Below, piece after piece: positions 1 through 64,000 of a stretch of 64,000 nt of DNA; positions within the stretch are counted from its first letter, which is position 1; each line of letters begins with the position of its first letter. Origin of the DNA: Oscillospiraceae bacterium (GTDB taxonomy: Bacteria; Bacillota; Clostridia; UMGS1840; HGM11507); NCBI GenBank assembly GCA_015068665.1, contig SVKB01000011.1, forward strand, positions 4,858 through 68,857, in the 5' to 3' direction. The notes under the pieces were generated by a model. That model was not told the DNA's origin. It was given only the letters and a program-made list of their open reading frames with translations, and did no database searches. The position numbers and the translations under genes are program-made.

Positions 1-299
1 CTTTCGTTTTCAATCTCCAGGGATTTTAATTTGGAGTTATTATGTTCAAGCTCCATCAGCTTGTTATCCAGCTTCTGATTTTCGTTAACCAGGTCCTTTT
101 TATCCTTAAAATAGGTAAAAAAGTCACTCGTTCCCACTGCAACCGAGTTAAAAAGCTTCGCAACAGGCTCGACAATATAACCTACGGCATTATCGTATGC
201 CAAGGTGTTTTCCCTGTCAAGAGCACTGAAATATACAACGACTATGGACAGAATAAGAATTCCGAGCACAATCATATATTTTTTGTTACGAAAAATCAA
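1..299 (-). CDS. mreC: Rod shape-determining protein MreC, N-terminal part (continues past left edge)
   Basis: Not in the ORF track because it is edge-truncated. The minus-strand frame is open from 299 to the edge: (M)IFRNKKYMIVLGILILSIVVVYFSALDRENTLAYDNAVGYIVEPVAKLF...NQKLDNKLMELEHNNSKLKSLEIENE. This is a TM anchor plus coiled coil, as in MreC. TTG at 299 lies 8 nt after GGAG; an ATG alternative is at 275. Directly downstream of mreB. Confidence 0.7.
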   Translation of the reverse strand, partial: MIFRNKKYMIVLGILILSIVVVYFSALDRENTLAYDNAVGYIVEPVAKLFNSVAVGTSDFFTYFKDKKDLVNENQKLDNKLMELEHNNSKLKSLEIENE

Positions 300-323
300 T
301 TATATCACTCCGGTTTTATTTTT

Positions 324-1358
324 TTACCAGCGGCTCTTATTCTTCTGAGCGCTGCCCTGGACACTTCTTAATGTGTCCACAGTATCAAGAACCATACCCG
401 TTCCTTTTGCCACACAGTCAAGGGGATCCTCTGCAATTTTTACCGGAAGAAGTGTTCTTTCGGATAAAAGACGGTCAAGCCCTTTTAAGAAGGCACCGCC
501 ACCTGTTAAGGTTATACCCTGGGTTACGATATCGGCAGAAAGCTCGGGAGGTGTGTTTTCAAGAGTTACCTTAACGGTATCAACTAAAATTTCCGCACAT
601 TCGGATAAAGCTTCTCTTATTTCCGCACTTGTAACAACGATGTTTCTCGGAAGCCCTGAAAGATTATCACGGCCTCTTACATCCATATCAGGCTCATCAT
701 CCTCCATTTTATAAACAGAGCCGATTGCTATTTTAATTTCTTCGGCGGTTCTTTCACCGATTAAAAGATTATGCTTTTTCTTGATATAGTTTGCAATTGC
801 CTCATCAAAGGCATTACCTGCCACTCTTACGGTTTTTGCGGTAACGATTGAGCCTAAGGAAATAACAGCCGCTTCACTGGTTCCGCCGCCGATATCAAGC
901 ACCATATTACCAAGAGGCTCGGAAACGGTAAGATTTGCACCGATTGCCGCCGCCATGGATTCCTCAACAATATAAACCTCTTTTGCGCCTGACTGAATAA
1001 CCGCTTCCTCAACGGCTCTTCTTTCAACCTCGGTTACACCGGAGGGAACACAGGCAACAACACGGGGCTTTGTGAAAGCACCGGATTTTAAAACCTTGTG
1101 AAGAAATCTCTTTATCATTTCATAGGTCATTTTATAATCGGAAATAACGCCATCCTTAAGAGGCTTGATGGCAATAATATTATCGGGTGTTTTACCAACC
1201 ATTTCCTTTGCATCGTAGCCTACAGCATAAACCTCCTTGGAGTATCTTGCAACAGCAACAACCGAAGGTTCTCTTAAAACTATTCCCTTCCCCTTAACAT
1301 AGATAAGAGTATTGGCTGTTCCAAGATCAATACCGATATCCTTACTGAAAAATGCCAT
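324..1358 (-). CDS. mreB: Rod shape-determining actin homologue MreB/Mbl
   Basis: 344-aa ORF. N-terminus FSKDIGIDLGTANTLIYVKGKGIVLREPSVVAV plus the actin-fold motifs DIGGGTSE and TGGGA. Confidence 0.95.
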   Translation of the reverse strand: MAFFSKDIGIDLGTANTLIYVKGKGIVLREPSVVAVARYSKEVYAVGYDAKEMVGKTPDNIIAIKPLKDGVISDYKMTYEMIKRFLHKVLKSGAFTKPRVVACVPSGVTEVERRAVEEAVIQSGAKEVYIVEESMAAAIGANLTVSEPLGNMVLDIGGGTSEAAVISLGSIVTAKTVRVAGNAFDEAIANYIKKKHNLLIGERTAEEIKIAIGSVYKMEDDEPDMDVRGRDNLSGLPRNIVVTSAEIREALSECAEILVDTVKVTLENTPPELSADIVTQGITLTGGGAFLKGLDRLLSERTLLPVKIAEDPLDCVAKGTGMVLDTVDTLRSVQGSAQKNKSRW

Positions 1359-1360
1359 AT

Positions 1361-1864
1361 TTAAACTCTCCTTTCGAGTCTTTCTAATAATAATTTAACT
1401 AAATATCCGTTTATAAATCCCGAAATTATCGCCGCAGCCGATAAAAACGGATAATAATAAAATACAGTATAAGAGCCCAGCATAAAAAAAGCACAGGTAA
1501 GCTGACCGAGAATGTGGGAAACACCTCCCAGCATACTTACACCAATGGGCGATAAGGTTTTACAGCTCCTTGCAAGTCCCATAACGGCGGCAGATAAAAG
1601 ACCGCCCGACAGGCTGTAAAAAAAAGATGAACCGTTCCCTGAAAGCAGGGTTAAAAGCACCGACTTTAAAAATGCCAGGGCAATCCCTTCCTTTGGGGAA
1701 TATATATAAATAACTGCAAGTATCACGATATTTGATATGCCGATTTTTACTCCCGGCAGGGTACCCGATAAGGGAATAAGCCCCTCCAGAAAGCTTAAGG
1801 CAAGAGAAAATACCAGACACAGGCTTAAAAATATAAGCTTCTTAAGACCATCAGTACGAAACAT
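1361..1864 (-). CDS. Gx transporter family membrane protein (heptaprenyl diphosphate synthase component I-like)
   Basis: Polytopic small membrane ORF. ATG at 1864; the track start at 1870 is TTG. Typical partner of the NusG-domain-II gene immediately upstream. Confidence 0.7.
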   Translation of the reverse strand: MFRTDGLKKLIFLSLCLVFSLALSFLEGLIPLSGTLPGVKIGISNIVILAVIYIYSPKEGIALAFLKSVLLTLLSGNGSSFFYSLSGGLLSAAVMGLARSCKTLSPIGVSMLGGVSHILGQLTCAFFMLGSYTVFYYYPFLSAAAIISGFINGYLVKLLLERLERRV

Positions 1865-2216
1865 AATCAAGCTCCGTTTCCCCGGTTAAATAAACTATAA
1901 GACGGTTGGGTAAGCATACGATTGATTCATGGGGGCGGGATATTTCCGCTTCTCTTATACACAGACCGTCCTCACAGCCTGCTTCAACCATTTTCACCTT
2001 TTTTCCGTCGATACTTATTTTATTATAACCGAAGGGAGAATTTATTTCAACTAATTTATTATAATTACCTGTAAGTTTTATTTCCTTATAGGTTTCGGAG
2101 TTAACCTTTATAACCAAGGTAAGCTCGCTGTCCGCCCTTTGAGGAAGCATAAAAAGGAAGGAACAGCAAGTTATTGCGATAAGTAAAATACCTGTAATCA
2201 CATCCCCCTTTTTCAT
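1851..2216 (-). CDS. NusG domain II-containing protein (DUF1312-like)
   Basis: 121 aa with an N-terminal TM helix, then a beta-rich domain with ...KISIDGKKVKMVEAGCEDGLCI...IVCLPNRLIV. Conserved pairing with the Gx transporter gene. Confidence 0.65.
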   Translation of the reverse strand: MKKGDVITGILLIAITCCSFLFMLPQRADSELTLVIKVNSETYKEIKLTGNYNKLVEINSPFGYNKISIDGKKVKMVEAGCEDGLCIREAEISRPHESIVCLPNRLIVYLTGETELDYVSY

Positions 2217-4276
2217 AGAGCACCTCTATAAAAATGACCGCGGGTAAACTTAGAAAGTCTGTTTTCTCCCTCTGAAAACATGGAGAAAACCTCCTCACAG
2301 CCCTTCATATTCTCACCGTAGAAGGAAATAAGTATATAGTCAATTCCGCTTCTTTCCATATCCGCCTTCTTATCGCTCATAACAAGCGGATGGGGGTTAA
2401 GGATAACGTTTCTGCAATCCTCACGGCAGTCAACAATGAATTTTTCACCCTTACGGTCGGTTAGTTCAACCGGCCCCTTAACGCACTCGTTAAGAACACT
2501 TTTTTTAACACAGTTTCTTAAAATCATCGACTCTAAAAGCCCGTAGCCCATAGCACATACGGGAAGTGAAGGACAGTAGCCCTCTATATCCCTTAAGGTT
2601 ATCTCAGGAGATAAGCCTGCGATAAACACATTGTTTTCCTTTAAAAACTCTGCGGAATGGGAATTTGCAATATTAAGATATATATCGGTCATAAGTCTGA
2701 AATCCTTTAAAAATTCAAAGTGGGAGATATTGCTTACAAGAGCATACTTAAACCCTGCCTCCTTTAATTTTAAAAGACGGCTTTTAACCTTATCCGCTTC
2801 GGTATGGGATATTATTTTCGGAAGGGAGATAATGATCCTTTCCTTATCAAGAAAATCCTTGTTCTTTAAAACAAGATTGTAATTTGCAATAATAAAGCTT
2901 ATTTCCTTTTTCGAATCTGCCCAGGTAAGCTGGCTCTGAAGATTAGCCCTTACGATATACTTTAAATTGGTGGGCTTTCTTCTTTGGTTTTCTAAAATAA
3001 CTTCCTTTATTTCAACCTGTTTTTCACTTAAAAGAAGCTCGCAGGCTCTTCTTCTTAGCTCATTTACGGTTTTCTGAGGTATAAAAACATCCTCGTCCAT
3101 ATTGCACTTAAGCTCATTTAAGAAAAAGGGAGTTTCATTAAGCTTTGATAAGCCCTCTTTTATTCTCTCATAGGAGGCAGGAGCACTTCTCGCCTCACCA
3201 AGGGGTTCTTCGCCGTATGCATAAACCTCTTTCCCCTCTGCAAAGGCGGTAATATAGGGAAGCTCACCCTTAAACAGATTGATTTCTATATTAAGGGGCT
3301 TTTTTCCCGAGCCTGCAACAGTATTTTTTGAAATTATATCCCTGTATTTTTCCTCTGCCTTTTTCTCATAATCCGAATAGGGATTTTCGTTTTTATTATA
3401 GCAGAACATTTTCTTATCCTTATAGCCGTAAAAATAGTCGGTATAACCGCCACGGTAAAAGATATTGTTAACAAGGTCAATGTCCTCACGGCTTAAATGC
3501 TCTCCGTCGAGCAGACGGCGGTAAGTATCCACCACCGTTGCCACATAGTATTCATTTTTCAACCTTCCCTCAATTTTCAGAGAATCTATTTTAAACTTTT
3601 TAAATGCATCGGTGTAGTTTACTGAGCTTAAATCCTTAAGACTTAAAAGACTGCCGGTCTTTCCCTTAAGCTCATAGTTAAGACGGCAGGGCTGGGCACA
3701 TTTGCCCCGGTTACCGCTTCTGTCACCTATAAAGGAGCTCATATAGCATTGCCCCGAATAACAGGCACAAAGAGCACCGTGGATAAAAATTTCTATTTCA
3801 CAATCGGTATTTTCCCTGATATATTTTATTTCATCCATAGAAAGCTCACGGGAGAGCACCACTCTTTTAACATCATTCCTATAAAGAAATTCAACACCCT
3901 CAAGATTGTGAACGGTCATCTGAGTGGAGCCATGAATTTCAAGAGAGGGTACCGCCTCTTTAATTAAGCTTACCGCGCCAAGATCCTGAACTATAACCGC
4001 ATCTGCACCGACTTTTGCCGCAAGCTGGGCACTTTTTACAAAATCCGAAGCCTCACAGTCTCTGATAAGAGTATTTAAGGTGATATATCCTTTTTTTCCG
4101 CGGTTATGAAGATATTTAAGACCCTCCTCCGCCTCCTCTACGGTAAAATTCTTTGCCCCGTACCGTGCATTGAAGGACTCAAGACCAAAATAAACAGCGT
4201 CAGCTCCAACGTTTGCTGCCGCTTTAAGTACCTTTAAAGACCCCGCAGGGGATAATAATTCCGGTTTAAATTCCAT
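2213..4276 (-). CDS. Peptidase U32 family protein (collagenase-like / RNA hydroxylation-related family)
   Basis: 687 aa. N-terminus ELLSPAGSLKVLKAAANVGADAVYFG and the Cys-rich motif CACYSGQCYMSS...GNRGKCAQPCR are typical of the U32 family. Confidence 0.85.
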   Translation of the reverse strand: MEFKPELLSPAGSLKVLKAAANVGADAVYFGLESFNARYGAKNFTVEEAEEGLKYLHNRGKKGYITLNTLIRDCEASDFVKSAQLAAKVGADAVIVQDLGAVSLIKEAVPSLEIHGSTQMTVHNLEGVEFLYRNDVKRVVLSRELSMDEIKYIRENTDCEIEIFIHGALCACYSGQCYMSSFIGDRSGNRGKCAQPCRLNYELKGKTGSLLSLKDLSSVNYTDAFKKFKIDSLKIEGRLKNEYYVATVVDTYRRLLDGEHLSREDIDLVNNIFYRGGYTDYFYGYKDKKMFCYNKNENPYSDYEKKAEEKYRDIISKNTVAGSGKKPLNIEINLFKGELPYITAFAEGKEVYAYGEEPLGEARSAPASYERIKEGLSKLNETPFFLNELKCNMDEDVFIPQKTVNELRRRACELLLSEKQVEIKEVILENQRRKPTNLKYIVRANLQSQLTWADSKKEISFIIANYNLVLKNKDFLDKERIIISLPKIISHTEADKVKSRLLKLKEAGFKYALVSNISHFEFLKDFRLMTDIYLNIANSHSAEFLKENNVFIAGLSPEITLRDIEGYCPSLPVCAMGYGLLESMILRNCVKKSVLNECVKGPVELTDRKGEKFIVDCREDCRNVILNPHPLVMSDKKADMERSGIDYILISFYGENMKGCEEVFSMFSEGENRLSKFTRGHFYRGAL

Positions 4277-4338
4277 TTACTGACCCTTCCAAGCTGAATT
4301 ATAAAAGGGGCATTTTACTGCCCCTCTCTAACTATCTT

Positions 4339-4755
4339 TTATAGATTTACCATATATTTTGCGATGTTTGCGCCCGCCTCTTCTTTAGGAGCACTGATAG
4401 CAACAGTGAACTTAACCGAATACTTCTTTGCAAGTTCTTCTAATTTAGGAACAACCATATCAAACTGAGCAACTGTAATATCAGCAATTTTCGTGATACT
4501 GTCTATAAATATATGAGTAATGTCAAAGTTCTGAGAAATCATACCGCAGATAAAGCCGTAAAACTCTTCAACTGTTTTAACATTAAAATCTTCTGTAGTA
4601 ACCATTCTGACTTCAGAGGAGATATCAAAGGTGTGTCTTCCGTCTTTAGTAACGCAAACAACATTACCTTTTTCAGTTTTCAATGCTTCATTAACCTCGT
4701 TAATAAAGACTTTTGTTTTACCTGTTCCCTTAGGACCGATAAGAATGTTAATCAT
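4339..4755 (-). CDS. Small P-loop NTPase of unknown function
   Basis: 138 aa. Walker A GPKGTGKT at residues 7-14. Good RBS (GGGAGG). No further family recognised. Confidence 0.6.
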   Translation of the reverse strand: MINILIGPKGTGKTKVFINEVNEALKTEKGNVVCVTKDGRHTFDISSEVRMVTTEDFNVKTVEEFYGFICGMISQNFDITHIFIDSITKIADITVAQFDMVVPKLEELAKKYSVKFTVAISAPKEEAGANIAKYMVNL

Positions 4756-4918
4756 ATGTATTACCTCCCGGATTTTTATTTAATAACATTATACAATAAT
4801 ATTTGTAAAATTTCAATAACCATTTAAAAAATTTATTCAAATTTTCATAACGGCTTAATTTTTTGTATACAATAAAAACTGTCAGTAATAAAGTTTTAAA
4901 AAAAATTTAAAAAAACTA

Positions 4919-4947
4919 TTGACAAATCCACTATTTATTGCTATTAT
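4919..4947 (+). promoter_or_regulatory. Sigma-A type promoter of the tRNA operon
   Basis: TTGACA (4919-4924), 17-nt spacer, TATTAT (4942-4947), about 30 nt upstream of the first tRNA. Confidence 0.55.
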
Positions 4948-4976
4948 AATATAGTCAATTTTATGCGTGACGCTAT

Positions 4977-5050
4977 GCGGGTGTAGTTCAATGGTAGAAT
5001 CTCAGCCTTCCAAGCTGATTGCGTGGGTTCGATTCCCATCACCCGCTCCA
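4977..5050 (+). tRNA. tRNA-Gly (anticodon UCC), CCA encoded
   Basis: Hand-folded cloverleaf: acceptor GCGGGTG/CACCCGC, anticodon loop CTTCCAA, T-loop TTCGATT. Confidence 0.9.
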
Positions 5051-5054
5051 ATGT

Positions 5055-5131
<77 letters not shown>

Positions 5132-5138
5132 CTTATAT

Positions 5139-5216
5139 GGTGGGTATAGCTCAGCTGGTTAGAGCACCAGATTGTGGTCCTGGGGGTCGTCGGTTCGAAA
5201 CCGACTACCCACCCCA
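5139..5216 (+). tRNA. tRNA-His (anticodon GUG) with encoded G-1, CCA encoded
   Basis: An extra 5-prime G lies opposite discriminator C. Acceptor GTGGGTA/TACCCAC, anticodon loop TTGTGGT, T-loop TTCGAAA. Confidence 0.85.
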
Positions 5217-5245
5217 AATAAAACTCACCGAAAATATGATGTCGT

Positions 5246-5321
5246 TGGGATGTAGCCAAGTGGTAAGGCACAGGACTTTGACTCCTGCATTTCGCTGGTT
5301 CGAGCCCAGCCATCCCAGCCA
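5246..5321 (+). tRNA. tRNA-Gln (anticodon UUG), CCA encoded
   Basis: Acceptor TGGGATG/CATCCCA, anticodon stem CAGGA/TCCTG with loop CTTTGAC, T-loop TTCGAGC. Confidence 0.9.
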
Positions 5322-5340
5322 TTTTTTTTAAACTTAATAT

Positions 5341-5416
5341 GGGCCATTAGCTCAGTCGGCAGAGCACTTGACTTTTAATCAAGGTGTCCGCGGTTCGAAT
5401 CCGCGATGGCTCACCA
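5341..5416 (+). tRNA. tRNA-Lys (anticodon UUU), CCA encoded
   Basis: Acceptor GGGCCAT/ATGGCTC, anticodon stem CTTGA/TCAAG with loop CTTTTAA, T-loop TTCGAAT. Confidence 0.9.
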
Positions 5417-5419
5417 GAA

Positions 5420-5448
5420 AAAAGCACTTCGTAAGAAGTGCTTTTTTC
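5420..5448 (+). terminator. Intrinsic terminator of the tRNA operon
   Basis: AGCACTTC-GTAA-GAAGTGCT followed by TTTTT. Confidence 0.75.
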
Positions 5449-5745
5449 AATGAAATAAATCCTTTCAGGATTTGTGAAATACCCTTCGGGCGTGAAATAT
5501 TGCTTCGCAATATGAAATACGCCTTCGGCGTGTGATAAAGGATTTATTTTATTTCACAGAAAACTTTAGTTTTCTATTTCACAATTTACGAAGTAAATTA
5601 TTTCATATCAACGAAGTTGATATTTCATTAAATATTGACAATTCCACCTGTATGAAATATTGCTTCGCAATATGAAAAGGCACTAAACAAAAATTGTTTA
5701 GTGCCCGTAAGCCCGCAGGCGTATAAATAGATACGTCAAGGGTTT
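5449..5745. repeat. TGAAAT/ATTTCA dyad bead array plus R-like hairpin
   Basis: The word TGAAAT occurs at 5451, 5475, 5493 and 5513 (degenerate TGATAA at 5533), each followed by a different small hairpin (AAATCC..GGATTT, CCCTTCGGG, ATTGCTTCGCAAT, ACGCCTTCGGCGT). ATTTCA then occurs at 5551, 5576, 5600 and 5623 with other hairpins. The 25-nt TGAAATATTGCTTCGCAATATGAAA is duplicated at 5653. Confidence 0.8.
5674..5705 (-). terminator. Probable intrinsic terminator of typA
   Basis: 12-bp perfect stem GGCACTAAACAA/TTGTTTAGTGCC (5679-5705), followed on the minus strand by TTTTC. Confidence 0.55.
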
Positions 5746-5767
5746 TTTAGGTTCAATATACGTATTT

Positions 5768-7591
5768 TTACGCTTTTTGTGCTTTATTTCTTGCCTTTGC
5801 TCTTAAATCGCTGTTTAAGATTTTCTTTCTTAATCTTATATTCTCGGGTGTGATTTCCACCAGCTCGTCATCAGCTATAAATTCAAGGCACTGCTCTAAG
5901 CTTAAAACATCGTGAGGAGTGAGTCTTAAGGCATCGTCCGAGCCGGAGGCACGGGTATTTGTAAGCTGTTTTTTCTTGCAGACATTAAGCACAATATCCT
6001 CAGCCTTGGCATTTTCGCCAACAACCATTCCCTCATAAACCTTAACACCGGGGCCGATAAAGAGTCTGCCTCTGCCCTGGGCATTGAATAAGCCGTAGGT
6101 GATGCTTTCCCCGTCCTCCCAGGCAATGATTGAGCCTCTTGTTCTTCCGGGGATATCCCCTTTATGCTCTTCATAGCCTATAAGAATGGAGTTCATAATA
6201 CCGTTACCCTTGGTGTCGGTTAAAAATTCATTACGGTAGCCGATAAGACCACGGGAAGGAATTTTAAATTCAATTCTTGTGTAGCCGTTTGGATTGGCTG
6301 CCATATTAATCATTTCACCCTTACGGGAGCCAAGCTTTTCAATAACGCTTCCCACATATTCCTCGGGAACATCAACAATAAGGTGCTCAACAGGCTCACA
6401 TAAAACGCCCTTAAGCTCCTTCATAATGATAACCGGCTTGGAAACCTGAAATTCAAAGCCTTCTCTTCTCATAGTTTCAATTAAAATAGAAAGATGAAGC
6501 TCGCCACGCCCCGAAACCTTAAAGGAATCGGCACTGTCAGTCTCCTCAACCCTTAAGGAAACATTGGTTTCTGTTTCCCTGAACAGTCGGTCTCTTAAAT
6601 GACGGGAGGTAACGAAGGTTCCCTCTCTTCCCGCGAAGGGACTGTTATTTACAATAAAGTTCATGGAAATTGTAGGCTCGTCAACCTCAATTACCGGTAA
6701 CGGGTCAATATTTGAGGTGGTACAAAGGGTTTCACCAATGTTGAAATCGCCAAGACCTGCTATACAAATGATTTCACCTGCACTAACCGTTTCGGTTTCC
6801 ACTTTTTTAAGACCGCTGTAAGTGTAGATTCTGCCCGTTTTGGCAGTTTTAACCGAGCCGTCCTTTTTGCATATAGCAACCTGCTCGTTAACCGATACAG
6901 TACCTCTTCTTACCTTGCCGACTGCAATTTTACCCACATATTCATCATAGTCAATATTCGATACAAGCATCTGGAAGGATTCGTTATCCTTGCCCGAAGG
7001 AGCAGGAACATAATCCACGATGGTATCAAAAAGAGGCTGAAGATTTTCCGTTCTTTCGTTAAAATCAAAGGTTGCATAGCCCTCACGGGAGGAGGCATAA
7101 ATAATGGGAAAGTCAATCTGCTCATCGCTTGCCTCAAGGTCAATGAACAAATCAATTACCTCATCAACAACATCATTGGGTCTTGCATCCTTCTTATCAA
7201 TTTTATTTACAACCACAATAGGCTTTAAATCAAGCTCAAGAGCCTTTTTAAGAACAAAACGGGTCTGGGGCATAGCGCCTTCAAAGGCGTCAACCAGAAG
7301 AACAACTCCTTCAACCATACCGAGAACACGCTCAACCTCACCGCCGAAATCCGCATGGCCCGGTGTATCAACAATATTGATTTTAATATCCTTGTACATA
7401 ACCGAGGTGTTTTTGGAAAGAATGGTTATGCCTCTTTCACGCTCTAAATCGTTAGAGTCCATAACCCTGTCCTCAACCTGCTCGTTTGCTCTGAAGGTAC
7501 CGCTTTGCTTAAGCATCTCGTCAACCATAGTGGTTTTACCGTGGTCAACGTGAGCAATTATGGCTATATTTCTTATCTTTTTATCACTCAT
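5768..7591 (-). CDS. typA: Translational GTPase TypA/BipA
   Basis: 607 aa. IRNIAIIAHVDHGKTT G1 motif, DTPGHADF, NKID. Length and C-terminal domain typical of BipA. Confidence 0.95.
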   Translation of the reverse strand: MSDKKIRNIAIIAHVDHGKTTMVDEMLKQSGTFRANEQVEDRVMDSNDLERERGITILSKNTSVMYKDIKINIVDTPGHADFGGEVERVLGMVEGVVLLVDAFEGAMPQTRFVLKKALELDLKPIVVVNKIDKKDARPNDVVDEVIDLFIDLEASDEQIDFPIIYASSREGYATFDFNERTENLQPLFDTIVDYVPAPSGKDNESFQMLVSNIDYDEYVGKIAVGKVRRGTVSVNEQVAICKKDGSVKTAKTGRIYTYSGLKKVETETVSAGEIICIAGLGDFNIGETLCTTSNIDPLPVIEVDEPTISMNFIVNNSPFAGREGTFVTSRHLRDRLFRETETNVSLRVEETDSADSFKVSGRGELHLSILIETMRREGFEFQVSKPVIIMKELKGVLCEPVEHLIVDVPEEYVGSVIEKLGSRKGEMINMAANPNGYTRIEFKIPSRGLIGYRNEFLTDTKGNGIMNSILIGYEEHKGDIPGRTRGSIIAWEDGESITYGLFNAQGRGRLFIGPGVKVYEGMVVGENAKAEDIVLNVCKKKQLTNTRASGSDDALRLTPHDVLSLEQCLEFIADDELVEITPENIRLRKKILNSDLRAKARNKAQKA

Positions 7592-7606
7592 AAATTTCCT
7601 TCTTCC

Positions 7607-7642
7607 TAAAATTATCCTGTGTTAATTAAAACACAGGATAAT
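7607..7642 (-). terminator. Intrinsic terminator downstream of ispH-S1 gene
   Basis: ATTATCCTGTGT-loop-ACACAGGATAAT 12-bp stem, followed on the minus strand by TTTTAGG. Confidence 0.65.
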
Positions 7643-7658
7643 CGTGAAAATTATAATT

Positions 7659-9680
7659 TTATTCTTCAGTAGCTTCTTCAACTGCTTCTTCAACTGCTTC
7701 TTCGGTAGCTTCTTCAGTAACCTCTTCAGCAATTTCTTCAGCAATTTCTTCTGCAGGAGCTTCTTCCTTTAAAAGAGCTCTGATGCTTAAGCTGATTTTC
7801 TTAGCTTCAAGATCAATTTCAATAATCTTAGCTTCAACTTCCTGACCAACAGTAAGCTCATCGGCAGGCTTTTCAACTCTCTTATTGGAAATCTGAGAAA
7901 TGTGAATCAAACCATCAACAAAAGGAATGATTTCAGCAAATGCACCGAAAGGAACAAGTCTTACGATCTTACAGGTAATAACATCGTCAACCTTATAATC
8001 CTTTTCAATCTTTGTCCAGGGATTATCTTCAGCCTTCTTGAAGCCTAAAGAAATCTTCTTGGTTTCAGCATTGATTTCCTTGATGTAAACCTTAATCATA
8101 TCGCCAACCTTAACGATTTCGGAAGGATGCTTGATTCTTCCCCAGGAAAGCTCGGAAATATGAACTAAACCGTCAACGCCACCCAAGTCAACAAATGCAC
8201 CGAAGTTTGTAAGAGATTTAACGATACCGTCATATTCCTTACCCTCGGAAACATTAGCCCAGAATTCTTCCTGAAGCTTTTTCTTTTCATCATCAATAAC
8301 TGCCTTGATAGAACCAACAGCTCTTCTTCTCTTATCATCAAAGTCGATAACCTTTAAGGAAACCTCGGTGTTAAGAAGAAGATTTTTATCATCAGCTGCT
8401 CTTTCGGTAGCAAGAGAGTTAGGAACGAAAATTCTGCAGGAGTTAACAATAACGGTTACGCCACCCTTGTTAACATCGGTAACCTTACCCTTAAGGATTT
8501 CGCCGCTTTCAAACGCAGCACGGATAACCTCGATATTCTTCTGAGAATCAACTCTTTTCTTGGAAAGAAGAACTGTACCCTCAACATCATTTTTCTTGAT
8601 AACCATAGCTTCGATTTCGTCTCCAACCTTGAAGTGATCTTCAGGTTTGAACTGAGAATCGTCTGACAAACCATCAAGAGAAATAACTCCTACTCCTTTA
8701 TATCCGGGGATATTGATATTGATTTCGTTTGGTGAAACTCTTTCAACAGTCCCCTTAACAATCTGTCCTGTGCGTAGTGATGAATTAAGATAATTTTCCA
8801 GCATATCGGCAAAGTTTTCTTCGCCTACCGGTGTTATTTTTTCTTCTGACATAATATTCAGAACCTCCTTTATTATATACGCCGGTGTTGATGCGCCGGC
8901 AGTAATTGCAATTTTATCGCCCTTTATAAGACTTAAGTCCAGCTGAGAGGCATCCTCGATAAGAACAGTTGAATCAAGGATTTCCTTAGCCTTACGGTAA
9001 AGCTCATTGGTGTTGGAGCTGTTTTTCCCTCCAACCACAACCATTGTATCTGCTTCACCTGCAAGCTTTAAGGCTTCAGCCTGTCGCTCAGACGTGGCAT
9101 TACATATTGTATCAAAAATCTCGGTATTTTTACAAGTGTTTTTTAAAAATTTAACATAATTGTAAAATTTCTCTTTATTTATTGTTGTCTGGGCAACAAC
9201 CGAAATATTGTTTTTCCCCTCAATAAGAGGAAGAATTTCATCCTCTGTCTCCTCATATAAAATAAGGGCAGAATCATCGCACCAGCCGTTGATTCCGATA
9301 ACCTCGGGATGGTTTTTCTTACCGATAACAACAATATCCTTACCCTCTTCGTGGGCATTTTTAACGATATTGTGAATTTTCTTTACAAAGGGACAGGTTA
9401 AATCAACATATTCAATTCCCTCTTTTTCAAAATAGTCATAAACCTTCTTACCCACTCCGTGAGCGCGGATTATGACAAGAGAGTCACTTTTAAGATTTTC
9501 AAGCCTTTCCTCAACCAGAACACCGTTCTTTTCAAGGTCGGCAACCACCTGTTCATTATGAATTATGGGTCCGTAGGTGAAAATCCTTTTATCCCTGCGG
9601 GAAGACAGCTCATAGGTTTTTTCAACTGCTCTTTTAACTCCGAAGCAGAAGCCTGCAGTTTCGGCAACAGTAATTCTCAT
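7659..9680 (-). CDS. ispH: Bifunctional 4-hydroxy-3-methylbut-2-enyl diphosphate reductase (IspH/LytB) fused to ribosomal protein S1-like domains
   Basis: N-terminal MRITVAETAGFCFGVKRAV is IspH-like. The C-terminal half has four S1/OB repeats (GxVxxVxxxGxxV, FGAFV) and an acidic EE(I/A/V)xEE repeat tail. The second ATG (9680) has better SD spacing than the track start at 9686. Confidence 0.9.
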   Translation of the reverse strand: MRITVAETAGFCFGVKRAVEKTYELSSRRDKRIFTYGPIIHNEQVVADLEKNGVLVEERLENLKSDSLVIIRAHGVGKKVYDYFEKEGIEYVDLTCPFVKKIHNIVKNAHEEGKDIVVIGKKNHPEVIGINGWCDDSALILYEETEDEILPLIEGKNNISVVAQTTINKEKFYNYVKFLKNTCKNTEIFDTICNATSERQAEALKLAGEADTMVVVGGKNSSNTNELYRKAKEILDSTVLIEDASQLDLSLIKGDKIAITAGASTPAYIIKEVLNIMSEEKITPVGEENFADMLENYLNSSLRTGQIVKGTVERVSPNEININIPGYKGVGVISLDGLSDDSQFKPEDHFKVGDEIEAMVIKKNDVEGTVLLSKKRVDSQKNIEVIRAAFESGEILKGKVTDVNKGGVTVIVNSCRIFVPNSLATERAADDKNLLLNTEVSLKVIDFDDKRRRAVGSIKAVIDDEKKKLQEEFWANVSEGKEYDGIVKSLTNFGAFVDLGGVDGLVHISELSWGRIKHPSEIVKVGDMIKVYIKEINAETKKISLGFKKAEDNPWTKIEKDYKVDDVITCKIVRLVPFGAFAEIIPFVDGLIHISQISNKRVEKPADELTVGQEVEAKIIEIDLEAKKISLSIRALLKEEAPAEEIAEEIAEEVTEEATEEAVEEAVEEATEE

Positions 9681-9795
9681 AAACATCCCGCCTTTTTAAA
9701 TGGGAGAACCTTCCCCTTATAATACATATTCCATATAATGATACAAAAAATCCTCTTATTTGTCAATAGCTTTACTTAAATATGTATATATAAGT

Positions 9796-10686
9796 TTAAT
9801 GGTGATGATGGTGATGTCCCCTGTGACTAAAGTTATCAGTACGGCAGTTTTTAAAGGAACACTCCTCCCCCACTTCTTCAAGCTCTACGGTGACATGGGA
9901 AATCCCATGTTCCGAAAGCTCATTGCGGATTCTCTCTTTTATCACGGCAGACGGAGTATCAACAACCGCATGAAGGGTTGCAAAAACTTGCTGACCGTCT
10001 ATTGTCCATATATGAAGATGATGAATATCTGAAATTCCCTCTGTTTCTTTAAGATGGGATATAATTTCGTCATAATTAATGTTCTCGGGTGCCTTTTCAA
10101 GAAAAATACAGATTATTTCCTTAAGATTTTTAAAGGCATTTGTAAGAATAAAGATAGCCACACCCAGGGACATCAGCGGATCAAGAATCATAAGGTCGGT
10201 AAGCTTTATCACAATGGCCCCCACAAGAACAACCAGCCACCCCAGAACATCCTCAAGCATGTGAAGATTTACCGCCTTCTGGTTAAGAGAATCCCCCTCC
10301 CTCGTAAAAAATGCCGCAAGAGCGTTGACTAAAGCTCCCACCACGGCAAAAAGTATCATTCCGTCGTAATTTATGGGAACGGGATTAAAAATCCTTATAA
10401 CCGCATTTATAATAACGAAAAAAGATCCCACAATCAGAATAAGAGTGGAAAAAGCTCCCCCAAGCACCGAATATCTTCCGTAGCCGTAGGTATATTCCAC
10501 AGTGGGGTTTTTTTTACTTTTTCTTTCAAGAAAATAGGATATACCAATGCTTACCGCATCTCCGATATCATGAACCGAATCGGATACAATGGCAATGCTT
10601 CTTGTAAAAATTCCTCCGAAAAGCTCAAAGACCGAAAAGCACAGATTTAAAATAAAGGCAATAAAAATATTTTGCTGGGTTTTCAT
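9796..10686 (-). CDS. Cation diffusion facilitator (CDF) family metal efflux transporter
   Basis: 296 aa with 6 TM helices. Motifs SDSVHDIGD and HMLEDVLGW. Cytoplasmic C-domain ending in the His-rich tail HRGHHHHHH. Confidence 0.9.
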   Translation of the reverse strand: MKTQQNIFIAFILNLCFSVFELFGGIFTRSIAIVSDSVHDIGDAVSIGISYFLERKSKKNPTVEYTYGYGRYSVLGGAFSTLILIVGSFFVIINAVIRIFNPVPINYDGMILFAVVGALVNALAAFFTREGDSLNQKAVNLHMLEDVLGWLVVLVGAIVIKLTDLMILDPLMSLGVAIFILTNAFKNLKEIICIFLEKAPENINYDEIISHLKETEGISDIHHLHIWTIDGQQVFATLHAVVDTPSAVIKERIRNELSEHGISHVTVELEEVGEECSFKNCRTDNFSHRGHHHHHH

Positions 10687-10699
10687 AAAAATCCTCCTG

Positions 10700-10728
10700 T
10701 TGACTGTTTGTGAATTTTATTGTACAAT
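10700..10728 (+). promoter_or_regulatory. Sigma-A type promoter for the TetR-family gene
   Basis: TTGACT (10700-10705), 17-nt spacer, TACAAT (10723-10728). Confidence 0.45.
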
Positions 10729-10740
10729 ATATCTGATACC

Positions 10741-10753
10741 GAACATATTGTTC
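10741..10753. promoter_or_regulatory. Candidate TetR operator 1 (inverted repeat GAACA-TAT-TGTTC)
   Basis: Perfect 5+5 inverted repeat just downstream of the -10. Shares the context ACCGAACAT with site 2. Confidence 0.4.
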
Positions 10754-10807
10754 AGTATTATTTTAACTGTATTAAAACATATTATCAACAGATAATAAAT
10801 ATGAATC

Positions 10808-10821
10808 GTTCGTTACCGAAC
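10808..10821. promoter_or_regulatory. Candidate TetR operator 2 (inverted repeat GTTCG-TTAC-CGAAC)
   Basis: Perfect 5+5 inverted repeat in the TetR/CDF divergent intergenic region. Confidence 0.35.
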
Positions 10822-10849
10822 ATTTTTTTGAATTTGTACGGAGGTTTTT

Positions 10850-11398
10850 ATGGACAGAAGGCAGAAAAAAACAAGGGAGGCAATATTCAAAGCCTTTACC
10901 TCTCTTTTATCCGAAAAGGATTATGAACATATTACGGTAGGGGAAATAATTGAAAATGCCGATGTGGGAAGGGCAACCTTTTATTCCCATTTTGAAACAA
11001 AGGATTTTCTTTTAAAGGAGCTTTGTGGCGAGCTTTTCTGCCATATTTTTGACGGAATATATGAAAAAAACGAGCATCATCATATTTTCACCTGTGATGC
11101 CCCCGATTCGGTATTTTTACATCTTTTTCAGCATCTGCAAAAAAACGACAATAACATTTTGGAGCTTCTTTCGGGCAAAAGCAATGAGCTTTTTTTCAGA
11201 TACTTTAAAAACAATCTTGTGGACCTGATAAAATGCCAGCTTCATCTGTTCTCCCATAAAAAAACCGAGGCACTTCCCGAAAGCTTTCTTGTAAACCATA
11301 TTGCCTCAACCTTTACCGAAACAATCCAGTGGTGGATAAGTAACGGAAAAAAGGAATCCCCCGAAACTATGACCGGGTATTTTTTTGCGGTAGTGTAA
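10850..11398 (+). CDS. TetR/AcrR family transcriptional regulator
   Basis: 182 aa. N-terminal HTH KTREAIFKAFTSLLSEKDYEHITVGEIIENADVGRATFYSHFETKD. Divergent from the CDF transporter gene. Confidence 0.9.
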   Translation: MDRRQKKTREAIFKAFTSLLSEKDYEHITVGEIIENADVGRATFYSHFETKDFLLKELCGELFCHIFDGIYEKNEHHHIFTCDAPDSVFLHLFQHLQKNDNNILELLSGKSNELFFRYFKNNLVDLIKCQLHLFSHKKTEALPESFLVNHIASTFTETIQWWISNGKKESPETMTGYFFAVV

Positions 11399-11872
11399 AA
11401 CCAGAAGTCAGGTGCGAAGGAAGGCAAGCATGACATATAAATGCAGAATTCAGAGTGCAGAATGCAAAATGATATGCCGCAGGCGGCATAGTGAATTGCA
11501 CCTTACGGTGCGTGAATTGTTATCTATTCGATAACATGAATTGATTTTTACAAATCATGAATTGTTGACTTATGTCAACATTAAGGATAGGACGGATATG
11601 CCATTCGGCATCCGTCCTTTTCTCGTTCCGCAGGAACATATCGAGTGCGAAGCACATATCGAGCAATTTTAATTGCATATCGAGTTTTGCCTTGGCAAAA
11701 CATATCGAAAATCCGAAGGATTTATATCTTATATCTCATCCCTCCTTTTCTTGTTCCGAAGGAACATATCGAGTGCGAAGCACATATCGAGCAATTTTAA
11801 TTGCATATCGAGTTTTGCTTTAGCAAAACATATCGAAAATCCGAAGGATTTATATCTTATATCTCATCCGCC
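11399..11872 (+). repeat. C composite repeat (AGGAA/TGCAGAAT words, TGAATTG bead array, P hairpin, tandem pair of CATATCGAG bead arrays)
   Basis: Starts at the tetR stop codon. TGAATTG occurs 4 times (11492-11570), separated by hairpins CACCTTACGGTG, TTATCTATTCGATAA, ATTTTTACAAAT and TTGACTTATGTCAA. P hairpin at 11589-11618 is followed by TTTTCTCG. The same composite recurs at 39831, 42364, 52326(-) and 62644(-). Confidence 0.85.
11618..11872 (+). repeat. Two tandem CATATCGAG bead arrays (period 128 nt)
   Basis: Each copy is hairpin TTCCNNNGGAA, CATATCGAG, TGCGAAGCA, CATATCGAG, CAATTTTAATTG, CATATCGAG, TTTTGCYTTRGCAAAA, CATATCGAA, AATCCGAAGGATT, then the tail ATATCTTATATCTCATCC. The first CATATCGAG is at 11637 in copy 1 and 11765 in copy 2. 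Confidence 0.85.
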
Positions 11873-12160
11873 AGCTATCGCTGACACCTGTCTCGTTGCG
11901 ACTCAGTCACGGCTCGGCTCTGACAATTCACAGGATTGTCATTCACTACCTCGCTGACGCTTCGCTACCTCATTAAGAAGGCTGTGGCGTCGGTTCTTTT
12001 TTAATACTGTAGGGCGTGGCGACTCGACACGCCGATATAAAATTACAAATTAAACTGTGCGAAGCACAATATCACTTTCAAATTCCCTGCTTGTGACAGT
12101 ATAAGACAAAACTACCCGAAGAAGAGAAAACAAACCTCTTTTTCGGGTAGTAATTTTTAT
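11873..12160. repeat. Mixed hairpin modules (partial V module, GGCGTG..CACGCC hairpin, 15-bp stem hairpin 12103-12150)
   Basis: CCAGCTATCGCTG and AGAAGGCTGTGGCG are shared with 27130-27195 in inverse orientation. CTACCCGAAGAAGAG/CTCTTTTTCGGGTAG is a long stem followed by a T-rich run. Confidence 0.6.
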
Positions 12161-12163
12161 ATA

Positions 12164-12316
12164 GTGATATTCTTTGCTGCGCAAAGAGTGATATGATTGC
12201 CGACGGCATTCGTGATATTAAAACCTACGGTTTTAGTGATATTTTATTCGCCTTTTAAAACTCGCTAAGCGAATAACACCCGGTGTTAGCCGAATATCAC
12301 TGCGTAGCAATATCAC
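12164..12316. repeat. GTGATAT/ATATCAC dyad bead array
   Basis: GTGATAT at 12164, 12188, 12212 and 12236, each followed by a different hairpin. Then ATAACAC at 12273 and ATATCAC at 12294 and 12310. Confidence 0.8.
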
Positions 12317-12384
12317 TCGCCGCAAGGCGAATAAAACTGCCCAAGTGTCCTTAGGAACACTTGGGCAAAGGCAGACACTTTTTT

Positions 12385-12780
12385 TTACTGTTTTTTAAGA
12401 AGGTCTCTGATTTCTGTAAGAAGCTTGATATCTTCGGGGATTTCAGGCTCTTTAACCTCTTCTTTAACCTCTTCCTTTTCCGGCTCTCTTTTAAGCTTTG
12501 CGATAAACTTGATGGTAAGGAACAGAACAAAGGCTGTGATTATAAAGTTTAAAACTGCCTGGATAAGAAGCCCGTAATTGATGGAGGCTTCACCGATTTT
12601 GTAGCAAAGTGCAGAAAAATCAATTCCGTTCATTAAAAGACCTATAAAAGGCATAAAGATATCCTTTACAATGGAATTGGTAACTGCGCTGAAGGCGGTA
12701 CCAATCATAACACCAATGGCAAGATCAATCATATTGCCCTTTACTGCAAATTCCTTAAATTCATTAAAAAACTTTTTCAT
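12385..12780 (-). CDS. mscL: Large-conductance mechanosensitive channel MscL
   Basis: 131 aa. FKEFAVKGNMIDLAIGVMIGTAFSAVTNSIVKDIFMP is the canonical MscL N-terminus. Confidence 0.95.
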   Translation of the reverse strand: MKKFFNEFKEFAVKGNMIDLAIGVMIGTAFSAVTNSIVKDIFMPFIGLLMNGIDFSALCYKIGEASINYGLLIQAVLNFIITAFVLFLTIKFIAKLKREPEKEEVKEEVKEPEIPEDIKLLTEIRDLLKKQ

Positions 12781-12795
12781 ATGTATTCTCCTTTT

Positions 12796-13935
12796 TTATT
12801 TTACTCCCAACCACTTAAGGAAGTAGAGCTTAATTACATCAAAAACATTACGGTGCTTAACCTCTTCCTCGGCAACGATTTCAAGCTCATACATTACCGA
12901 ATCGCCCTTTTTGATTTTCATCACACCTAACTTTTGTCCCTTTTCAACGGGGGCCTTTATGTCGGGGATGATTTCAATTTCCTTTGAGATTTCCCCTTTT
13001 TCGTTTTTATTATCCATTATAACATAATCGTTTTTTGCAACACCGTTGACTCTTTCCTTCTTACCCTTTATAAGATCAACCTCACATATAAGGTCATTCG
13101 CACTTATTTTTTCCTTAAGGGTATAATTATCAAAGCCATAGTCAAGAAGAAGTCTTGCTTCGGAAAATCTTACTTCGGAGGAGGGTCCCCCAAGTATTAC
13201 CGAAATCAAAGCCATCTTATCCTTTTCGGCAGAGGCGGAAAGGCAGTGACCTGCCTCGGTGGTAAAGCCGGTTTTAAGACCGGTGGCATATTTATATGTA
13301 GCAATAAGCTTATTGGTGTTTGCAAGCTGGAATTCTCCGCCACGGAGAGTATCCATCCATATAGTTGTATATTTCTTTATATCGGGATGCTTTTCTATAA
13401 GCTCTCTTGACATAATTCCGACATCGCGGGCGGTGGAATAATGATTATCCTCGGGAAGTCCGTGAGGATTTACAAAATGGGTATTTTTCATTCCCAGCTC
13501 CTTTGCCCTTTTATTCATAAGGGCAATAAAGCTGTCATAGTCACCTGCAATATGCTCGCCTATCGCAACTGCAACATCATTTCCCGAAGCAACCATAAGA
13601 CCCTTTAGCATATCGTCAACACTCATCTGCTCGCCAACCTCTAAAAATATCTGAGAGCCTCCCATATCCTCGGCATTCTCACCGGCGGTAATAAGGTCGC
13701 TGTAGCTTATATTCCCCTTATCAATCTCTTCCATTAAAAGAAGGGCGGTCATAACCTTGGTAACTGAAGCTATTGGGCGTTTTGCATCCGCATTTTTTTC
13801 AAACAGCACGGTACCCGAGGACTGCTCAATAAGAATTACAGAACCGGATTCAATTTCATCAAGCCCCTTGGCAAAAACCGAAAAGGTGCATAAGCAAAGG
13901 GAAATTACAATCATAAAGCAAATAGTCTTTTTCAT
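12796..13935 (-). CDS. D-alanyl-D-alanine carboxypeptidase (S11, PBP5/DacB-like)
   Basis: Signal peptide, SVTKVMT (SxxK), SGN and KTG motifs. ATG at 13935 with AGGAG upstream; the track start at 13941 is TTG. Confidence 0.9.
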   Translation of the reverse strand: MKKTICFMIVISLCLCTFSVFAKGLDEIESGSVILIEQSSGTVLFEKNADAKRPIASVTKVMTALLLMEEIDKGNISYSDLITAGENAEDMGGSQIFLEVGEQMSVDDMLKGLMVASGNDVAVAIGEHIAGDYDSFIALMNKRAKELGMKNTHFVNPHGLPEDNHYSTARDVGIMSRELIEKHPDIKKYTTIWMDTLRGGEFQLANTNKLIATYKYATGLKTGFTTEAGHCLSASAEKDKMALISVILGGPSSEVRFSEARLLLDYGFDNYTLKEKISANDLICEVDLIKGKKERVNGVAKNDYVIMDNKNEKGEISKEIEIIPDIKAPVEKGQKLGVMKIKKGDSVMYELEIVAEEEVKHRNVFDVIKLYFLKWLGVK

Positions 13936-13953
13936 AAACAAATCTCCTATAAT

Positions 13954-14829
13954 CTATCTTGCCTTGGGATGGGCATTTTTATAAATCTGGGTAATACGGC
14001 TGTTGGTAAAGTTATTATAAATCTGGGTAGTGGAAATATCCTTATGCCCCAGCATCTGCTGAATGGACTTTAAATCCGCACCGTTCTGGATAAGGTGAGC
14101 CGCAAAGGAATGTCTTAAGGTATTTGGAGTTATCTCCTTTTTGATTCTGGCAGCCTTTACATATTCCTTTATAACCTTCCAGAAGCCCTGTCTTGTGATG
14201 GGCTGACCGTTCACATTTACAAAAATAAATCCCTCTTCGGTAAACATATTTTTATGCCTTTTTATATAAAGCTTTAAAATATCAATTGCCTCGTCGTGAA
14301 GGGGTATAACCCTCTTGGTGCCGTTGCCGCTGCAGGAAATATATCCCACCTTAATATTTATATCCTTGTTTTTAAGGCTGATAAGCTCGGAAACACGGAT
14401 TCCCGTAGCATACAAAACCTCGAGCATAGCCTTATCGCGAAGCCCCTTGAAGGTGGTGATATCCGGCTGGGAAAACAGCTTATCGATTTCACGCCCGGTA
14501 AGAACCCCGGGGATTTTTCTTACATTTTTATTGTATCTGATACCCTCCGAAGGATTGGTATCAATAACACTTTCATCATACAAAAAACCGTAAAATGCCT
14601 TCAGGGAGGCAACATTTCTTGAAACGGTGGAGGGAGCCTTACCAAGCTCTTTAAGATAGCTTAAATATTCATTAAGGTCATCCTTTTTTACCGTAAGGTA
14701 ATCTATACCGTTTTTCAAAACATATTCTTCATATTGCTTAAGATCCCGCCTGTAGGACATTAAGGTGTTTTCACTTAAATTTTTTTCCTCGTAGAGATAG
14801 TCTATAAACGAGGACAGCATTTCGTTCAT
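13954..14829 (-). CDS. xerD: Site-specific tyrosine recombinase XerD/XerC family
   Basis: SAM-like N-domain (FIDYLYEEKNLSENTLMSYRRDL) and catalytic-domain residues ...TGIRVSEL..., HTLRHSFAAHL, LGHKDISTTQIY. Start moved to the ATG at 14829 behind AGAGG. Housekeeping context (spoIIM-xerD-dac). Confidence 0.85.
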   Translation of the reverse strand: MNEMLSSFIDYLYEEKNLSENTLMSYRRDLKQYEEYVLKNGIDYLTVKKDDLNEYLSYLKELGKAPSTVSRNVASLKAFYGFLYDESVIDTNPSEGIRYNKNVRKIPGVLTGREIDKLFSQPDITTFKGLRDKAMLEVLYATGIRVSELISLKNKDINIKVGYISCSGNGTKRVIPLHDEAIDILKLYIKRHKNMFTEEGFIFVNVNGQPITRQGFWKVIKEYVKAARIKKEITPNTLRHSFAAHLIQNGADLKSIQQMLGHKDISTTQIYNNFTNSRITQIYKNAHPKAR

Positions 14830-14951
14830 TTTTAAACCTCTTTTGTTCTTATTAATCAACCAACCGACAACAATGAAAAAGCCTGTCTTTAAGCGGTTGA
14901 GGAGAGATAACTAAATTTTATGCTATTTATGGCGTTTTGTCAAGTATTATG

Positions 14952-15581
14952 TCAACTTTTGAAATACCATTTTAACAAATTACCCGTAAAGTATCCCTCC
15001 GAAAGGGCAAAAATCACCACAAACAGCAGAGCAAAAATAAAAACACCCATATAAAAAAGCAGATAATTCTTAAGATCAATACGGTATTTGATTTTGCCGA
15101 AAACAACCTTTAAAAGAGTCCCCGAAAGAGAAATTCCGTAGGTTGCCGTAACAAAATAAACGGGAATCAGAATAAGCCCCTGGCCAAAAATAATTATAAG
15201 GGAGGTAATGATTCCGCCCTTAAAATTGGTTATTAAAAAATTGGTGATAAGCCCCAGCACGAAGCCCTTTTTCATAACAGTGAAGAAAATAAGGGGAATT
15301 CCGATTACCGTAAAGCCCGAAAGCCATATAATAAGTAATCCGCTAAAGGAGGAGATAAAAGCATTTTTAAAAAGAAGAGTTGAATTGACCTCCTCGTTTA
15401 TATAAACCTCCCTTGCTTTTTCAAAAAAGTCGTATAAAAGTCTTACCTGGTCGGGAGAATAGCGGTTATAAATGTATGCTCCGCCAATTATACCAAGAGA
15501 AAAGAACACCGTAAGAAGTATATATGAAACGGGATTTTTGATTATATGCTCCCGTATTTTATCAGAAAGTAAATCAAGCAT
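14952..15581 (-). CDS. spoIIM: Stage II sporulation protein M
   Basis: 209-aa polytopic membrane protein. N-terminus LSDKIREHIIKNPVSYILLTVFFSLGIIGGAY and overall topology as in SpoIIM. Confidence 0.8.
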   Translation of the reverse strand: MLDLLSDKIREHIIKNPVSYILLTVFFSLGIIGGAYIYNRYSPDQVRLLYDFFEKAREVYINEEVNSTLLFKNAFISSFSGLLIIWLSGFTVIGIPLIFFTVMKKGFVLGLITNFLITNFKGGIITSLIIIFGQGLILIPVYFVTATYGISLSGTLLKVVFGKIKYRIDLKNYLLFYMGVFIFALLFVVIFALSEGYFTGNLLKWYFKS

Positions 15582-15611
15582 TTTTCCAACCTCCGTAAAC
15601 TTAGTTAATAA

Positions 15612-15640
15612 AGATTATGAAAAATGCCTGTAAAATATGA
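15612..15640 (-). promoter_or_regulatory. Possible sigma-E type promoter of spoIIM
   Basis: The minus strand reads TCATATT, 14 nt, CATAATCT, resembling the mother-cell sigma-E consensus (ATATT / CATACA-T). A weak call. Confidence 0.3.
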
Positions 15641-15647
15641 ATAAAAA

Positions 15648-15673
15648 GGGGCTGTAAATTTATTTACAGCCCC
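15648..15673 (-). terminator. Terminator hairpin GGGGCTGTAAAT-TT-ATTTACAGCCCC at the 3-prime end of S1
   Basis: 12-bp stem followed on the minus strand by TTTTTAT. The same hairpin occurs at 20147, 25006 and 53475. Confidence 0.7.
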
Positions 15674-15925
15674 TAAAACAATTCAGAGGGGATAGGAAAA
15701 AATCTTCAGAATGGATAAACTTAGCCAAAATCTTTGATTTTGGGTCACCCGAAGGCGTATTAGATACGTCGAGTGGCTAAGTTTATTCATAACCAAAAAC
15801 TTAAATTTTAAAGATTTTTCTAAAATCTTTACCTCTTTAATGGATAACTTGATAAGTTTCTCTATCAAAATCGTTGATACATCTTGTTTTTGGTGGTCTG
15901 GAGTTTTTTTACATTCCCGTTTTTA
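15674..15925 (-). repeat. S element copy 1 (body), 3-prime UTR of the 1291-aa gene
   Basis: Near-identical to 25032-25282 and inverse to 19870-20146. Contains nested hairpins (outer GGATAAACTTAGCC/GGCTAAGTTTATTC, AAAATCTTTGATTTT, CGTATTAGATACG, AGATTTTTCTAAAATCT, ACCAAAAAC..GTTTTTGGT). Confidence 0.85.
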
Positions 15926-15928
15926 ATA

Positions 15929-18900
15929 TTATTTTCCGATAAGAGCAAGCTCCTTAATATTCAGCCAGTAGTTAACAGAGTTACCCTTACCTACAATCTT
16001 TAAGTATCTTCCGGTTGCGTCAACCTTGAAGGTCTCAAAGTCTGTGGTTGCGCCTGAGGATTTTACATCCTTTGAAACTAAAGTCATATTATCCTTATCA
16101 TCACCCACATAAAGGTCAAAGGTATACACTCTCTTATCTCCTTGATGGAACATAAGATAGAGTTCTGATATATTCTTTTTGCTTCCAAGGTCTATTATTC
16201 CGTATGCCCCATCAGGCTTTGATTCGTCATAGGCAACACCCCAGCTTGTAGAAACTGTATTATCCACGGTGTTATCAATAATTGAGCCTGCGCCGTCATC
16301 CCCTGACTGAATAAGGTCGTAAATATCCAGTTCACCCGAAAGACCGTGAGGAGCAGGGAATCTTAAGCCTACTGCTCTTATGGTTACAATCTTTCTTACA
16401 TCATTCCAGCCAACCTCACAGCCGAAGGATTCAGAAATAAATCTTACCGGAACAACGAAACGACCGTCCTTAATCATTGCAGGAACATCTAAGGTAACGG
16501 GAGCACCGTTTACATAAGCGGTGGTGTTATTCTTGGTTATCTTAACCTCGGTTTCATCCTTTTTCGAGGTTGCGGTTTCAGTTGCCGCATCCCACATAAC
16601 CTCAGCACCGATTGCTTCGAAAATTGCACGCATCGGAACTAATGTTCTTCCGTTTTCGATAAAGGGATCAACATCGGATTCAAGCTGAAGATTATTAACG
16701 AAAACAGTTACCTTTGGTTCAGCTGTTGCCAAAAGCTTCTTTTCATATTCATCGTAGGTCAGTCTCGGGTCGTTAATAAGGAGAGTTGTTTTGGAAGAAG
16801 GATAGATACTCTGTAAGTATTCGGGATTACCGTTTTCCTTACCTACAGTAATGAATCTGTCCGCATTCTTAACACCCTCAACGCCGCCTATTGTCTGTGT
16901 TGCATAGATTTTATGAACGCCCTCATTAAGCAGTATTGTATATTCAAATTCATTGGTTTCGGGCTTAAGTGTTGCATTGTATGCCACATCGTCAACATAA
17001 ATTGTAACAGCAGTTGCACCCAGCTGATAAAGACCTGAAATTTTAACCTCTTTCACATCGGTTTTCTTATCACTCTTCGGATATACAATAACAGGAGCAT
17101 TAGGTCTCGCATTCTTTATGGAGCCGGTTATTCTTTCAGCAAGCTGTGCCTTATATAAGGAACGCGGCTCAACGGGAGTAAATTCAGCTTCCTTGTACGA
17201 ATCACCTACAAAAGGAGTTCCCTCCTTGGTTACAAAATGAGAATCCTTTGCATTATAGAATTCGGTTGTACGGTATATCTTTTTATAAGAGTTAACGTTT
17301 GACGTCTTCATATTAACTGAAGCTGCATCCTCATAAATACCCCATGCACCAACTAAAAAGTTCTGATAAGTATCAGGAACATCGTGAGCAACAATTGTAG
17401 AAGCAAGTGAGTTCCATACAAGTGAAGATGCCGCTGACCAGCCCTGGGATTTTGCAGTACCGTAAATACCTCTGTTTGCAAGAGCAATAAAGCCCTTTGA
17501 ACCGTTATTTATATGGAAAAGATTATCGTATAATACACCGGTTGACCAGGTTCCGTGAGTTTCGGATGCGGTATTTGAAGAGTCAACAACATTATCAACA
17601 TAAGCAATAGGGCCTGTAACACTTAAGCTTGTTTCAAAGTCGTGACGCCCGTCATAGGAATAGTTACCTGTGTATAAAACCTGCTCTGCGGAGGTTGATG
17701 CCGCAAAGGAATATCTTCTTGAACCTGCAACTGTGGAAACCGGATCTAAGCTTGAACAGCCCACAACCGAAATCTGCTTTGCATTTGCAGCAGATGACAC
17801 CAGTGACATATAGAAATGCTTTGCAGAAACATTTCTTACAAATATGTTTTTGGCATTGCTTATGGAAATAGCAGTTGTAGCGTGCTGTTCGTCACTAGGA
17901 TCGCCGTTATAGTAGGATACTATTCTTAAGTTATCAAGACCGGCGTTCTTAATCTTGCCTGAATCGTCAGTTTTATAAATATAGCTTTGTATATACTTCT
18001 TATCTGCGGGCAGGAACAGAGAATAATTAAGAGTAATTTCCGTACCGTTTATTGCGGTGATTATTCTCTCGCTCTTAGAGTCGAAATCTCCGCCTTTCCA
18101 GGAGGTATCGTCATCATAAACATTTAAAATCTTATCCATACCGATTGCCTTTGAAAGCTCAATGGTAGTCGGATTATAAACGGTAATATGGTCGCCAACT
18201 TTAAAGTTTTTGATATCCTCAGAGGACAGATTGATGGTTTTTGTACCTGCCTTGATATAATCATCGGTTATATTCGCACGCTCACCCTTTATAACAGGTG
18301 CCGAGCCCGTAATTCTTACAGGAATGTACTGAACCGGATCCTTTGCATAAAGAATTGTTCCGGTGGGGCCCTGACCTTCACCAAGAAGAACAATACCGCT
18401 CTTCAGACGGATACCCGATTTATTGATATTATAAGTACCTGCCTTAAGCTTTATAACCTTCATGCTGTCGTCAGGGGACTCATTATATACCTTGTCAATT
18501 GCCGACTGAAGCATACTTGTATCGTCAGCGGCACCTGTTGGAGAAAGCTCCATTGCAACAGGAAGCTTTGTAACATCGGGAAGCTCACATTCACCCATGT
18601 AGAAGCCTGCATAGGAAAAATCGCCGATTGTGTCGCCCTGCTCATTATAGGTATTATAAACAAGCTTATCGCCTACAGGAGCAACAAGTGTTGCAGGAAC
18701 AGGCTGAACCTGTTTCGGAGCAATATACGGATGCTCTACCTTTGGCGCAATATATATACCCTTTACGAATTTGAAATTATCAACATACCCGGTCTGAAGG
18801 GATGCCTTAACGGTATTAAGATATATTGATGCATACACCGCACCTGCAGGAGCAGTCTGGGAATTTGTTACGGTTGTCCAGGTTTTGTGTTCACCTTTGG

Positions 18901-19804
18901 TGGTCGAAACATTTGTCAGCTGCTTTTTATCTGCATCAAAGAACTTGAAGAAAACAGGAACAGAATTTTCAATGGCATAGATATCCACAACAGCTGTGTA
19001 TTTATTGCCGGGAGTAACCGGAATGAAAGGAGATGCAATGCCGCCTGCACCGGTATCACTTTTATCTTCAATGTATAAGCTGGACTTACCGTCCTTTGCA
19101 ACATCGGAGGAAATATTGACAACTACATTTCCCTGTTTTTTCCAGCCTTCGGGAAACTCTGTCCCCTCAAAGGATTCGGAAAGAATAACTTCACCGTCCT
19201 TATAATTATCGGGAACCACCTCTACCTTTGGAGCTTCCGGAATAGGAGGAGTCTTGACAGAAGAGGGGATATCCGCTTTAACATCACCGGTAAACACCTT
19301 AACATTGTCATAATAACCCACATGCTTGGTTTTTATATTTGTGCATAAAAGAACCTTTATGTGGTGTGTGTTTTCGGGTGCCACCTTGGTTAATTTAATT
19401 GTTTCCCACTTTTTTGTAACCTTAACAGCAGTCTGTACTGTTTCTAAGGTTTTGCCGTCAGCATCAAAAAATCTGAAATAAATCGGCATACTTCCCAGGG
19501 TTGAAAAAACATCACAGGTAAGTGTGTAGGTTTCGCCGGGAACAGCAGGAATTTCTTTTGATTTAAGACCCATTGAAAGAGTTTCGTCAGTATCATTTAC
19601 AAAATAGGATTTTGAACCGTGAGAATAGCCTTCATCGGAAACCTTATCGGTTTTCGATGCATCCTTTGACCAGTAATCCCATTTTTCAATTCCGTTTTCA
19701 AAGGAATCCTCGAAAATGGGAGCATCTGCAGCATAGCTTAAATTAAAAGCAGTCATAGAAAGAATCATGCTGAGTGCGATAATAAGGCAAAATATTTTTT
19801 TCAT
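15929..19804 (-). CDS. Giant secreted glycan-active protein: 2x CBM4/9-like modules, pectate-lyase-fold (beta-helix) domain, Ig-like region, copper-amine-oxidase-N-like domain, C-terminal F5/8 type C (discoidin) domain
   Basis: 1291 aa. Signal peptide MKKIFCLIIALSMILSMTAFNLSYA. Two paralogous roughly 150-aa modules (FEDSFENG..YYDNVKVF and SESFEG..YVDNFKFV). LQSAIDKVY...VIKLKAGTYNI is typical of the Pectate_lyase_3 fold. LVPMRAIFEAIGAEVMWD is a CuAO-N-like motif. Confidence 0.75.
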   Translation of the reverse strand: MKKIFCLIIALSMILSMTAFNLSYAADAPIFEDSFENGIEKWDYWSKDASKTDKVSDEGYSHGSKSYFVNDTDETLSMGLKSKEIPAVPGETYTLTCDVFSTLGSMPIYFRFFDADGKTLETVQTAVKVTKKWETIKLTKVAPENTHHIKVLLCTNIKTKHVGYYDNVKVFTGDVKADIPSSVKTPPIPEAPKVEVVPDNYKDGEVILSESFEGTEFPEGWKKQGNVVVNISSDVAKDGKSSLYIEDKSDTGAGGIASPFIPVTPGNKYTAVVDIYAIENSVPVFFKFFDADKKQLTNVSTTKGEHKTWTTVTNSQTAPAGAVYASIYLNTVKASLQTGYVDNFKFVKGIYIAPKVEHPYIAPKQVQPVPATLVAPVGDKLVYNTYNEQGDTIGDFSYAGFYMGECELPDVTKLPVAMELSPTGAADDTSMLQSAIDKVYNESPDDSMKVIKLKAGTYNINKSGIRLKSGIVLLGEGQGPTGTILYAKDPVQYIPVRITGSAPVIKGERANITDDYIKAGTKTINLSSEDIKNFKVGDHITVYNPTTIELSKAIGMDKILNVYDDDTSWKGGDFDSKSERIITAINGTEITLNYSLFLPADKKYIQSYIYKTDDSGKIKNAGLDNLRIVSYYNGDPSDEQHATTAISISNAKNIFVRNVSAKHFYMSLVSSAANAKQISVVGCSSLDPVSTVAGSRRYSFAASTSAEQVLYTGNYSYDGRHDFETSLSVTGPIAYVDNVVDSSNTASETHGTWSTGVLYDNLFHINNGSKGFIALANRGIYGTAKSQGWSAASSLVWNSLASTIVAHDVPDTYQNFLVGAWGIYEDAASVNMKTSNVNSYKKIYRTTEFYNAKDSHFVTKEGTPFVGDSYKEAEFTPVEPRSLYKAQLAERITGSIKNARPNAPVIVYPKSDKKTDVKEVKISGLYQLGATAVTIYVDDVAYNATLKPETNEFEYTILLNEGVHKIYATQTIGGVEGVKNADRFITVGKENGNPEYLQSIYPSSKTTLLINDPRLTYDEYEKKLLATAEPKVTVFVNNLQLESDVDPFIENGRTLVPMRAIFEAIGAEVMWDAATETATSKKDETEVKITKNNTTAYVNGAPVTLDVPAMIKDGRFVVPVRFISESFGCEVGWNDVRKIVTIRAVGLRFPAPHGLSGELDIYDLIQSGDDGAGSIIDNTVDNTVSTSWGVAYDESKPDGAYGIIDLGSKKNISELYLMFHQGDKRVYTFDLYVGDDKDNMTLVSKDVKSSGATTDFETFKVDATGRYLKIVGKGNSVNYWLNIKELALIGK

Positions 19805-19837
19805 ACAGTGTCTCCTTTTTATAATATTTACATATTA

Positions 19838-19866
19838 ATTATCATATATAGACCTCCATTTGTCAA
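19838..19866 (-). promoter_or_regulatory. Sigma-A promoter of the 1291-aa gene
   Basis: The minus strand reads TTGACA (19866-19861), 17 nt, GATAAT (19843-19838), about 35 nt upstream of the ATG with the AAGGAG SD. Confidence 0.55.
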
Positions 19867-19869
19867 GCA

Positions 19870-20146
19870 AAAAATGGGGATGTAAAAAAACTCCAGACCA
19901 CCAAAAACAAGATTTATCAACGATTTTGATAGAGAAACTTATCAAATTAGCCGTCGAAGAGCTATCCGACGGCTAACTATTAAAAAGGTAAAGATTTTAG
20001 AAAAATCTTTAAAATTTAAGTTTTTGGTTATGAATAAACTTAGCCGCTCGACGTATCTAATACGCCTTCGGGTGACCCAAAATCAAAGATTTTGGCTAAG
20101 TTTATCCATTCTGAAGATTTTTTCCTATCCCCTCTGAATTGTTTTA
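19870..20146 (+). repeat. S element copy 2 (body), inverted relative to copies 1 and 3
   Basis: Reverse complement of the S1/S3 body. Carries an additional 22-nt TA-flanked palindrome at 19951-19972. Confidence 0.85.
19951..19972. mobile_element. Minimal TA-flanked palindromic insertion (fused MITE ends)
   Basis: TA-GCCGTCGAAGAGCTATCCGACGGC-TA. It is absent from the equivalent position of S1 and S3 (which have a single TTA there). Its sequence equals the outer part of the 52536-52809 MITE terminal repeats. Confidence 0.5.
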
Positions 20147-20182
20147 GGGGCTGTAAATAAATTTACAGCCCCATTTTTTATA
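20147..20182 (+). terminator. Terminator hairpin of S2 (GGGGCTGTAAAT-AA-ATTTACAGCCCC + ATTTTTTAT)
   Basis: The hairpin plus T-tract reads on the plus strand, convergent with the 1560-aa gene whose stop is at 20186. Confidence 0.6.
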
Positions 20183-20185
20183 TTT

Positions 20186-23100
20186 CTATATTTCGGGAGT
20201 AAAATTAATTATATTTTCTCCGTAAAGTGTTATATTTTCTCCGTCGAAACCTTCATATTCCGCAAATGGCAGTGCATAGCAGGTTACCCCGGGACGGATT
20301 TTCGAGCCAAAAAATCTTATGCCGTACTGACCTTCGGGACCGATTGCCTCGCCGTACGCCTTTACGGTATTTTCATTATTCTCAAACTCACTCTTTGATA
20401 TATTTTCAAAAGAAAGCATAACTCCGTATCTTATACGGGTATAACCGCCGTCTTCTCCTGCTCTTGCAAAGACTATACCTACAGGGGCAGTAATTTCCTT
20501 ACCCTCAAAGGTGAAGGTATCGGTCTGTGAAAATACCTTGTCAAAGCCTTTAAACAAATTCTCCGTATTAAACTCCTCCGCTTCTCCCGAGAAGGACATT
20601 TCATATATTGTAAGGGTACAGCCTGCGCCTAAATTTGCACCCCAGGCGGTTGTAGCGGTAGATGCTGCGTTTGTTCCGTTCCTCTTTATAACCTTTATTT
20701 CTATATACTTTGCCCTGACCGAATCAAGAGGAATTGAAACAAATTCTCCGTTGTTTGCCGCCACCTTCGGACGGATAGTGCCAAGATCAGTCCAGTCCTT
20801 ATTGTTTTCAGACACTCTTACATTAAAATCAACCCACTTGTTGGTGTAGCCATAGTTAAGATTTACTGCATCGAGAGTATAAATCTTATCAAGAGTTACA
20901 GACCAATACTGATTACTGTTATAGGTTGCATCGAGACCGTATGTTGTAACATTACCCGAGCTTGCATAATCAATATAAGAGCCGCTTGCCGCTGTTAATA
21001 TGCCGTCCGAGAACAGGTCCTTGTCAAGAACGGTGGTTTTATATTCCGAGGAAGTTTTATAGTTTGTGTATTTTGTAACCGAAATTTCCGAAACTGTTGC
21101 TTTTTTAGCCATAAGTCCATAGGTTACCTTGCCGTCAGTTTTTATCATTTCATAAAATACACCCATGGAATCCTTCAGCTGATATTTTCCTGATGGCGCC
21201 TCTGAGCTTTCGGGCAAGGTAAGAAGCGAATAATAATCGCCCTCAGTTTTTCCGTAAACAGCAGTATCATTATCACCAAGGCTTCCTATAAAGTCAGCCT
21301 CGCTGTTACCCTTAAATTCACAGTCGGTAAAGCTTGAATTAACTATCGAATAATCGGAGGCAAGGGTCCAGTTTGCAAGCACCAGATCCTCACGGGTCGG
21401 TCTGTTTGTAACCATATCGAAGGTACAGTTATTAAAGTTAAGCTTAAAGGTTGCATACTCGGTGGTATGATTGGAGGCAACTCTGCCTATAAGAGAAACG
21501 GAGGTTGCTCCCTCGGAAAATCCGAAATCAACATTGTTAAAATTAAAAGTTAGGGTTTTAGGGCTTCCCTGAGTATAGCTTCCTGCCTTTGCAATGTATA
21601 AAAATCCGTGAATTTTCGACAAAAGCTTACCGTTTTTAACCTCTATAACACCGCTTGTGGGCACAACACTTCCGGAGGAATCATTGGAATTTCCCGTTGC
21701 AGTATTGCAAAGACTTTCCAGTGCCCCCAGTGTTTTACCGTTTAAATCAAGAGTAATCTTGGTTTTAACACTGCTTGTTCCTGATGGGTAACCGGTATCT
21801 GCCCAGTCTCTTCTTAAATATACCACCGCTTCTTCAGCCGGTGCTGCAAGTGACGATTTTGTGAGATTTATAGCAGCATTCATAGCCGTTTTATATGTTC
21901 CGAAGCCTTGCGAGAACTGATAACTGCCTCCCGACGCCTTACTGAATAAAGCAAAGGGATATACCTCTTCATCGGAATATTCCGCAGGAATTTCACCGTA
22001 GGGGGTTAAAATCCTGTTGGTTTCCTTTAAGCTGTATTCATAGGTAAGCTTGTTATCCGTGTAATTACCTAAGATAAGATATTTTCCGTTGTCACTTACA
22101 AATACAAGCTCCGAAGGATAGCTTTCATCCGAATTAAGCACTATTTTTGTATATTCTTCGTTTGTATTCTTACCAAAGTACACTCCGTCGCCATCGGTTA
22201 AGGAGGAGAATGCTATATCCGCTTCATTTGCACCGATAATTTTTCCGCCCTTAAAGGTAACCGATGCATCAACCTTATTATAGGTATCCGCCGCACCAAC
22301 ATTTTTATCAAGCTTTGCAATATATGCTCCGTCAGGAGCTCCCTTCATATCTATAACACAGTTATTGAAGGTCATATCATATTTAAAATCAGGTGTGGAG
22401 GAGGTTAAATTACTTGCAATGTTAAGATGCATTAAAAGAGAGGCTGCAGTACCTGCTTCTCCGTAGGAAACGGAAACATTCTCAAAATTAAATATATATC
22501 CTCTGCCTGCCACAGTATTTTCAGCCTTTACCTGTGCGTAGAACATACCGTAGGTGGTGTTACAGTAAAGCTTACCGTTTTTGATATTTATATAGGTTTC
22601 TCCGCCCTTGCCCGATGAAAAATCAGCATTACCCGTATTCATAAGGGCAGTACCGTAGGAAAGGGAAAAGCCGTTTAAATCAAAAGTAAGTGTACCGCCG
22701 ATTGCTGAGGAGGTATATAAATCACTGAAGGAAAAGTCTCTTCTTAAAAGAACAACCGCTTCATCCTCCTTTGTTGCCCCGCTTGCACCGTTTATATAGC
22801 CTGCTGCTCCCGAAAGAGCTGATTTCCAGGCACCGTAGCCTGCCACGAAGGTATAATTTTCTTCATCTTTATTTTTCTTAAATACCGCTAAGGGATAATC
22901 CCGGGAATCAGAATATGAAGACGGAATAACACCGTATGAGGTGGTAACATCTCCTTTTGCAACAAGGCTGTAAACCTTATTTGCCCCACTTACCTCCCCT
23001 GTCGGCTTAAGACCAAGAGACACCTGTGAGCCGTTATCAATACCGTTAAAGGCTTTTTCATAGTTTCCTTCGGGAAGAATTACTCTGCCGAAGGCTCCGT

Positions 23101-24868
23101 CCTCGCCCTTTATAAAGGCTACAGAGTCCCCCGATGCACTTAACTGTGCACCAAGATTAGCCTCGCTTTTTGCGATAAATTCACAGTCTTTAAAGGAAAT
23201 ATCATAATTTGATGTGCATTTATCGGTTGCAGGATTATTTGTATTTAAAACACCAAAGGAGGCATCTGCCTTTGCATTGGTGGAAAGGTCTAAAGTACAG
23301 TTATTAAGATTAATATCAAAATTTGCCTCAAGTGAGGAGGTATAATTCCTGTCGGTTACTATAAGGTCGTTATAGTTTGAAGCCTTTGAGGTGTAATCCT
23401 GATAAAAGCCTAAATTTACATTGTCAAAGTTTATCTCAAAGCTTTTGACTTTAGTATAGGTTGAGCCGGAGGTGTTGTAGATAACCCCGTAATTACCAAG
23501 CTTAAGATTACCGTTTTTGATATTTATAACACATTTTTTCTGAGCTGTCTCCCCTGTTTCCATACAATCGTCAACATCGGTTCTTATAAGGGTGATTGTA
23601 GGTGCAAGAGTATGACCGTTTAAATCAATTGTGATTTTTCCGCCCACATCGGACATATTGGAGGGATAATTATTATGTGCAAAGTCTTTTGTAACATAAA
23701 CAACTGCCTCAGCCGTTACAGGCGCCGATGCCAGCGTTAAAGCTCTTGCACGTTCCAATGCAAGCTTAATAGTATCAAAGCTTCCGTCATAAGTGTATGT
23801 TTTACCGTCGTTATTTAATTTGAATACCGCAAGAGGAAGATCCCTGTTTTCATAGGGAATAAAACCGTATTTAGTGGAAATATCGGTAACCGAATTAATT
23901 CTTTCAACCAGTTTTTCACCTATCATCTGCTGGGTTATGGAGTCGTAATGCCAGCCATCCTGCTGATAGGGCTCACGGTGAAGCCCGGTAACAGGGTCGG
24001 TAAGATCGGTGGTGGTATCTATCATAAATACATTTTTAAGATTTTTTGCATTAACCGCATCCTGTGCTGCCTGGACAACGGAAATATAAGGGGTTGCATC
24101 GGTATAGGGTGCTCCGGTATCAGGATTGATACCGGGATTTCTTAAAACCCTGCCGTAGACAAAAGGAAGCTCTGAGCAGTTTATGCCGGTAATTTCACCT
24201 ATATCCCCTCTCATATCCGATATAAGAGTTTCAAGAAGCTCCTGATAACAGCTTGCAGGAGTGGAGCTGAAGGTATCTGCCTCGCCCTGCATATACCATA
24301 TTCCCTTTATGACCGGTGTATATCCCTTATCTTTAAGCCTGTCTATACCGTATTTTATTTTTTTCATAAAGGTAAGATACAAATCCCCTACCTTGTTGGA
24401 ATCGGTTTCAATATTGTGCTTTTTTATATATGAAGGAGGGGTCCATGTGCCGTACTTTTTGGATTCGTTACTGGAGGTATTATTATAAAGAGAGGTATTT
24501 CCCCATGCCACCTTGATAATGGCATTTTCCGATTCATCCTCCATAAGAGCAGTTGCAATACCTATTTCCGCACCTGTTCTTGTAGCACTTGATTTTGTTT
24601 TTGTAAACGCAGTATCGGTCGTTCCCATATACCAGACATTTTCCGAGCCTGCCTCAAGCATGGACTTATATTCTACATATTGGGAGTCTGAAGGATAATT
24701 GGACCACATAGCATATCCCATAGCATTACTTTGCCCTGCAATAAGCCATACATTTATCCTGTTATCTCCATCTGCTTCAGCCACATTGGCAAAAGCACCG
24801 GTAAAGGAAAAACCTCCAAGACTAATAACAATGGATAAAGCTAAAAGGCAACATAAAAATTTTTTCAT
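20186..24868 (-). CDS. Giant secreted protein: N-terminal SGNH/sialate-O-acetylesterase-like domain, three ~311-aa internal repeats, C-terminal discoidin-like domain
   Basis: 1560 aa with a signal peptide. NVWLIAGQSNAMGY is the GQSN esterase motif. Repeats start at aa 334, 645 and 957 with YG(F/V/E)IP..Y...(D/E)..YP(L/F)A(V/L)F. A late region (WSVTLDKIYTLDAVNLNYG...RAKYIEIKV) is discoidin-like. Confidence 0.75.
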   Translation of the reverse strand: MKKFLCCLLALSIVISLGGFSFTGAFANVAEADGDNRINVWLIAGQSNAMGYAMWSNYPSDSQYVEYKSMLEAGSENVWYMGTTDTAFTKTKSSATRTGAEIGIATALMEDESENAIIKVAWGNTSLYNNTSSNESKKYGTWTPPSYIKKHNIETDSNKVGDLYLTFMKKIKYGIDRLKDKGYTPVIKGIWYMQGEADTFSSTPASCYQELLETLISDMRGDIGEITGINCSELPFVYGRVLRNPGINPDTGAPYTDATPYISVVQAAQDAVNAKNLKNVFMIDTTTDLTDPVTGLHREPYQQDGWHYDSITQQMIGEKLVERINSVTDISTKYGFIPYENRDLPLAVFKLNNDGKTYTYDGSFDTIKLALERARALTLASAPVTAEAVVYVTKDFAHNNYPSNMSDVGGKITIDLNGHTLAPTITLIRTDVDDCMETGETAQKKCVINIKNGNLKLGNYGVIYNTSGSTYTKVKSFEINFDNVNLGFYQDYTSKASNYNDLIVTDRNYTSSLEANFDINLNNCTLDLSTNAKADASFGVLNTNNPATDKCTSNYDISFKDCEFIAKSEANLGAQLSASGDSVAFIKGEDGAFGRVILPEGNYEKAFNGIDNGSQVSLGLKPTGEVSGANKVYSLVAKGDVTTSYGVIPSSYSDSRDYPLAVFKKNKDEENYTFVAGYGAWKSALSGAAGYINGASGATKEDEAVVLLRRDFSFSDLYTSSAIGGTLTFDLNGFSLSYGTALMNTGNADFSSGKGGETYINIKNGKLYCNTTYGMFYAQVKAENTVAGRGYIFNFENVSVSYGEAGTAASLLMHLNIASNLTSSTPDFKYDMTFNNCVIDMKGAPDGAYIAKLDKNVGAADTYNKVDASVTFKGGKIIGANEADIAFSSLTDGDGVYFGKNTNEEYTKIVLNSDESYPSELVFVSDNGKYLILGNYTDNKLTYEYSLKETNRILTPYGEIPAEYSDEEVYPFALFSKASGGSYQFSQGFGTYKTAMNAAINLTKSSLAAPAEEAVVYLRRDWADTGYPSGTSSVKTKITLDLNGKTLGALESLCNTATGNSNDSSGSVVPTSGVIEVKNGKLLSKIHGFLYIAKAGSYTQGSPKTLTFNFNNVDFGFSEGATSVSLIGRVASNHTTEYATFKLNFNNCTFDMVTNRPTREDLVLANWTLASDYSIVNSSFTDCEFKGNSEADFIGSLGDNDTAVYGKTEGDYYSLLTLPESSEAPSGKYQLKDSMGVFYEMIKTDGKVTYGLMAKKATVSEISVTKYTNYKTSSEYKTTVLDKDLFSDGILTAASGSYIDYASSGNVTTYGLDATYNSNQYWSVTLDKIYTLDAVNLNYGYTNKWVDFNVRVSENNKDWTDLGTIRPKVAANNGEFVSIPLDSVRAKYIEIKVIKRNGTNAASTATTAWGANLGAGCTLTIYEMSFSGEAEEFNTENLFKGFDKVFSQTDTFTFEGKEITAPVGIVFARAGEDGGYTRIRYGVMLSFENISKSEFENNENTVKAYGEAIGPEGQYGIRFFGSKIRPGVTCYALPFAEYEGFDGENITLYGENIINFTPEI

Positions 24869-24901
24869 TGTATCTTCCCCCGATTATATTATTTCAGTGT
24901 C

Positions 24902-24930
24902 ATTATAACAAATAAAATAAAAAGATTCAA
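24902..24930 (-). promoter_or_regulatory. Sigma-A promoter of the 1560-aa gene (extended -10)
   Basis: The minus strand reads TTGAAT (24930-24925), 17 nt, TATAAT (24907-24902), with TG at -15/-14. Confidence 0.55.
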
Positions 24931-25005
24931 TTGGATTATTATTCGGTGGATTGGACTATCGTGTAAATTACAAATTACCAACGTCCTTCATTTCTCAATA
25001 AAAAA

Positions 25006-25031
25006 GGGGCTGTAAATTTATTTACAGCCCC
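25006..25031 (-). terminator. Terminator hairpin at the 3-prime end of S3 (terminates rny transcript)
   Basis: GGGGCTGTAAATTTATTTACAGCCCC followed on the minus strand by TTTTTTATT. Confidence 0.7.
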
Positions 25032-25282
25032 TAAAACAATTCAGAGGGGATAGGAAAAAATCTTCAGAATGGATAAACTTAGCCAAAATCTTTGATTTTG
25101 GGTCACCCGAAGGCGTATTAGATACGTCGAGTGGCTAAGTTTATTCATAACCAAAAACTTAAATTTTAAAGATTTTTCTAAAATCTTTACCTTTTTAATG
25201 GTTAATTTGATAAGTTTCTCTATCAAAATCGTTGACACATCTTGTTTTTGGTGGTCTGGAGTTTTTTACATTCCCGTTTTTA
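25032..25282 (-). repeat. S element copy 3 (body), 3-prime UTR of rny
   Basis: Begins 1 nt after the rny stop codon. Its shadow ORF 25041..25238 differs from the S1 shadow ORF 15683..15868 at only 2 of 60 codons. Confidence 0.85.
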
Positions 25283-25283
25283 T

Positions 25284-26840
25284 TTATTTTGCATAATCTA
25301 CAGCCCTTGTTTCTCTTACGACATTAACCTTAATCTGTCCCGGATATTCAAGCTCGCTTTCGATTTTTTCTGCGATTTCTCTTGCAACCACAATCATTGT
25401 TTCATCATTGATATCATCAGGCTTAACCATAATTCTGATTTCTCTGCCTGCCTGGATTGCAAAGGATTTTTCAACGCCCTTGAAGGAGGATGAAATTTCC
25501 TCAAGCTTCTCTAAACGTTTAACATAGGTTTCAATATTTTCTCTTCTTGCGCCCGGTCTTGCAGCGGAGATTGCATCAGCTGCCTGAACGATGCATGCAA
25601 TAACTGTTTCAGGCTCTGCATCACCGTGATGGGACATAATAGAGTTTAAAACGACCTGATCCTCATGATATTTCTTGGCAATATCCGCACCAATCATAAC
25701 GTGAGAGCCTTCTATTTCGTGAGTTGAAGCCTTGCCTATATCGTGAAGTAAGCCTGCTCTTTTAGCCATAACAACGTCAACGCCTAATTCTGCGGCAATA
25801 ATTCCCGATATATGAGCAACTTCAATTGAATGCTTAAGAACATTCTGACCGTAGCTTGTTCTGTACTTAAGTCTTCCGAGAAGCTTGATAAGCTCGGGGT
25901 GAAGACCATGAACGCCAACCTCGAAGGTAGCGGATTCACCGGCTTTTTTAATGGTAGCATCAACCTCTTTCTGAGCCTTTTCAACCATTTCTTCAATTCT
26001 TGCAGGATGAATACGGCCGTCCGAGATAAGCTTTTCAAGTGCAAGACGGGCAACCTCACGTCTGACAGGATCGAAGGAGGAAAGGATAACTGCTTCGGGA
26101 GTATCGTCAATGATAACATCAACCCCTGTTGCGGTTTCTAAGGTTCTTATGTTTCTTCCTTCTCTTCCGATAATTCTTCCTTTCATTTCATCGCCGGGAA
26201 GGGATACTGTGGAAACTGTAACCTCAGCAACGTGATCGGATGCACATCTCTGAATAGCAGATGTGATAATGTTTCTTGCCTTTTCGTCAGCAACCTCTTT
26301 TGTTTCTTCTTCAATTTCCTTGATTTTAACAGCAGCGGCAACTCTGACTTTTTCTTCGATATTTTTCAGTAGGTATGTTTTTGCTTCTTCAGCGGTCAGT
26401 CCCGAAATCTTTTCAAGAAGCTCCAACTGTCTTCTCTGGATTTCAGCAACATATTCTTCTTTTTCTTCTAACTGCTTCTGCTTGTCTTTTAAATTTTCTT
26501 CTCTTGACTCAAGGTTTTCAAGCTTTTTATCAAGATTTTCTTCCTTTTGCAGAAGTCTTTTTTCCTGTTTTTGGATTTCTCCGCGACGTTCCTTGATTTC
26601 CTTATCAAGCTCTGATCTGCTCTTATGTATTTCGTCTTTAACCTCTAAAAGCTTCTCTTTTTTCATGTTTTCAACGGTTTTATAAGAGTCGTTAACAATT
26701 CTTTTTGCTTCTTCTTCAGCGCTTTTAATCTGGCTTTCCGCAATCTTTTTACGGTAGGAAATACCGAGTCTGAAAGCTATTAAGCCAACAACCAAAGCAA
26801 CACCGGCGGCGATTCCAATCATTATAAACGGATTATTCAT
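25284..26840 (-). CDS. rny: Ribonuclease Y
   Basis: N-terminal TM helix, long coiled coil, KH domain ([12 protein letters not shown]) and HD domain (HSIEVA...LLHDIGK). Start moved to ATG 26840 (MNNPF) behind GGGAGGTG; the track start at 26909 is an extension. Confidence 0.95.
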
Positions 26841-27021
26841 AATGATACACCTCCCATGTTTTTTACTTTTTGTTTCAGTTTTTTGCCTGTTTAATGAAAT
26901 ACCGACCAAGAGGCAGATAACACTTAATCTGCGTAAACCGGTTTATGAAAAATATCATAATATTTAAAGGAAGTATAGAGCATTGCCCCACTATCCCATA
27001 ATATATAACCTACTAAACTAT

Positions 27022-27050
27022 ATTGTAATATTTTTTGGTGTTATTGTCAA
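27022..27050 (-). promoter_or_regulatory. Sigma-A promoter of rny with ~175-nt leader
   Basis: The minus strand reads TTGACA (27050-27045), 17 nt, TACAAT (27027-27022). Confidence 0.5.
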
Positions 27051-27129
27051 GGCGTTTTTGCAAGTTTAAAAATAAAAACTCTTCCATCATTTGTGATTTA
27101 TTTGTCGGAATATCGGGTCGTCACACTCT

Positions 27130-27316
27130 GCGGGAACCGTCGCCACAGCCTTCTCCTTGAGGAGAAGGTGTCAGCGATAGCTGACGGATGAGGTGTAAGA
27201 TATAAATCCCTACGGGATTTTCGATATGTTTTGCTAAAGCAAAACTCGATATGCAATTAAAATTGCTCGATATGTGCTTCGCACTCGATATGTTGCCTTT
27301 CGGCAACGAGAAAAAG
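27130..27316 (-). repeat. CATATCGAG bead array plus V module (inverse orientation on plus strand)
   Basis: The plus strand shows V (GCCTTCTCCTTGAGGAGAAGGTG-TCAGCGATAGCTGA-CGGATGAGGTG, 27148-27195). It is followed by AAATCCCTACGGGATT, TTCGATATG, TTTTGCTAAAGCAAAA, CTCGATATG, CAATTAAAATTG, CTCGATATG, TGCTTCGCA, CTCGATATG, TTGCCTTTCGGCAA. Confidence 0.85.
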
Positions 27317-27344
27317 AACCGACGATAGTAGCATGTCGGTTCTT
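27314..27344 (-). terminator. Intrinsic terminator of the BMP lipoprotein gene
   Basis: AAGAACCGAC-loop-GTCGGTTCTT followed on the minus strand by TTTCTCG, which is also the first word of the bead array. Confidence 0.6.
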
Positions 27345-27372
27345 ACTTCATTTATAATTTGTCATTTGTAAT

Positions 27373-28389
27373 TTATTCTTCCGTCTGCAAGATAGCAAGA
27401 TAGCCATCAAGTTCTGCAAGATTTTTTGGCGGAATTATTTTTCCGTCTGCAATGGCAACTCTTATTTTATTTGCTTTATCTAAAGTTTCCCTGTCAAGGT
27501 TATTTACCTTTGAAAGAGAAATCATTCTTTCCTTTGCCCCGAATTCATAGGATTTGCCAAATTCTAAAGCTTTTTCTACATAAGAGGAATTAAGATTGCT
27601 TACTGCAATTTTTATATTCTTTATAACACTTACAAGCACATTTTCAGGAGCACTTGTACCGTAGTCAACACCTGCACATATAATTTTTGCATTTAATTCT
27701 TTTGCGGTATCAATAGCACCGTAGGTGCCGGTCTGAAGGGCGCAGAAAACCATATCGCAGCCCTTTTCGGTATAAAGGGCATTTGCTCCCTGCTTACCGC
27801 CTTCACGGTTATTTTCGCCATCCACCTTAACTGTTTCAACAGTTACTTCAAGAGCATCCTCCTTAGCAGAGTATGCGGCACCTGCACGAAATCCCGCTTC
27901 ATATCTTTCACCGATAAAATCATCGGCAACAAGAACACCGAGAGTCTTGTTAAGAGACGCCTTTGCGGCAATATAGCCTGCAATAAAGCCACCCTCCTGC
28001 TCGCGGAAATTAACCGTAATAACATTTTCGGGAACCTTTTCATAAACTGCATCTATAACTGCAAATAAGGTTTCGGGATACTCCTGAGCGTGTTTTTTTA
28101 CTATATCAGCCCCGCCCTTTTCAAGAACCCATATAAAATCGTGACCCTCGCCTATTATGGTGATAAAATTATCTTCAAATTCTTCCTTTACGGTGTTTTC
28201 AAAATAGGAGATTTTTGCAGTTTGAGTATGTGCACGAATTCCGTTATACGCCTCGTTATTCTGAGTGCCGTTAAAAATTTCCGTTTCGTAGGAAACACCT
28301 GAAATCTTTTTCTTACCCTCATAATATTCACAGCCCGAAAAGGCAAAAAGCATTGTCATTATCACTAAAAAGCTTATAAATCTTTTCAT
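27373..28389 (-). CDS. BMP family (Med/PnrA-like) ABC transporter substrate-binding lipoprotein
   Basis: 338 aa. Lipobox LFAFSGC. Periplasmic-binding fold with the motifs FIAGYIAA and GTYGAI, typical of the basic membrane protein family. Confidence 0.8.
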   Translation of the reverse strand: MKRFISFLVIMTMLFAFSGCEYYEGKKKISGVSYETEIFNGTQNNEAYNGIRAHTQTAKISYFENTVKEEFEDNFITIIGEGHDFIWVLEKGGADIVKKHAQEYPETLFAVIDAVYEKVPENVITVNFREQEGGFIAGYIAAKASLNKTLGVLVADDFIGERYEAGFRAGAAYSAKEDALEVTVETVKVDGENNREGGKQGANALYTEKGCDMVFCALQTGTYGAIDTAKELNAKIICAGVDYGTSAPENVLVSVIKNIKIAVSNLNSSYVEKALEFGKSYEFGAKERMISLSKVNNLDRETLDKANKIRVAIADGKIIPPKNLAELDGYLAILQTEE

Positions 28390-28530
28390 TTTCTTAAAAA
28401 CCTCCGCTAAATTATGATAAGATTATAACACTTAATTTATTTTTTTTCAATATAAAAAAAGATTTCCTATTTACATCGTTGGAATTATGTGATAGAATAT
28501 ATAAGACAAAATATAATAATTTGGGGTAGA

Positions 28531-29085
28531 ATGATGCGAATTATATCCGGTTCAAGAAGGGGAACGGTGCTTTTTTCCCCTGTTACTGATAAAACAAGAC
28601 CTACCACCGACCGTGTAAGAGAGAATATATTTAACATCATAAGATTCAATCTTCCCGGTGCAAAAGCTCTTGATCTTTTTTCGGGAAGCGGCGGAATGGG
28701 AATTGAAGCTCTTTCCCAGGGTGCGCAAAGCTGTGTTTTTGTGGACTGTGAGAAGGCGGCAACAGACATAATCAAAAAAAACCTTGAAAAAACAAGGCTT
28801 ACGGATGTATCAAAAGTGGTTAGGGCATCCTTTGATGCATACATAAACAGCACTCGGGATACCTTTGATATTATATTTTTAGACCCCCCCTACCATAAAA
28901 ATCTTATTTACGAAGCGATGAAGCTTATAAAAAATAAAGGGCTTGATAATGACGGATGCCTTTTTGTTCTGGAATGTGACAGCGACGAGGAGGTTAAGCT
29001 TCCTTCGGGATATGAAATAATAAGGGAAAAGATTTACGGAAGAGTCAAGGTCAGTCTTGCAAAAAGAGGTGAAGAAGTTAAATGA
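28531..29085 (+). CDS. rsmD: 16S rRNA (guanine966-N2)-methyltransferase RsmD
   Basis: [10 protein letters not shown]...[14 protein letters not shown]...[19 protein letters not shown]...DPPY. Start moved from 28489 to the MMRIISG methionines. Confidence 0.9.
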
Positions 29086-29576
29086 GCAGCGCAATCTATC
29101 CGGGCAGCTTTGACCCGGTAACAAACGGTCATCTTGATATAATTGAGAGAACCGCCGCAATTTTCGATAAGGTTACGGTTGCTATTTTAATAAACAGCAG
29201 TAAAACCCCCACCTTCACCGTGGAAGAAAGAATTGATATGCTAAAAAAAGCAACGGCTCACATTCCCAATGTGGAAATAGAGTTTTTTGACGGACTGCTG
29301 GTTGACTTTGTAAGAAGCAAAAATGCAAATGTTATAATCAAGGGTCTGCGTGCCGTTTCGGATTTTGAATACGAATTTCAGATGGCAATGCTTAACAAAA
29401 GCGTTGCGCCTGATATTGAAACCCTGTTTATGATGACGGGAAACAAGTATTCATATTTAAGCTCAAGCATTGTTAAGGAGCTTGGACGGCTCGGTGCCCC
29501 GGTTGACGAATTTGTACCACAGGCGATAATGGATAACGTTACAGAAAAATTAAGAAAGGATCGTAAAGAAAAATGA
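29082..29576 (+). CDS. coaD: Phosphopantetheine adenylyltransferase
   Basis: [22 protein letters not shown] is the canonical CoaD N-terminus. ATGA overlap with rsmD. Confidence 0.95.
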
Positions 29577-30145
29577 GTTTTAAAGAATTAATTGATGAAC
29601 TTGAAGAAATAATTGAGGACGCTAATGCCATTCCCCTGTCAGGCGGTAAGGCTATTATCAGCAAGGATGAAATTTTCGGTATTATCGAGCAGATAAGACT
29701 TGCATATCCCAACGACATCAAGGAAGCTGAATATGTAAGAAAGGAAAGAGACAGAATTTTAGCAGACGCCGAAAAGGAAGCTAAAATTTTAACTGATGAA
29801 GCTAAAAACAAGGTTGCCAGAATGGTTGACGATTCTGAAATTGTCCGACTTGCAAAGCAGAAGGCGTCCGAAATAATTGAGGAAACCCAGGCAAAGGCAA
29901 GAGAAATGCATAACGATGCAGTTGCAAGAACCAACGCCTATGAGGATCAGCGTAAGGCTGACCTTCAAAGATATCAGGACAGCGTTATAAAATACAGCTT
30001 AAGCTCTCTTCAGAAGGCTGAATCCACAACCGAAGCAGGCTTGGCTACCGTTAAGAAGGCTATGGATGAGCTTACAAGACAGTATGAAAGCATGAGTAAG
30101 CTTTACGAAACAATTTTAATAAGCAAGAGTAAAATCGGTGAATAA
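29573..30145 (+). CDS. Charged coiled-coil protein of unknown function (ATP-synthase b/H-like helical repeats)
   Basis: 190 aa. Translationally coupled to coa[21 protein letters not shown]...[19 protein letters not shown]. No enzymatic motif seen. Confidence 0.5.
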
Positions 30146-30146
30146 T

Positions 30147-31028
30147 CTACATAAGAATAAAGGTTATCAATGCACAAAGTGCACCAAACAGCAGCTTATT
30201 TAAAATATAGGCTGCTGATTTTATTTTGTCAGAAACGCTTTTTAACTGCATTAAAACGCATATTCCCGAAAAGCCGGTTAAAAAGGCACATAGAGATGCC
30301 TTTAGCTTAAGGCTTATGGGAAAAGCACATACACTGTAAACTCCGCCGGTTATTTCAAGCATTCCCAATAAAAAATCGTAAAAGGGAAGAACAGACAGGG
30401 GCAATAGCCGAAGGGCTTCGGTAACTGCCGAAAAAAAGCAAATCACACCGCAAATGGTAATAACCGACTGAGTGGCTTCGGTTATGCTTTTTAACAGCAA
30501 AGGCAGAAAGGGCTTTTTTTCCTTTTTATGTACAGGAATGATTTTTGTTGCCTTTGATTTTTTTCGGGTGGCAAGTCCGAAAATAAGGGATACCGCAACT
30601 AACGAAAGGTATATAACGGCTCCCGCTTTTATGTTTCCCAAAAGGGATGCACCCACAAGTCCGATTATAAACCCGGGCCCGGGAAGATTGGCAAAAATAA
30701 GAAGACGGTCCTTTTCGGCTTCGGTTATTTCGCCTGCCTCATAAAGCATAAGGGCAAGTCTTCCGCCGATGGGATAACCGCATAAAAGCCCTGATATAAG
30801 TGCCCATACGGACTTTTCCGAAATATTAAAAAGCCTTGCTGAAAGTAAAAGGGGAGGAAAGCTTATATTTCCCGAAAGTCTTACAAGAAGCCCCGAGATA
30901 ACCGAAAATGGAAAAAGTGTGGGGATAATATCCTTAAGGCAAATAAAAAGGGTGTCTGCCACCGCATCGGATACTATTTCAGGGAAAATAAGAAGCAGCA
31001 CAAGAAAAAATAAGGTTAAAAGAATCAT
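30147..31028 (-). CDS. ylbJ: Sporulation integral membrane protein YlbJ-like (nucleoside-recognition/gate domain)
   Basis: 293-aa polytopic protein. Synteny with rsmD (ylbH) and coaD (ylbI) as in Bacillus. Shorter than Bacillus YlbJ. Confidence 0.6.
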   Translation of the reverse strand: MILLTLFFLVLLLIFPEIVSDAVADTLFICLKDIIPTLFPFSVISGLLVRLSGNISFPPLLLSARLFNISEKSVWALISGLLCGYPIGGRLALMLYEAGEITEAEKDRLLIFANLPGPGFIIGLVGASLLGNIKAGAVIYLSLVAVSLIFGLATRKKSKATKIIPVHKKEKKPFLPLLLKSITEATQSVITICGVICFFSAVTEALRLLPLSVLPFYDFLLGMLEITGGVYSVCAFPISLKLKASLCAFLTGFSGICVLMQLKSVSDKIKSAAYILNKLLFGALCALITFILM

Positions 31029-31070
31029 AAATACACCTCCCGTAAAGTATATTTAAGATAGGTGATAATT

Positions 31071-31337
31071 ATGAAAAAATTAAAGCTGAAGGCGGTGAGC
31101 GAGGCTCTTGCACTTCCCTCGGAATATGTGGCAAGCTGTTCAAAAATAACGGTTACCGACTATATGTATACCGAAATTTTAAACTATAAAAGCATTATTG
31201 AATATACCGATAAAATAATAAGAATCAATGCAACCGATAAGATAATAAAAATTTCAGGTGATAATCTTAAGCTGGATAATATTACCGATGACAGAATGGC
31301 AATTTCGGGAAAAATAAACGCCCTCACTTTTGAATAA
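31071..31337 (+). CDS. yqfC: Sporulation protein YqfC (YabP/YqfC family)
   Basis: 88 aa. ...ITVTDYMYTEILNYKSIIEYTDKIIRINATDKIIKISGDNLKLDNITDDRMAISGKINALTFE. ATG 31071 lies 7 nt after AGGTG. Confidence 0.75.
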   Translation: MKKLKLKAVSEALALPSEYVASCSKITVTDYMYTEILNYKSIIEYTDKIIRINATDKIIKISGDNLKLDNITDDRMAISGKINALTFE

Positions 31338-31361
31338 ATTGGAAAAAATAAGTAATAATAA

Positions 31362-31390
31362 TTGTAATCCTTGTCAATGTGTGATATAAT
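31362..31390 (+). promoter_or_regulatory. Sigma-A promoter of rnj (extended -10)
   Basis: TTGTAA (31362-31367), 17 nt, TGATATAAT ending at 31390. About 90-nt leader. Confidence 0.5.
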
Positions 31391-31479
31391 TACAATAGGT
31401 GATTGTGTTCGGTTTTAAAAAATTAAAGGCGGCTGCCTGAATAAAAAATGTACGGAAAAAATTTTATAAGGAGGTAAAA

Positions 31480-33144
31480 ATGTCTAAAAAAACACTTAAA
31501 ATAATACCGCTTGGCGGTCTTAACGAAATCGGTAAGAACATTACCGCTTTTGAGTATGGAAACGATATCATCGTTTTAGACTGCGGAATAGCCTTCCCGG
31601 ATGAGGAAATGCTGGGAATTGACCTGGTTATTCCCGACTTCAGTTATCTTATTAAAAACAAGGATAAGGTAAGAGCACTTGTTATCACTCACGGTCATGA
31701 GGACCATATAGGTGCAATTCCCTTCTTCTTAAAGGAAATAAATGTTCCCGTTTACGGAACAAGACTGACCTTAGGGCTTGTTGAGCATAAGCTTTATGAG
31801 CATAATATCCTGTCAACCACAAAGCTTAACAAGGTTTCGGCAGGAGATACGGTGCGATTCGGAGAAATCACCGTTGAATTTATACGAACAAACCACTCTA
31901 TTGCAGATGCCTGCGCCATAGCATTTCACACACCTGTCGGCATAATCCTTCACACAGGAGACTTTAAAATCGATCCAACACCCGTTACAGGTAAAATGCT
32001 TGACCTTGCAAGATTTGCAGAGCTGGGCAAACAGGGGATAACCCTATTGATGTCGGACAGCACCAATGCTGAAAGACAGGGCTACACCATGTCTGAAAGC
32101 ACCATCGGAGGAACCCTGGACGATATATTTATGCAGAATAAAAAGAGCAGAATAATCGTTGCCACTTTTGCTTCCAATATCCACCGTATGCAGCAGATTA
32201 TTGATGCGGCGCATAAAACGGGAAGAAAGGTTGCGGTTTCGGGAAGAAGTATGGAAAATATTCTTACCGTTGCAATAGAGCTTGGATATATGAAGGTGCC
32301 GCCCGGTGTGCTTGTGGATATAGATGCAATATCGAAATACAATAAAAACCAGACGGTTATAATTACTACAGGCTCCCAGGGTGAGCCCATGAGCGCCCTT
32401 TACCGTATGGCTTATTCCGACCATAAGAAAATTGAAATAACAAACGGTGATGTGGTAGTTGTTTCCGCATCCCCCATTCCGGGAAATGAAAAATTCATTT
32501 CAAGAGTAATAAACGAGCTTTTCCGCAAGGGGGCAAAGGTTATTTACGATGCCATGGCTGATATTCACGTTTCGGGCCATGCCTGTCAGGAAGAGCTGAA
32601 GCTTATTTTAGGTCTTTGCCAGCCTAAATATTTTATGCCGGTTCACGGTGAATACCGTCATCTTATAAAGCATAAGGAGCTTGCCGAAAAGGTGGGTATA
32701 AGTGAAAAGAATATTTTCATTGCCGATATAGGTAATATCCTTGAAATTTCGGGGAAAACCGCTAAGTTAAACGGCACCGTTACCTCGGGAAGAGTATTTG
32801 TGGACGGACTTGGCGTAGGTGATGTGGGTAATATCGTTATCCGTGACCGTAAGCACCTGTCTCAGTTCGGATTGCTTGTAATTGTTGTTACCATTTCTTC
32901 AACCGAGAAAAAGATAGTTGCAGGCCCCGATATTATTTCAAGAGGCTTTGTCTATGTAAGAGAAAGCGAAATGCTTATGCAGGGCGCAAAGGATATCTCT
33001 CTTGCAACCATTGAAAAATGTCTGTCCCGCGGTACGATTGACTGGTCCAGTATGAAGGCAGATGTAAGAAGTGAGGTTGCGGACTTTATATTTAAGGAAA
33101 CAAAGAGAAGACCGATGATATTGCCAGTGATAATGGAAGTCTGA
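31480..33144 (+). CDS. rnj: Ribonuclease J
   Basis: 554 aa. LKIIPLGGLNEIGKN, the metallo-beta-lactamase HGHEDHIGA motif and a beta-CASP region. Confidence 0.95.
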   Translation: MSKKTLKIIPLGGLNEIGKNITAFEYGNDIIVLDCGIAFPDEEMLGIDLVIPDFSYLIKNKDKVRALVITHGHEDHIGAIPFFLKEINVPVYGTRLTLGLVEHKLYEHNILSTTKLNKVSAGDTVRFGEITVEFIRTNHSIADACAIAFHTPVGIILHTGDFKIDPTPVTGKMLDLARFAELGKQGITLLMSDSTNAERQGYTMSESTIGGTLDDIFMQNKKSRIIVATFASNIHRMQQIIDAAHKTGRKVAVSGRSMENILTVAIELGYMKVPPGVLVDIDAISKYNKNQTVIITTGSQGEPMSALYRMAYSDHKKIEITNGDVVVVSASPIPGNEKFISRVINELFRKGAKVIYDAMADIHVSGHACQEELKLILGLCQPKYFMPVHGEYRHLIKHKELAEKVGISEKNIFIADIGNILEISGKTAKLNGTVTSGRVFVDGLGVGDVGNIVIRDRKHLSQFGLLVIVVTISSTEKKIVAGPDIISRGFVYVRESEMLMQGAKDISLATIEKCLSRGTIDWSSMKADVRSEVADFIFKETKRRPMILPVIMEV

Positions 33145-33967
33145 AAGTAAAAAGCGTAAAAAAAGCGTTAAAATTCCCCGGACCATGCAAAGCAATATAT
33201 ATATAAAGAAAGCGATGTACTTATTCCGTAATTAAATGTTAAAGGCGCTTGATAAAATAAGGAATAAATCGCAAAGCGATTTATGGAATTAAAAGCTTTG
33301 CATTTTGAACGAAAATCCCCTCTCGATGTATTTAATACACCTTCGGGTGATTTTCGTTCAATCCAAGAAATTTTTCCTGCTTTTCGTTTGATATTGGCGG
33401 CATCGAGCCACCAATATCAAAAAAAGCGTAAAATCAACAAACCATGTAAAGCAAAATAATATAAATAGAAAATGTGTCTGTATCATATACAGGCACATTT
33501 ATTTGTAGTTTACATTACTATATTAAGGTATAAATTTGCAAGCAAATTTATGAATTTAAATGCTTTGCGTTATAAATGAAACCAGCCATCTGAGAGTTAT
33601 CAAAATTCGTTTTTTAAAAAATTCCAACGGAACCTATATCGCTTTAAAATTGTGATTTTTCAAGGCGGAAGGCTTTGGTAATACGAGGTATGCCAAAGGC
33701 GACAACGAAGAAAAAGCCTATTTTTAAGTGATATAGACGGATTTGGATAGCTCTTAGATGGCTGCAGATGTATCTCATACACCTTCGGGTGATTTTCGTT
33801 CAATCCAAGAAATTTTTCTTATCTTTCGTTTGATATTGGCGGCATCGAGCCACCAATATCAAAAAAGCGTAAATTCAACAAACCATGCAAAGCAAAATAA
33901 TATAAATAGAAAATGGGCGTGTCTCAATAAGTGATTTTTCACTCAATCGAGGCAACGCCCTTTGCTT
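33145..33967 (+). repeat. T-unit composite (three T-type units, R junction modules, one embedded MITE)
   Basis: Units start with AAAAAGCGT(T)AAAAT at about 33149, 33421 and 33863. They contain the 14-bp hairpin AAATGTGTCTGTAT-CAT-ATACAGGCACATTT (33470-33500), AAATTTGCAAGCAAATTT, an R junction (33309-33357) and the GCATCGAGCC-loop hairpin (33379-33427, 33826-33870). Confidence 0.8.
33583..33764. mobile_element. MITE-like element with 27-nt terminal inverted repeats (23/27 match)
   Basis: Left end CAGCCATCTGAGAGTTATCAAAATTCG. Reverse complement of the right end CAGCCATCTAAGAGCTATCCAAATCCG. It interrupts an R module (compare the intact copy at 62195-62241). Its interior is homologous in inverse orientation to 52565-52680. 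Confidence 0.55.
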
Positions 33968-35209
33968 TTAATGTTTTATATCGTCTGCGCTGATTTTTCT
34001 TGTATGCTCGGTATGGAACCAGTCTTTATTATTCTTTCTTATCACACCCACAACCGCAATGGGAAGCCAGGTATAGGTATAAACAAGATAGGGAATATAA
34101 TAAAGAAGCATTTTCTTTGTAAGCTTTCCTTCCAGCCATAAAACAAGCGGAGTAAGAAGAAGCTGACCGATCATAACAAGATTCCATAAATATGGCGGAA
34201 TTGCAAGATTAGTCAAAAACCACATTCCGAGAGGCGGATAGAACAGCTTTATAAAGGAAACGGTGGTTATTATAAGAAGCAGTATAAGAAGGGTTGGCTG
34301 AAGAAGATAAATTATACAGTCAAAGGCTAAAATATTATTTTCTTTAACCGCCTTTTTGAAAAGCTTCGGTATAAATCTTGAAGCAACATCCGCATGCCCC
34401 TGCATCCATCTTGTTCTTTGCTTTACCGACTGGGATAGGGTAAGCGGCTTTTCATCATAAACAATAGCATCGTAAGCATAGCCTACTGAGATACCGTTTA
34501 AAACAAGCTGCATGGTAAATTCCATATCCTCTGCAAGACAGGTAGCGCTCCAGCCGTATTCTTTAATAATATCGGTAGAAACCGCAAATCCGGTACCTGA
34601 AATCTGATTGGATAAGCCTAAATTACTTCTTGCGGTCTGGTAAACCTTATTAAGAAGCCAGAAGGAAATCGCATAGGATGCGGTAATCCATGAGTCATTG
34701 GGGTTCTTTGTATCAATATAGCCCTGAACTGCCTTAAAGCCCTGATTGAACTTTAAGTTCATTTCGGTCAGGAAATTCTTATGAACGATATTATCGGCAT
34801 CGAATACGCAAATTGCATCGTATTCCTTTTCCATTTCGAAAATTCTTCCGAACATCCAGTTAAGAGCATAGCCCTTACCCCTGTCACCCTCGGAAAATCT
34901 TTCATGAACCTCTGCACCGTGCTCTCTTGCGATTTTTGCGGTATCGTCATTACAGTTATCGGCAATAACGAATATATCGTACTTATCCTTATCGTAGTCA
35001 ATATTCTTAAGACTGTCAACAATCTCGGAAATAACGGTCTGCTCATTATGAGCCGCAACCACCATAGCAAAACGGTGCTTCTTATCAGACAGTACCTTTG
35101 CCTTGTTATCGCCAATGAAAGCAAAGATGGCAACCAGTATGTGATATAATCCGATGATTATAACAAAAAGCTGCATCAGAACTGATAAAGCGTATACTAT
35201 AACATTCAT
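33968..35209 (-). CDS. Family 2 glycosyltransferase, membrane-bound (processive beta-glycan synthase-like)
   Basis: 413 aa. N-terminal TM helix, GT-A motifs VVAAHNEQ, DNCNDDT, FDADN and the QRTRW-like motif QRTRWMQG, then C-terminal TM helices. Confidence 0.85.
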   Translation of the reverse strand: MNVIVYALSVLMQLFVIIIGLYHILVAIFAFIGDNKAKVLSDKKHRFAMVVAAHNEQTVISEIVDSLKNIDYDKDKYDIFVIADNCNDDTAKIAREHGAEVHERFSEGDRGKGYALNWMFGRIFEMEKEYDAICVFDADNIVHKNFLTEMNLKFNQGFKAVQGYIDTKNPNDSWITASYAISFWLLNKVYQTARSNLGLSNQISGTGFAVSTDIIKEYGWSATCLAEDMEFTMQLVLNGISVGYAYDAIVYDEKPLTLSQSVKQRTRWMQGHADVASRFIPKLFKKAVKENNILAFDCIIYLLQPTLLILLLIITTVSFIKLFYPPLGMWFLTNLAIPPYLWNLVMIGQLLLTPLVLWLEGKLTKKMLLYYIPYLVYTYTWLPIAVVGVIRKNNKDWFHTEHTRKISADDIKH

Positions 35210-35398
35210 TTTTATTACCTAGCCTTTCTCAATACATAAAAACGATATTACTTTTTTCGCAATTTTCCATTCTAAAATAGAATATACTACATTTATTCAC
35301 TTTTTGCAAGAGTTTTAATAAAAATTTTAAAAGGCGGAATTGACTTTTCTCTTTTTCCATAGTAATATTATTATATATCAGTATGTAAAAGAGGTTTT

Positions 35399-35980
35399 AT
35401 GATGAACAGTAAGGAAAGATTTGTTGAATTATACAAAAAATACATAACAAGAGAGGGAAGTGACAAGCTTCTTAACTATCTTTTATCGGATAAGTGCGAT
35501 TTCTTTGAAGCACCTGCCAGCACAAGGTATCACCTTTCAAGCCCGGGCGGGCTTTGTACCCACTCTTTAAATGTTTACGACTGCTTAAAGGCTTATCTTG
35601 ACCGCCCCTATGCAAAAGAAACCTTCGGACTTGACTATTCCGAAGAAACTATTGCAATTGTTTCTCTTCTTCACGATTTATGCAAGATAAACTGCTATAA
35701 AAAGGGCTTCCGTAATGTAAAGGATGAAACGGGGAAATGGATTCAGGTTCCGAACTATGAATTTGACGATCCCGTTCCTTACGGTCACGGTGAAAAATCA
35801 GTATATATAATTTCAGGCTTTATGCGTCTTACAAGGGAAGAGGCATTTGCAATAAGATATCACATGGGCTACTCAGGCACCGAGGATACAAGAAATGTAT
35901 CCAAGGCATTTGAGGCATTTCCTCTTGCATTTGCGGTATCCACCGCCGATATGGAGGCAACCTTCCTTCTGGAGCAGTAA
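35399..35980 (+). CDS. HD-domain phosphohydrolase
   Basis: 193 aa. H...HSLNV...LLHDLCK...RYHMG signature of the HD superfamily. Confidence 0.75.
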   Translation: MMNSKERFVELYKKYITREGSDKLLNYLLSDKCDFFEAPASTRYHLSSPGGLCTHSLNVYDCLKAYLDRPYAKETFGLDYSEETIAIVSLLHDLCKINCYKKGFRNVKDETGKWIQVPNYEFDDPVPYGHGEKSVYIISGFMRLTREEAFAIRYHMGYSGTEDTRNVSKAFEAFPLAFAVSTADMEATFLLEQ

Positions 35981-35982
35981 TT

Positions 35983-36609
35983 ATGGACATTTTAAATGAG
36001 CTTAAATCAAAAATTCTTGAATGGGGTGCCTTTGAGGTCGGTTTTTTCAATGATGATTTCAATGGCTATAAAAACGGAATTTCCTTTTATGTTAAAATGT
36101 CGCGGGATATTTTAAGCCAGATTGATACCGCCCCAACCTATACATATTTTCATCATTACCGCACCGTTAACGCTCTTATTGACAGCATAGCGTTAAAGAC
36201 GGGGATTTTTCTTGAAAAAAACGGCTACGGCTATTTTACCGTGCCCGCTTCCCAGACGGTTAACGGTCACGACTCCTATCAGGGAATTTATTCCCATAAA
36301 AGGGGAGCCGCATTGTCGGGGCTCGGATATGTGGGAAAGAGCAGTCTTTTTATAAGCAGCAAGCATGGAAGCGGAATAAGACTTGGCACTGTTTTTACCG
36401 ACCTTGACTTAAAGGCGGAAAATAAAATTTTAAATAATCTTTGCGGTGACTGCAGAATTTGTATTGAAAGCTGTCCTGCAATGGCGATTTCAGAAGAGGG
36501 GATTGACAGAAAGTCCTGCTCGGATTATATGAAAAAAGCCTTTCAGCACATCGGCAGAGGCTCGGTTTGCGGAATATGCATAAAAAAATGTCCTCACAAC
36601 AATTTGTAA
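35983..36609 (+). CDS. 4Fe-4S dicluster protein, epoxyqueuosine reductase (QueG)-like
   Basis: 208 aa. CGDCRICIESCP and CGICIKKCP ferredoxin motifs. The preceding region resembles the QueG/reductive-dehalogenase fold. Confidence 0.55.
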   Translation: MDILNELKSKILEWGAFEVGFFNDDFNGYKNGISFYVKMSRDILSQIDTAPTYTYFHHYRTVNALIDSIALKTGIFLEKNGYGYFTVPASQTVNGHDSYQGIYSHKRGAALSGLGYVGKSSLFISSKHGSGIRLGTVFTDLDLKAENKILNNLCGDCRICIESCPAMAISEEGIDRKSCSDYMKKAFQHIGRGSVCGICIKKCPHNNL

Positions 36610-36635
36610 AAGGCGGGTTTCCCAGGGAGGTAGTT

Positions 36636-37211
36636 ATGGTTATCGGTATTATGGGCTATTCGGGCTCGGGAAAATCCACTTTATCCGAAGAGTTTAAAAA
36701 GCTTGGCGCTTTTGTTATAGATGCGGATAAAATTGGAAAGGATATATTAAGTCCGGGAAGTGAAGGTCTTAAAAAAGTGATTTCGGTATTCGGTGAAGAA
36801 TTTTTGTTTCCCGACGGAAGCTTAAACCGAAAAATGCTTGGCGAGGTTGTTTTTAAAAGCCGTGAAAAATTAGAGCTTTTAAACAGCATTACCTGGGCAC
36901 AAATAGATAAAAAAATCAAAGAAGCAGTAGCAGCCTCAGAAGAAAGGGTAACGATTATAGATTGTCCTCTTTTATATAAGGTTTCCTCATATAAGCTTTG
37001 CCATGAGGTTATTTTTATAAATACTCCCGATGAAATTCTTATAAAAAGGATAATGAAAAGAGACGGGCTTGACTATAATACTGCAAAAGCCAGGATAGAT
37101 TCCCAGAAGGATGAGGCTTTTATAAAGCATGCAACAATAATTCTTGAAAATACAAGTGTGGAAGGCTTAAAAGCCGATGCCGAAAGGCTTATGAAAGGAT
37201 GGTTAAAATGA
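36636..37211 (+). CDS. coaE: Dephospho-CoA kinase
   Basis: MVIGIMGYSGSGKSTLSEEF P-loop start behind GGGAGG. The track start at 36567 overlaps the preceding gene and is an extension. Confidence 0.9.
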   Translation: MVIGIMGYSGSGKSTLSEEFKKLGAFVIDADKIGKDILSPGSEGLKKVISVFGEEFLFPDGSLNRKMLGEVVFKSREKLELLNSITWAQIDKKIKEAVAASEERVTIIDCPLLYKVSSYKLCHEVIFINTPDEILIKRIMKRDGLDYNTAKARIDSQKDEAFIKHATIILENTSVEGLKADAERLMKGWLK

Positions 37212-38593
37212 CAAATAAGGAAGAACTTTTATTAATGAAAAGGGAGCAGGGCTACGATTCGGTAACCCAGTCACAGAAAAAGAAGATTTTCGATTTTTCC
37301 GAGGGCTATAAGGAATTTATAGGAAGGGCAAAAACCGAAAGAGTTTTTGTTAAAGACACAATTGAACTTCTAAAAAAGGAAGGCTTTAAGAAATTTTCTC
37401 CCGATATGAAATTAAAGCAGGGAGACAAGGTATATTTTGAAAACAGAAAAAGAGCTCTGATTGCAGTAAAAATGGGTAAAAAAAGCTTAAGTGAAGGGGT
37501 AAGTATGATAGGTGCGCATATTGACTCACCAAGACTTGACTTAAAGCCGATTCCCCTGTATGAGGCTGAAAATACCCTTTATATCAAAACCCACTATTAC
37601 GGCGGAATTAAAAAATATCAGTGGCCTGTAATTCCGCTTTCAATGTTCGGTACGGTTGCTCTTAAAAACGGTAAAACCGTTGATATTGTTATAGGCGAAG
37701 ACGAAAAGGATCCGATTTTCGTTATTACCGATATTCTTCCACATCTCGGAAATACCCAGTACAAGAAAACTCCTGCCGAGATTATCCATCCCGAACAGCT
37801 TAATGCTATCGGCGCTACCATTCCTTATGAGGATAAGGAGGCTTCGGGCAGAGTAAAATTAAACTTTCTAAATATTATCAATAAGAAATATAATATTACC
37901 GAGGAGGATTTTATTTCCGCGGAAATAACTCTTGTTCCTGCTCTTAAGCCAAGGGATGCGGCTATTGATTCAAGCCTTGTTGCCGCTTACGGTCAGGATG
38001 ACAGGGTTTGTGCATACACAGGTCTTATGGCACTTCTTGACTCTAAGGAAGAAGCAAAAACCCAGCTTCTTTTGCTTTCGGATAAGGAAGAGGTAGGCTC
38101 AATGGGAAATACCGGTATGCAGTCAAAATTCTTCGAATTCACATTAGAAGCACTTTGCGAAAATCAGGGAGTAAAATTAAGAGAGGCCCTGTGGAATACC
38201 GAATGTTTATCAGCCGATGTTTGTGCCGCTTATGACCCTAATTTCCCCGAAGTTTATGAAAAGAACAACTCGGTGTTCTTAAACGGAGGCGTTTCTCTTA
38301 TGAAATATTCGGGTGCAAGGGGTAAATCGGGCACCTCGGATGCAAGCGCAGAGCTTTTGGGAAAAATAAGAGGTCTTTTTGATAAGGCTTCGGTTAAATG
38401 GCAGATTGGCGAGCTTGGAAAAACCGATGAAGGCGGCGGCGGAACAATTGCACAGTTCGTGGCAAACCTGGGATGTGAGGTAATCGACTGCGGAGTTGCC
38501 CTTCTTTCAATGCACTCACCCTATGAGGTTGCTTCAAAGTATGATATTTATATGACATATAAGGCATATAAAACCTTTTTTGAAAAAGCATAG
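37208..38593 (+). CDS. M18 family aminopeptidase
   Basis: About 461 aa. GAHIDSPRLDLKP, DDRVCAY, DKEEVGS and LSMHSP motifs of aspartyl/M18 aminopeptidases. The alternative ATG at 37199 is also possible. Confidence 0.85.
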   Translation: MTNKEELLLMKREQGYDSVTQSQKKKIFDFSEGYKEFIGRAKTERVFVKDTIELLKKEGFKKFSPDMKLKQGDKVYFENRKRALIAVKMGKKSLSEGVSMIGAHIDSPRLDLKPIPLYEAENTLYIKTHYYGGIKKYQWPVIPLSMFGTVALKNGKTVDIVIGEDEKDPIFVITDILPHLGNTQYKKTPAEIIHPEQLNAIGATIPYEDKEASGRVKLNFLNIINKKYNITEEDFISAEITLVPALKPRDAAIDSSLVAAYGQDDRVCAYTGLMALLDSKEEAKTQLLLLSDKEEVGSMGNTGMQSKFFEFTLEALCENQGVKLREALWNTECLSADVCAAYDPNFPEVYEKNNSVFLNGGVSLMKYSGARGKSGTSDASAELLGKIRGLFDKASVKWQIGELGKTDEGGGGTIAQFVANLGCEVIDCGVALLSMHSPYEVASKYDIYMTYKAYKTFFEKA

Positions 38594-38935
38594 CCTTCTT
38601 AATGAGGAGAAGGTGTCAGCGATAGCTGACGGATGAGATATAAGATATAAATCCTTCGGATTTTCGATATGTTTTGCTAAAGCAAAACTCGATATGTGCT
38701 TCGCACTCGATATGTTGTCTTGCGACAACGAGACAGGTAGGGGCGTTTATTACCGCCCGAAAGCCCTCCTTGCCTAAAGGAGGGGGGACCGCTTTAGCGG
38801 TGGGAGGATTTTTGAAAAGGTGTAATATAAATCCCTATGGGATTTTCGATATGTTTTGCTAAAGCAAAACTCGATATGTGCTTCGCACTCGATATGTTCC
38901 TTTGGAACTCGATATGTTCCTTCGGAACGAGATAA
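38593..38935 (-). repeat. V module, two CATATCGAG bead arrays (inverse orientation) and a GC-rich W5 module forming the whole aminopeptidase-era spacer
   Basis: V at 38593-38637 overlaps the TAG stop. Array 1 is at 38631-38733 and array 2 at 38821-38935; both lack the CAATTTTAATTG unit. W5 at 38740-38828 equals the inverse of 42621-42700. Confidence 0.85.
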
Positions 38936-38948
38936 AAGGAGAGCTAAA

Positions 38949-39830
38949 ATGAAAAGCGGATTTATAAGCGTAGTAGGAAGAACAAATGCAGGGAAGTCAA
39001 CACTGGTCAATTCTCTTATCGGAGAAAAAATTGCAATTATCTCCAATAAGCCCCAGACCACCCGCTACAGAATTATGGGAATAAGAAATGAAGAGGAGTG
39101 TCAGATAATTTTTACCGACACTCCGGGAATACATAAGCCCAAAACCAGACTTGGCGACTTTATGATAAATGAAGCCAACGAGGCTCTTAACGATACCGAT
39201 GCGGCTCTTCTTGTAATCGAGCCGGTTGACAATGTGGGAATAAGTGAGAAAAAGCTTATTGAAATCCTTAAAAAGTCAGGTATTCCCGCAATACTTGTTA
39301 TCAATAAAATTGATACAATTAAAAAGGAAAGCCTGTTTCCCATAATTGAAAAATACTCCTCCGAGTTTGATTTCGATGCAATCATTCCCGTAAGCGCAAA
39401 AACAGGAGACGGAGTTTCGGTTTTACTTGAAGAAATAAAAAAATACTTAACTGAAGGTCCTATGTTCTTCCCCGAAGATATGGTAACCGATTCACCCATA
39501 AAGCAAAGATTATCCGAAATTGTAAGAGAAAAGCTTTTATGGTCTCTTGATAAGGAAATACCTCACGGGATTGCAATAGAGGTTACTAAAATGGATGAGG
39601 ACAAAAATAAAGTAGCCCTTGATATTACCATTTACTGTGAAAAGCAGTCCCATAAGGGAATTATTATCGGTAAGGGCGGAGAGCTTTTAAAAACAGTTGG
39701 TACAAGAGCCCGTTACGATATGGAAAAGCTTCTCGGAAAAAAAGTCGGTCTTACTCTTTGGGTTAAGGTCAAGGAGGGCTGGCGTGACAGCGTGATGCTT
39801 CTTAAAAACTTCGGGTTTAATGAGGAATAA
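38949..39830 (+). CDS. era: GTPase Era
   Basis: MKSGFISVVGRTNAGKSTLVNSL..DTPG..NKID..KH domain. ATG 38949 lies behind AAAGGAGAG. The 31 extra codons in the track (start 38856) are translated repeat sequence. Confidence 0.95.
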   Translation: MKSGFISVVGRTNAGKSTLVNSLIGEKIAIISNKPQTTRYRIMGIRNEEECQIIFTDTPGIHKPKTRLGDFMINEANEALNDTDAALLVIEPVDNVGISEKKLIEILKKSGIPAILVINKIDTIKKESLFPIIEKYSSEFDFDAIIPVSAKTGDGVSVLLEEIKKYLTEGPMFFPEDMVTDSPIKQRLSEIVREKLLWSLDKEIPHGIAIEVTKMDEDKNKVALDITIYCEKQSHKGIIIGKGGELLKTVGTRARYDMEKLLGKKVGLTLWVKVKEGWRDSVMLLKNFGFNEE

Positions 39831-40281
39831 TTTGAAAATCAGGAATTAGGAATGAAGTAAGGCAAGCATGACATATAAATGCAGAATTCAGAGTGCAGAA
39901 TGCAGAATGATATGCCGCAAGCGGCATAGTGAATTGCACCTTTCGGTGCATGAATTGTTATCAGCTTGATAACATGAATTGATTTTTACAAATCATGAAT
40001 TGTTGACTTATGTCAACATTAAGGATAGGACGGATATGCCCGAAAGTGGTTAATGAATTTAGTTGCAGTATCATATTTCTTTTTATTTAATGGACTACAC
40101 TTCATTACACCTCATCCGAGTTGCTATGCAACCCACCTTCTCCTCAAGGAGAAGGCTTTGGCATCCGTCCTTTTCTCGTTGCCGAAAGGCAACATATCGA
40201 GTGCGAAGCACATATCGAGCAATTTTAATTGCATATCGAGTTTTGCTTTAGCAAAACATATCGAAAATCCCAAAGGGATTT
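39831..40281 (+). repeat. C composite repeat starting at the era stop codon, with P hairpin split by an insertion
   Basis: AGGAAT and TGCAGAAT words, then TGAATTG 4 times. P left arm at 40027-40040 and P right arm at 40160-40171. Complete 5-hairpin CATATCGAG array at 40171-40281. Confidence 0.85.
40041..40159. repeat. 119-nt insertion in the loop of the P hairpin, carrying a V module (40108-40156)
   Basis: Intact P elsewhere reads GGACGGATATGCC-ATTC-GGCATCCGTCC. Here the arms are separated by sequence ending in CACCTCATCCG-AGTTGCTATGCAAC-CCACCTTCTCCTCAAGGAGAAGGC. Confidence 0.7.
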
Positions 40282-40318
40282 AAAAAAAGCGCCAAACGCT
40301 TTCGTTTGGTGCTTTTTA
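40282..40318. terminator. Bidirectional intrinsic terminator (era / 40337 gene)
   Basis: AAAAAAA-GCGCCAAACG-CTTT-CGTTTGGTGC-TTTTT between convergent genes. Confidence 0.7.
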
Positions 40319-40336
40319 TTGTCTCTTTAGCCAATA

Positions 40337-41065
40337 CTAATTGTATAAATATTTTAAATAATCAAAATATATTTCACTATGATAGTTTTCCAGTTCTTCT
40401 TTGATATCAAAAAGCAAGTAGATATCGTTTATGAATTCTGTTTCAGTGCATATAAATCCGGAAGATTCTACAAGATTTTTCACCAGAGAATAAATATAAG
40501 CAGTTTTATTATACACTTCGTCGAGTTTTTGATAAAATCCGTCAAGGTTTTCCTTTGATGTGAGGTCTGATAGAATAATATACATCATTTCTTTATATTT
40601 AATCAGGGAATTATAGTATTCCGATATATATTTGACATCATCTGCCAATCCCTGATAATAGGTTATATCACTATTATGAAAATAACCAGTCCAATGCGAC
40701 TTGTTGAATCTGAAATCCGAGTAAGAGTATATGTTGTCACATAAATCTGTAATTCGTCCTGCTTCATACAAACACTCAAAAACAAAAGCTATTTCCGTTT
40801 TTTCATTATATCGCATAATGGTCGCCGTATTTGTTTCTCCGTTCCATCCGACTTCACAGCCAAGAATTTCAGCTGCTTTTCTTAAAGGTACATAAGTGGT
40901 GCCGTTATAAAGAATGTTATCAGCATTTACCGGGTTTCCATTTACATTTAGGTTAACCATGTTAAAATGTACCGGAATTGTCTGCTGGCTGTTATCGGCA
41001 AGTGTTGAAACAGTGTTGAAAATAAAAATAAATACTGTTGCCAATAGTATTAATCTTTTTTTCAT
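40337..41065 (-). CDS. Secreted protein with copper-amine-oxidase-N-like (stalk) domain
   Basis: Start moved to MKKRLILLATVFIFIF (41065) behind GAGGTGG. GTTYVPLRKAAEILGCEVGWNGETNTATI motif. C-terminal helical region of unknown function. Confidence 0.65.
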   Translation of the reverse strand: MKKRLILLATVFIFIFNTVSTLADNSQQTIPVHFNMVNLNVNGNPVNADNILYNGTTYVPLRKAAEILGCEVGWNGETNTATIMRYNEKTEIAFVFECLYEAGRITDLCDNIYSYSDFRFNKSHWTGYFHNSDITYYQGLADDVKYISEYYNSLIKYKEMMYIILSDLTSKENLDGFYQKLDEVYNKTAYIYSLVKNLVESSGFICTETEFINDIYLLFDIKEELENYHSEIYFDYLKYLYN

Positions 41066-41119
41066 ATTGTCCACCTCTGAATAATTTATTTTAAAATAGT
41101 ATATCATATAATTCTATAA

Positions 41120-41139
41120 TACGCAAGTGCGTATACGCA
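41120..41139. promoter_or_regulatory. Candidate operator: TACGCA-AG-TGCGTA palindrome plus third half-site TACGCA
   Basis: Perfect 6+6 inverted repeat in the divergent region between the XRE regulator and the 40337 gene. Confidence 0.35.
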
Positions 41140-41181
41140 AAAACATAAATTATTTTAAAATGACCTTGAGAGGTGTTTTAA

Positions 41182-41424
41182 ATGGATGTTAAAGATATGG
41201 TTGTAAAAAGATTTAAGGAATTATGTGCAGAAAGAAATATGAGAATAAATGAGCTTGCGAATATATCAGGCGTTACTCCGTCAACTGCGTACAGTATGAT
41301 GGATGCCTCACGGAGAGATATATCAATAAAAACCATTAAGAAATTTTGTGATGGTCTGGAAATAACCTTGGGTGAATTTTTCTCGACAAAGGATTTTGAC
41401 AGTCTTGAGCAGGAAATACAGTAA
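41182..41424 (+). CDS. XRE-family helix-turn-helix transcriptional regulator
   Basis: 80 aa. RFKELCAERNMRINELANISGVTPSTAYSMM is a Cro/C1-type HTH. Good SD (GAGAGG). Confidence 0.8.
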   Translation: MDVKDMVVKRFKELCAERNMRINELANISGVTPSTAYSMMDASRRDISIKTIKKFCDGLEITLGEFFSTKDFDSLEQEIQ

Positions 41425-41440
41425 CGGCTTGGGTATCGGT

Positions 41441-41551
41441 TCTTTCTCGTTGCCGAAAGGCAACATATCGAGTTCCAAAGGAACATATCGAGTGCGAAGC
41501 ACATATCGAGTTTTGCCTTGGCAAAGCATATCGAAAATCCCAAAGGGATTT
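41441..41551 (+). repeat. CATATCGAG bead array (variant with extra TTCCAAAGGAA unit, lacking CAATTTTAATTG unit)
   Basis: TTTCTCG, TTGCCGAAAGGCAA, w, TTCCAAAGGAA, w, TGCGAAGCA, w, TTTTGCCTTGGCAAAG, CATATCGAA, AATCCCAAAGGGATT (w = CATATCGAG). Confidence 0.85.
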
Positions 41552-41578
41552 AAAAAAAGCACCAATTGGTGCTTTTTT
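41552..41578. terminator. Bidirectional intrinsic terminator (XRE gene / yesL)
   Basis: AAAAAAA-GCACCAATTGGTGC-TTTTTT, a perfect palindrome between convergent genes. Confidence 0.7.
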
Positions 41579-41581
41579 ATA

Positions 41582-42334
41582 TTAATCCTTTTTATATTTC
41601 TCAATTGTTCTTAGAGCATAAAGGTTTATAAGAAGGATTGAGAAGCCGTAAAAGATAAGTGAAAATGCCATATAACCGAGCAGTGTGGTCATAAAAAAGG
41701 CAATGGCATAAATCAAAATAAGAATAATTAAAATCAAAATATTCTGTGGAAGATTTATAAGGGTAAAGGCAAGTGCCTTTTTATAAATATCCCCGGTTTT
41801 TATTTTAAAGTTTACAGTAAGACAGCCGATATAAATATTCATTATAAGATAGATTACAAGGGCTATTATAAAGGCAGGCATTACCGAAGAACCAAGACCG
41901 CTTATAAAATAGAATTTAAAGGAAACGGTAAAAAGATAAAAGACAACTGCATTTACCGCAAAAATTATCAGGGATTGCTTTATATTTTCCTTTATACCGT
42001 TTAAAAAATCGCTCATAATAAATACCGGCTTTTCCTCGGCTAAGTATGATGCCACACGGCAAAAACCGAAGGTAACGGGTGAAATTCCCACCAAAGTAAA
42101 GTAAAGGGCTGAAAATATATTGAAAATATACTCTCCGCCGGGGCTTAACCCAAGCTCGTGCTTTACTGCCTCCATAAAAACTGCAAAAATTGCAATTAAT
42201 GGAATGGCAAGAAAATTTATGAAGAATATTTTTGTAAAATAAAGGTATGAGCTGTAGAAAAACTGAAAAAAACCATTTTTCCGTTTTTCTCCCTTTTCCA
42301 CACCCTTACCGGGTTTTGAATAGTTGTTAAACAT
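41582..42334 (-). CDS. YesL family membrane protein (DUF624)
   Basis: Start moved to MFNNYSKPGKGVEKGEKRKNGFFQFF (42334) behind GAGG; this N-terminus is typical of YesL. Associated with a sugar ABC locus. The track start at 42397 lies inside a repeat. Confidence 0.75.
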   Translation of the reverse strand: MFNNYSKPGKGVEKGEKRKNGFFQFFYSSYLYFTKIFFINFLAIPLIAIFAVFMEAVKHELGLSPGGEYIFNIFSALYFTLVGISPVTFGFCRVASYLAEEKPVFIMSDFLNGIKENIKQSLIIFAVNAVVFYLFTVSFKFYFISGLGSSVMPAFIIALVIYLIMNIYIGCLTVNFKIKTGDIYKKALAFTLINLPQNILILIILILIYAIAFFMTTLLGYMAFSLIFYGFSILLINLYALRTIEKYKKD

Positions 42335-42363
42335 AAATACCTCTTTAGAAATCACAAATAAAG

Positions 42364-42625
42364 GATAATATGCCACAAGTGGCATAATGAATTGCACCTT
42401 GCGGTGCGTGAATTGTTATCAATCTGATAACATGAATTGATTTTTTAAAAATCATGAATTGTTGACTTATGTCAACATTAAGGATAGGACGGATATGCCA
42501 TTCGGCATCCGTCCTTTTCTCGTTGCCGTAAGGCAACATATCGAGTTCCAAAGGAACATATCGAGTGCGAAGCACATATCGAGTTTGCAAGGCAAACATA
42601 TCGAAAATCCCATAGGGATTTATAT
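42364..42625 (+). repeat. C composite repeat, 5-prime truncated (TGAATTG array, intact P hairpin 42486-42515, CATATCGAG array 42515-42625)
   Basis: Same module order as 11476-11750. The array has TTGCCGTAAGGCAA and TTCCAAAGGAA units and lacks the CAATTTTAATTG unit. Confidence 0.85.
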
Positions 42626-42740
42626 TACACCTTTTCAAAAATCCTCCCACCGCTAAAGCGGTCCCCCCCTCCTTTAGGCAAGGAGGGCTTTGCAATGTGC
42701 CTGCCCTTCGGCAAGCACATTATTTTTCTATATATCCCCT
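42626..42740. repeat. GC-rich W5 module and variant long hairpin AATGTGCCTGCC-CTTC-GGCAAGCACATT
   Basis: 42621-42700 is the inverse of 38740-38828. The hairpin at 42686-42718 shares outer stem bases with the AAATGTG..CACATTT hairpin of the T units but has a different inner stem. Confidence 0.65.
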
Positions 42741-42965
42741 GCTTTGCGATTTATTCCTTATTTTATCAAGCGCCTTTAACATTAGTGTTATTCCGTACCT
42801 TGTACGGAGTGATATTTTTGATAAATCAAAAGTGTTATTGAAACCTGACGGTTTCAGTGGTATTTTATCCGCCTTTATTAAGCTGTGCGAAGCACAATAC
42901 CACTGCGCAGCAATATCACTTGCTAACAGCAAATATCACTCGCCGTAAGGCGAATAAAACTGCAA
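42741..42965 (-). repeat. GTGATAT dyad bead array (Q), inverse copy of 62340-62575
   Basis: Shadow ORFs 42720..42932 and 62379..62582 translate identically for about 63 aa, and 42697..42948 versus 62363..62617 for about 68 aa. The DNA is therefore essentially identical. Confidence 0.85.
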
Positions 42966-43262
42966 AGCTCCGCTTTGCAAAGTCCGGGGAATTTTACATC
43001 TTTTTTATGGCGGTGGCTCGATGCCTCCGCCATAAAACGAAAGATAGGAAAAATTTCTTGGATTGGACGAAAATCACCCGAAGGTGTATTAAATACATCG
43101 AGAGGGGATTTTCGTTCAAAATGCAAAGCTTTTAATTCCATAAATCGCTTTGCGATTTATTCCTTATTTTATCAAGTGCCTTTAACATTTAATTACGGTA
43201 TAAGTACATCGCTTTCTTTATATATATTGCTTTGCATGGTCCGGGGAATTTTTACATCTTTC
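42966..43262 (-). repeat. T-type unit, inverse near-copy of 33170-33430, ending 5 nt from the stop of the 904-aa gene
   Basis: Contains an R junction (43067-43115) and a GCATCGAGCC-loop hairpin with an altered but still complementary stem (43003-43037). Confidence 0.8.
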
Positions 43263-43267
43263 TAATT

Positions 43268-45982
43268 TTATTTGGTTATTATTTTTACTGTATTTGTGCT
43301 TCCGTCCCAGCCTACATAACATCCGATTGCTTCCGATAGAAATCTTAAGGGAACAAGTGTACGGTTATTATATATTCCCGGTGCCGCGTCAATTGCCTTT
43401 GCTTCACCGTTTATATAAGCCTCCTTGCTTCCGATTATCATTTCAATAGAGGCGTTATCCTTTTTCGCGGTTGCCTTTTTAGCTTCGGCATCCCACATAA
43501 CCTCCATCCCAAGTGCTTCGCAGATTGCACGGAATGGAACAAGCAGTCTGCCCTCTGAATTTACGGGATCCGAGTCAAATGAAAGCTTTACTCTGTCCAC
43601 ATAAATTTTATAAAGGTCATTATCTGTTATCACCTGTGAGCCGGAATTATTATAAAGAAGAAGCTCAAATATACCGATTGCCTTCTTTCCCTCCGCTTCA
43701 CTCTGAAGTCTTACATATCTTACCTCTTTTAAGGGGAAGGTAACTTTTTCATTTCCCCCCTTTGATTCCGCTTCAAGAAGCTTTACATAGTTTTCGTTAT
43801 CGGTAGAAACGCTGATTGAGTATTTTTCGGGAAAGTTATTGTAATCCCACAAAATTTCAGCTTCATCAATTTCGGTGCTCTGCCCTAAATCAATGGTAAT
43901 ATAAGGCTTTTCCTCCACATTACTTAACCACTTGGTTGCTGTGGAATTATCGTTTACATTTATATCCTTATCTGCAACCGAGGATGCAGAAACAAGCTTT
44001 TCCTTTGCTAAATTGGCAGGATTATAATAAAGCTCTGCTTCTCTTACTGAAACACCCTGCGGAAGCTCAAATTTAAAATATCTTGCCTTTATTTTATTAA
44101 AGGTCAATACGTCTCCCTGTGAGGTGCCCAGAGGGATATAGCCTGCACCGTCATCTGAATAGTAGAAATTATAATTTGAATCCGCCTTTAATATTGCGGT
44201 ATTTACATAAAAAGCCTCACCTAAATCAACTATTACCTCATTTGCACTCTGAGAGGTTTCAAGGCGATTGTCGGTAAATACGCCGCCGTTTTTATTTTTA
44301 AGGGCAAGGTTACTCTTAAGCTTTGCCTGATTTGCACCTCTTATGGAGTTACCCGATTCAAATATATACCAGGGCCAGCTTCTGCCGGTGTCCATATATC
44401 TTTCCTTCATGGTTGCAAGATGCTCGTTGGCTCTTAATATATCACCCATTTTACCTGATATTATGGAGGTAGCCATCCATGGGAAATCGGTTTCCTTTGG
44501 TCTTACAACTCTTTTAGGCTGCTCGGAATTAAATCTTTTGTAAAGATGGATTGCTCTTTCCGATTCGGGGGAAAGTGCATCGTATAAAATAGGGAATACC
44601 TCACTTGCCGCATCGCCGTAGAAAACGGTCCAGTCGCAAAGACGGGTTTTATTGGGAGTGATATAGTAGATATATTCGCCCTTATCCTCCATCCACATTC
44701 CTTCAATACCCTTATAGCTTTTCTCGGCAAGGGCACCGTAGTGAGCGGCCTTGGGCTCATCCTCAAATACTTCCTTTTCAAGTCTTGTAATGGCTCTTAA
44801 GCCCATAAGCACCTGAATATTATCCTGAAGGTATTTGGTGTAGTGCCCCTCCTGATTTTTTGCATCGGTAAGGCCGTCATCCCTCATAGTAAAGATAGCC
44901 GAATCCAGAATAAGCTCTAAATCCGCCTTAAGACTCTTGAAATACTCCTTGTCCCCGGTAACCTCATAAAGCTTCTCAACTAAGATTAAGAAGGTAGTAC
45001 CGCGGGAGTCAGATGCGGAGTAATCATCTGTTGAACGGTAATCGTTATAATCGTCTGCATTTACCTGACGGGTATATATAGTACCCTTTATTCCGTATTT
45101 ATCAGGCTCTCTGTTTATATGCCTTATATACCAGTCTATCCACTTTTTAACAGCGGTAACAGCCTCTTCGTTCGGAATATCCAAAAGACCTAAACAGCCT
45201 AAATTTACAAAATAAGGCTCGATTGTGTGATATCTTTTATCGGTGGCTGCATCCTTGGTAGAGTTATTTTTATTTCTTACAAAGGCACCGTCAATGGGCA
45301 TTCCGGGCATATTAATCTGCTGCTCTAAAAACCACTTATGCTCTCCTTCCATTATTCCCGAATAATCCAGAGGCTTTATTTCGGTTCTTATATCCTGGGG
45401 AAGCACTACATGGGTTGAGCCTGCAATAACTCTTCCTGCTTCATCCGGCTTGGTATCGAAAATTTCAATTTCCTCAACATATCCGATATTTTTATTGGCA
45501 TTTCCCGACGGGTCCTCAGCCTTAAGCACCGAAACCTTTACAAAACGGGCGGTTACCTTTTCAAATTCTATGGTACCCTTAAAATGCTTATCGTCTATGG
45601 CATCCGGGCAGGTAAACTTATCGGCTTCCATAACCGCAAGAGTTTCCCACTCCTCGGTATTCTGGGACACCTCTACCTTATAGCCCTTAAGACGCCTTAC
45701 CTTGGTGGTATTTATTTCATAGATATCAATTTTGTTAAAGGACTTCATCTGACCGAAGTCAAAGCGAACATAGGCTTCCTTTCTTACCTGCCAGCCCTCA
45801 CCGTGCTTGGAAACATCCTTTATTCCGTCGTTTACACGAAGATGGTCATTTGAGGAACGGGTGGTAAGGGGAACTATTTCTGCTCCGATTGCGATATTTT
45901 CAGGCTCCTCTGCCAGACTAAGGCAGGGAATAAGTGAAAGTATAAGTGAAGCGATAATTAATAATGTTAATAATCTTTTCAT
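43268..45982 (-). CDS. Secreted multidomain glycan-binding / glycoside-hydrolase-like protein (discoidin-type modules, central helical catalytic-like region, C-terminal copper-amine-oxidase-N-like domain)
   Basis: 904 aa with a signal peptide. N-terminal and two later F5/8-type-C-like modules (FNKIDIYE.., ARYFKFEL.., VRYVRLQS..). LVPFRAICEALGMEVMWDAEAKKATA at the C-terminus. First gene of the sugar ABC operon. Confidence 0.6.
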   Translation of the reverse strand: MKRLLTLLIIASLILSLIPCLSLAEEPENIAIGAEIVPLTTRSSNDHLRVNDGIKDVSKHGEGWQVRKEAYVRFDFGQMKSFNKIDIYEINTTKVRRLKGYKVEVSQNTEEWETLAVMEADKFTCPDAIDDKHFKGTIEFEKVTARFVKVSVLKAEDPSGNANKNIGYVEEIEIFDTKPDEAGRVIAGSTHVVLPQDIRTEIKPLDYSGIMEGEHKWFLEQQINMPGMPIDGAFVRNKNNSTKDAATDKRYHTIEPYFVNLGCLGLLDIPNEEAVTAVKKWIDWYIRHINREPDKYGIKGTIYTRQVNADDYNDYRSTDDYSASDSRGTTFLILVEKLYEVTGDKEYFKSLKADLELILDSAIFTMRDDGLTDAKNQEGHYTKYLQDNIQVLMGLRAITRLEKEVFEDEPKAAHYGALAEKSYKGIEGMWMEDKGEYIYYITPNKTRLCDWTVFYGDAASEVFPILYDALSPESERAIHLYKRFNSEQPKRVVRPKETDFPWMATSIISGKMGDILRANEHLATMKERYMDTGRSWPWYIFESGNSIRGANQAKLKSNLALKNKNGGVFTDNRLETSQSANEVIVDLGEAFYVNTAILKADSNYNFYYSDDGAGYIPLGTSQGDVLTFNKIKARYFKFELPQGVSVREAELYYNPANLAKEKLVSASSVADKDINVNDNSTATKWLSNVEEKPYITIDLGQSTEIDEAEILWDYNNFPEKYSISVSTDNENYVKLLEAESKGGNEKVTFPLKEVRYVRLQSEAEGKKAIGIFELLLYNNSGSQVITDNDLYKIYVDRVKLSFDSDPVNSEGRLLVPFRAICEALGMEVMWDAEAKKATAKKDNASIEMIIGSKEAYINGEAKAIDAAPGIYNNRTLVPLRFLSEAIGCYVGWDGSTNTVKIITK

Positions 45983-45985
45983 ATT

Positions 45986-46867
45986 CTACCCCTTTACTGC
46001 GCCTACGGTGATACCCTTTACAAAATATTTTTGTAAGAAAGGATATAAGAATAAAATAGGCACGGTTGCAATAATAATGGTTGCGTACTGAATGGTTTCG
46101 GAAATCTGCTCCTTTTCCGCAGTTGCAACATCCCCCATCATCTGGTCGGTGCTGTTGGAAATTAAGATTTCCCTCAGGAAAAGCTGAAGCGGGAACAGCT
46201 CTCTGTCCTGGATGTAAATCATGGCGTTAAACCATGCATTCCAATGCCCTACCGCATAATAAAGGGTGATAACCGCAATGGTGGGAAGCGCAAGAGGGAA
46301 CACGATTTTAAATAAGATAACCAGGTCATTTGCCCCGTCAATTTTTGCCGCTTCTTCAATGCTTTCGGGAAGTCCCTGAAAGGCATTTTTCATAATCATA
46401 AGATTATAGGTGCTGATTGCGGTGGGAAGAATCAGAGACCATCTGGAATTTAAAAGACCTACTCCCTTTACAACAAGGAAGTGAGGAATAAGACCTCCCG
46501 AGAAGAACATGGTAATAAGCACCATGGTCATAAGAGGCTTCTGCCAGAAAAAGTTTCTTCTTGAAAGGCAATAAGCCGCAATACATGTCATAAAAATATT
46601 TACAATTGTACCCACTACAACATAAAATAGTGTGTTGCCGTAGCCGATATAGATGTCAGGATCGGCTAAAACCGCTTCATAAGCGGCAGTCGAGAAGCCC
46701 ACAGGCTTAAAAACTATCCCCGAATAGTTTGCAAGCTGTGTTGCATCCGAGAAGGAAACAAATACAACATACAAAAACGGATAAAGACAAATTATTGAAA
46801 GCAAGGTCAGAAATACAACATTGAAAAAATCAAATATGTATGAACCTATTCCTCTTTTAACTACCAT
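45986..46867 (-). CDS. Carbohydrate ABC transporter permease (LplC/YtcP-like)
   Basis: 293 aa with 6 TM helices. EAA-loop-like motif ESIEEAAKIDGANDL. Confidence 0.9.
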   Translation of the reverse strand: MVVKRGIGSYIFDFFNVVFLTLLSIICLYPFLYVVFVSFSDATQLANYSGIVFKPVGFSTAAYEAVLADPDIYIGYGNTLFYVVVGTIVNIFMTCIAAYCLSRRNFFWQKPLMTMVLITMFFSGGLIPHFLVVKGVGLLNSRWSLILPTAISTYNLMIMKNAFQGLPESIEEAAKIDGANDLVILFKIVFPLALPTIAVITLYYAVGHWNAWFNAMIYIQDRELFPLQLFLREILISNSTDQMMGDVATAEKEQISETIQYATIIIATVPILFLYPFLQKYFVKGITVGAVKG

Positions 46868-46879
46868 AAATAATCCCTC

Positions 46880-47842
46880 CTACCATAAGCTTGTTTCACT
46901 GAATTTCTTGCTCAGCTTGTTGGTTGTAAGAACAAGAATCAGGTTAACCACCGAATTGAATAAGCCAACTGCGGCAGAATAGCTGTAGTCCGCATTAAGA
47001 AGGCCTCGTCTGTATACATAAGAGGAGATTATATCCGCCGTCTCATAGGTATTTTCATTATAAAGAAGAATAACCTTTTCCGAGCCCTGAGACATAAACT
47101 TACCTATTTTCAAAATGAATAAAACCACGATTGTGGGGGTTATTGCAGGAAGGGTTACATTTAAAAACTGCCTGAATCTGCCCGCACCGTCAATGCTTGC
47201 CGCTTCGTATAATTCAACATCAACAGCGGTAAGTGCCGCAAGATAGATAATGGAATCCCAGCCCATTGACTGCCATATACCCGTTGAAACGTAAACCGTT
47301 CTGAAATACTTGGGATCAAGTAAGAAGCTTACTCTTTCACCGCCAAGCATTTCAACGATATCGTTTATAAGACCTTCCTGAGAGGTAAATTCAACCACCA
47401 TACCGCAGATAACCACCACTGAAATAAAGTGGGGAAGATAGGTAATGGACTGAACGGTTTTCTTAAACACCTTACCCCGAAGCTCATTTAGCGAAAGCGC
47501 TAAAAGAATGGGCAGCGGGAAGGAGAAAACAAGCTGATACAAGCTTAAAAGCAGGGTATTTCTTATAATTCTCCAGGCGTAAATATCGTTAAAGAAATTT
47601 ATAAAATGACTAAAGCCCACCCAATCACTTTTCATAAGACCTCTTGCAATGCTGAAGTCCTTGAATGCCATTGTAACACCATACATGGGTGCATAGTGGA
47701 ATACTCCGTAGTATGCCACCACGATGAGCATCATATAAATCACTATGTAGTTTTTCTGATAATCCTTTCTGATTTTTCCGATGAGAGAATCCTTTTTCAT
47801 AATCACGGTATCTCCACCGGAGCTTTTTTTCTTAAAAGCCAT
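46880..47842 (-). CDS. Carbohydrate ABC transporter permease (LplB/YteP-like)
   Basis: 320 aa. EAASIDGAGRFRQF EAA motif. Polytopic. Confidence 0.9.
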   Translation of the reverse strand: MAFKKKSSGGDTVIMKKDSLIGKIRKDYQKNYIVIYMMLIVVAYYGVFHYAPMYGVTMAFKDFSIARGLMKSDWVGFSHFINFFNDIYAWRIIRNTLLLSLYQLVFSFPLPILLALSLNELRGKVFKKTVQSITYLPHFISVVVICGMVVEFTSQEGLINDIVEMLGGERVSFLLDPKYFRTVYVSTGIWQSMGWDSIIYLAALTAVDVELYEAASIDGAGRFRQFLNVTLPAITPTIVVLFILKIGKFMSQGSEKVILLYNENTYETADIISSYVYRRGLLNADYSYSAAVGLFNSVVNLILVLTTNKLSKKFSETSLW

Positions 47843-48018
47843 GTAAATACTCCCCTTTCTACACCTTATTTTATCAAATAATCATAAGAAAGTAAATCAC
47901 CTTTTTTTAAACTGAATATTCATTTTTGGATATTGTTTTCAAAAAAAGAATATTTACAATAGGGAAATAAAATGTTATTATATAGTTACATTAAATAATC
48001 TTAAAAGGAGAATTTAAC

Positions 48019-49653
48019 ATGAAAAGCATTAAAAAAATCGCACTTTTATTACTTACTCTGTCAGTAATTACCATGTCCTTTGCAGGCTGTGGCGGAAGTG
48101 ATAAGGGTTCATCCTTCAGCGGTGAAATCAGCTTTCCTCTTACCGAAACTGCAAAGCTTACCTACTGGGTGCCTCTTTCAGGCTCGGTTGGTGTGGTAGA
48201 TAATTTCAATCAGATGGGTATGTATAAAACTCTTCAGGAAAAAACCAATGTTGAAATTGAATTTATCCATCCCGTTCAGAGTAACGTTAAGGAACAGTTC
48301 AATATTATGATTGCAACCGGCGAATATCCCGATATCATCGAGGGTATGAGCAACTATCCGGGCGGTGTTACAAAGGCTTATGATGACGGTGTTGTTGTAA
48401 GACTTAACGAGCTTTCCGACTACACTCCGAATCTTAATAAGATATACGAGGAATATCCCTTCCTTACTCCTTACATAAAGGAAGAGGACGGCTCCTTCCT
48501 TATATTCCCTGTTTTAAGAGGCGGTGCCGTGCTTCGTCAGGGTAACGGTCCCATATTCAGAAAGGACTGGTTAAAGGATGTTGGCGCGTCAGCTCCCGAA
48601 ACCATTTCAGACTGGACTGATATTTTAAGAAAGTTCAAAACTGAAAAGAAGGCTTCAAGACCTTTGATTCTTACTACCTCCGACCTTAAGAAGGATGTTT
48701 TAATCGGTGCATACGGAATCAAATACGGCTTCTTTGCGGATAACAACCAGATTAAATACGGTCCTTACGATGCAAGATACAAGGATTATCTTACCCTGCT
48801 TAACAGCTGGTACACCGAAGGTCTGCTTGATAAGGAATTTACCACACTTAACTCCAAGACCGTTGACTCAAGCGTTTTAAACGGTGAGGGCGGTGCTTAT
48901 ATCGGCGTTTTGGGTAACGGCCTTCAGAGATATCTTACTCTTGCAACCGCAGAGGGCTTTGACCTTCAGCCTGTTCAGTACCCTGTGCTTAAAAAGGGCG
49001 ACAAGCAGACAATCGAAACCCTTTCTCCTATCGTAGGAACCAAAAACTGCTCTATCTCAACCACCTGTAAGAATCCTGAGCTTGCCGCTGCATGGCTTGA
49101 CTATGCATACGGCGAGGAGGGTCATTATATCTATAACTTCGGTGTTGAGGGCGAAAGCTTTGAATTTAAAGACGGTGAGCCTGTGTATACAGAGCTTCTT
49201 ACAAACAATCCCGAAGGCAAGGCATTCTCAACAGTGGGAAGAAGCTATGCAAGAAGCTTCGGAAGCGGTCCGTTTGTGCTTGATACAAGATACGGTAATC
49301 AGTTCTTCTCAATGCCTGTTCAGCAGGAAGCAGTTTCCATTTGGGGTAAATTCTCAAAAGAGGCTGAGGAGGCAGGTCACGAATTTATCGGTATTTTAAC
49401 CTCCGATGAAAATAAGCAGGCTACCTTAAAGATGAACTCCATTCAGACCTATGTTGACGAATCCTTTGTTCAGTTTGTTATGGGAACAAAGCCGCTGTCC
49501 GAGTTTGACGGATATATTGCCCAGCTTAAGAAGATGGGAATTGAGGATGTAATCAAAATCTACCAGGGCTCTCAGGACAGATTCATAAAGAACAATCCCG
49601 AGTACAAAATCCCTTATGACACAGATATCAGTAATCTGTTTTCTAAAAAATAA
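48019..49653 (+). CDS. Extracellular solute-binding lipoprotein (LplA-like, family 1)
   Basis: 544 aa. Lipobox SFAGCGG. Large SBP typical of polysaccharide-fragment uptake systems. Confidence 0.85.
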   Translation: MKSIKKIALLLLTLSVITMSFAGCGGSDKGSSFSGEISFPLTETAKLTYWVPLSGSVGVVDNFNQMGMYKTLQEKTNVEIEFIHPVQSNVKEQFNIMIATGEYPDIIEGMSNYPGGVTKAYDDGVVVRLNELSDYTPNLNKIYEEYPFLTPYIKEEDGSFLIFPVLRGGAVLRQGNGPIFRKDWLKDVGASAPETISDWTDILRKFKTEKKASRPLILTTSDLKKDVLIGAYGIKYGFFADNNQIKYGPYDARYKDYLTLLNSWYTEGLLDKEFTTLNSKTVDSSVLNGEGGAYIGVLGNGLQRYLTLATAEGFDLQPVQYPVLKKGDKQTIETLSPIVGTKNCSISTTCKNPELAAAWLDYAYGEEGHYIYNFGVEGESFEFKDGEPVYTELLTNNPEGKAFSTVGRSYARSFGSGPFVLDTRYGNQFFSMPVQQEAVSIWGKFSKEAEEAGHEFIGILTSDENKQATLKMNSIQTYVDESFVQFVMGTKPLSEFDGYIAQLKKMGIEDVIKIYQGSQDRFIKNNPEYKIPYDTDISNLFSKK

Positions 49654-49659
49654 AAAGTT

Positions 49660-51930
49660 ATGAAAAGAAAATTACCCTTTTTAAAAAAATTGAATATTAA
49701 TTTTAATAAAAAAGGTGTGTTCAGATATTTTCTTATTACTTATATGTTAGTATTTATGGTGCCGGCTCTGATAAGCTTTGTTATGCTTGCCGGTGCCCTT
49801 GATACAGCTAAAAACGAAGCTGCTGAGAAAAACCTTATTATTTCTCAGCAGTTTAAATATTCAGCGGAACAAATTTTAATAAGGCTGGAAAATATCAGAG
49901 CAAGAGTTATTTCGGATAAGGAGCTTACGGGCTTAAATTATGAAACCGAAAACATTACCACCCCCGAGCGCTACCGCCTTACAGGGGATATAAAAAGACT
50001 AAATGACTGTATTCTTACGGAAAACGATTTTATCGGAAGCATCTATCTTTACAGAAACGATAAAAATATTGCAATGGGAACGGCAGGTCTTTTTTCACTT
50101 GAAAGGCTCTACCGTACAGGCTTTTCGGGCTCAGACCTTCCCTACGGACGGCTTTATGACAGGCTAAGCCTTTCAGAAAGCTTCTATATTCCGTATCGGG
50201 AGCTTAATATAAACGGAATTTATGAGGACAGTATTTTATGCATTCTCCCGATTGAAAAGGGAGTATATCTTACCGACTGGACACATATTATTATGACCTT
50301 ACCGAAATCCCGTTTTGCAGGTAAGATAAAAACCGAAAAGGAAAATGCGGATATCCTTATTCTTGATAAGGAAAATAAAATTATTCCCCTTTACGGAAAG
50401 TGTGAGGGCTTAAGCCTTGACTACAGCTATTTTAAAAAGGATAAAACGGTTTACACCGATAAGAAAAGGGGAGCGGTTATAACCTGTTTAAGCTCAGAGC
50501 TTACCGACTGGAAGTATATAATGATAGAGCCTGATTCATCTTATTTAGGAAGGGTTCACCGTCTGTGGGGCTTTATTCTTTTTGGCTTTATCCTTGCCCT
50601 TCTTGCAGGAATGTTTATCATTTTTATATTTTCCAAACGGAACTATGAAAAGATAAGAAGCATTGCCGACCTTTTCGGGAAAAATGATACTGAAGCAAAC
50701 GAGCTTCAGTATATAAACGAGAATATATTAAAATCCATGGGCGAACGAGCCGAGCTTATAAAACTTAAGGAAAAAACCGGTGCCGATAAGGAAGAAGAAA
50801 AAATAAGAGAGCTTTTAAGAGGAGTTAAGTTTGAGAATTTAACCGACAAGGCATATCTTGACGAGCTTTCGGATCTGTTTGAGGGGGATAAGGTAAGAGT
50901 TATTGCCCTTTATCCCGAGAATACCCACGAGCTTTATTTCGGTGCTGATATTTCAGCCTCAGAAAAAGAGGAGGAAACCGCCTTTATTATAAGGAATACT
51001 GCCTCGGAGGAGCTTAGGGGAAAATCGGTCGTAATTGATGGAATTATTGCCCTTATTCTTGATAAAGCGTATAGCGATGAAGCTCTTTACGGTAAAATAA
51101 GAGATCTTATTGATATTTATAAAAAGCATTTTAACCTTACTGTAAGTGCAGGCATCGGAGGTGCCCAGTGGGGGGCAGGAAGTCTTAAAAGGGCTTATGT
51201 AACCGCCCGTAAGGCATTGGAATATAAATTTATTTCGGGTAAAGGAAGCATAAACCTTTGGGACGAGGTTTCCAAAAAAAATTCAGGGTTCAGCTATCCG
51301 CCCGAAACCGAGCAAAAGCTTATTAACTGTGTAAAATCGGGAAGCTTTAAGGATGCGAGCGCTATTACCGAGGAAATATTCAAAACTAATTTTATAGAAA
51401 GTCAGCCTTCGGTGGAAATGGCAAAATGCCTTATCTTCAACCTGGAGGGTACAGTTTTAAAAACGGTTCCCAAGGACACGGACGGAGAATATAAGCTTGA
51501 TACCGCCTTCATAAGCGAGCTTCTTACCCCGGAAAATATATGGGAAATAAAAAACTATTTGATAAAAATACTTGAAAAAATATGCGAATATAATCAAAGT
51601 CAGCTTTCTGATAATGCAGGAGCTGTTTCGGAGAAAATAAGCAGGTTCATAGCTGAAAGGTGCTGTGATCCTCAGCTTAATATAAGCCTTATTGCAGAGC
51701 ATTTTTCCCTTTCGGGAGCTTATATCTCAAAGCTTTTTAAGGAAAGCCGCGGAACAAGCATCCTGGACTTTATTCACACCGAAAGATTAAAAAAAGCAAA
51801 GGAGCTTTTAAAATCGGGAAAATCCGTTTCCGAGGTTGCTCTGGCTACGGGATACAGTAACTCCAATGTGTTTATCAGAGTATTTAAAAAATACGAAAGG
51901 GTAACACCGGGTCAGTTTATCAAAATGTAG
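49660..51930 (+). CDS. Membrane-anchored AraC-family transcriptional regulator with extracytoplasmic sensor region
   Basis: 756 aa with two TM segments (about aa 22-44 and 300-322). C-terminal AraC HTH (LNISLIAEHFSLSGAYISKLFKE...ATGYSNSNVFIRVFKKYERVTPGQF). Confidence 0.8.
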   Translation: MKRKLPFLKKLNINFNKKGVFRYFLITYMLVFMVPALISFVMLAGALDTAKNEAAEKNLIISQQFKYSAEQILIRLENIRARVISDKELTGLNYETENITTPERYRLTGDIKRLNDCILTENDFIGSIYLYRNDKNIAMGTAGLFSLERLYRTGFSGSDLPYGRLYDRLSLSESFYIPYRELNINGIYEDSILCILPIEKGVYLTDWTHIIMTLPKSRFAGKIKTEKENADILILDKENKIIPLYGKCEGLSLDYSYFKKDKTVYTDKKRGAVITCLSSELTDWKYIMIEPDSSYLGRVHRLWGFILFGFILALLAGMFIIFIFSKRNYEKIRSIADLFGKNDTEANELQYINENILKSMGERAELIKLKEKTGADKEEEKIRELLRGVKFENLTDKAYLDELSDLFEGDKVRVIALYPENTHELYFGADISASEKEEETAFIIRNTASEELRGKSVVIDGIIALILDKAYSDEALYGKIRDLIDIYKKHFNLTVSAGIGGAQWGAGSLKRAYVTARKALEYKFISGKGSINLWDEVSKKNSGFSYPPETEQKLINCVKSGSFKDASAITEEIFKTNFIESQPSVEMAKCLIFNLEGTVLKTVPKDTDGEYKLDTAFISELLTPENIWEIKNYLIKILEKICEYNQSQLSDNAGAVSEKISRFIAERCCDPQLNISLIAEHFSLSGAYISKLFKESRGTSILDFIHTERLKKAKELLKSGKSVSEVALATGYSNSNVFIRVFKKYERVTPGQFIKM

Positions 51931-52325
51931 AAAAGCATTAAAATTCCCCGGACCACGCAAAGCAAAATAATATAAAGAGTAAAATGTGTCTGTATCATAT
52001 ACAGGCACATTTATTTATAGTTTACATTACTATATTAAGGTATAAATTTGCAAGCAAATTTATGAATTAAAAGCTTTGCGTTTTGAACGAAATCAGCCAC
52101 TCGACGTACTTAGTACGCCTTCGGGTTCCACCCCTTCGGGGCTGAATTCGTCCAATCCAAGAAATTTTTTCTGCTTTTCGTTTGATATTGGCGGCATCGA
52201 GCCACCAATATCAAAAAAAGCGTTAAATCGACAAACCATACAGAGCAAAATAGTATAAATAGTAAATGTGTCTGTATCATATACAGGCACATTTTGTTTT
52301 AGTATACATTACTATATTAAGGTAT
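51931..52325 (+). repeat. Two T-type units starting at the stop codon of the AraC-type gene
   Basis: AAAAGCATTAAAATTCCCCGGACCACGCAAAGC. 14-bp hairpins at 51982-52012 and 52264-52294. R junction with an extra CCCCTTCGGGG hairpin at 52087-52151. GCATCGAGCC-loop hairpin at about 52174-52220. Confidence 0.8.
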
Positions 52326-52899
52326 AAATCCTTCGGATTGTCGATATGTTTTGCTAAAGGCAAAACTCGATATGCAATTAAAATTGCTCGATATGTGCTT
52401 CGCACTCGATATGTTGCCTTTCGGCAACAAGAAAAAAGGACGGATGCCGAATGGCATATCCGTCCTATCCTTAATGTTGACATAAGTCAACAATTCATGA
52501 TTTTTTTAAAATCAATTCATGTTATCGAATTGATAGCCGTCGGAGAGCTATCCGAACTCGCCTCAAACCCTTAAAAATAGGCTTTTTCTTTGTTGTCGGT
52601 TTCGATATACCTTGTATTATCAAAACCTTCCGCCTTGAAAAATCACAATTTTAAAGGGTTATAGGTTCTATAAGAATTTTTAAATTAGGAAATTTTTAGA
52701 TAGAATGAGGCAAAAACGCAGGTAATATTTCGGATATTACCGAGGATTTTAACGATATTATATCAAAAATTTACAATTTAAAAACGAGTTCGGATAACTT
52801 TCCGACGGCTACCAATTCACGCACCGCAAGGTGCAATTCACTATGCCGCTTGCGGCATATCATTCTGCATTCTGCACTCTGAATTCTGCATTTATAATT
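52326..52899 (-). repeat. C composite repeat (inverse), co-oriented with and abutting the stop of the HAD gene, interrupted by a MITE
   Basis: On the plus strand: a complete 5-unit CTCGATATG array at 52326-52437, P at 52437-52467, then the CAATTCA array interrupted at 52536-52809, then ATTCTGCA words up to 52899. Confidence 0.85.
52536..52809. mobile_element. MITE-like element, ~25-nt terminal inverted repeats, flanked by TA
   Basis: TA-GCCGTCGGAGAGCTATCCGAACTCG ... CGAGTTCGGATAACTTTCCGACGGC-TA (2 mismatches). It is inserted in the loop/arm of the GTTATC..GATAAC hairpin, which is intact at 62838-62856 and 11519-11536. No ORF inside. Confidence 0.6.
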
Positions 52900-53457
52900 T
52901 CATTCCTTCCACTTAACAATCCTGTCCCCTTTGACAAGATAGGCATTTTCCGAAATTTCTGCAAGGGGAGAATCGGAATAAGAATCCGAATAAAAGTTTT
53001 CTATTCTTTCATTGCATATTGCCTTAAATCTTACCACCTTTTCCTCACCGTAGCAGTTAAGACCGTCATATTTTCCGGTATACTTATCCACTCTTGATGC
53101 TTCAAGGCTTTTTATTCCGATGCTTTGGCATATTGGCTTTAATAAAAATTCAGGAGAAGCAGATATTATCATATCATTCTCTGCCTGAATATCAAAATAC
53201 CAGCTTTTTAAATTTCTCTTATGCTCCTTCCAGAAGGAAACAATATGGGAATCAATATCCTTTATTCCCTTAAAGAATATGTAAAATTTCTCTTTGAACT
53301 GTGTTTTATTTACTATTCCCAAAATAAATTTTAAAAACCAGTAGCCCTGATAGGGTAAGAATCTTATAATAAGCGGGAATTTCTTCAAGCTGTAGAAATA
53401 AAAATCCCTTGTACTGTCACCCTTATAAATAGTATTGTCAAAATCGTAAACGTTCAT
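52900..53457 (-). CDS. HAD-superfamily hydrolase (subfamily IB-like)
   Basis: MNVYDFDNTIY (DxDxT motif) behind GAGG. 185 aa. The track start at 53469 is 4 codons longer. Confidence 0.75.
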   Translation of the reverse strand: MNVYDFDNTIYKGDSTRDFYFYSLKKFPLIIRFLPYQGYWFLKFILGIVNKTQFKEKFYIFFKGIKDIDSHIVSFWKEHKRNLKSWYFDIQAENDMIISASPEFLLKPICQSIGIKSLEASRVDKYTGKYDGLNCYGEEKVVRFKAICNERIENFYSDSYSDSPLAEISENAYLVKGDRIVKWKE

Positions 53458-53474
53458 ATTAAACCTCATAAAGA

Positions 53475-53500
53475 GGGGCTGTAAATAAATTTACAGCCCC
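53475..53500 (-). terminator. Terminator hairpin GGGGCTGTAAAT-AA-ATTTACAGCCCC downstream of the M23 peptidase gene
   Basis: Same 26-nt hairpin as at the S-element ends. The minus strand continues TCTTTAT. Confidence 0.55.
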
Positions 53501-53507
53501 CGTTCTT

Positions 53508-55112
53508 TTAATATATATAATTTGCAGGGTTAAGAGTTTTTCCGTTAAGCCTTATTTCAAAGTGAAGATGCGGTCCGGTTGAATTACCCGTATTTCCCAC
53601 TCTTCCGATCATTTCGCCCTTTGCAACCTTTTTTCCGTTGGAAACGTTGATAGAGCTTAAATGAGCATAATAGGTAACATAGCCGTTACCGTGATTGATT
53701 TTGATAAGCTTTCCGTAGCCTCCACTCCAGCCGGCAAAGGAAACGGTTCCGCCGTCCGCCGCATAAACAGGGCTTCCGGATGCACCGGCTAAATCAAGAC
53801 CTGTATGGAAGCCTCTTGAACGGTTTCCGTAACGGGAGGTGATTGAGCCTGCCGCAAATGGATTTCTGAACTTACCGGTTGCCATATAAACGGGTCTTTT
53901 CTTTGTTCCCACCTTAACCTGTTTGGTAACAGGCTCCTTAAGAACCTCTTCGGCAGTGGCAATTCTTTCGGTGATAATGCCGTTTTCCTTGTAAACATCA
54001 TAGGAAACCTCTTTTTCACCGTACTCACCGTCCGAAACAACAATTGTTATTCCCGTATACTGAGTGGCATCCTTTATTTTATTTGTATCATAAGCGATTT
54101 TTTCAACCGCCGTAACAGCTTCCTTGGTTTTTACCGCAATTGCAGGAGTGGTGTCTGAAACATTAAGCTTCTGACCAATCTGCAGTCTTTCGGGGGTAAG
54201 TCCCGGATTCATATCAAGCACCTTTTGGGTAGTGGTGCCTGTAAGCTCGGCAATTTCCGAAATGGTTTCCCCTTCCTTTACGGTGTGGGTTTTAATTCCG
54301 CCAACCGGTGTTTTAAGGGCAACATAAGCATCCTCAAAGGGTAAAACGGAGTTTTTCGGAACTCTTGCGGAAACAATTTCAACATTCTTATTAAAGCCAA
54401 CCTCCAGGGTGGTTTCGCTTGTGAATTCCTTTTTGTAATCCTCTAAAAGCTTTTCAGCCTCTTCCTCGGTTTTAACAGCGGTTACAATAACACCCTCTGC
54501 ACTGATTCCGTAGGCATCCTGCCTTCCGTCATAAACTGCGGCAATGGCATTTTTCGCACAGGAGGCGGTAAGGAAATTATCTTTTGGAGAGATAACCGGA
54601 ATGATTTTCACATCCCCGATATCCGTAACCTTAAGGGCATCAAGTGCAATCCTTGCTTCCTCATAAGCATCAACCGCATCGCTTCTTTTGGCGGTAATTG
54701 CAACGGTTTTACCGTCACAGTTTATTCCGTAGCCAAAATCAAGACCGCTTCCTGCCCAGGCGCAGATAACAAGCACTAAGAATACGCCTGCGGCCATCTT
54801 ATCAAGCTTTACTATATCAAGATTTTTCAAAAAGCTGTATAAGCCTTCGCTTCCGATAAGCTCGGAAACTCTTTTTTTAGTGTTATTGTAAGAAGCCTTT
54901 ATTCTCTCAATAACCTTTTTAATGTCAAATTCTCTTACCTTATTTATAATATTTGTGAACTTACCTTTTATATCAACATTTTTTATGTGTGTTAAAACAT
55001 CTTTAATTCTTCCCTTTAAGTTCAACTCAGCTACCCTTGTAAAAGCCTTCTTGTAAATTTCCTTTGCCCCTTCAAAAAGCTTATACAAAGCCTCTTTCAG
55101 TTTACTTAACAA
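53508..55112 (-). CDS. M23 family peptidoglycan metalloendopeptidase with LysM domain
   Basis: 534 aa. TM anchor. LysM (HTVKEGETISEIAELTGTTTQKVLDMNPGL...IGQKLNV). M23 motifs HTGLDLAG and GNSTGPHLHFEIR. TTG start behind GAGGTG. Confidence 0.85.
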   Translation of the reverse strand: MLSKLKEALYKLFEGAKEIYKKAFTRVAELNLKGRIKDVLTHIKNVDIKGKFTNIINKVREFDIKKVIERIKASYNNTKKRVSELIGSEGLYSFLKNLDIVKLDKMAAGVFLVLVICAWAGSGLDFGYGINCDGKTVAITAKRSDAVDAYEEARIALDALKVTDIGDVKIIPVISPKDNFLTASCAKNAIAAVYDGRQDAYGISAEGVIVTAVKTEEEAEKLLEDYKKEFTSETTLEVGFNKNVEIVSARVPKNSVLPFEDAYVALKTPVGGIKTHTVKEGETISEIAELTGTTTQKVLDMNPGLTPERLQIGQKLNVSDTTPAIAVKTKEAVTAVEKIAYDTNKIKDATQYTGITIVVSDGEYGEKEVSYDVYKENGIITERIATAEEVLKEPVTKQVKVGTKKRPVYMATGKFRNPFAAGSITSRYGNRSRGFHTGLDLAGASGSPVYAADGGTVSFAGWSGGYGKLIKINHGNGYVTYYAHLSSINVSNGKKVAKGEMIGRVGNTGNSTGPHLHFEIRLNGKTLNPANYIY

Positions 55113-55281
55113 AGAATCACCTCTTCTTTCTTTTTCACCGATTTTTATTATTACTCAAATATTACTCAAATGTTACAAAAATATTTCACAAGGCAATTTT
55201 ACTACAATTTGGAAAAAAAATCAACCCCTTTTTAACATTTTCACATATTTTTCATAATATAATTCCTTGAGGTGAGGGTAT

Positions 55282-56442
55282 ATGACAGAGAGAATTTACA
55301 ATTATTTTACGGGCTGGGTCAGGGTGAAAATCACCACCTCACAGCCTGAGCGGTTTCTTAATATGGCGGTTATAAACAATATATATTTATGGGATATTGA
55401 ACGCCCTCTTTCCGGTGAAATTGTCTTTTCGGTATCTAAAAAGGGCTTTAAAAAATTAAGAAAAATTGTTTACAGTGTGAGAGGACGGGTTAAAATACTA
55501 AAAAAGAAGGGGCTTTTTTTATTTTTAAGAAAGCTTAAATCGAAAAAAATCATACTTTTCGGACTGATTCCTCTTATTATTATGATTGGCTTTTTATCCT
55601 CTTTAATACTTGAAATTGAAATTATCGGCAATAATTCGGTAAAAACTGACCTGGTTTTGGAAAAACTTCGTGAAATTAACTTGCAAAAATTCGCATTCCG
55701 AAGTAATATAGATAGTAACAGGATAGCTTTGAAGCTTACAAGGGAAATAAACGAAATTGCCTGGGTGGGAGTATATGAAAAGGGAACACGGCTTACCGTT
55801 GAAATAAAGGAAAGACGGCTTCCCCCTGAAATCGTCCCCAAAAACACGCCCTGCAACATAGTTGCAAAAAAGGACGGAGTCATAAGAGAGCTTACGGTTG
55901 AAAACGGTGAGGCACTTGTAAAAGCAGGGGATGTGGTAAAAAAAGGGCAGGTAATTATATCGGGGCTTCTTATCTCACCTATGGAGGGGCTTCGCTTTCT
56001 TCATTCAATGGGCTCGGTAAAGGCAGAAACCTTTTACGAAAATTCTCTTGATATTAAGCTTTACGAATACAGGAAAAAATATACCGGTAAAAGCTTTTAC
56101 AAGCTTTATTTAAAGGATTATGATTTAATGCCCGGCAGGATAATTCCCTTTTATAACTATGATGAGGAGGTAAAGCGCTATACCCTTTCCCTTCTTGATA
56201 TACGGCTTAAAAAATACCGTGAATACACCCTGGAAAAAGAAAGTGTGTCACGGGAGGAGGCAATAAAAAAGGGGAAAATTGCACTTGAACAGGAGCTTTA
56301 TTCATTATATAATAAGGAAAGTATAATAAATACGGGATATAATATGGAAGATATAGACAAAGAAACCGTAAGACTTACAATAAATGCCTCAGTGAATGAG
56401 GATATAGGACTACAAAGGATAATAAGAAAGGAAAACAATTAA
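55282..56442 (+). CDS. yqfD: Sporulation protein YqfD
   Basis: 386 aa. N-terminus ...YNYFTGWVRVKITTSQPERFLNMAVINNIYLWDIE and a central TM helix, typical of YqfD. Confidence 0.85.
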   Translation: MTERIYNYFTGWVRVKITTSQPERFLNMAVINNIYLWDIERPLSGEIVFSVSKKGFKKLRKIVYSVRGRVKILKKKGLFLFLRKLKSKKIILFGLIPLIIMIGFLSSLILEIEIIGNNSVKTDLVLEKLREINLQKFAFRSNIDSNRIALKLTREINEIAWVGVYEKGTRLTVEIKERRLPPEIVPKNTPCNIVAKKDGVIRELTVENGEALVKAGDVVKKGQVIISGLLISPMEGLRFLHSMGSVKAETFYENSLDIKLYEYRKKYTGKSFYKLYLKDYDLMPGRIIPFYNYDEEVKRYTLSLLDIRLKKYREYTLEKESVSREEAIKKGKIALEQELYSLYNKESIINTGYNMEDIDKETVRLTINASVNEDIGLQRIIRKENN

Positions 56443-57392
56443 TGGCTGAAATTATGATTGAGGCTTATTCGGTAGAAGGAATAAGCAACCTTTTCGGGAA
56501 TTTCGATTTCAACATCCGACTGATTGAACGGGAATATGACGTTAAAATTACCAACCGTGATACCTTAATAAAAATAGAAGGGGAAAACAGCGAGGCGGCA
56601 AAGGCTCTTATTATGGAGCTTTTAGAGCTTTCAAAAAAGGGTGAGGTAATTGACGAGCAGAAAATAAGAATGCTTAAAAACGCCCTTGATGAAAACTATA
56701 CACAGCTTGTCCGCGAGCTTTCGGATGACTGTATCTGCCATTCTGCCTCGGGAACTCCCATAAAGCCAAAAACAGTAGGTCAGAAAAACTATGTTGAGGC
56801 TATAAAGAATAATATTATAACAGTAGGCGTGGGACCTGCCGGAACAGGTAAAACCTATCTTGCGGTTGCCATGGCGGTTGTGGCATTCAAGAAAAAGGAA
56901 ATAAACAGAATTATCTTAACAAGACCTGCAGTTGAGGCAGGGGAAAGCCTTGGGTTTCTTCCCGGGGATTTACAGGAGAAGGTTGATCCTTACTTAAGAC
57001 CTCTTTACGATGCCCTTTTTGAAATGCTGGGCGGAGAAAACTTTACCGCATACCAGGAAAAGGGGATGATTGAGGTTGCCCCCCTTGCTTATATGAGAGG
57101 AAGAACCCTGGACAACAGCTTTATAATACTTGACGAGGCACAGAATACCACCAAGGAGCAGATGAAAATGTTCTTAACCCGTATCGGCTTTAATTCAAAG
57201 GCGGTAATCACCGGGGATATAACACAGATTGACCTGCCCGGCGGTAAGGTTTCAGGTCTTAAGGATGCCATAAGAGTTATAAAAAACATTGAGGGAATTG
57301 AAATATTCAATTTAACCGACAGGGATGTTGTCCGTCATCCTCTTATCCAGAAGATTATCAAGGCTTATGAAAGGGCGGATTCAAAGAAATGA
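56442..57392 (+). CDS. phoH: PhoH family ATPase
   Basis: 316 aa. GPAGTGKTYLAVA Walker A, ILDEAQN Walker B, ITGDITQIDLP. Confidence 0.95.
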   Translation: MAEIMIEAYSVEGISNLFGNFDFNIRLIEREYDVKITNRDTLIKIEGENSEAAKALIMELLELSKKGEVIDEQKIRMLKNALDENYTQLVRELSDDCICHSASGTPIKPKTVGQKNYVEAIKNNIITVGVGPAGTGKTYLAVAMAVVAFKKKEINRIILTRPAVEAGESLGFLPGDLQEKVDPYLRPLYDALFEMLGGENFTAYQEKGMIEVAPLAYMRGRTLDNSFIILDEAQNTTKEQMKMFLTRIGFNSKAVITGDITQIDLPGGKVSGLKDAIRVIKNIEGIEIFNLTDRDVVRHPLIQKIIKAYERADSKK

Positions 57393-57868
57393 ACTATATA
57401 GACATTGATATTGAGGAGGGCGTTGAGTTTCCCGAAACCTCACAAAATACCGTCAATGAGGTTATAAAAAGAGTTATAGAAACTGAAAAGCTTCCTTTTT
57501 CGGTATATATATCGGTTATGATAGTATCGGCAGATACAATTAAGGAAATAAACGCCGCCGAAAGAGGGATTGACAGGGTTACCGACGTTTTATCCTTCCC
57601 TGCCCTTGATTATGATAGGGAATACAGGCTTACCCGGGCTCCGGGTCCCCAGGATATGGTGCCTGAATATGAGGCGGTATATTTAGGGGATATGGTTATC
57701 TGCGACGATAAAATAAAGGAGCAGGCAAAGGAATACTGCCATTCCTACGAAAGAGAACTTTCCTATCTTACCGTTCACTCAATGTATCATCTTTTAGGCT
57801 ATGACCATGAGGATGAGGCGATGAAGAAGGATATGCGAAAAAAAGAGGAGAATATATTAAAAAAATGA
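57389..57868 (+). CDS. ybeY: rRNA maturation endoribonuclease YbeY
   Basis: 159 aa. The HSMYHLLGYDH zinc motif (HxxxHxxGxxH). Confidence 0.95.
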   Translation: MNYIDIDIEEGVEFPETSQNTVNEVIKRVIETEKLPFSVYISVMIVSADTIKEINAAERGIDRVTDVLSFPALDYDREYRLTRAPGPQDMVPEYEAVYLGDMVICDDKIKEQAKEYCHSYERELSYLTVHSMYHLLGYDHEDEAMKKDMRKKEENILKK

Positions 57869-58389
57869 ACGCGATTAAACATTTTATAACTATTACGAAA
57901 CACCGTCACAAGGTGTTTTCCCACGCTGTGAAGGCAGGAATTCCCTTCCGTGGGCTTATTCACGACCTTTCCAAATACTCTCCCACCGAATTTATTACCG
58001 GGATAAAGTATTATAAAGGAACAAGAAGCCCCAATGACGGTGAGCGTGCAGCCTACGGCTATTCAAAGGCGTGGATGCATCATAAGGGCAGAAACAAGCA
58101 CCATTTTGAATACTGGACCGACTATGAGCCCGGTACAAAGAAGTTAAGACCGGTTAAAATGCCGGTTAAGTTCTTAAAGGAAATGTTCTGTGACCGTGTT
58201 GCCGCAAGCAAGATTTATAACAAGGATAAATATACCGACGGTGATTCTTACGATTATTATATGAGAGGTAAGGACCAGAGGTATATCCACCCCGAAACGG
58301 CGGCAATGCTTGAAAAGCTCCTTCTTATGCTTAAGGAGGAGGGGGAGGAAAAAACCTTCAGATACTTAAAATCTCTCAAGGAGTATTGA
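57865..58389 (+). CDS. Conserved hypothetical protein (DUF5662-like, His-rich)
   Basis: 174 aa. Translationally coupled to ybeY. Motifs HDLSKY and WMHHKGRNKHHFEYW. The family assignment is from memory only. Confidence 0.5.
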   Translation: MNAIKHFITITKHRHKVFSHAVKAGIPFRGLIHDLSKYSPTEFITGIKYYKGTRSPNDGERAAYGYSKAWMHHKGRNKHHFEYWTDYEPGTKKLRPVKMPVKFLKEMFCDRVAASKIYNKDKYTDGDSYDYYMRGKDQRYIHPETAAMLEKLLLMLKEEGEEKTFRYLKSLKEY

Positions 58390-58390
58390 T

Positions 58391-59128
58391 ATGGATAAAA
58401 TTTACGGAAGAAACCCCGTTTCCGAGCTTATAAAATCGGGCGGAGATATTGATAAGCTGTATGTTAATAAGGAGCTTATGGACGGCTCCTTAAGAAGCAT
58501 TGTTAAAATGGCGCAGGAGAAAAGAATTATCATTTCCTACTGTACAAGGGAAAAGCTTGATGAATTAAGCGAAACCACCAAGCATCAGGGAATTGTTGCA
58601 TTGGTTCCTCAGACGGAATATGCATCAGTAGAGGATATATTAGCTTATGCCCATAAAAAAAATGAGGCGCCCTTTATCTTTATACTTGATGAAATTGAGG
58701 ACCCCCATAATTTAGGCGCAATAATAAGAACCGCAAATGTATGCGGTGCCCACGGAGTAGTTATTCCGAAAAGAAGAAGCGCAACAGTTAACGGCACGGT
58801 TGCAAAGGCTTCTGCAGGAGCGGTTTCATCCACACTTATTGCAAGGGTGAATAATATTTCAAATACCATTGCCGCCCTTAAAAAGGAAAATATCTGGATT
58901 TACGGTATGGAGGCTGACGGAGATAAAATGTACTATGAGCATGACTTAACCGGCGCAATTGCCATCGTGGTAGGCTCGGAGGGCTTCGGAATGAGCCAGT
59001 TGGTCAGAAAATCCTGCGATTTTACCGTAAAAATCCCGGTTCTCGGCACAGTTAATTCCCTTAATGCCTCGGTTGCAACGGGAGTTGTAGCCTTTGAAGC
59101 CTTAAGACAAAGACTTTCGGGAAAGTAA
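58391..59128 (+). CDS. rlmB: 23S rRNA (guanosine2251-2'-O)-methyltransferase RlmB (SpoU/TrmH family)
   Basis: 245 aa. IYGRNPV, LDEIEDPHNLGAIIRTA, VVGSEGFGM and NSLNASVA motifs. Confidence 0.85.
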   Translation: MDKIYGRNPVSELIKSGGDIDKLYVNKELMDGSLRSIVKMAQEKRIIISYCTREKLDELSETTKHQGIVALVPQTEYASVEDILAYAHKKNEAPFIFILDEIEDPHNLGAIIRTANVCGAHGVVIPKRRSATVNGTVAKASAGAVSSTLIARVNNISNTIAALKKENIWIYGMEADGDKMYYEHDLTGAIAIVVGSEGFGMSQLVRKSCDFTVKIPVLGTVNSLNASVATGVVAFEALRQRLSGK

Positions 59129-59150
59129 AAACCCTGAAATTCTGGGTAGC

Positions 59151-59232
59151 GGGAGGCAAAAACGCAGGGAGTATCAGGATATTTCCGAGGCTTTTAACGA
59201 AGTAATATCGGAAATTTACAATTTTAAAGAAG
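59151..59232 (+). repeat. Solo fragment homologous to the interior of the 52536-52809 MITE
   Basis: GAGGCAAAAACGCAGG..CCGAGG(C/A)TTTTAACGA..AAATTTACAATTT aligns with 52706-52788. No terminal repeats seen here. Confidence 0.5.
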
Positions 59233-59309
59233 TTTTAAAGTTTTTGTAACGCTCCTGTAACAATTATATAGTATAATGGTATCAGAAAGATAGATTGGAG
59301 GCGTACCGC

Positions 59310-59753
59310 ATGAGAAAGATTATAGCATTTGTTATTTTATTTGTACTTGCATTTTCTTGTATGAATGTGTTTGCAGCGCCTGAAACAATCAATCCTGCCG
59401 ATGCGGTAAGCAATGTGTCGGGAATTCTGACTGTTACCAATCCGTCAACCCAGAGCATATCCTCTTATGACAGATCTCATAATATTTCGGGATATGCAGC
59501 TGCAGGTGCAGAAATATCAATCTATTCCCTTAATAACGGAGTTTACACACTGTTACATAAGAATGAGGCGCCCGTTTCCTTTATCTGCGGTGCTTCCGGA
59601 ATGTTCATAAGTCCCATCAGTCTTCAGTATGGCAGAAATGATATTTTAGTTCGTGCTCAGATTGACGGAAAGGTTCAATATGCTGCAAAAACTATCACTG
59701 TATTGAGTCCTAACCTGTTTAATTTATTTAGAGGATTTAAGTTGTTCTCATGA
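59310..59753 (+). CDS. Small secreted protein of unknown function
   Basis: MRKIIAFVILFVLAFSCMNVFA signal peptide behind GGAGG. 147 aa, beta-rich. Translationally coupled to the YycH-like gene. Confidence 0.6.
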   Translation: MRKIIAFVILFVLAFSCMNVFAAPETINPADAVSNVSGILTVTNPSTQSISSYDRSHNISGYAAAGAEISIYSLNNGVYTLLHKNEAPVSFICGASGMFISPISLQYGRNDILVRAQIDGKVQYAAKTITVLSPNLFNLFRGFKLFS

Positions 59754-61174
59754 AGCTAAAAGAAACAGTTAAAACAATTATTTTGACAGGGCTGGTTATA
59801 TCGGCCCTTGTTTTGTCGTTTAATATATGGTTTTCGGAAGGATTATGGCCGGATGGCTATAATTCTTTTTTCTCTGAAATTTTCTCAGTTTTCAAAAACA
59901 ATCAGGCGGAGTCTCTGGACCTTTCCCGTATCTACTACCCCAAGCAGATAATGGTAACCGATACTGACCGTTCCGAGATAATTTCAACAAATAATTCAAA
60001 ATATGACGAGCTTAACGAGCTTTTGAAAAATCACATAAAAACAGCGGTTATATCCAATGAAATCAGCGATTCCGATGACGAGGAATATAAGAAGGCATGT
60101 AATGAAAAGGGCCTTTTTATAGGTCTTTACAGCTACATTTCCTTTGATATGCTGGCGGATTACTATGAGGTGCCTATTACAAATAAAATTCTTGATATAA
60201 ACCATGTTAAAAACATTTTATTCTCACCCGCATCCGACGGTCAGAGCTTTGAAATTTATGTGAAAAACAGCGAAACGGGTAAGGTTTATAAAATGTCTGC
60301 GAAAGAGGATATAAGTAAGCTTGTTTCAATCACCGATAAAATCCTCTCCTCACTTCATGACGGTGAGGTGGCGGCAGCCTTTGCCTTTGAAAATAATTTT
60401 GATAAGAAGAATGAGAATGAAAAGGATAAAATTCTTCTTGACTCCTATATGCTGATAAATCTTAACGAAATGAAGATGCCGGAAATTTCTCCCATTATCC
60501 TTATGGATATTGAGAATGACTTTTCCAATGAGTCCTACGATAAAATTTCAAGATATTTCAATGTTAACACAGGTACCGCACGTCGCTTTACCGATACCGA
60601 CGGCACGGTAAATTTAATTGAAAACTTCGGAACCTTAAAATTCTCTACCGACGGACTTTTGGAATACACCTCCATTGACAGCGGTATTGATATGGGTATT
60701 GATATAAATACCGACTATGATGCGGTCAAGCTTGCAGGGGAATTTACCGAGGGAGTAAACAACCTGTTCAGTCTGCCGGAGCATAATTCCTATGTGTTTG
60801 CAGGAGTAACCTATAAGGAAAATATATATACTGTAAGCTTTGATATTTTATATAAGGGTGTTCCCGTTGTGCTTTCAAGGGCACTTTCCAATAAGGAAAC
60901 TCTTAACCATCCGATTGAAGTTAAAATTTTAAACGGCAAAATCATCTCCTACCGACAGCTGTTTAACGGCTTTAAGCGCTCGTCCCAGGAGGCGGTTGTG
61001 CCCAATATGATTTCGGTGCTGGATAAATTCTATACTCTTTACGATATAAAGAGCAATCCCCAGGTTATCATAAATGATATATACAGTATTTATCACTATG
61101 ATACCAACTCTTCCCAGGTTAAAGCGGGTAACGGAGTTTTACTGTCCGACGGAAAGGTTGTGATTGTTGAGTGA
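59750..61174 (+). CDS. YycH-like two-component regulatory accessory protein
   Basis: 474 aa. The N-terminus KETVKTIILTGLVISALVLSFNIW resembles the Bacillus YycH anchor. The rest is extracytoplasmic. Confidence 0.6.
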   Translation: MKLKETVKTIILTGLVISALVLSFNIWFSEGLWPDGYNSFFSEIFSVFKNNQAESLDLSRIYYPKQIMVTDTDRSEIISTNNSKYDELNELLKNHIKTAVISNEISDSDDEEYKKACNEKGLFIGLYSYISFDMLADYYEVPITNKILDINHVKNILFSPASDGQSFEIYVKNSETGKVYKMSAKEDISKLVSITDKILSSLHDGEVAAAFAFENNFDKKNENEKDKILLDSYMLINLNEMKMPEISPIILMDIENDFSNESYDKISRYFNVNTGTARRFTDTDGTVNLIENFGTLKFSTDGLLEYTSIDSGIDMGIDINTDYDAVKLAGEFTEGVNNLFSLPEHNSYVFAGVTYKENIYTVSFDILYKGVPVVLSRALSNKETLNHPIEVKILNGKIISYRQLFNGFKRSSQEAVVPNMISVLDKFYTLYDIKSNPQVIINDIYSIYHYDTNSSQVKAGNGVLLSDGKVVIVE

Positions 61175-62037
61175 ACTTTAAAAGAGCAAAAACAATACTT
61201 ATAGTTATCTTCCTGTTCGTCAATATATTTTTAATTGTAATTAACAATCTTTTCTATGAATCGGATATAACAGTTGATACAAAAACAGTTATCAGCATTC
61301 TGTCAAAATCGGGAATCTCGCTTAATGAGGATATTTTAAAGGAATATCCGGTCTCGGTTCCAAGAGTTGAAGTTGAAAATGTTGCTGCCGATGAAAATAA
61401 GCTTGCTACCCTGCTTTTAGGTAAAGGCTATAACAGCTCCAAGGAGCATTACTACTCGGGCGAGGGTGCAGCCCTTACCGTCAGTGAGCTTTCGGTTGAC
61501 TACAAGGTGGTTGAGCCCAAGGATAAATCCTTTAAGGATATAAGCCCCTTAAATGCAGGCAATAAGGCACTGAAAAAGCTTAATAAAAAGGGAATTGGTG
61601 AATCGGCACTTGAGGTTGAGAATATTTCCGATAACGGAAACAATAACTACTATGTAACTCTTTCTTATAAGTTTGAGGAATATCCCCTTTTCAATAATCA
61701 TCTCTATGTAACTGTTACCGACAGGGGAATTCTTGCAATGAAGGGTACTGTTATTGATTTTAATGAAATAAAAAACGAGGATTATAAAATAATCCCCGCC
61801 GCAAACATACTTCTCGAGCTTCCTTCCAACCCCGATTTAAAGAATGTGGATAAAAATCCTGAAGTAACGGGCATCCGACTGGGATATTTCCTGCCTATGG
61901 GTAAAGGGGAAGCATCAATCTATGCAATTCCCGCCTATGAGATTGAGATAAGCAATAAAAAAATTTATTACTATGATGCCAGGGAAAATATAAGCTCGGA
62001 TGTAATATTGTTGGGAAGCATAAACGCCATCAAGTAA
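61171..62037 (+). CDS. YycI-like regulatory accessory protein
   Basis: 288 aa. GTGA overlap with the preceding gene. The N-terminus NFKRAKTILIVIFLFVNIFL resembles YycI. Confidence 0.55.
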   Translation: MNFKRAKTILIVIFLFVNIFLIVINNLFYESDITVDTKTVISILSKSGISLNEDILKEYPVSVPRVEVENVAADENKLATLLLGKGYNSSKEHYYSGEGAALTVSELSVDYKVVEPKDKSFKDISPLNAGNKALKKLNKKGIGESALEVENISDNGNNNYYVTLSYKFEEYPLFNNHLYVTVTDRGILAMKGTVIDFNEIKNEDYKIIPAANILLELPSNPDLKNVDKNPEVTGIRLGYFLPMGKGEASIYAIPAYEIEISNKKIYYYDARENISSDVILLGSINAIK

Positions 62038-62317
62038 AAAAGCGTAAAAATTACCCAGACCACGCAAAGCAAAATAATATAAATAGTAAATGTGTCTGTA
62101 TAATATACAGGCACATTTATTTATAGTTTACATTAATAAATTAAGGTATAAATTTGCAAGCAAATTTATGTTTTTAAATGCTTTGCGTTATAAATGAAAA
62201 ACACCTCTCGATGTATCTCATACACCTTCGGGTGTTTTTCATTTATTCCAGGAAATTTTTCCTGCTTTTCGTTTGATATTGGCGGCATCGAGCCACCAAT
62301 ATCAAAAAAAGCGTTAA
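62038..62317 (+). repeat. T-type unit starting at the yycI-like stop codon
   Basis: AAAAAGCGTAAAAATT... 14-bp hairpin at 62088-62118, AAATTTGCAAGCAAATTT, R junction at 62195-62241 (outer stem TGAAAAAC/GTTTTTCA), GCATCGAGCC-loop hairpin at about 62264-62312. Confidence 0.8.
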
Positions 62318-62575
62318 AATTCCCCGGACTTTGCAAAGCGGAGCTTTGCAGTTTTATTCGCCTTACGGCGAGTGATATTTGCTGTTAGCAAGTGATATTG
62401 CTGCGCAGTGGTATTGTGCTTCGCACAGCTTAATAAAGGCGGATAAAATACCACTGAAACCGTCAGGTTTCAATAACACTTTTGATTTATCAAAAATATC
62501 ACTCCGTACAAGGTACGGAATAACACTAATGTTAAAGGCGCTTGATAAAATAAGGAATAAATCGCAAAGCAAAAT
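62318..62575 (+). repeat. GTGATAT dyad bead array (Q)
   Basis: GTGATAT at 62372 and 62392, GTGGTAT at 62408. Then ATAACAC at 62473, ATATCAC at 62496 and ATAACAC at 62520. All intervening hairpins differ from one another. Confidence 0.85.
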
Positions 62576-62643
62576 AATATAAAGAGTAAAATGTGTCTGT
62601 ATCATATACAGGCACATTTATTTATAGTCTATATTAATATATT
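62576..62643 (+). repeat. Partial T unit with 14-bp hairpin (62589-62619)
   Basis: AAAATAATATAAAGAGTAAAATGTGTCTGTATCATATACAGGCACATTTATTTATAG, as in 51965-52020. Confidence 0.75.
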
Positions 62644-62978
62644 AAGATATAAATCATTCGGATTTTCGATATGTTTTGCTAAAGCAAAACTCGATATGCA
62701 ATTAAAATTGCTCGATATGTGCTTCGCACTCGATATGTTCCTTCGGAACGAGAAAAGGACGGATGCCGAATGGCATATCCGTCCTATCCTTAATGTTGAC
62801 ATAAGTCAACAATTCATGATTTGTAAAAATCAATTCATGTTATCAAGCTGATAACAATTCATGCACCGCAAGGTGCAATTCACTATGCCACTTGCGACAT
62901 ATCATTTTGCATTCTGCACTCTGAATTCTGCATTTATATGGCTTGCCGGCCTTCATTCCTCATTCCTGATTTTAAAAT
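62644..62978 (-). repeat. C composite repeat (inverse), uninterrupted reference copy
   Basis: On the plus strand: 5-unit CTCGATATG array, P at 62755-62785, CAATTCA 4 times, ATTCTGCA words, CATTCCT words. Confidence 0.85.
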
Positions 62979-63069
62979 GTTCTTCATTTGCCATTTGCAA
63001 TTTCCCCTTGCTATTTCACCCGTTTTATGCTACTATGAGAATGAATAAATATAAGTGGTGGAATTTGGT

Positions 63070-63834
63070 ATGGAAAGAATTGAAAGTGCCAACAATAGAA
63101 TAATAAAGCTTGTTACTTCCCTGAAAATGAAAAAGTTCAGAATTAAGGAGGGGCTGTTTGTTGCAGAGGGTGAGCGTCTTGTTAAAGACGGCATAAAAAA
63201 TATTACCCCCGAATTTTTAATTGTTTCCGAAAGCTTTAGTGAAAAAAGCTTTCCTTATAAAACCTATGAGGTGCCTGATTCCCTTTTTAAAAAAATATCC
63301 GAAACGGTTACTCCCCAGGGGATTATCGGAGTATTTAAAACAAATATTAAAAATGAAAAGGAAATTCCCTTTGGAAATACCCTTATTCTTAACAGGCTTC
63401 AGGATCCGGGAAATCTGGGAACTATTTTAAGAACTGCCAAGGCATGTGGCTTTCAGAATATAATCCTGGATAATGAATGTGTTGATGTTTACAATCCCAA
63501 AACAGTGCGAAGCTCAATGAGCGCCTGCTTTTCCCTTGATATCTTTTCATCGGAGGATATTATAAAAACCGCGATAAGACTTAAGCAAAAGGGCTTTACT
63601 CTTGCAGGCACAGTGCTTGATAAGGATGCGAAAAATCTTTACAGCACGGAATACAAATCTCCCGTTGCTTTTATTATAGGAAATGAAGGCTCGGGAATCA
63701 GTGAGGCTCTTAAAGAGCTTTGTGATATAAAAATAATAATTCCCATGGAGGAGGGAATCGAGTCTCTTAACGCCTCGGTTGCCGCTTCGGTGGTTATGTA
63801 TGAATTCTTAAGGAGGGAAAAGTATGAAAATTGA
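63070..63834 (+). CDS. TrmH/SpoU family RNA 2'-O-methyltransferase
   Basis: MERIESANNRIIKLV..., LQDPGNLGTILRTA, IIGNEGSGIS and ESLNASVAASV motifs. The ATG at 63070 is preferred to the GTG at 63055. Confidence 0.85.
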   Translation: MERIESANNRIIKLVTSLKMKKFRIKEGLFVAEGERLVKDGIKNITPEFLIVSESFSEKSFPYKTYEVPDSLFKKISETVTPQGIIGVFKTNIKNEKEIPFGNTLILNRLQDPGNLGTILRTAKACGFQNIILDNECVDVYNPKTVRSSMSACFSLDIFSSEDIIKTAIRLKQKGFTLAGTVLDKDAKNLYSTEYKSPVAFIIGNEGSGISEALKELCDIKIIIPMEEGIESLNASVAASVVMYEFLRREKYEN

Positions 63835-64000
63835 AAATGTTAAAAAGCCTCTGTGGATTATAACCTATGCAATACTGCTCTACTTTATTGTAAACAATCT
63901 TGCAACCTTTTTAGATTATATAAACTCAGGCATAAAGCTGTTTACTCCGCTTATAATCGGCGGTGTGCTTGCCTTTATACTGAATCTTATCTTAAGGTTT
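63824..64000 (+). CDS. Membrane protein, N-terminal part (possibly AI-2E/PerM family transporter), continues past right edge
   Basis: ATG at 63824 behind AGGAGGG, overlapping the trmH-like stop. MKIENVKKPLWIITYAILLYFIVNNLATFLDYINSGIKLFTPLIIGGVLAFILNLILRF has two TM helices. The frame is open to the edge. Confidence 0.5.
   Translation, partial: MKIENVKKPLWIITYAILLYFIVNNLATFLDYINSGIKLFTPLIIGGVLAFILNLILRF

Follow-up and report, generated by a model that had tools for sequence, protein, structure and literature searches.

Seven complete copies and one interrupted copy of a large repeat unit lie in the 64,000-nt stretch of DNA analyzed here (hereafter, the window), and six of the seven complete units begin 0 to 16 nt past a stop codon (Table 1). 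Unit R1 starts 16 nt past the stop codon (33142-33144) of an RNase J gene, as identified from its ORF and Pfam; S3 starts 7 nt past the stop codon of RNase Y, and S1 starts about 10 nt past that of a gene for a 1291-aa surface protein. S2 is the sole window copy without a co-oriented gene before it: it lies antisense, between two genes. The three S copies are mutually 97% identical. The interrupted unit, R1b, holds a nested insert, module X, which sits exactly between the 5' strand of helix P1 and the apex. The intergenic repeats of the window are modular and mosaic.

Table 1. Repeat units and their parts in the window (positions are those of the window)
Feature	Position	Strand	Basis or remark
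Core matches	15746-, 20047+, 25104-, 33322+, 33764+, 43075-, 52100+, 62207+	as signed	pattern search of window
Unit S1 with P4 hairpin	15682..15923	-	nhmmer E 5.8e-46; CM 88.7 bits
Intrinsic terminator after S1, AGGGGCTGTAAAT..ATTTACAGCCCCT then T run	15647..15674	-	resembles P0
Unit S2, extra hairpin in Pa loop	19870..20138	+	terminator at ~20146-20173
Unit S3	25040..25280	-	terminator at ~25005-25032
R1, P0 5' strand AAAAGCGTTAAAATT	33161..33175	+	alignment column mapping, MFE fold, P0 covariation
R1, conserved junction motif CCCCGGACC	33176..33184	+	R-type form of C.CCAGACC
R1, Pa 5' strand ATGCAAAGC	33185..33193	+	pairs with 33295-33303; Pa covariation
R1, variable Pa loop	33194..33294	+	
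R1, H0 in Pa loop, ATAAATCGC-AAA-GCGATTTAT	33264-33284	+	
R1, Pa 3' strand GCTTTGCAT	33295..33303	+	
R1, P1 5' strand	33305..33320	+	contains ACGAAAATC at 33309-33317
R1, apex (R-module core)	33322..33347	+	CUC, 7-bp GAUGUAU-UUA-AUACACC, UUC bulge, GGG
R1, P1 3' strand GATTTTCGTTCAA	33349..33361	+	
R1, P0 3' strand TCCAAGAAATTTTTCCTGCTTTT, unit end	33362..33384	+	
Unit R1b, 5' half (P0, Pa, H0, P1 5' strand)	33441..33588	+	92.6% identical to 51952-52099
Nested insert, module X	33589..33763	+	~18-nt inverted repeats at borders
Unit R1b, apex, P1 3' strand, P0 3' strand	33764..33826	+	
Unit R2	43038..43265	-	starts 6 nt past stop of 904-aa surface protein gene
Unit R3, CCCC-UUCG-GGGG P4 hairpin	51937..52179	+	starts directly past AraC-type regulator stop codon
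Unit R4	62038..62264	+	starts at first base past yycI stop codon

The sequence-only reading had singled out a short element within R1, the R module (33309-33357, ACGAAAATC-ccct-CTCGATGTATTTAATACACCTTCGGGT-GATTTTCGT), as a conserved core that recurs across the window inside an outer stem that differs between copies and always pairs. The recurrence was confirmed: the pattern CTCGAYGTATNNNATACRCCTTCGGGTG, with up to three mismatches allowed, gave eight matches in the window and none in shuffled sequence. The outer stems also pair as drawn. That of the copy at 62195 is TGAAAAAC/GTTTTTCA; the stem at 52087 is ACGAAATCAG/CTGAATTCGT, with one A.A mismatch and an added CCCC-TTCG-GGGG hairpin; and GAATAAACTTAGCC/GGCTAAGTTTATCC is common to the three S copies. 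The exception is the copy at 33764, in which the 5' half of the stem is absent and an insert of about 175 nt stands at that place. The window holds only about four independent stem variants, and the case for covariation therefore rests on 102 distinct copies from elsewhere, fetched from other genomes and metagenomes with a pattern that left the apex unconstrained. Both sides had changed in 9 of the 15 pairs of the outer stem, helix P1, in these sequences (8 of 13 in the 56 full-length units considered below). Examples of single P1 pairs are CG in 64 and UA in 36 sequences; UA in 58, CG in 26 and GC in 6; and GC in 57 and AU in 32. This covariation collapsed in controls with slid partners. As had been claimed, the outer stem is kept by compensatory change.

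The structure enclosed by the stem is not the one first proposed. In the earlier reading, the outer stem, a GUAU/AUAC hairpin and a CACC/GGUG hairpin with a cUUCGg cap meet in a three-way junction of 49 nt that stands by itself. Such a fold can be drawn from the sequence, C(UUCG)G loops are very stable, and the outer stem does covary. However, the pairs of the UUCG-capped hairpin (42-51, 43-50 and 44-49) showed no both-side change in the 102 sequences, and 43-50 was broken in 19 of them. Columns 42-44 instead covary with columns 26-28. We observed that the R of RUACRCC pairs with Y (CG in 73 sequences, UA in 21, GC in 3), that the first C of its CC pairs with the A of CUCGA (A.C in 66, GC in 20, CG in 15, AU in 1) and that the second C pairs with G (GC in 100, AU in 1). 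Since the CC covaries with the 5' side of the other hairpin, the apex is one 7-bp hairpin, GAYGUAY/RUACRCC, set on an invariant CUC/GGG with a 3-nt bulge. A U.G pair is kept in 99 of the 102 sequences. A true three-way junction near the apex is found only in copies with the optional P4 hairpin, and there is none in 33309-33357. In relatives, moreover, the first loop base of UUCG varies among U, G and C, TTCGGG is missing entirely in some, and the R module was never found outside a larger hairpin or unit. The 49-nt junction is thus scarcely credible. What survives of the earlier proposal of a functional fold is a strongly conserved core within an RNA fold that is under selection, on the strand that had been named.

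Other descriptions of the apex, which is itself a near-palindrome, were considered. MFE folding, like RNAalifold, prefers the register CUCGA/UCGGG with a CCU bulge, which suits the two-thirds of sequences that have A at the second position. It was ruled out as the conserved pairing because the C variants switch their partner to G and the 7-bp register accounts for all types; it is possibly an alternative conformer. A kink-turn consists of a 3-nt bulge followed by tandem sheared G.A/A.G pairs. Here, G-C borders the bulge toward the hairpin and C-G plus U.G border it on the other side, all of them Watson-Crick or wobble pairs, and a kink-turn was rejected. The pairs actually present also ruled out a T-loop and a group II domain V-like motif.

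Each copy of the R module is embedded in a much longer repeat. We conclude, with high confidence in identity and fold jointly, that a Y-shaped RNA of 225 to 290 nt, typically about 240 nt, carries the module as the invariant apex of its long arm. The unit has three helices, P0, Pa and P1. The closing helix P0 comprises an outer part, an A-run/U-run part and an inner CAGA/UCUG part; in R1, the GGA of the junction motif pairs with UCC at 33362-33364 as inner P0. Arm Pa encloses a variable loop and a hairpin, H0. At its tip, arm P1 carries CUC, the 7-bp hairpin, the UUC bulge and GGG, to which the P4 hairpin is sometimes added. H0 was considered as an upstream terminator or a promoter operator and set aside: no consistent promoter accompanies it, and promoter-like matches are at background level.

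Alignment of 56 full-length units defined 48 pair positions, which are 92.1% paired. Both-side changes occurred in 35 of the 48 pairs, compared with 21.2 +/- 1.7 in shuffles, none of 500 of which reached 35. The covariation score was 0.329, against 0.134 in shuffles and at most 0.094 with partners slid. All nine pairs of Pa covary, as do the internal helices P1, P2 and P4. RNAalifold independently recovered P0, Pa, P1 and the apex, and single-sequence MFE folds took the same Y shape (z = -3.98 and -6.33). A CM that covers less than the full-length unit scored the sense strand at 46-89 bits and the antisense strand at 15-21 bits. The unit is A+T-rich, its unpaired positions are conserved in sequence, and the fold is strongly conserved across lineages. 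A mutual-information search for extra pseudoknot or tertiary pairs yielded only P4.

Strand and position point the same way as the fold. CC-UNCG-GG loops occur 12 times on the unit strand and never on the mirror strand. A co-oriented ORF lies upstream of 68 of 88 units, and 64 of these 68 (about 73% of the 88) start within -17 to +39 nt of the stop codon of that ORF, with a median of 0. The remaining 20 adjoin a divergent gene, often no more than 80 nt from its start codon. Of the downstream neighbors, 43 are convergent and 30 co-oriented; in 28 further cases there is none. A same-strand terminator follows 32 of 73 units, and its 5' arm resembles the P0 5' strand. A terminator would not fit between stop codon and unit; given this and the same-strand terminators, the unit is probably co-transcribed as the 3' end of the upstream gene's mRNA. 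The 20 units beside a divergent gene and the antisense S2 mean that some copies are not the 3' UTR of an upstream gene.

Relatives of the unit are present in many MAGs of gut, rumen and camel Clostridia and in one phage, whose copy lies exactly between the stop codon of a capsid-like gene and a terminator; cultured phages and plasmids gave no real match. One MAG holds more than 20 copies, many of them at contig ends. Tandem units occur, as do nested inserts: another locus, L036, carries an insert homologous to module X at the same site (2686-2959). In a syntenic MAG the unit is missing upstream of spoIIM, and units stand at places where the window carries other repeats. Bursts of near-identical copies suit a selfish element and a host function equally.

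Our best reading is that the unit is a proliferating, interspersed, non-coding repeat carried by uncultured Clostridia of gut and rumen and by one or more of their phages. Lying 0 to 16 nt past a stop codon and usually just before an intrinsic terminator, it would thus be made as the 3' end of an mRNA. Read-through from the upstream gene would yield the folded RNA, and the fold may then affect, in cis, how the 3' end of the host transcript is protected, processed or terminated. A trans-acting factor encoded at another locus could recognize the RNA by its apex and its three-way junction, both of them invariant. We give this cis 3'-UTR role, with the apex as a putative docking site, a probability of roughly 0.4. 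Besides the exceptional positions and the bursts of copies noted above, two considerations weigh against it. Among approximately 120 loci, no gene class or family was common to the neighborhoods, only ABC ATPases and a two-component pair recurring, and no protein family stands beside the units as a partner candidate. Moreover, since 3'-end protection is already provided by a plain terminator, a fold of 240 nt whose unpaired bases are invariant seems over-engineered for stabilization alone.

Perhaps the host mRNA gains nothing, and the unit is a selfish, non-autonomous mobile element that needs its RNA fold for its own propagation? Its apex and junction would then be recognized by a mobilizing enzyme encoded elsewhere, or be catalytic, and since such an element must be transcribed, its copies would survive only between stop codon and terminator. 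The near-identical copies within genomes, the assemblies that break at units, the tandem units and the nested insertions at a fixed site all fit, as do the presence/absence differences between related genomes, the phage copy and the strong conservation of the fold across lineages; so does an orientation that tracks the local direction of transcription and not a fixed strand. Yet no reverse transcriptase, transposase, integrase or nuclease recurs beside the units at the approximately 120 loci, none of these loci contains an autonomous copy with an ORF or a unit split by an ORF-sized insert, and no direct repeat common to both flanks was visible in the copies inspected by eye. The variable Pa loop is no match for the flanking DNA either (longest common words, 8.5 versus 8.4 in controls), and no two near-identical strains turned up with an empty and a filled site by which an insertion could be defined. 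We therefore regard the purely selfish element as rather doubtful. Improbable, in our estimate, is the bolder version in which the unit represents a new class of large functional RNA and is mobile in its own right, a protein-less or trans-mobilized "RNA transposon" that would be catalytic or form an RNP through its invariant apex and junction, insert specifically between stop codon and terminator, and spread among gut Clostridia and their phages. Slightly more improbable still is that the units are trans-acting RNAs or RNP scaffolds cut from mRNA 3' ends, as 3'-UTR-derived sRNAs are, and released at P0. P0 does join the 5' and 3' ends in the manner of the closing stem of stable RNAs, same-strand terminators are present, size and complexity resemble those of known stable ncRNAs, and tandem units could come from one processed precursor; however, there is no conserved single-stranded seed, the C-rich tail is paired in P0, and it would be unusual for one trans-acting RNA to have hundreds of near-identical genes.

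The unit might also act as DNA, as a MITE- or REP-like repeat with P0 as its terminal inverted repeats and with hairpins that a transposase recognizes in DNA or single-stranded DNA form; the apparent covariation would then reflect co-evolving ends of distinct element lineages. Each unit is indeed bounded precisely by an imperfect inverted repeat, its flanks are unrelated, it is intergenic and high in copy number, and its apex is near-palindromic. This account is very unlikely, for it does not explain why internal helices covary (all of Pa, P1, P2 and P4), why UNCG loops are confined to one strand, why a U.G pair is conserved or why orientation follows the upstream gene and the T-run terminators downstream, and it meets the same lack of a target-site duplication and of a nearby transposase. 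We give even less weight, and consider highly unlikely, a riboswitch-like or translation-coupled attenuator in which the P0 3' strand would either form P0 or pair with the terminator 5' arm, a competition that sets read-through. It draws on the terminator after many units (..GCTGTAAAAAA-loop-TTTTTTACAGC..), which resembles P0, on the CCCCU of the S copies, which can pair with the AGGGG of the terminator, and on the position of the P0 5' strand, which a ribosome finishing at the stop codon could reach. However, the terminator 5' arm is matched perfectly by the 3' arm of the same terminator, which leaves the alternative pairing weak, and P0 is no closer to the terminator of its own locus than to those of other loci (similarity, 8.0 versus 7.6). 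Nor do the orientations of the downstream neighbors, the lack of a common gene class among them, the terminators present after fewer than half of the units examined or the dozens to hundreds of copies per genome suit a riboswitch.

If the fold is real in vivo, it would rank, with 48 pairs and 35 of them compensatory, among the better-supported uncatalogued bacterial RNA structures. It combines riboswitch-sized complexity and invariant unpaired nucleotides with dozens of copies per genome, placement right past stop codons, tandem arrays, nested insertions and a phage copy, which is an unusual mix. From the unit one could learn how the abundant, uncultured Clostridia of gut and rumen complete or label their mRNAs, or one could instead uncover a mobile element that relies on the folding of its RNA. 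Since units break metagenome assemblies at gene ends, a model of the unit would aid binning and annotation.

We compared the unit with known families. No family in Rfam 15 covers the apex or the unit (window at gathering and E<=5; single units at E<=10), and we found no description of this RNA family in the literature. The best Rfam match was RsaE, at 32.9 bits versus a threshold of 79, over the P4-to-terminator part of S copies only. An RsaE/RoxS-type sRNA with a C-rich seed was ruled out, since the tail UUUUUUCCUAUCCCC is the P0 3' strand and covaries with GGGGAUGUAAAAAA. Termination riboswitches share the size class, the closing helix and a multi-helix junction with invariant unpaired bases; in them, as after 32 of 73 units, an intrinsic terminator follows whose 5' arm resembles the closing-helix 5' strand, although in the unit the alternative pairing is weak. 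Unlike them, the unit lies past genes and not before them, has no consistent downstream gene and is present in dozens of copies per genome; no Rfam riboswitch model matched it.

The raiA motif, OLE, ROOL and GOLLD are complex covarying folds of Firmicutes and phages with no established function (PMC10861870, PMC12286853). The unit resembles them as a complex covarying fold in Firmicutes and a phage. To our knowledge, those RNAs occur in single or few copies per genome and have no tie to stop codons; none of their Rfam models matched the unit. Among the traits of a MITE, the unit has terminal inverted repeats, namely P0, which also behaves as an RNA helix; a target-site duplication was not seen by eye, nor was an autonomous relative or transposase in the approximately 120 loci sampled.

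REP elements and BIMEs of Enterobacteriaceae and Pseudomonas are high-copy extragenic hairpins, located 3' of genes or between convergent genes, and REP elements have a reported effect on mRNA stability (PMC3184786). A REP is a G+C-rich single hairpin of about 35 nt with a GTAG/CGTC tag, whereas the unit is seven times longer, A+T-rich and multi-helix. In the REP/RAYT system, palindromes of 20-40 nt flank the gene of the associated RAYT transposase; neither a GTAG/CGTC tag nor a RAYT-like gene was found near any locus examined. BOX elements of Streptococcus pneumoniae are modular and transcribed, with a predicted action at the RNA level (PMC3184786). The intergenic repeats of the window resemble BOX in their modular, mosaic makeup. 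The sequences of BOX and of the SPRITE elements of the same species are unrelated to the unit, and neither family is described in PMC3184786 with a multi-helix covarying fold across lineages.

The bcr1 element of the Bacillus cereus group is a chromosomal, non-coding, multi-copy repeat of about 155 bp whose distribution is not conserved between strains; it is transcribed, its RNA secondary structure is kept by compensatory base changes, its two stem-loops are cruciform-like, 5-bp direct repeats flank it, and it belongs to one species group (PMC3184786). The unit shows the same traits in being chromosomal, non-coding, multi-copy, patchy between genomes and, as judged from its position, probably transcribed, with compensatory changes that keep the RNA structure. 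Unlike bcr1, it is 225-290 nt long, shows no direct repeats and is built around a three-way junction with invariant unpaired nucleotides and an invariant apex, and it spans many Clostridia lineages, placed tightly past stop codons.

The sequence-only reading had given the sequence of the R module (33309-33357) correctly, and in every true match the core of this module caps a long helix that varies in sequence among lineages. Allowing up to 3 mismatches, we found eight matches to the core pattern in the 64-kb window and none in dinucleotide-preserving shuffles. Scanning one genome per species returned 36 loci, nearly all hosted by uncultured Clostridia, Oscillospiraceae, Acutalibacteraceae or Eubacteriales MAGs; a single MAG held more than 20 copies of the core, many at contig ends. 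Conservation extends ~150 nt upstream and ~60 nt downstream of the core and then ends abruptly, delimiting a larger unit. The window, a Clostridia-type chromosome of 39% G+C with housekeeping genes (RNase Y, RNase J, spoIIM, yycI and a tRNA cluster), contains seven complete units and one interrupted unit, as detected with an HMM built from full-length units. The same seven were recovered by a short-calibrated covariance model of the arm, whose E-values are rough; they scored 46-89 bits, and the opposite strand 15-21 bits. Because our alignments stem from pattern-anchored retrieval, they under-sample more divergent relatives.

Read 5' to 3', the unit begins with (G)GGGAUGUAAAAAA, C.CCAGACC and strand Pa, continues through a variable loop containing hairpin H0, strand Pa', a U and P1, and ends with the apex (the R-module core), an optional hairpin P4, P1', UCUG... 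and UUUUUUCCUAUCCCC. Three helices close this Y shape. P0 joins the two ends and falls into three parts: outer, A-run/U-run and inner (CAGA/UCUG). Pa joins the segment after CAGACC to the one directly before P1, and P1 has the apex at its tip. We also found a shorter form that lacks Pa, often in tandem. We conclude that the R and S elements of the window are two subfamilies of one unit.

RNAalifold, applied to 56 full-length units, predicted P0, Pa, P1 and the apex independently. In our own full structure of 48 pairs, 92.1% of pair positions were paired, compared with 81.0% in shuffles. Changes on both sides were seen at 35 pairs (21.2 +/- 1.7 in shuffles, none of 500 reaching 35), and the covariation score was 0.329, against 0.134 when shuffled and at most 0.094 with partners slid. 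Pa covaried at all nine of its pairs. A mutual-information scan added the P4 helix and found no pseudoknot, and folding single sequences reproduced the Y shape (z-scores -3.98 and -6.33).

For an unbiased test of the apex, we scanned metagenomes with a pattern anchored on the P1 flanks only; 84 of the 85 loci retrieved were true. In an alignment of 102 distinct arms, P1 showed compensatory changes at 9 of 15 pairs, and sliding the partners collapsed the pairing. The earlier claim that this outer stem differs between copies while pairing is maintained thus held, and every stem quoted for it was found, the one at 52087 with one A.A mismatch. In the copy at 33764 the 5' half of the stem is missing. 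The apex is a 7-bp hairpin with a loop of 3-5 nt that is not conserved in sequence. Pair 1 is G-C in 100 arms and A-U in 1; pair 2 is A.C in 66, G-C in 20, C-G in 15 and A-U in 1; pair 3 is C-G in 73, U-A in 21 and G-C in 3; pairs 4-6 are nearly invariant; and the closing pair 7 is C-G in 72 and U-A in 30. The second hairpin of the sequence-only reading, capped by UUCG, had to be abandoned: it showed no compensatory change, was broken 19 times at one pair and reuses three bases of the apex hairpin. Its "UUCG" is better read as a bulge, UUC, that varies at the first base, together with the G that opens an invariant GGG; opposite this GGG lies CUC, likewise invariant. The CUC/GGG helix includes a U.G pair, present in 99 of 102 sequences; since the helix is invariant, covariation speaks neither for nor against it.

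Several lines point to RNA on the strand read here. Twelve P4 loops on this strand have the form CC-UNCG-GG and none has its mirror image, and the U.G wobble is conserved. Of 73 units, 32 have an intrinsic terminator with a T run behind them on the same strand, and orientation tracks the neighbouring gene rather than a fixed DNA strand. Mismatch counting alone cannot decide the strand, because two conserved A.C mismatches become G.U on the opposite one.

Where do the units lie relative to genes? Of the 88 full-length units that have an ORF upstream, 68 point the same way as this ORF, and 64 of these start within -17 to +39 nt of the stop codon (median 0; the HMM start lies ~9 nt before P0). 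The gap from stop codon to P0 is 0-16 nt for six of the seven window units, which follow RNase Y, RNase J, an AraC-type regulator, yycI and two surface proteins. This leaves no room for a terminator, so that polymerase leaving the gene would have to transcribe the unit, and we infer co-transcription with the upstream gene. A ribosome standing on the stop codon would also lie over the 5' strand of P0. The downstream neighbour is more often convergent (43) than co-oriented (30), and no recurrent protein family was found near the units; these observations count against both a role as 5' leader or riboswitch and a mobilising gene linked to the unit.

Over 293 nt, the three S copies share 97% identity, and units are also arranged in tandem. 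Assemblies of the window's own organism stop just after RNase J. A syntenic MAG (72-85% protein identity) has no unit upstream of spoIIM and carries units after the 131-aa gene, a place taken up by other repeats in the window. One unit sits in a genuine phage, exactly between the stop codon of a capsid-like gene and a terminator. This small, tailed phage encodes a terminase large subunit, a holin, an amidase and a weak capsid-domain match just under the Pfam cut-off, and it was assembled from three samples at 99.8% identity. Among the loci fetched from elsewhere (L122-L126 and many of L002-L036), public assemblies of the window organism and related MAGs end at most ~200 nt from unit-followed genes; evidently, the repeat is so common and so uniform that short-read assemblies break at it.

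The interrupted unit, R1b, carries its insert, which is bounded by inverted repeats, after the 5' strand of P1 and before the apex. The insert could represent either an additional, optional arm or a second element targeting that site. A homologous insert occupies the identical site in another organism; the two share a 73-nt stretch of 77% identity.

Modular repeats crowd the window's intergenic regions (table). The Gut-1-like copies resemble arrays of short variable hairpins with GUGAUAUU between them, and two lie directly 3' of R-type units. The ~128-nt repeat units are short hairpins, many with UUCG-type loops, spaced by the motif CTCGATATG. The terminator downstream of the unit, ..GCTGTAAAAAA-loop-TTTTTTACAGC.., resembles a P0 helix without insertion at many metagenome loci. 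The conserved hairpin that follows R-type units runs into an A run with no T run and is therefore no canonical terminator on this strand. After units R2 and R4, the unit start motif (GCGTTAAAATTCCCCGGAC) appears a second time, joined to a hairpin resembling a terminator and to a Gut-1-like array. A 31-nt perfect hairpin, followed by ATTT, occurs in some R units, where it lies in the Pa loop, and also elsewhere; the terminator scan flagged it.

Coordinates of repeats, hairpins, inserts and the phage unit
Feature	Position	Strand	Remark
Gut-1 RNA (RF01706, 70 bits)	5448-5523	+	directly 3' of five-tRNA cluster (4977-5416)
Gut-1-like, weaker, sub-threshold	5546-5630; 12268-12339; 42892-42962	-	
Gut-1-like, weaker, sub-threshold	5609-5683; 62349-62419	+	
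Other intergenic repeat	11609-11869	- (reading)	tandem pair of ~128-nt units
Modules related to 11609-11869	27142-27317; 38589-38940; 39819-40295; 41426-41565; 42362-42691; 52241-52896; 62563-62988		
Array like 11609-11869	L015 1-110, 3690-3740		syntenic MAG
S-unit terminator hairpin GGGGCTGTAAAT..ATTTACAGCCCC	15647-15674; 20146-20173; 25005-25032; 53474-53500		last one alone, after another gene
Hairpin TTTGATATTGGCGG-CATCGAG-CCACCAATATCAAA	33387-33422; equivalent sites after R2, R3, R4 (e.g. 62275-62312)		
Perfect hairpin AAATGTGTCTGTATCATATACAGGCACATTT	33470-33500; 62085-62121; 62589-62619; near 51985-52015		last one in R3
R1b insert	33589-33763		~175 nt; both inserts ~175-270 nt, 12-18-nt inverted repeats
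Homologous insert	L036 2686-2959		
Phage unit	L129 ~4795-5000	-	contigs L127-L129 (IMG/VR), same metagenomes as window organism

What, then, is the unit? Searching the window and isolated units against Rfam 15 gave no family at threshold for it. A relationship to RsaE was rejected (32.9 bits against a threshold of 79), the C-rich tail being paired rather than free. Nothing similar was found in cultured phages and plasmids, and a literature search returned no description of the family. The evidence shows a proliferating, non-coding, strand-specific predicted RNA fold at the 3' end of genes. Our leading reading, tentative at a probability of about 0.4, is a cis-acting 3'-UTR module in which the invariant apex and junction would form a recognition surface for a trans-acting factor, and which would alter the fate of the host transcript's 3' end. 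Its main rival, which we regard as rather unlikely, is a selfish element that needs its own RNA fold to spread; the two readings are not mutually exclusive. We give less weight to a released stable RNA, to an attenuator using the P0-like terminator, and to a MITE- or REP-like repeat acting at the DNA level.

In lifestyle the unit is similar to bcr1, REP, BOX and SPRITE (PMC3184786), but it differs from this group in its multi-helix fold, its invariant unpaired bases, its conservation across lineages and its lack of direct repeats. In size and complexity it is similar to riboswitch aptamers and orphan large ncRNAs, from which it is set apart by its copy number and its position at the stop codon.

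Follow-up and report, generated by a model that had tools for sequence, protein, structure and literature searches.

The window (the whole 64-kb stretch of DNA analyzed here) contains 29 exact matches to the 9-mer CATATCGAG, against 0.19 expected from shuffled sequences, among which the largest value was 2. All 29 are confined to ten clusters, each of which is intergenic (10 of 10). The first-pass annotation had described these clusters as ten bead arrays, in which a constant 9-mer alternates with small hairpins of unrelated stem sequence. They lie where it placed them, on the plus strand at 11618, 11751, 40171, 41441, and 42515 and as inverse copies on the minus strand at 27185, 38631, 38821, 52326, and 62644, and the sequence that it quoted for the reference copy matches exactly. 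The variants that it gave for the first hairpin (TTCC-GAA/GCA-GGAA, TTGCC-GAAA/GTAA-GGCAA, and TTGTC-GCAA-GACAA) and for the last (AATCC-GAA-GGATT and AATCCC-AAA/ATA/GTA-GGGATT) are likewise present. Its description of the linker as invariant needs correction for two copies: that at 38631 has only two full linkers plus CATATCGAA, and that at 52326 has CATATCGAC as its last linker. In the copy at 62644, the last hairpin is broken (AATCCGAATGATT).

Each array is an arm of fixed polarity, with an (A/T)TTCTCG lead, then four to five modules, and then a terminal CATATCGA(A/C/T). One module consists of an ATATCGA spacer and a Watson–Crick mini-hairpin of 3–7 bp, whose foot is closed by the G and C of the 9-mer. 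The last base of the 9-mer (G) and its first base (C) thus pair across each bead, leaving ATATCGA as the only single-stranded constant part. The G/C bases that flank the beads co-vary (G..C to A..T), and whole beads differ between window copies. Beads of the TGCGAAGCA type occur among the mini-hairpins. Unit lengths range from 17 to 25 nt and are not multiples of three, on which ground a leader peptide starting at the AUG of CUCGAUAUG was rejected; the site-to-site spacing of CATATCGAG varies from 16 to 26 bp.

The arrays are modules inside larger mosaic repeats of ∼120–320 bp, whose copies are 76–98% identical; this dispersed repeat makes up ∼10% of the window. Three sister array types also occur there, with linkers CATGAATTG, GTGAAAT, and GTGATAT (L2, L3, and L4 below, with L1 denoting the CATATCGAG arrays), and a YGAWWT core is common to all four linker types. 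In composites, a central hairpin stands between an L2 arm and an L1 arm. Arm counts in the window are 10 for L1, 4 full and 2 partial for L2, 2 for L3, and 3 for L4; every one of these arms is intergenic, and shuffles contain 0. The arms and associated parts are as follows.

40163..40281, plus strand: L1 reference arm (covariance model, 84 bits); 5' part, lead TTTTCTCG, TTGCC-GAAA-GGCAA, CATATCGAG, TGC-GAA-GCA, CATATCGAG; 3' part, CAATT-TT-AATTG, CATATCGAG, TTTTGC-TTTA-GCAAAA, CATATCGAA, AATCCC-AAA-GGGATT
40284-40317: bidirectional terminator after the reference arm
11610..11731, plus strand: L1 arm, right half of a ∼316-bp composite repeat (76.4 bits)
11737..11859, plus strand: L1 arm, in tandem directly behind the preceding arm (77.6 bits)
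27183..27322, minus strand: L1 arm between a Bmp-family gene and RNase Y (84.4 bits)
38631..38739, minus strand: short L1 arm (four beads, two full linkers; 65.4 bits)
38821..38940, minus strand: L1 arm abutting the Shine–Dalgarno sequence and start codon of era (83.6 bits)
41436..41552, plus strand: L1 arm behind a small HTH gene (41182-41424), just past its stop codon, with a bidirectional terminator after the arm (86.7 bits)
42506..42625, plus strand: L1 arm, right half of a composite (89.1 bits)
52318..52446, minus strand: L1 arm with CATATCGAC as its last linker (83.9 bits)
62643..62770, minus strand: L1 arm, half of a composite 94% identical to 11416-11731 (77.9 bits)
11470..11585, plus strand: L2 arm, left half of a composite, with (C/G)(A/G)TGAATTG linkers and the beads CACC-TTAC-GGTG, TTATC..GATAA, ATTTTTACAAAT, and TTGAC-TTAT-GTCAA
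39905..40025, plus strand: L2 arm downstream of era
42365..42480, plus strand: L2 arm, with a weak match to the Gut-1 model at 42385-42464 (24.6 bits, E = 0.12)
62790..62905, minus strand: L2 arm of a reverse-oriented composite
42487..42514, plus strand: central hairpin GGACGGATATGCC-ATTC-GGCATCCGTCC, which joins L2 and L1 arms
11590-11617, 52438-52465, and 62757-62784: further copies of the central hairpin
40028-40170: central hairpin split by a ∼119-nt insertion in its loop
5448..5523, plus strand: L3 arm, an Rfam Gut-1 match with GTGAAAT/ATGAAAT linkers (70.2 bits versus a gathering score of 50)
5545..5630, minus strand: inverted partner of the Gut-1 arm, with ATTTCAC/ATTTCAT linkers on the plus strand and beads such as AATTTAC-GAA-GTAAATT
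12164..12243, plus strand: L4 arm with GTGATAT linkers
42896-42939, minus strand, and 62372-62415, plus strand: other L4 arms

Distribution and genomic surroundings

A genome scan returned at least 108 loci, with true arrays from at least about 66 species-level Clostridia MAGs, several of which carry 4–7 loci each; the hosts are uncultured Clostridia from herbivore and bird guts. Identical arrays recur in independent assemblies (JGI and ENA). The ten bead arrays of the window genuinely belong to an intergenic repeat that uncultured gut Clostridia carry in high copy number. Matches in Pontibacillus, a planctomycete, Prevotella, and an actinomycete proved to be ordinary tandem repeats that contain the 9-mer. 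The 208 ORFs that neighbor the arrays fall into 172 clusters, and the neighbors are therefore unrelated genes. The reverse complement of the arm at 38821..38940 ends in ...TTCCTTCGGAA CGAGATAAAAGGAGAGCTAAA ATG, so that the arm abuts the Shine–Dalgarno sequence and start codon of era (38949-39830). This copy is lineage-specific, because none of the era loci of 80 relatives (0 of 80) has any array, and a conserved era leader was rejected for the same reason.

An origin from phages or plasmids was also rejected: 2.9 million viral contigs yielded a single true array, and BLAST of the arrays against plasmid and phage collections gave no match. The window contains no transposase, RAYT, cas gene, or toxin gene. 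A tblastn search of ∼1.3 Mb of loci with an approximate IS200 TnpA query found nothing, and no transposase adjoins the arrays among the neighboring ORFs, in the window, or in those loci. Aligned boundaries have no target-site duplication, and no empty-site polymorphism was seen. Arrays bound one contig (L045), but its genes include ilvB, ilvN, and ilvC, and we do not consider it an autonomous transposon. An outward-facing promoter, suggested by TATAAAT at an array end, was rejected when a consensus scan found none at arrays. Nor are the beads intrinsic terminators, as they lack T-runs and separate canonical terminators stand behind two arrays.

Covariation and the chemistry of stems and loops

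Among the distinct beads from at least about 66 species-level MAGs, 170 of 191 (89%) form perfect hairpins once the G and C on either side are counted in; with these left out, the proportion is 76%, versus 2.4% in shuffles. When 148 distinct copies were aligned to a covariance model, 96.6% of cells paired, versus 62% after shuffling, and compensatory changes appeared at 16 of 16 pairs. The covariation score was 0.827, versus 0.199 for shuffled alignments (0 of 500 shuffles reached the observed value) and 0.117 or less in slid controls, and one-sided changes affected 25 of 2287 cells, versus 801 two-sided changes. Across genera, the ATATCGA core is conserved at 97–100% in these copies, and the majority base of the hairpin columns accounts for just 30–66%. 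The model (R1) recovered all 10 window copies and 180 copies in 793 kb of array-bearing loci, with 0 in 258 kb of control loci. The window copies are close paralogues and hence carry little weight for covariation on their own; the covariation across at least about 66 species-level MAGs is strong evidence for hairpin constraint.

The annotation had argued that structure, not sequence, is constrained, which is correct in that pairing is kept while the stems change, but selection at the RNA level does not follow. Covariation by itself is no proof of selection on RNA, and maintenance of palindromes at the DNA level fits at least as well, because the stems are strictly Watson–Crick with no excess of G-U. 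Of 944 stem pairs, 919 are Watson–Crick, 9 are G:T, 6 are A:C, and 10 are other combinations; G-T pairs thus amount to ∼1%, and neither strand shows a G-U excess. The loops on the CATATCGAG strand are of the C-GNA-G or C-GNNA-G types (33 GNA versus 1 TNC, and 30 GNNA versus 0 TNNC), and the L2–L4 arms follow the same logic. C-GNA-G and C-GNNA-G are the most stable DNA mini-hairpin loops. Seventeen of the 30 GNNA loops are GNYA and so fall outside the GNRA type of RNA. In the mRNA-sense orientation of the arms the loops become UUC or UNNC, neither of which is a stable type of RNA loop. Against a DNA reading, the strand that bears the stable DNA loops is mostly the template strand, which is the one least often single-stranded. 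Moreover, at the foot of the hairpin the Rfam Gut-1 model places a conserved U-G pair, workable only on the strand opposite to that with GNA loops.

Relation to Gut-1

Gut-1 was originally described as a candidate sRNA of three hairpins found only in the human gut, with no mention of the behavior of a repeat family (Weinberg et al. 2010, PMC2864571), and our literature search found no later paper on it. The GTGAAAT and GTGATAT arrays are this motif (RF01706 in Rfam), and GUGAUAU linkers also occur in its seed alignment. The L1 arrays share its architecture, with at least three short variable-stem hairpins strung on a constant linker, which in Gut-1 is a 7-mer, and share its C-GAA-G/GNNA loop logic on the equivalent strand. 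Like L1, Gut-1 often has two inverted arms, and it is found in L1-bearing genomes; in L045, a Gut-1-type array passes directly into an L1 array. The linkers differ, GUGAAAU/GUGAUAU in Gut-1 versus CATATCGAG in L1, which reads CUCGAUAUG on the Gut-1 strand, but the GAUAU/GAWWU core is common to both. Both in the window and in the seed alignment, Gut-1 copies are located after terminators, and the arm at 5448..5523 follows a five-tRNA cluster and that cluster's terminator.

No L1 array reached the gathering score of the Gut-1 model (50 bits), the best scoring 19.7 bits (E = 2.1, at 38869-38940), and the L1 arrays are covered by no Rfam family, whether at gathering or at permissive thresholds. 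Gut-1 matches in other loci reach 50.7 bits (L045) and 52.4 bits (L089). Literature searches on the 9-mer returned primers and unrelated items only, and those on intergenic GCGAAGC hairpins or REP in Clostridia returned nothing relevant. The CATATCGAG arrays belong to the family to which the orphan Rfam motif Gut-1 traces back, as a branch that had not been described before. The central claim of the first-pass annotation, of pairing kept while stem sequences change on a constant linker, holds, but the element is one linker class of a superfamily and does not stand alone.

Paired arms and gene orientation

MAG copies mostly comprise a pair of neighboring arms that are inverted relative to each other; the counted pairs are 37 RF, 20 FR, and 2 FF. 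Paired MAG copies are bounded by GTCGATATG...CATATCGAC, and window copies are single arms or two differing arms. The one copy whose fold was tested (L046) is predicted to form a ladder, with linker:linker helices of 8–9 bp between four-way junctions (z = −6.3 as DNA and −4.25 as RNA). Read on the CATATCGAG strand, solo arms are antisense to genes in 28 cases and sense in 9; among the window copies, only the arm at 27183..27322 has the sense orientation relative to the genes on either side. About 13 of 123 arms, including that at era, end 8–25 nt upstream of a Shine–Dalgarno sequence and start codon.

Five species share an orthologous rumA-like locus, at which conservation is 92% for the forward arm, an identity that was partly forced by the search pattern, versus 82% for one neighboring coding region. 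There, a stop codon lies within a bead loop, and the second arm abuts the Shine–Dalgarno sequence of the next gene. To judge from these alignments, the conservation of the arm looks like purifying selection for a host function, not like decaying selfish DNA. A long “covarying” hairpin beside this array was discarded, as it is the conserved C-terminal coding sequence of the rumA-like methyltransferase.

Discussion

We consider it slightly more probable than not (roughly 0.55) that the arrays are a modular repeat family of the REP/BIME/BOX kind, whose hairpins are kept at the nucleic acid level, probably as DNA. Each array would be one arm of a modular, non-coding repeat that lies between genes in high copy number. 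Entire beads are gained, lost, and swapped between arms at identical linkers, arms with different linker types are concatenated, and the arrays are dispersed beside unrelated genes in at least about 66 species. The pairing constraint probably acts on a single strand, most likely of DNA, because the stems are strictly Watson–Crick and the loops are of the C-GNA-G and C-GNNA-G types. The constant linker would then be the part that is read by a trans-acting factor and/or used in arm-to-arm pairing, and copies may be spread and homogenized by recombination or by some single-strand mechanism. Selection may disfavor orientations that put the hyper-stable strand in mRNA or in the non-template strand, and transcribed arrays would act merely as stem-loop-rich UTR or intercistronic segments.

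Several known systems invite comparison. First, REP/BIME elements of enterobacteria and pseudomonads, including REPINs, are, like the arrays, high-copy and strictly extragenic palindromes in mosaic arrays with conserved linker motifs. REP has a conserved short word (GTAG) at the 5' foot of the hairpin, comparable with the linker here, and in both cases inverted doublets fold into larger hairpins and are recombination substrates. Oppositely, the REP hairpin itself is conserved, whereas the arrays keep a 7-mer constant and vary palindromes whose majority base reaches only 30–66%. REP hairpins are also longer (∼35 nt versus 8–17 nt), BIME units alternate whereas those within an arm are direct, and no RAYT was seen for the arrays in the window or, with the approximate tblastn query, in the ∼1.3 Mb of loci searched. 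Second, BOX elements of Streptococcus pneumoniae are modular intergenic repeats of a Firmicute (boxA-boxB(n)-boxC) with a variable number of internal modules, predicted stable stem-loops, and a presence in UTRs, as here; they have no sequence similarity to the arrays, however, and their modules are conserved stretches of 45–59 nt, not mini-hairpins joined by a 9-mer. Third, CRISPR arrays share the regular alternation of constant and variable segments. The first-pass annotation called the pattern the reverse of CRISPR logic, an analogy that is visual only. The constant word is 9 nt, not a direct repeat of 23–50 nt; the variable parts are palindromic and common to copies, not unique spacers; and many small copies occur per genome with neither leader nor adjacent cas genes.

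A second explanation, which we hold to be possible but doubtful, is that the arrays function as structured RNA modules like those of Gut-1, co-transcribed with neighboring genes mostly in the CUCGAUAUG orientation and acting in cis as intercistronic or UTR elements. Several roles can be imagined. They could shield the upstream message at its 3' end and the downstream message at its 5' end; single-stranded G|AWWU sites between hairpins might, purely at a guess, serve an endonuclease such as RNase Y; or zipped arms could bring the upstream stop codon beside the downstream ribosome-binding site. The discoverers of Gut-1 judged it a likely RNA (PMC2864571). The strong covariation, the co-orientation of solo arms with genes in the CUCGAUAUG sense (28:9), the flipping of array strand with local gene direction in the window, the ∼13 of 123 arms placed just ahead of start codons, and the arm kept in five species at the rumA-like locus all accord with such modules. 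So do the four linker types, each a G followed by A/U-rich bases, and folding z-scores as RNA of −4.3 to −5.7. An RNA under selection would, however, be expected to sit uneasily with G-U pairs that are essentially unused on both strands (∼1%, equal to A-C) and with mRNA-sense loops of UUC/UNNC, the GNRA-like loops being antisense and over half of them GNYA. Further, Gut-1 copies lie after terminators, the opposite orientation occurs in a quarter of solo arms and in one member of each pair, and the era loci of relatives manage without an array.

It is improbable that the 9-mers are instead protein sites in duplex DNA, with the palindromic spacers secondary, either in a MITE with abutted transposon ends or for a nucleoid or partition protein. 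Paired copies do have 9-bp terminal inverted repeats (GTCGATATG...CATATCGAC), and each half has three to four more direct copies of the 9-mer, the halves being mutually inverted. Multi-site transposon ends are known from Tn7, Mu, and IS607, which this layout may be said to resemble, and a linker core conserved at 97–100% across genera would suit a binding site. But this explanation leaves the hairpin spacers, the compensatory changes, and the strand-asymmetric loops unaccounted for. The site spacing of 16 to 26 bp allows no helical phasing, window composites combine two different linkers, and neither a target-site duplication nor a parent element bearing a transposase was seen, the sole array-bounded contig carrying ilvBNC.

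A CRISPR-like or defense array, a type III antitoxin repeat, a coding tandem repeat, and a product of chance or assembly are effectively refuted: identical short words are spaced regularly enough to look superficially array-like, and the last hairpin with its A-run weakly matches Rfam CRISPR-DR17 (24.9 bits, E = 0.17), but the constant word has only 9 nt, the “spacers” are palindromic and recurrent, the window lacks cas and toxin genes, units of 17–25 nt are not multiples of three, the arrays recur in JGI and ENA assemblies, and 29 matches stand against 0.19 expected.

Returning to the repeat family, a bolder and tentative extension is that Gut-1 and the arrays form a hitherto unrecognized “linker-hairpin ladder” superfamily, maintained by selection in many uncultured Clostridia, and that a dedicated factor reads its units as single strands, recognizing the YGAWWT/AWWTCR word displayed between mini-hairpins. 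If so, the factor could be an enzyme that acts on single-stranded DNA to copy or move the units, or else an endoribonuclease or RNA-binding protein for which they serve as operon-processing modules, and the chains of four-way junctions made by paired arms would be a new nucleic acid architecture with a cellular role.

Gut-1 has been in Rfam since 2010 as an orphan “sRNA,” known from human-gut reads only. It now appears as one branch of a far larger modular repeat family, which fills about a tenth of the sampled Clostridia stretch and spans dozens of uncultured species in animal guts, and is thus recast as a genome-wide element rather than a single gene. The 7-mer as bait, the strand asymmetry of the loops, the 3:1 orientation bias, and the predicted four-way-junction ladder provide experimental handles. 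The arrays also break short-read assemblies and may yield chimeric joins in MAGs. Strain contigs with differing genes past the arrays join at them and may be either true recombinants or assembly chimeras; we base no claim of mobility on them.

Occurrence and structure of the arrays

Dinucleotide-preserving shuffles of the 64-kb window predict 0.19 matches to the constant linker CATATCGAG; the window has 29, and all of them are confined to ten intergenic clusters, five per strand, which coincide with the ten copies listed in the first-pass annotation; the reference copy at 40171-40281 has the sequence quoted there. Each cluster is an arm of class L1, an arm being one array of four to five mini-hairpins (beads) with their linkers. 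It consists of a lead, (T)TTTCTCG, then four to five short palindromes with CATATCGAG between them, and a final linker, CATATCGAA, or CATATCGAC in the 52326 copy. Across a bead, the terminal G of one linker pairs with the first C of the next, and therefore the unpaired constant part is ATATCGA. Folding gives a beads-on-a-string shape for either strand, with z scores of -6.4 to -7.2 under DNA parameters and -4.6 to -5.7 under RNA parameters. The TCGA in every L1 linker is self-complementary, and folding programs pair the TCGA of neighboring linkers across the bead; because these bases are invariant, they are evidence neither for nor against such pairing.

Scanning a single genome per species for three linkers with gaps of 7-18 nt returned at least 108 loci. 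Seven matches (Pontibacillus, a planctomycete, Prevotella, an actinomycete, and others) were ordinary tandem repeats and were excluded. Among the matches listed, true bead arrays occur in ~66 species-level Clostridia MAGs, labeled Acutalibacteraceae, Christensenellaceae, Oscillospiraceae, Ruminococcaceae, or Feifaniaceae. All are uncultured, and isolate names place most of them in the guts of ruminants and deer (goat, yak, roe deer, water deer, buffalo). The 208 ORFs adjoining arrays fall into 172 clusters, and thus the family is dispersed, with no tie to a single locus. Viral contigs are almost free of arrays, one genuine case aside, and BLAST of plasmid and phage collections gave no match to the arrays. 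That case (L133:4700-4900, an IMG/VR contig) adjoins a ribosome-binding site and start codon and is followed by a further linker class, ACTTCAC, whose beads include TTGCC-GTA-GGCAA.

The window copies are paralogues (76-98% identical) and, as close ones, say little by themselves about conservation of structure. Among 191 distinct beads from true arrays among the matches listed, 76% form perfect hairpins (3 bp or longer, counted from the bead's own ends), versus 2.4% in shuffles; including the flanking G and C raises the share to 89%. When 57 distinct four-hairpin arms were aligned with MAFFT, compensatory changes appeared at 11 of 21 RNAalifold pairs, and a 16-pair structure has a covariation score of 0.644, versus 0.176 shuffled. 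The covariance model built from this alignment recovered exactly the ten L1 copies in the window (65-89 bits), 180 copies in array-bearing loci (793 kb), and none in control loci (258 kb). In the alignment of 148 distinct copies, which is fitted to this model and in which linkers hold most of the model's information, 96.6% of cells are paired (62.3% shuffled), two-sided changes occupy 801 cells (216 shuffled) versus 25 of 2287 for one-sided changes, compensatory changes occur at 16 of 16 pairs, and the covariation score is 0.827, versus 0.199 shuffled and no more than 0.117 in slid controls. Conservation is 97-100% in the linker core, whereas the majority base in hairpin columns reaches only 30-66%. 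The arrays are real, and the original proposal that structure rather than sequence is constrained is correct.

Relation to Gut-1

Rfam reports a match to Gut-1 RNA (RF01706), a published candidate RNA, at 5448-5523, where GUGAAAU joins hairpins by the same logic as in L1. Reading every intergenic region of the window gave four linker classes, clusters of which were not found in shuffles.

Linker classes of arms in the window
L1: linker CATATCGAG; 10 arms
L2: linker CATGAATTG, variants (C/G)(A/G)TGAATTG; 4 full and 2 partial arms (11470-11585, 39905-40025, 42365-42480, 52470-52535, 52838-52880, 62790-62905)
L3: linker GTGAAAT (Gut-1); 2 arms, mutually inverted
L4: linker GTGATAT, or ATATCAC; 3 arms (12164-12243, 42896-42939, 62372-62415)

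On equivalent strands, the linkers CTCGATATG, CATGAATTG, GTGAAAT, and GTGATAT align on a common YGAWWT core, and the loops on the opposite strand are the same in every class (C-GAA-G, GNA, GNNA). The published Gut-1 seed alignment holds both GUGAAAU and GUGAUAU linkers, as well as inverted double arms (Weinberg et al. 2010, PMC2864571). The array-bearing MAGs also hold Gut-1 matches, one of which (contig L045) adjoins an L1 array. We found no later literature on Gut-1. The Rfam Gut-1 model itself leaves L1 arrays undetected. L1 probably belongs in the Gut-1 superfamily as a new linker class.

The Gut-1 match in the window comes immediately after five clustered tRNA genes (4977-5413) with their terminator. 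It is followed by an inverted arm of Gut-1 type, without an Rfam report at gathering score, and the two form a double arm (5448-5640).

Arrangement and predicted pairing of arms

MAG copies among the matches listed are mostly two inverted arms less than 120 nt apart (37 pairs reverse-forward, 20 forward-reverse, and 2 forward-forward), and paired copies have the ends GTCGATATG...CATATCGAC. In the predicted fold of an inverted pair, the linkers zip together as ladder-like helices of 8-9 bp; successive helices are separated by a four-way junction, and two bead hairpins project from each junction. The fold of L046:5915-6135 has an energy of -48.6 kcal/mol as DNA (z = -6.3) and -67.1 kcal/mol as RNA (z = -4.25). 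Window arms are single, tandem, or part of a ~316 bp composite that runs from an L2 arm through the hairpin GGACGGATATGCC-ATTC-GGCATCCGTCC into an L1 arm; L2 arms in the window are always joined to an L1 arm through this hairpin. The two arms of the composite are unable to pair mutually, and therefore arm-to-arm pairing is not obligatory.

One composite has, in place of the ATTC loop of its central GGACGG hairpin, a ~119-nt insertion (40041-40159). This carries a module, CACCTCATCCGA-hairpin-CCACCTTCTCCTCAAGGAGAAGG, also found beside other arrays, whose small hairpin is replaced in strain contig L113 (GTTGC-TAT-GCAAC versus GTTTTGC-AAA-GCAAAAC).

Nature of the element

The evidence on whether the arrays act as DNA or RNA, and on which strand, is split between pairing and loops on one side and orientation and a U-G foot on the other. 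Watson-Crick pairs make up 919 of the 944 in stems, the remainder being 9 G:T, 6 A:C, and 10 other; a G-U excess, usual in selected RNA helices, is absent on both strands from the stem pairs and the model alignment. Loops are strongly strand-asymmetric: the CATATCGAG strand has 33 GNA versus 1 TNC and, for four bases, 30 GNNA versus 0 TNNC, with a closing C-G pair in 127 of 170 hairpins. C-GNA-G and C-GNNA-G are the most stable DNA mini-hairpin loops known, TGCGAAGCA includes the classic d(GCGAAGC), and 17 of the 30 GNNA loops are GNYA, outside the RNA GNRA class.

Three points favor the opposite (CUCGAUAUG) strand. First, among solo arms flanked by genes of one direction, the CATATCGAG strand is antisense in 28 cases and sense in 9. 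Second, window arms change strand with local gene direction, and therefore messages would usually carry CUCGAUAUG, with loops UUC or UNNC. Third, the Gut-1 model has a U-G pair at the hairpin foot, possible only on the strand opposite the CATATCGAG type. We favor constraint at the DNA level, combined with selection that keeps the hyper-stable strand out of mRNA or the non-template strand. Double changes might also arise by mutation without functional selection, through intrastrand templated correction of quasi-palindromes.

We regard L1 as a Gut-1-superfamily linker class similar to REP/BIME or BOX repeats, with which it has in common modular, extragenic, high-copy, recombining behavior (probability roughly 0.55). 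Metagenome contigs with the window's exact Era or TetR protein (L113, L117, L119, L121), compared with window 11398-12385 and 38593-40337, have different genes beyond the arrays (MscL, creatininase and Mem_trans, or Cu_amine_oxidN1 and HTH). Their junctions lie inside arrays, and many contigs stop within arrays, reflecting either recombination between copies or assembly chimerism.

That the arrays are genuine cis-acting RNA is a serious rival, although we hold it distinctly less probable. The orientation bias of arms, the position of some copies near ribosome-binding sites, and conservation across species at one locus speak for it; the lack of G-U excess does not. At that locus (L040:3040-3330; orthologues in L005, L062, L064, and L093), a double arm in five species takes up all the space from a rumA-like methyltransferase to the Shine-Dalgarno sequence of the following gene. 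The rumA-like ORF traverses the terminal linker and stops at a TGA that is a bead loop (GTCA on the other strand), and hence the repeat supplies the codons for its last residues in all five species. Interspecies identity is 92% for the forward arm, a value inflated because three of its linkers were demanded by the search pattern, versus 82% for the coding region adjoining on one side and 81% for the second arm; differences are mostly in loops. The element is clearly long-lived here. At era, where an array abuts the ribosome-binding site, none of the loci of 80 relatives (Era 48-70% identical) has an array, and therefore it is not an ancestral era leader. The longest era ORF (38856-39830) begins at a TTG within the array; the real start is ATG 38949 (MKSGFISVVGRTNAGKST...), as identical proteins in public assemblies confirm.

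Duplex protein-binding sites or MITE ends seem improbable. The gene content of the window is that of an unremarkable core-chromosome stretch from a spore-former (MreB, BipA, RNase Y, RNase J, Era, YqfD, PhoH, YbeY), with no transposase, RAYT, or cas genes. As a lead only, tblastn with an approximate IS200 TnpA query gave no match in any locus retrieved. CRISPR-like, coding, and artefact readings are excluded.

Other repeats

Dispersed repeats make up ~10% of the window. An unrelated ~300 bp repeat (88-97% identical; 15633-15935, 19870-20185 inverted, and 24998-25290) borders two very large surface-protein genes, one of 1291 aa with CBM_4_9 and Cu_amine_oxidN1 domains and one of 1560 aa with SASA esterase and F5/8 type C domains. 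A further mosaic family of 150-530 bp (70-96% identical; 33159-33926, 42740-43269, 51927-52329, and 62034-62654) occupies intergenic regions of 0.8-1 kb and has terminator-like hairpins such as TGTGTCTGTATCATATACAGGCACA.

Follow-up and report, generated by a model that had tools for sequence, protein, structure and literature searches.

Hairpin-word arms in intergenic spacers of gut and rumen Clostridia, probably inserted mosaic elements linked to PF05635 genes

Arrays in which a short constant word alternates with small hairpins recur in the 64,000-nucleotide stretch of Oscillospiraceae DNA that was analyzed here (the window), and the copy at positions 41445-41551 raises the question of why such copies differ from one another by whole hairpin-plus-word units. 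A first-pass annotation had offered two answers, namely slippage or recombination between words acting as direct repeats, and serial insertion of tiny palindromes into one preferred 9-bp target that is duplicated each time. The window is ordinary chromosome of a spore-forming bacterium of the Ruminococcaceae sensu lato, encoding MreB, BipA, RNase Y, RNase J, Era and tRNAs; it contains no IS- or Y1-type transposase and no reverse transcriptase, and its sole recombinase is Xer-type. On balance, we favor the reading that the arrays, hereafter called arms, are dispersed mosaic non-coding elements that were inserted, are linked to PF05635 genes, and differ between copies through recombination or slippage at the words.

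Read on the ATATCGA strand, an arm has the form TCTCG-H1-w-...-w-H5, in which w is ATATCGA and the hairpins open with G and close with C. The arm at 41445-41551 (forward strand) is one of ten ATATCGA arms of about 105 nt within the window and reads TCTCG-H1-w-Hx-w-H2-w-H4-w-H5, a layout that we term type I, with its words at 41465-71, 41485-91, 41503-09 and 41528-34. The hairpin sequences are GTTGCCGAAAGGCAAC (H1), GTGCGAAGCAC (H2), GCAATTTTAATTGC (H3), GTTTTGCTTTAGCAAAAC (H4) and AAATCCCAAAGGGATTT (H5) in the copy at 40174, and GTTCCAAAGGAAC (Hx) in the copy at 41445. Folding of the 41445 arm gave five local hairpins (z = -6.4), and the arm was identical across 10 of 10 strain-level contigs. 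It is placed in the 3' region of an Xre-type HTH gene (41182-41424). Directly 3' of it, at 41552-41578, sequence and fold reveal a hairpin composed of an A-run, GCACCAATTGGTGC and a T-run, which looks like a two-way terminator common to the convergent gene at 41582-42340. As the arm lies between the stop codon and this putative terminator, it is probably transcribed. A terminator scan found the same A-run/T-run module 3' of the 40174 arm, at 40284-40317, and a promoter scan around the window arrays returned nothing over background.

Six of the ten arms have a different four-word layout, type II (TCTCG-H1-w-H2-w-H3-w-H4-w-H5). These are the arm downstream of era (40174-40281, forward), with which the first-pass annotation had compared the 41445 copy; a tandem pair downstream of a TetR gene (11621-11723 and 11749-11851, both forward), the second member of which is the crossover partner of the 40174 arm in contig L119; an arm between a Bmp-family gene and the RNase Y gene (27204-27311, reverse); an arm with one bulged H4 and an H5 that begins CAATCC (52326-52432, reverse); and an arm with one mismatch in H5 (62651-62753, reverse). 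Three arms are type I: the 41445 arm; the arm at 38829-38932 (reverse), which has two GTTCC-type hairpins, as had been reported, and whose TCTCG end abuts the era ribosome-binding site; and the arm at 42518-42621 (forward), which is without H3. H4, H5 and the tail of the last are altered in contigs with other right-hand genes (L109 and L117). The remaining arm, at 38649-38733 (reverse) between the M18 peptidase gene and era, has three words (H1-w-H2-w-H4-w-H5); the other nine have four and are 103 to 108 nt long. Hairpin order is never permuted among the ten, and H2 with both flanking words forms an invariant 27-nt unit, CATATCGAG-TGCGAAGCA-CATATCGAG. On the window ORF map the arms are strictly intergenic and occupy five of seven convergent spacers and none of eight divergent ones; as judged from crude ORF calls, their orientation shows no bias relative to the flanking genes.

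The repeated unit had been described as the 9-mer CATATCGAG. The 9-mer is real, with 29 copies in the window against 0.19 expected and all 29 inside the ten arrays. The constant single-stranded word is nevertheless the 7-mer ATATCGA, and the outer C and G of the 9-mer belong to the neighboring hairpins, which they close. ATATCGA itself occurs 44 times in the window against 8.9 expected, 39 times in arrays and five times alone. Lone words are thus not above chance (5 observed, about 9 expected), and the search for empty sites that the first-pass annotation had proposed yielded no solitary words beyond chance in the window.

Compared with the 40174 arm, the 41445 arm has one extra unit (Hx) and is missing one (H3), and H3 is likewise absent from the 38649 and 42518 copies, both as had been described; the 38649 copy is also without Hx. 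The further claim, that indel boundaries coincide with the 9-mer, held insofar as all length differences are whole hairpin-plus-word units; as one word is identical to the next, the exact breakpoint within a word is ambiguous. Both four-word layouts, distinguished by whether H2 comes second or third, recur in other species. This argues that the contrast between 40174 and 41445 is an established architectural dimorphism and not a fresh gain plus a fresh loss. The age of the dimorphism is read from architecture only, since Hx (GTTCC...) and the extra hairpin of the other species (GCC...) are not demonstrably homologous.

Strain-level contigs were retrieved with the flanking HTH and TetR proteins as exact-match queries; a contig look-up with the HAD protein encoded at 52900-53469 found nothing. 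At 41445, 38649/38829 and 11621/11749, every spanning contig (about 5 to 10 each) had the same unit layout, and the single-unit gain or loss at fixed orthologous loci that had been expected was not seen. Unit turnover is therefore slow and tied to recombination between copies. Arrays differed between strains only where the flanking genes differed too. In L110, a five-word H1-Hx-H2-H3-H4-H5 array has its left flank changed to an HrcA/GrpE context; in L119, the 11749 arm is joined to the tail of the 40174 arm inside about 77 identical nt; in L120 and L113, the last word is followed by a different H5 and a creatininase block; and in L109 and L117, H4, H5 and the tail are exchanged together with a Fic-gene block. 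The junctions of these recombinant arrays fall in shared units, at a word or a hairpin. The source of these recombinants is metagenome assembly, and some of them could be chimeric; the shared stretch of about 77 nt in L119 is shorter than the assembler k of 141, which argues against a chimera in that case.

Slippage itself, in the absence of single-unit changes at fixed loci, is read from the tandem units of other species. Among arrays of at least five words, we found tandem one-unit duplications (L057, L066, L079 and L089) and duplicated two-unit blocks (L039 and L042), and such tandem units are the hallmark that unequal pairing leaves when the words keep it in register. Together with the recombinant strain arrays, they support the suggestion of the first-pass annotation that slippage or recombination uses the words as direct repeats. 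We propose that the unit differences would have two sources. One is the long-standing existence of two four-word layouts, which place H2 second or third; the other is homologous recombination or gene conversion among dispersed copies, together with slipped or unequal pairing, all kept in register by the identical words and by the invariant 27-nt unit. A crossover between type I and type II arms at the invariant H2 unit predicts the five-word array of L110 and, as its reciprocal, a three-word array like that at 38649; slippage that deleted H3 would lead to the 38649 form as well. For each of these events the direction of change is one that we infer.

The other suggestion, that tiny palindromic elements inserted repeatedly at the preferred 9-bp target CATATCGAG and duplicated it, has in its favor the identical 9-mers around every hairpin, which formally resemble target-site duplications. 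It would lead one to expect words elsewhere, whereas all 29 9-mers lie inside arrays and lone 7-mers are at or below chance. Nor does it account for a fixed hairpin order, layouts that recur across species, four words in nine of ten window arrays, an invariant H2 with its flanking words, or extra units that are tandem copies of their neighbors. The precedent that had been cited for such mini-insertions, a 22-nt palindrome with TA flanks at 19951, is a plain hairpin whose stem spans 10 bp (TTAGCCGTCG...CGACGGCTAA) and is no evidence for them; we know of no transposable element of 9 to 14 nt. We consider this explanation highly improbable.

The ATATCGA arms are not the only elements of this kind in the window. 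Four word families (ATATCGA, AATTCAT, ATTTCAC and ATATCAC) follow the same grammar, and together they amount to about 20 arms per 64 kb. An [AG]TGAATT arm (reverse complement AATTCA[TC]) with four words at 42387-42460 (forward) stands back-to-back with the 42518 arm, and the word pattern located its equivalents at 11491-11563 and 39929-40001 (forward) and at 62811-62883 and, in part, 52492-52520 (reverse). Between the two arms of the composite lies a central hairpin, GGACGGATATGCCATTCGGCATCCGTCC (42487-42514, forward), with further copies at 11590-11617 (forward), 52438-52465 and 62757-62784 (both reverse); near 40040-40165 this hairpin has an insertion of roughly 115 nt in its loop. The words of these ATGAATT-ATATCGA composites are not complementary, and the fold is a string of eleven local hairpins. 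Pairing between arms therefore cannot be required in this genome, and a ladder of arm-to-arm word pairing was rejected here as a universal feature.

The ATTTCAC and ATATCAC families are Gut-1 of Rfam (RF01706; gathering score, 50 bits). The back-to-back pair of [AG]TGAAAT and ATTTCA[CT] arms at 5448-5630 (family region 5448-5683) scored 70.2 bits on the Gut-1 covariance model at 5448-5523 (forward) and 41 bits at 5546-5630 (reverse). An arm pair of the fourth family at 12164-12339 (GTGATAT four times, then ATATCAC twice) contains a near-threshold match of 46.6 bits at 12268-12339 (reverse), and its sister copies each scored 46.5 bits, at 42892-42962 (reverse; family region 42800-42962) and at 62349-62419 (forward; family region 62349-62500). 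ATATCGA and ATGAATT arms were not among the Gut-1 matches in a whole-window scan at E <= 5. The best ATATCGA score was 19.7 bits (38869-38940) and that of the ATGAATT arm 24.6 bits, both below the gathering score, and ATATCGA arms matched no Rfam family at gathering or E-value thresholds beyond weak cross-matches to Gut-1. Weak matches of H5 to CRISPR-DR17 and of the arms to snoRNA families were dismissed as chance.

Gut-1 is an orphan RNA candidate from human-gut metagenomes (Weinberg et al. 2010, PMC2864571). Like the ATATCGA arms, it has short C-G-closed hairpins, a constant word, four words per arm and often inverted pairs, and the ATATCGA arms in turn show the Gut-1 architecture of at least three short hairpins with a constant word present four times. 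The words differ: those of Gut-1 are GUGAAAU and GUGAUAU, whose reverse complement is not ATATCGA, and the Gut-1 seed alignment mixes the two and includes an arm with its inverted partner after it. With scores of at most 25 bits on the Gut-1 model, the ATATCGA arms are a new word-variant of the Gut-1 class and not a member by the Rfam criterion. The orphan Gut-1 is, in turn, just one word-variant of a broader modular repeat class. Its published description does not include the repeat nature, word families, arm pairs or gene linkage (PMC2864571). Literature searches on the word, on hairpin arrays and on Gut-1 found no description of the ATATCGA-arm family, and the combination of word families, arm pairs, PF05635 cassettes and a role at strain breakpoints appears undescribed in the literature searched.

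A genome scan for three spaced words, with one genome per species, returned at least 107 stretches, and the comparative DNA consisted throughout of metagenome-assembled genomes (MAGs) and metagenome contigs. Among the matches listed, nearly all were MAGs of rumen or gut Clostridia (Acutalibacteraceae, Oscillospiraceae/Ruminococcaceae, Christensenellaceae and "Feifaniaceae"); a few others (Pontibacillus, a Planctomycete, Prevotella and some more) were set aside as plain tandem repeats containing the word. Plasmid and phage collections gave no match to the arm family, a pattern scan of IMG/VR viral contigs gave only plain tandem repeats containing the word, and metagenome pattern scans returned 0 and 7 loci. 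The 107 listed genome loci and the window together hold at least 177 arrays. Among the adjacent arm pairs of the matches listed, 54 of 69 are inverted with complementary words, and such complementarity between paired arms was seen in five word families. With these arms, a large share of the "dark" intergenic DNA in uncultured Clostridia of the rumen and gut acquires a concrete identity.

Hairpin units vary in sequence and in length (9 to 20 nt), whereas the 7-nt linker is conserved. Perfect end-anchored hairpins were formed by 255 of the 296 distinct spacers in the matches listed plus the window, 215 of them with G...C ends. When 22 type II arms from about 19 species were aligned, the words were invariant, 97.4% of hairpin cells were paired, and 13 of 20 pairs showed compensatory changes; none of 500 shuffles matched the values for pairing or covariation. 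That hairpin length varies while the linker stays constant can be understood only if the hairpins do fold, and we infer that it is as folded single strands that the arms act, for instance as RNA-level stems that would close off a cassette or as words that a protein might bind. Loops are strongly polar on the word strand, with G..A outnumbering T..C by 95:1 in the ATATCGA family, 22:0 in AATTCAT, 9:0 in ATTTCAC and 3:0 in ATATCAC, and the loop-closing pair is C-G in about 80%. Many are GNA triloops, and just 17 of 41 GNNA tetraloops are GNRA, the rest having a pyrimidine at position 3. Very stable DNA mini-hairpins such as d(GCGAAGC), which is the core of H2, have GNA or GNNA-type loops closed by C-G. 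The loop types would appear to suit these DNA rules better than RNA rules. Mismatches in the hairpins (9 G-T against 4 A-C) are too few to pick the functional strand.

Evidence that whole arms are inserted came from the spacer between the M18 peptidase gene and era. In L142 and L143 (Era 82% identical) the spacer is empty, with about 15 nt from stop to start. In L140 and L141 (Era 91-92% identical) it is filled by an arm, a PF05635 gene and an arm, in the order of four ATGAATT units, a central hairpin, the gene (its 118-aa product is a TIGR02436 four-helix-bundle protein), a hairpin and four AATTCAT units, the last of which lead directly into the Era ribosome-binding site. In the window it holds two ATATCGA arms and no gene. 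This series indicates that whole arms or cassettes of 100 to 700 nt insert and that the content of a site turns over. A MITE-type target duplication was not visible at this insertion, where the compared species are too diverged for exact alignment of the flanks.

Among the genes neighboring the 107 listed loci, only the four-helix-bundle gene recurred on clustering; PF05635 genes were detected by tblastn in six of these loci, in addition to L140 and L141, and were not found in the 64-kb window. In L082, L021, L094 and L060, promoter-like -35/-10 sequences are followed by a hairpin, four words in reverse complement with their hairpins, a short center, three to four forward words with hairpins, a ribosome-binding site and the ATG of the PF05635 gene. 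The word is ATATCGA in the first three and AATTCAT in L060, and L014 shows the same design with another word (TATGTAAT/ATTACATA). Approached from the protein side, the PF05635 genes of L145, L152 and L158 have ATGAATT/AATTCAT arms on both sides and lie between co-directional host genes. Altogether, each of the nine distinct PF05635 genes that we examined in related Clostridia has arms no more than 200 nt away. Minimum-free-energy folds pair the complementary arms, across the gene in L152 as well, and the ORF is enclosed by complementary borders in L140, L141, L152 and L158; no such enclosed ORF is present in the window. The six loci out of 107, with none in the window, count against the cassette link, and the relation of autonomous to non-autonomous forms is one that we presume. 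By sequence, the solved structure nearest to the PF05635 protein is 2RLD, with five chains.

PF05635 proteins are known as the ORFs of 23S-rRNA intervening sequences (IVSs), which are selfish, sporadic insertions with complementary borders that are excised by RNase III; the member that was crystallized forms a homopentamer (PMC4990558). Avd, the accessory protein of diversity-generating retroelements (DGRs), is a relative of the family (PMC10053308). The cassettes of the relatives resemble these S23p elements in being sporadic, selfish-looking insertions with a PF05635 ORF between complementary borders. They differ in lying between protein-coding genes and not in rRNA helices, and in having hairpin-word arms as borders where the rRNA IVS has a plain stem; the window copies, furthermore, are without the S23p ORF that the rRNA IVSs carry. 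The role of the S23p family and the mobility of its rRNA IVSs have been open questions for 30 years, and the physical tie of the arm class to the PF05635/S23p/Avd-like family makes both testable.

Two other known repeat types invite comparison. BOX elements of Streptococcus pneumoniae are intergenic and modular (boxA-(boxB)n-boxC), and the number of the internal module varies between copies. The arms share this modularity, but BOX modules are 45 to 59 nt of conserved sequence, with neither the alternation of word and hairpin nor the four-word norm of the arms. CRISPR arrays also alternate a constant repeat with variable "spacers". In the arms, however, the repeat is 7 to 9 nt, the spacers are self-complementary hairpins of 9 to 20 nt that are conserved between copies, and arrays stop at about four words yet number about twenty per 64 kb. 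CRISPR repeats of 23 to 50 nt, unique spacers of 25 to 50 nt and a cas/leader region were not found in them, and the window contains no cas genes.

The arms might instead be functional RNA modules, i.e., transcribed leaders, trailers or sRNAs of the Gut-1 type, in which either the hairpins present four single-stranded words to a protein such as the pentameric PF05635 protein, or complementary arms pair as a ladder of short helices that seals a cassette, like an IVS, for processing by RNase III or protection of mRNA ends. Gut-1 was rated a certain RNA on covariation (PMC2864571), and the excision of S23p-ORF IVSs by RNase III at complementary borders (PMC4990558) offers a parallel for the paired arms and their minimum-free-energy folds. 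Sigma-70-like promoters (-10 TATAAT or TAAAAT) directly precede an arm or arm pair at six loci; in five of them (L020, L021, L060, L082 and L094) the promoter runs into the ribosome-binding site of the PF05635 gene, and in L087 it runs into a truncated PF05635 start and then another gene. The probable transcription of the 41445 arm fits as well. Against this, arms lie in both orientations relative to genes, and the 95:1 loop polarity follows the arm and not the transcribed strand, so that a simple function at the mRNA level does not explain it. The two arms of a hybrid composite in the window cannot pair with each other, a density of about 20 arms per 64 kb is more typical of selfish repeats than of regulators, and the mismatch counts do not choose a strand. 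We therefore regard a functional-RNA role as possible, with considerable doubt.

The density and dispersal of the arms also recall the REP, BIME and REPIN elements of Enterobacteria and Pseudomonas, which are likewise high-copy, intergenic, hairpin-based and mosaic, form inverted doublets and are rearrangement hot spots. By analogy, the arms could be mobilized as single-stranded DNA by a RAYT-type (HUH/Y1) transposase, with a word and hairpin as the recognition unit, inverted arm pairs as the mobile doublets and single arms as decayed remnants. This would agree with their strictly intergenic dispersal across convergent but not divergent spacers, with adjacent arms being mostly inverted pairs, with the near-exclusive G..A loops of the word strand (T..C at most once) and with GNA/GNNA loops closed by C-G, as in very stable DNA hairpins. 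In addition, relatives whose HTH protein is 89% identical have a RAYT-like gene directly 3' of the HTH gene, exactly where the window has the 41445 arm. The RAYT-like proteins, however, scored 59 to 68 bits on their best NCBIfam match (NF047646), under the cutoff of 80, and 26.7 (L168) and 18.2 bits (L169) on PF01797 (cutoff, 23). No arms stand beside the RAYT-like gene in L168 to L171, although flanking REPs are a hallmark of RAYT genes, and neither the window nor the roughly 1 Mb of loci that bear arrays contained a RAYT. A REP is a single conserved imperfect palindrome of about 20 to 35 nt with a conserved 5' tetranucleotide; the arms are strings of variable mini-hairpins on a constant linker and contain no such unit. 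The gene physically linked to arms, moreover, is PF05635 and not a transposase. A RAYT-driven origin is, in our view, unlikely, though a serious rival.

In the favored reading of inserted, PF05635-linked mosaics, an arm typically displays four 7-nt words between five short C-G-closed hairpins, whose sequence can vary freely as long as it pairs. Arms, arm pairs and arm-flanked cassettes would be DNA inserted into the intergenic spacers of gut and rumen Clostridia; the gene-carrying form would hold the gene for PF05635 (a 23S-rRNA-IVS protein, Avd-like, with a four-helix bundle), and the window arms would be gene-less, presumably non-autonomous derivatives. More tentatively, and with less conviction than we attach to the insertions themselves, the arms, Gut-1 included, may be the cis-elements of unrecognized selfish cassettes built around the PF05635 gene. 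Such cassettes would insert between genes, even inside operons. Their complementary arms would fold into a ladder of word helices with side hairpins, which would seal the cassette at the level of RNA (or single-stranded DNA), and the pentameric PF05635 protein would read the repeated words. Gene-less arms such as 41445-41551 would then be MITE-like progeny that, in some rumen and gut Clostridia, have saturated intergenic space and drive rearrangements. Arms were present at every strain-level synteny breakpoint examined, and they also break metagenome assemblies, where they can create or mimic rearrangements.

Arms, the repeats of about 105 nt to which the flagged copy at 41445-41551 belongs, lie at the boundaries of a three-gene block encoding a Cu_amine_oxidN1-domain protein, an HTH protein and a 250-aa membrane protein (window 40337-42340). 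We compared this block with strain-level metagenome contigs (L110, L113, L115/L119 and L120, and also L109/L117). Its left neighbor varied among the contigs, being Era, TetR or HrcA-GrpE, and its right neighbor was a creatininase block in L113 and, in L109/L117, a Fic block. TetR was followed directly by the creatininase block in L120, without the three-gene block between them. As the block is bounded by arms and its neighbors change among the metagenome contigs, the arms mark strain-level synteny breakpoints. Block order around era also differs between species: the GT2, 193-aa and Fer4_16 genes are located upstream of CoaE-M18-Era in the window (33968-39830) and downstream of Era in the relatives L141 and L143, and repeat-filled spacers occupy the junctions of the reordered blocks.

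In a further set of relatives (L168-L171), the exact place of the flagged arm is occupied by a gene for a RAYT-like Y1 transposase of 150 to 165 aa (about 1748-2252, orthologous to about 41425-41580 in the window). The gene lies immediately 3' of that for an Xre-type HTH protein 89% identical to that of the window. The top NCBIfam match of the RAYT-like protein, which fell under the cutoff, was "REP-associated tyrosine transposase," and no arms were found flanking the gene in L168-L171. The first-pass annotation had taken a "22-nt TA-flanked palindrome" at 19951 as an example of mini-insertion; however, window 19951-19980, located in the spacer that separates two large genes, shows no mark of insertion and forms a hairpin (10-bp stem, 10-nt loop). 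At 13954-14859, surrounded by housekeeping genes, is a gene for a tyrosine recombinase of the XerC/XerD type with Phage_integrase and SAM-like domains; its product is probably the chromosomal Xer recombinase, not a mobile-element integrase.

Within the composite, the arm pair around a central hairpin (GGACGGATATGCC...GGCATCCGTCC), the hairpin loop carries an insertion of roughly 115 nt (CCCGAAAGTGGTTAATGAATTTAG...) at about 40040-40165. Relatives of this insertion are present in L110 and L113, and so it is a nested module inside the composite. Upstream of the arm pairs at six array loci, five with a PF05635 gene (L082, L021, L094, L060 and L020) and one with a truncated PF05635 start (L087), a promoter-like -10 element (TATAAT or TGGTAAAAT) is conserved directly 5' of the first hairpin (GATTTCA...TGAAATC), with a -35 element 17 nt from it in three of the six. 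This arrangement suggests that these composites have a promoter of their own.

Further, unrelated repeat families (57 to 183 nt, 60 to 93% identity; for example, ...AAAAAGCGTTAAAATTCCCCGGACCATGCAAAGCAAAATAATATAAA...) fill the other long spacers of the window, at 33157-33930, 51927-52330, 62034-62340 and 62534-62690, and the repeat mosaic amounts to about 5 kb of intergenic DNA. A 288-nt repeat (15643-15930 and 25001-25288, 95% identity; also 20083-20175 and 53474-53510), containing the hairpin AGGGGCTGTAAAT..ATTTACAGCCCCT, has copies immediately downstream of two large genes for surface proteins, 15929-19804 and 25284-26909 (RNase Y). Its RsaE/RoxS matches are weak and sub-threshold (31 to 33 bits versus a gathering score of 79). 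Gut-1 (Rfam RF01706), which shares the grammar of the arms with other words, was originally reported from human-gut metagenomes only (PMC2864571). A genuine match (70 bits) lies in the region 5448-5683, 3' of a cluster of five tRNAs and the terminator of that cluster; beyond this Gut-1 arm come a second arm in inverted orientation (41 bits) and a partial third arm (29.5 bits).
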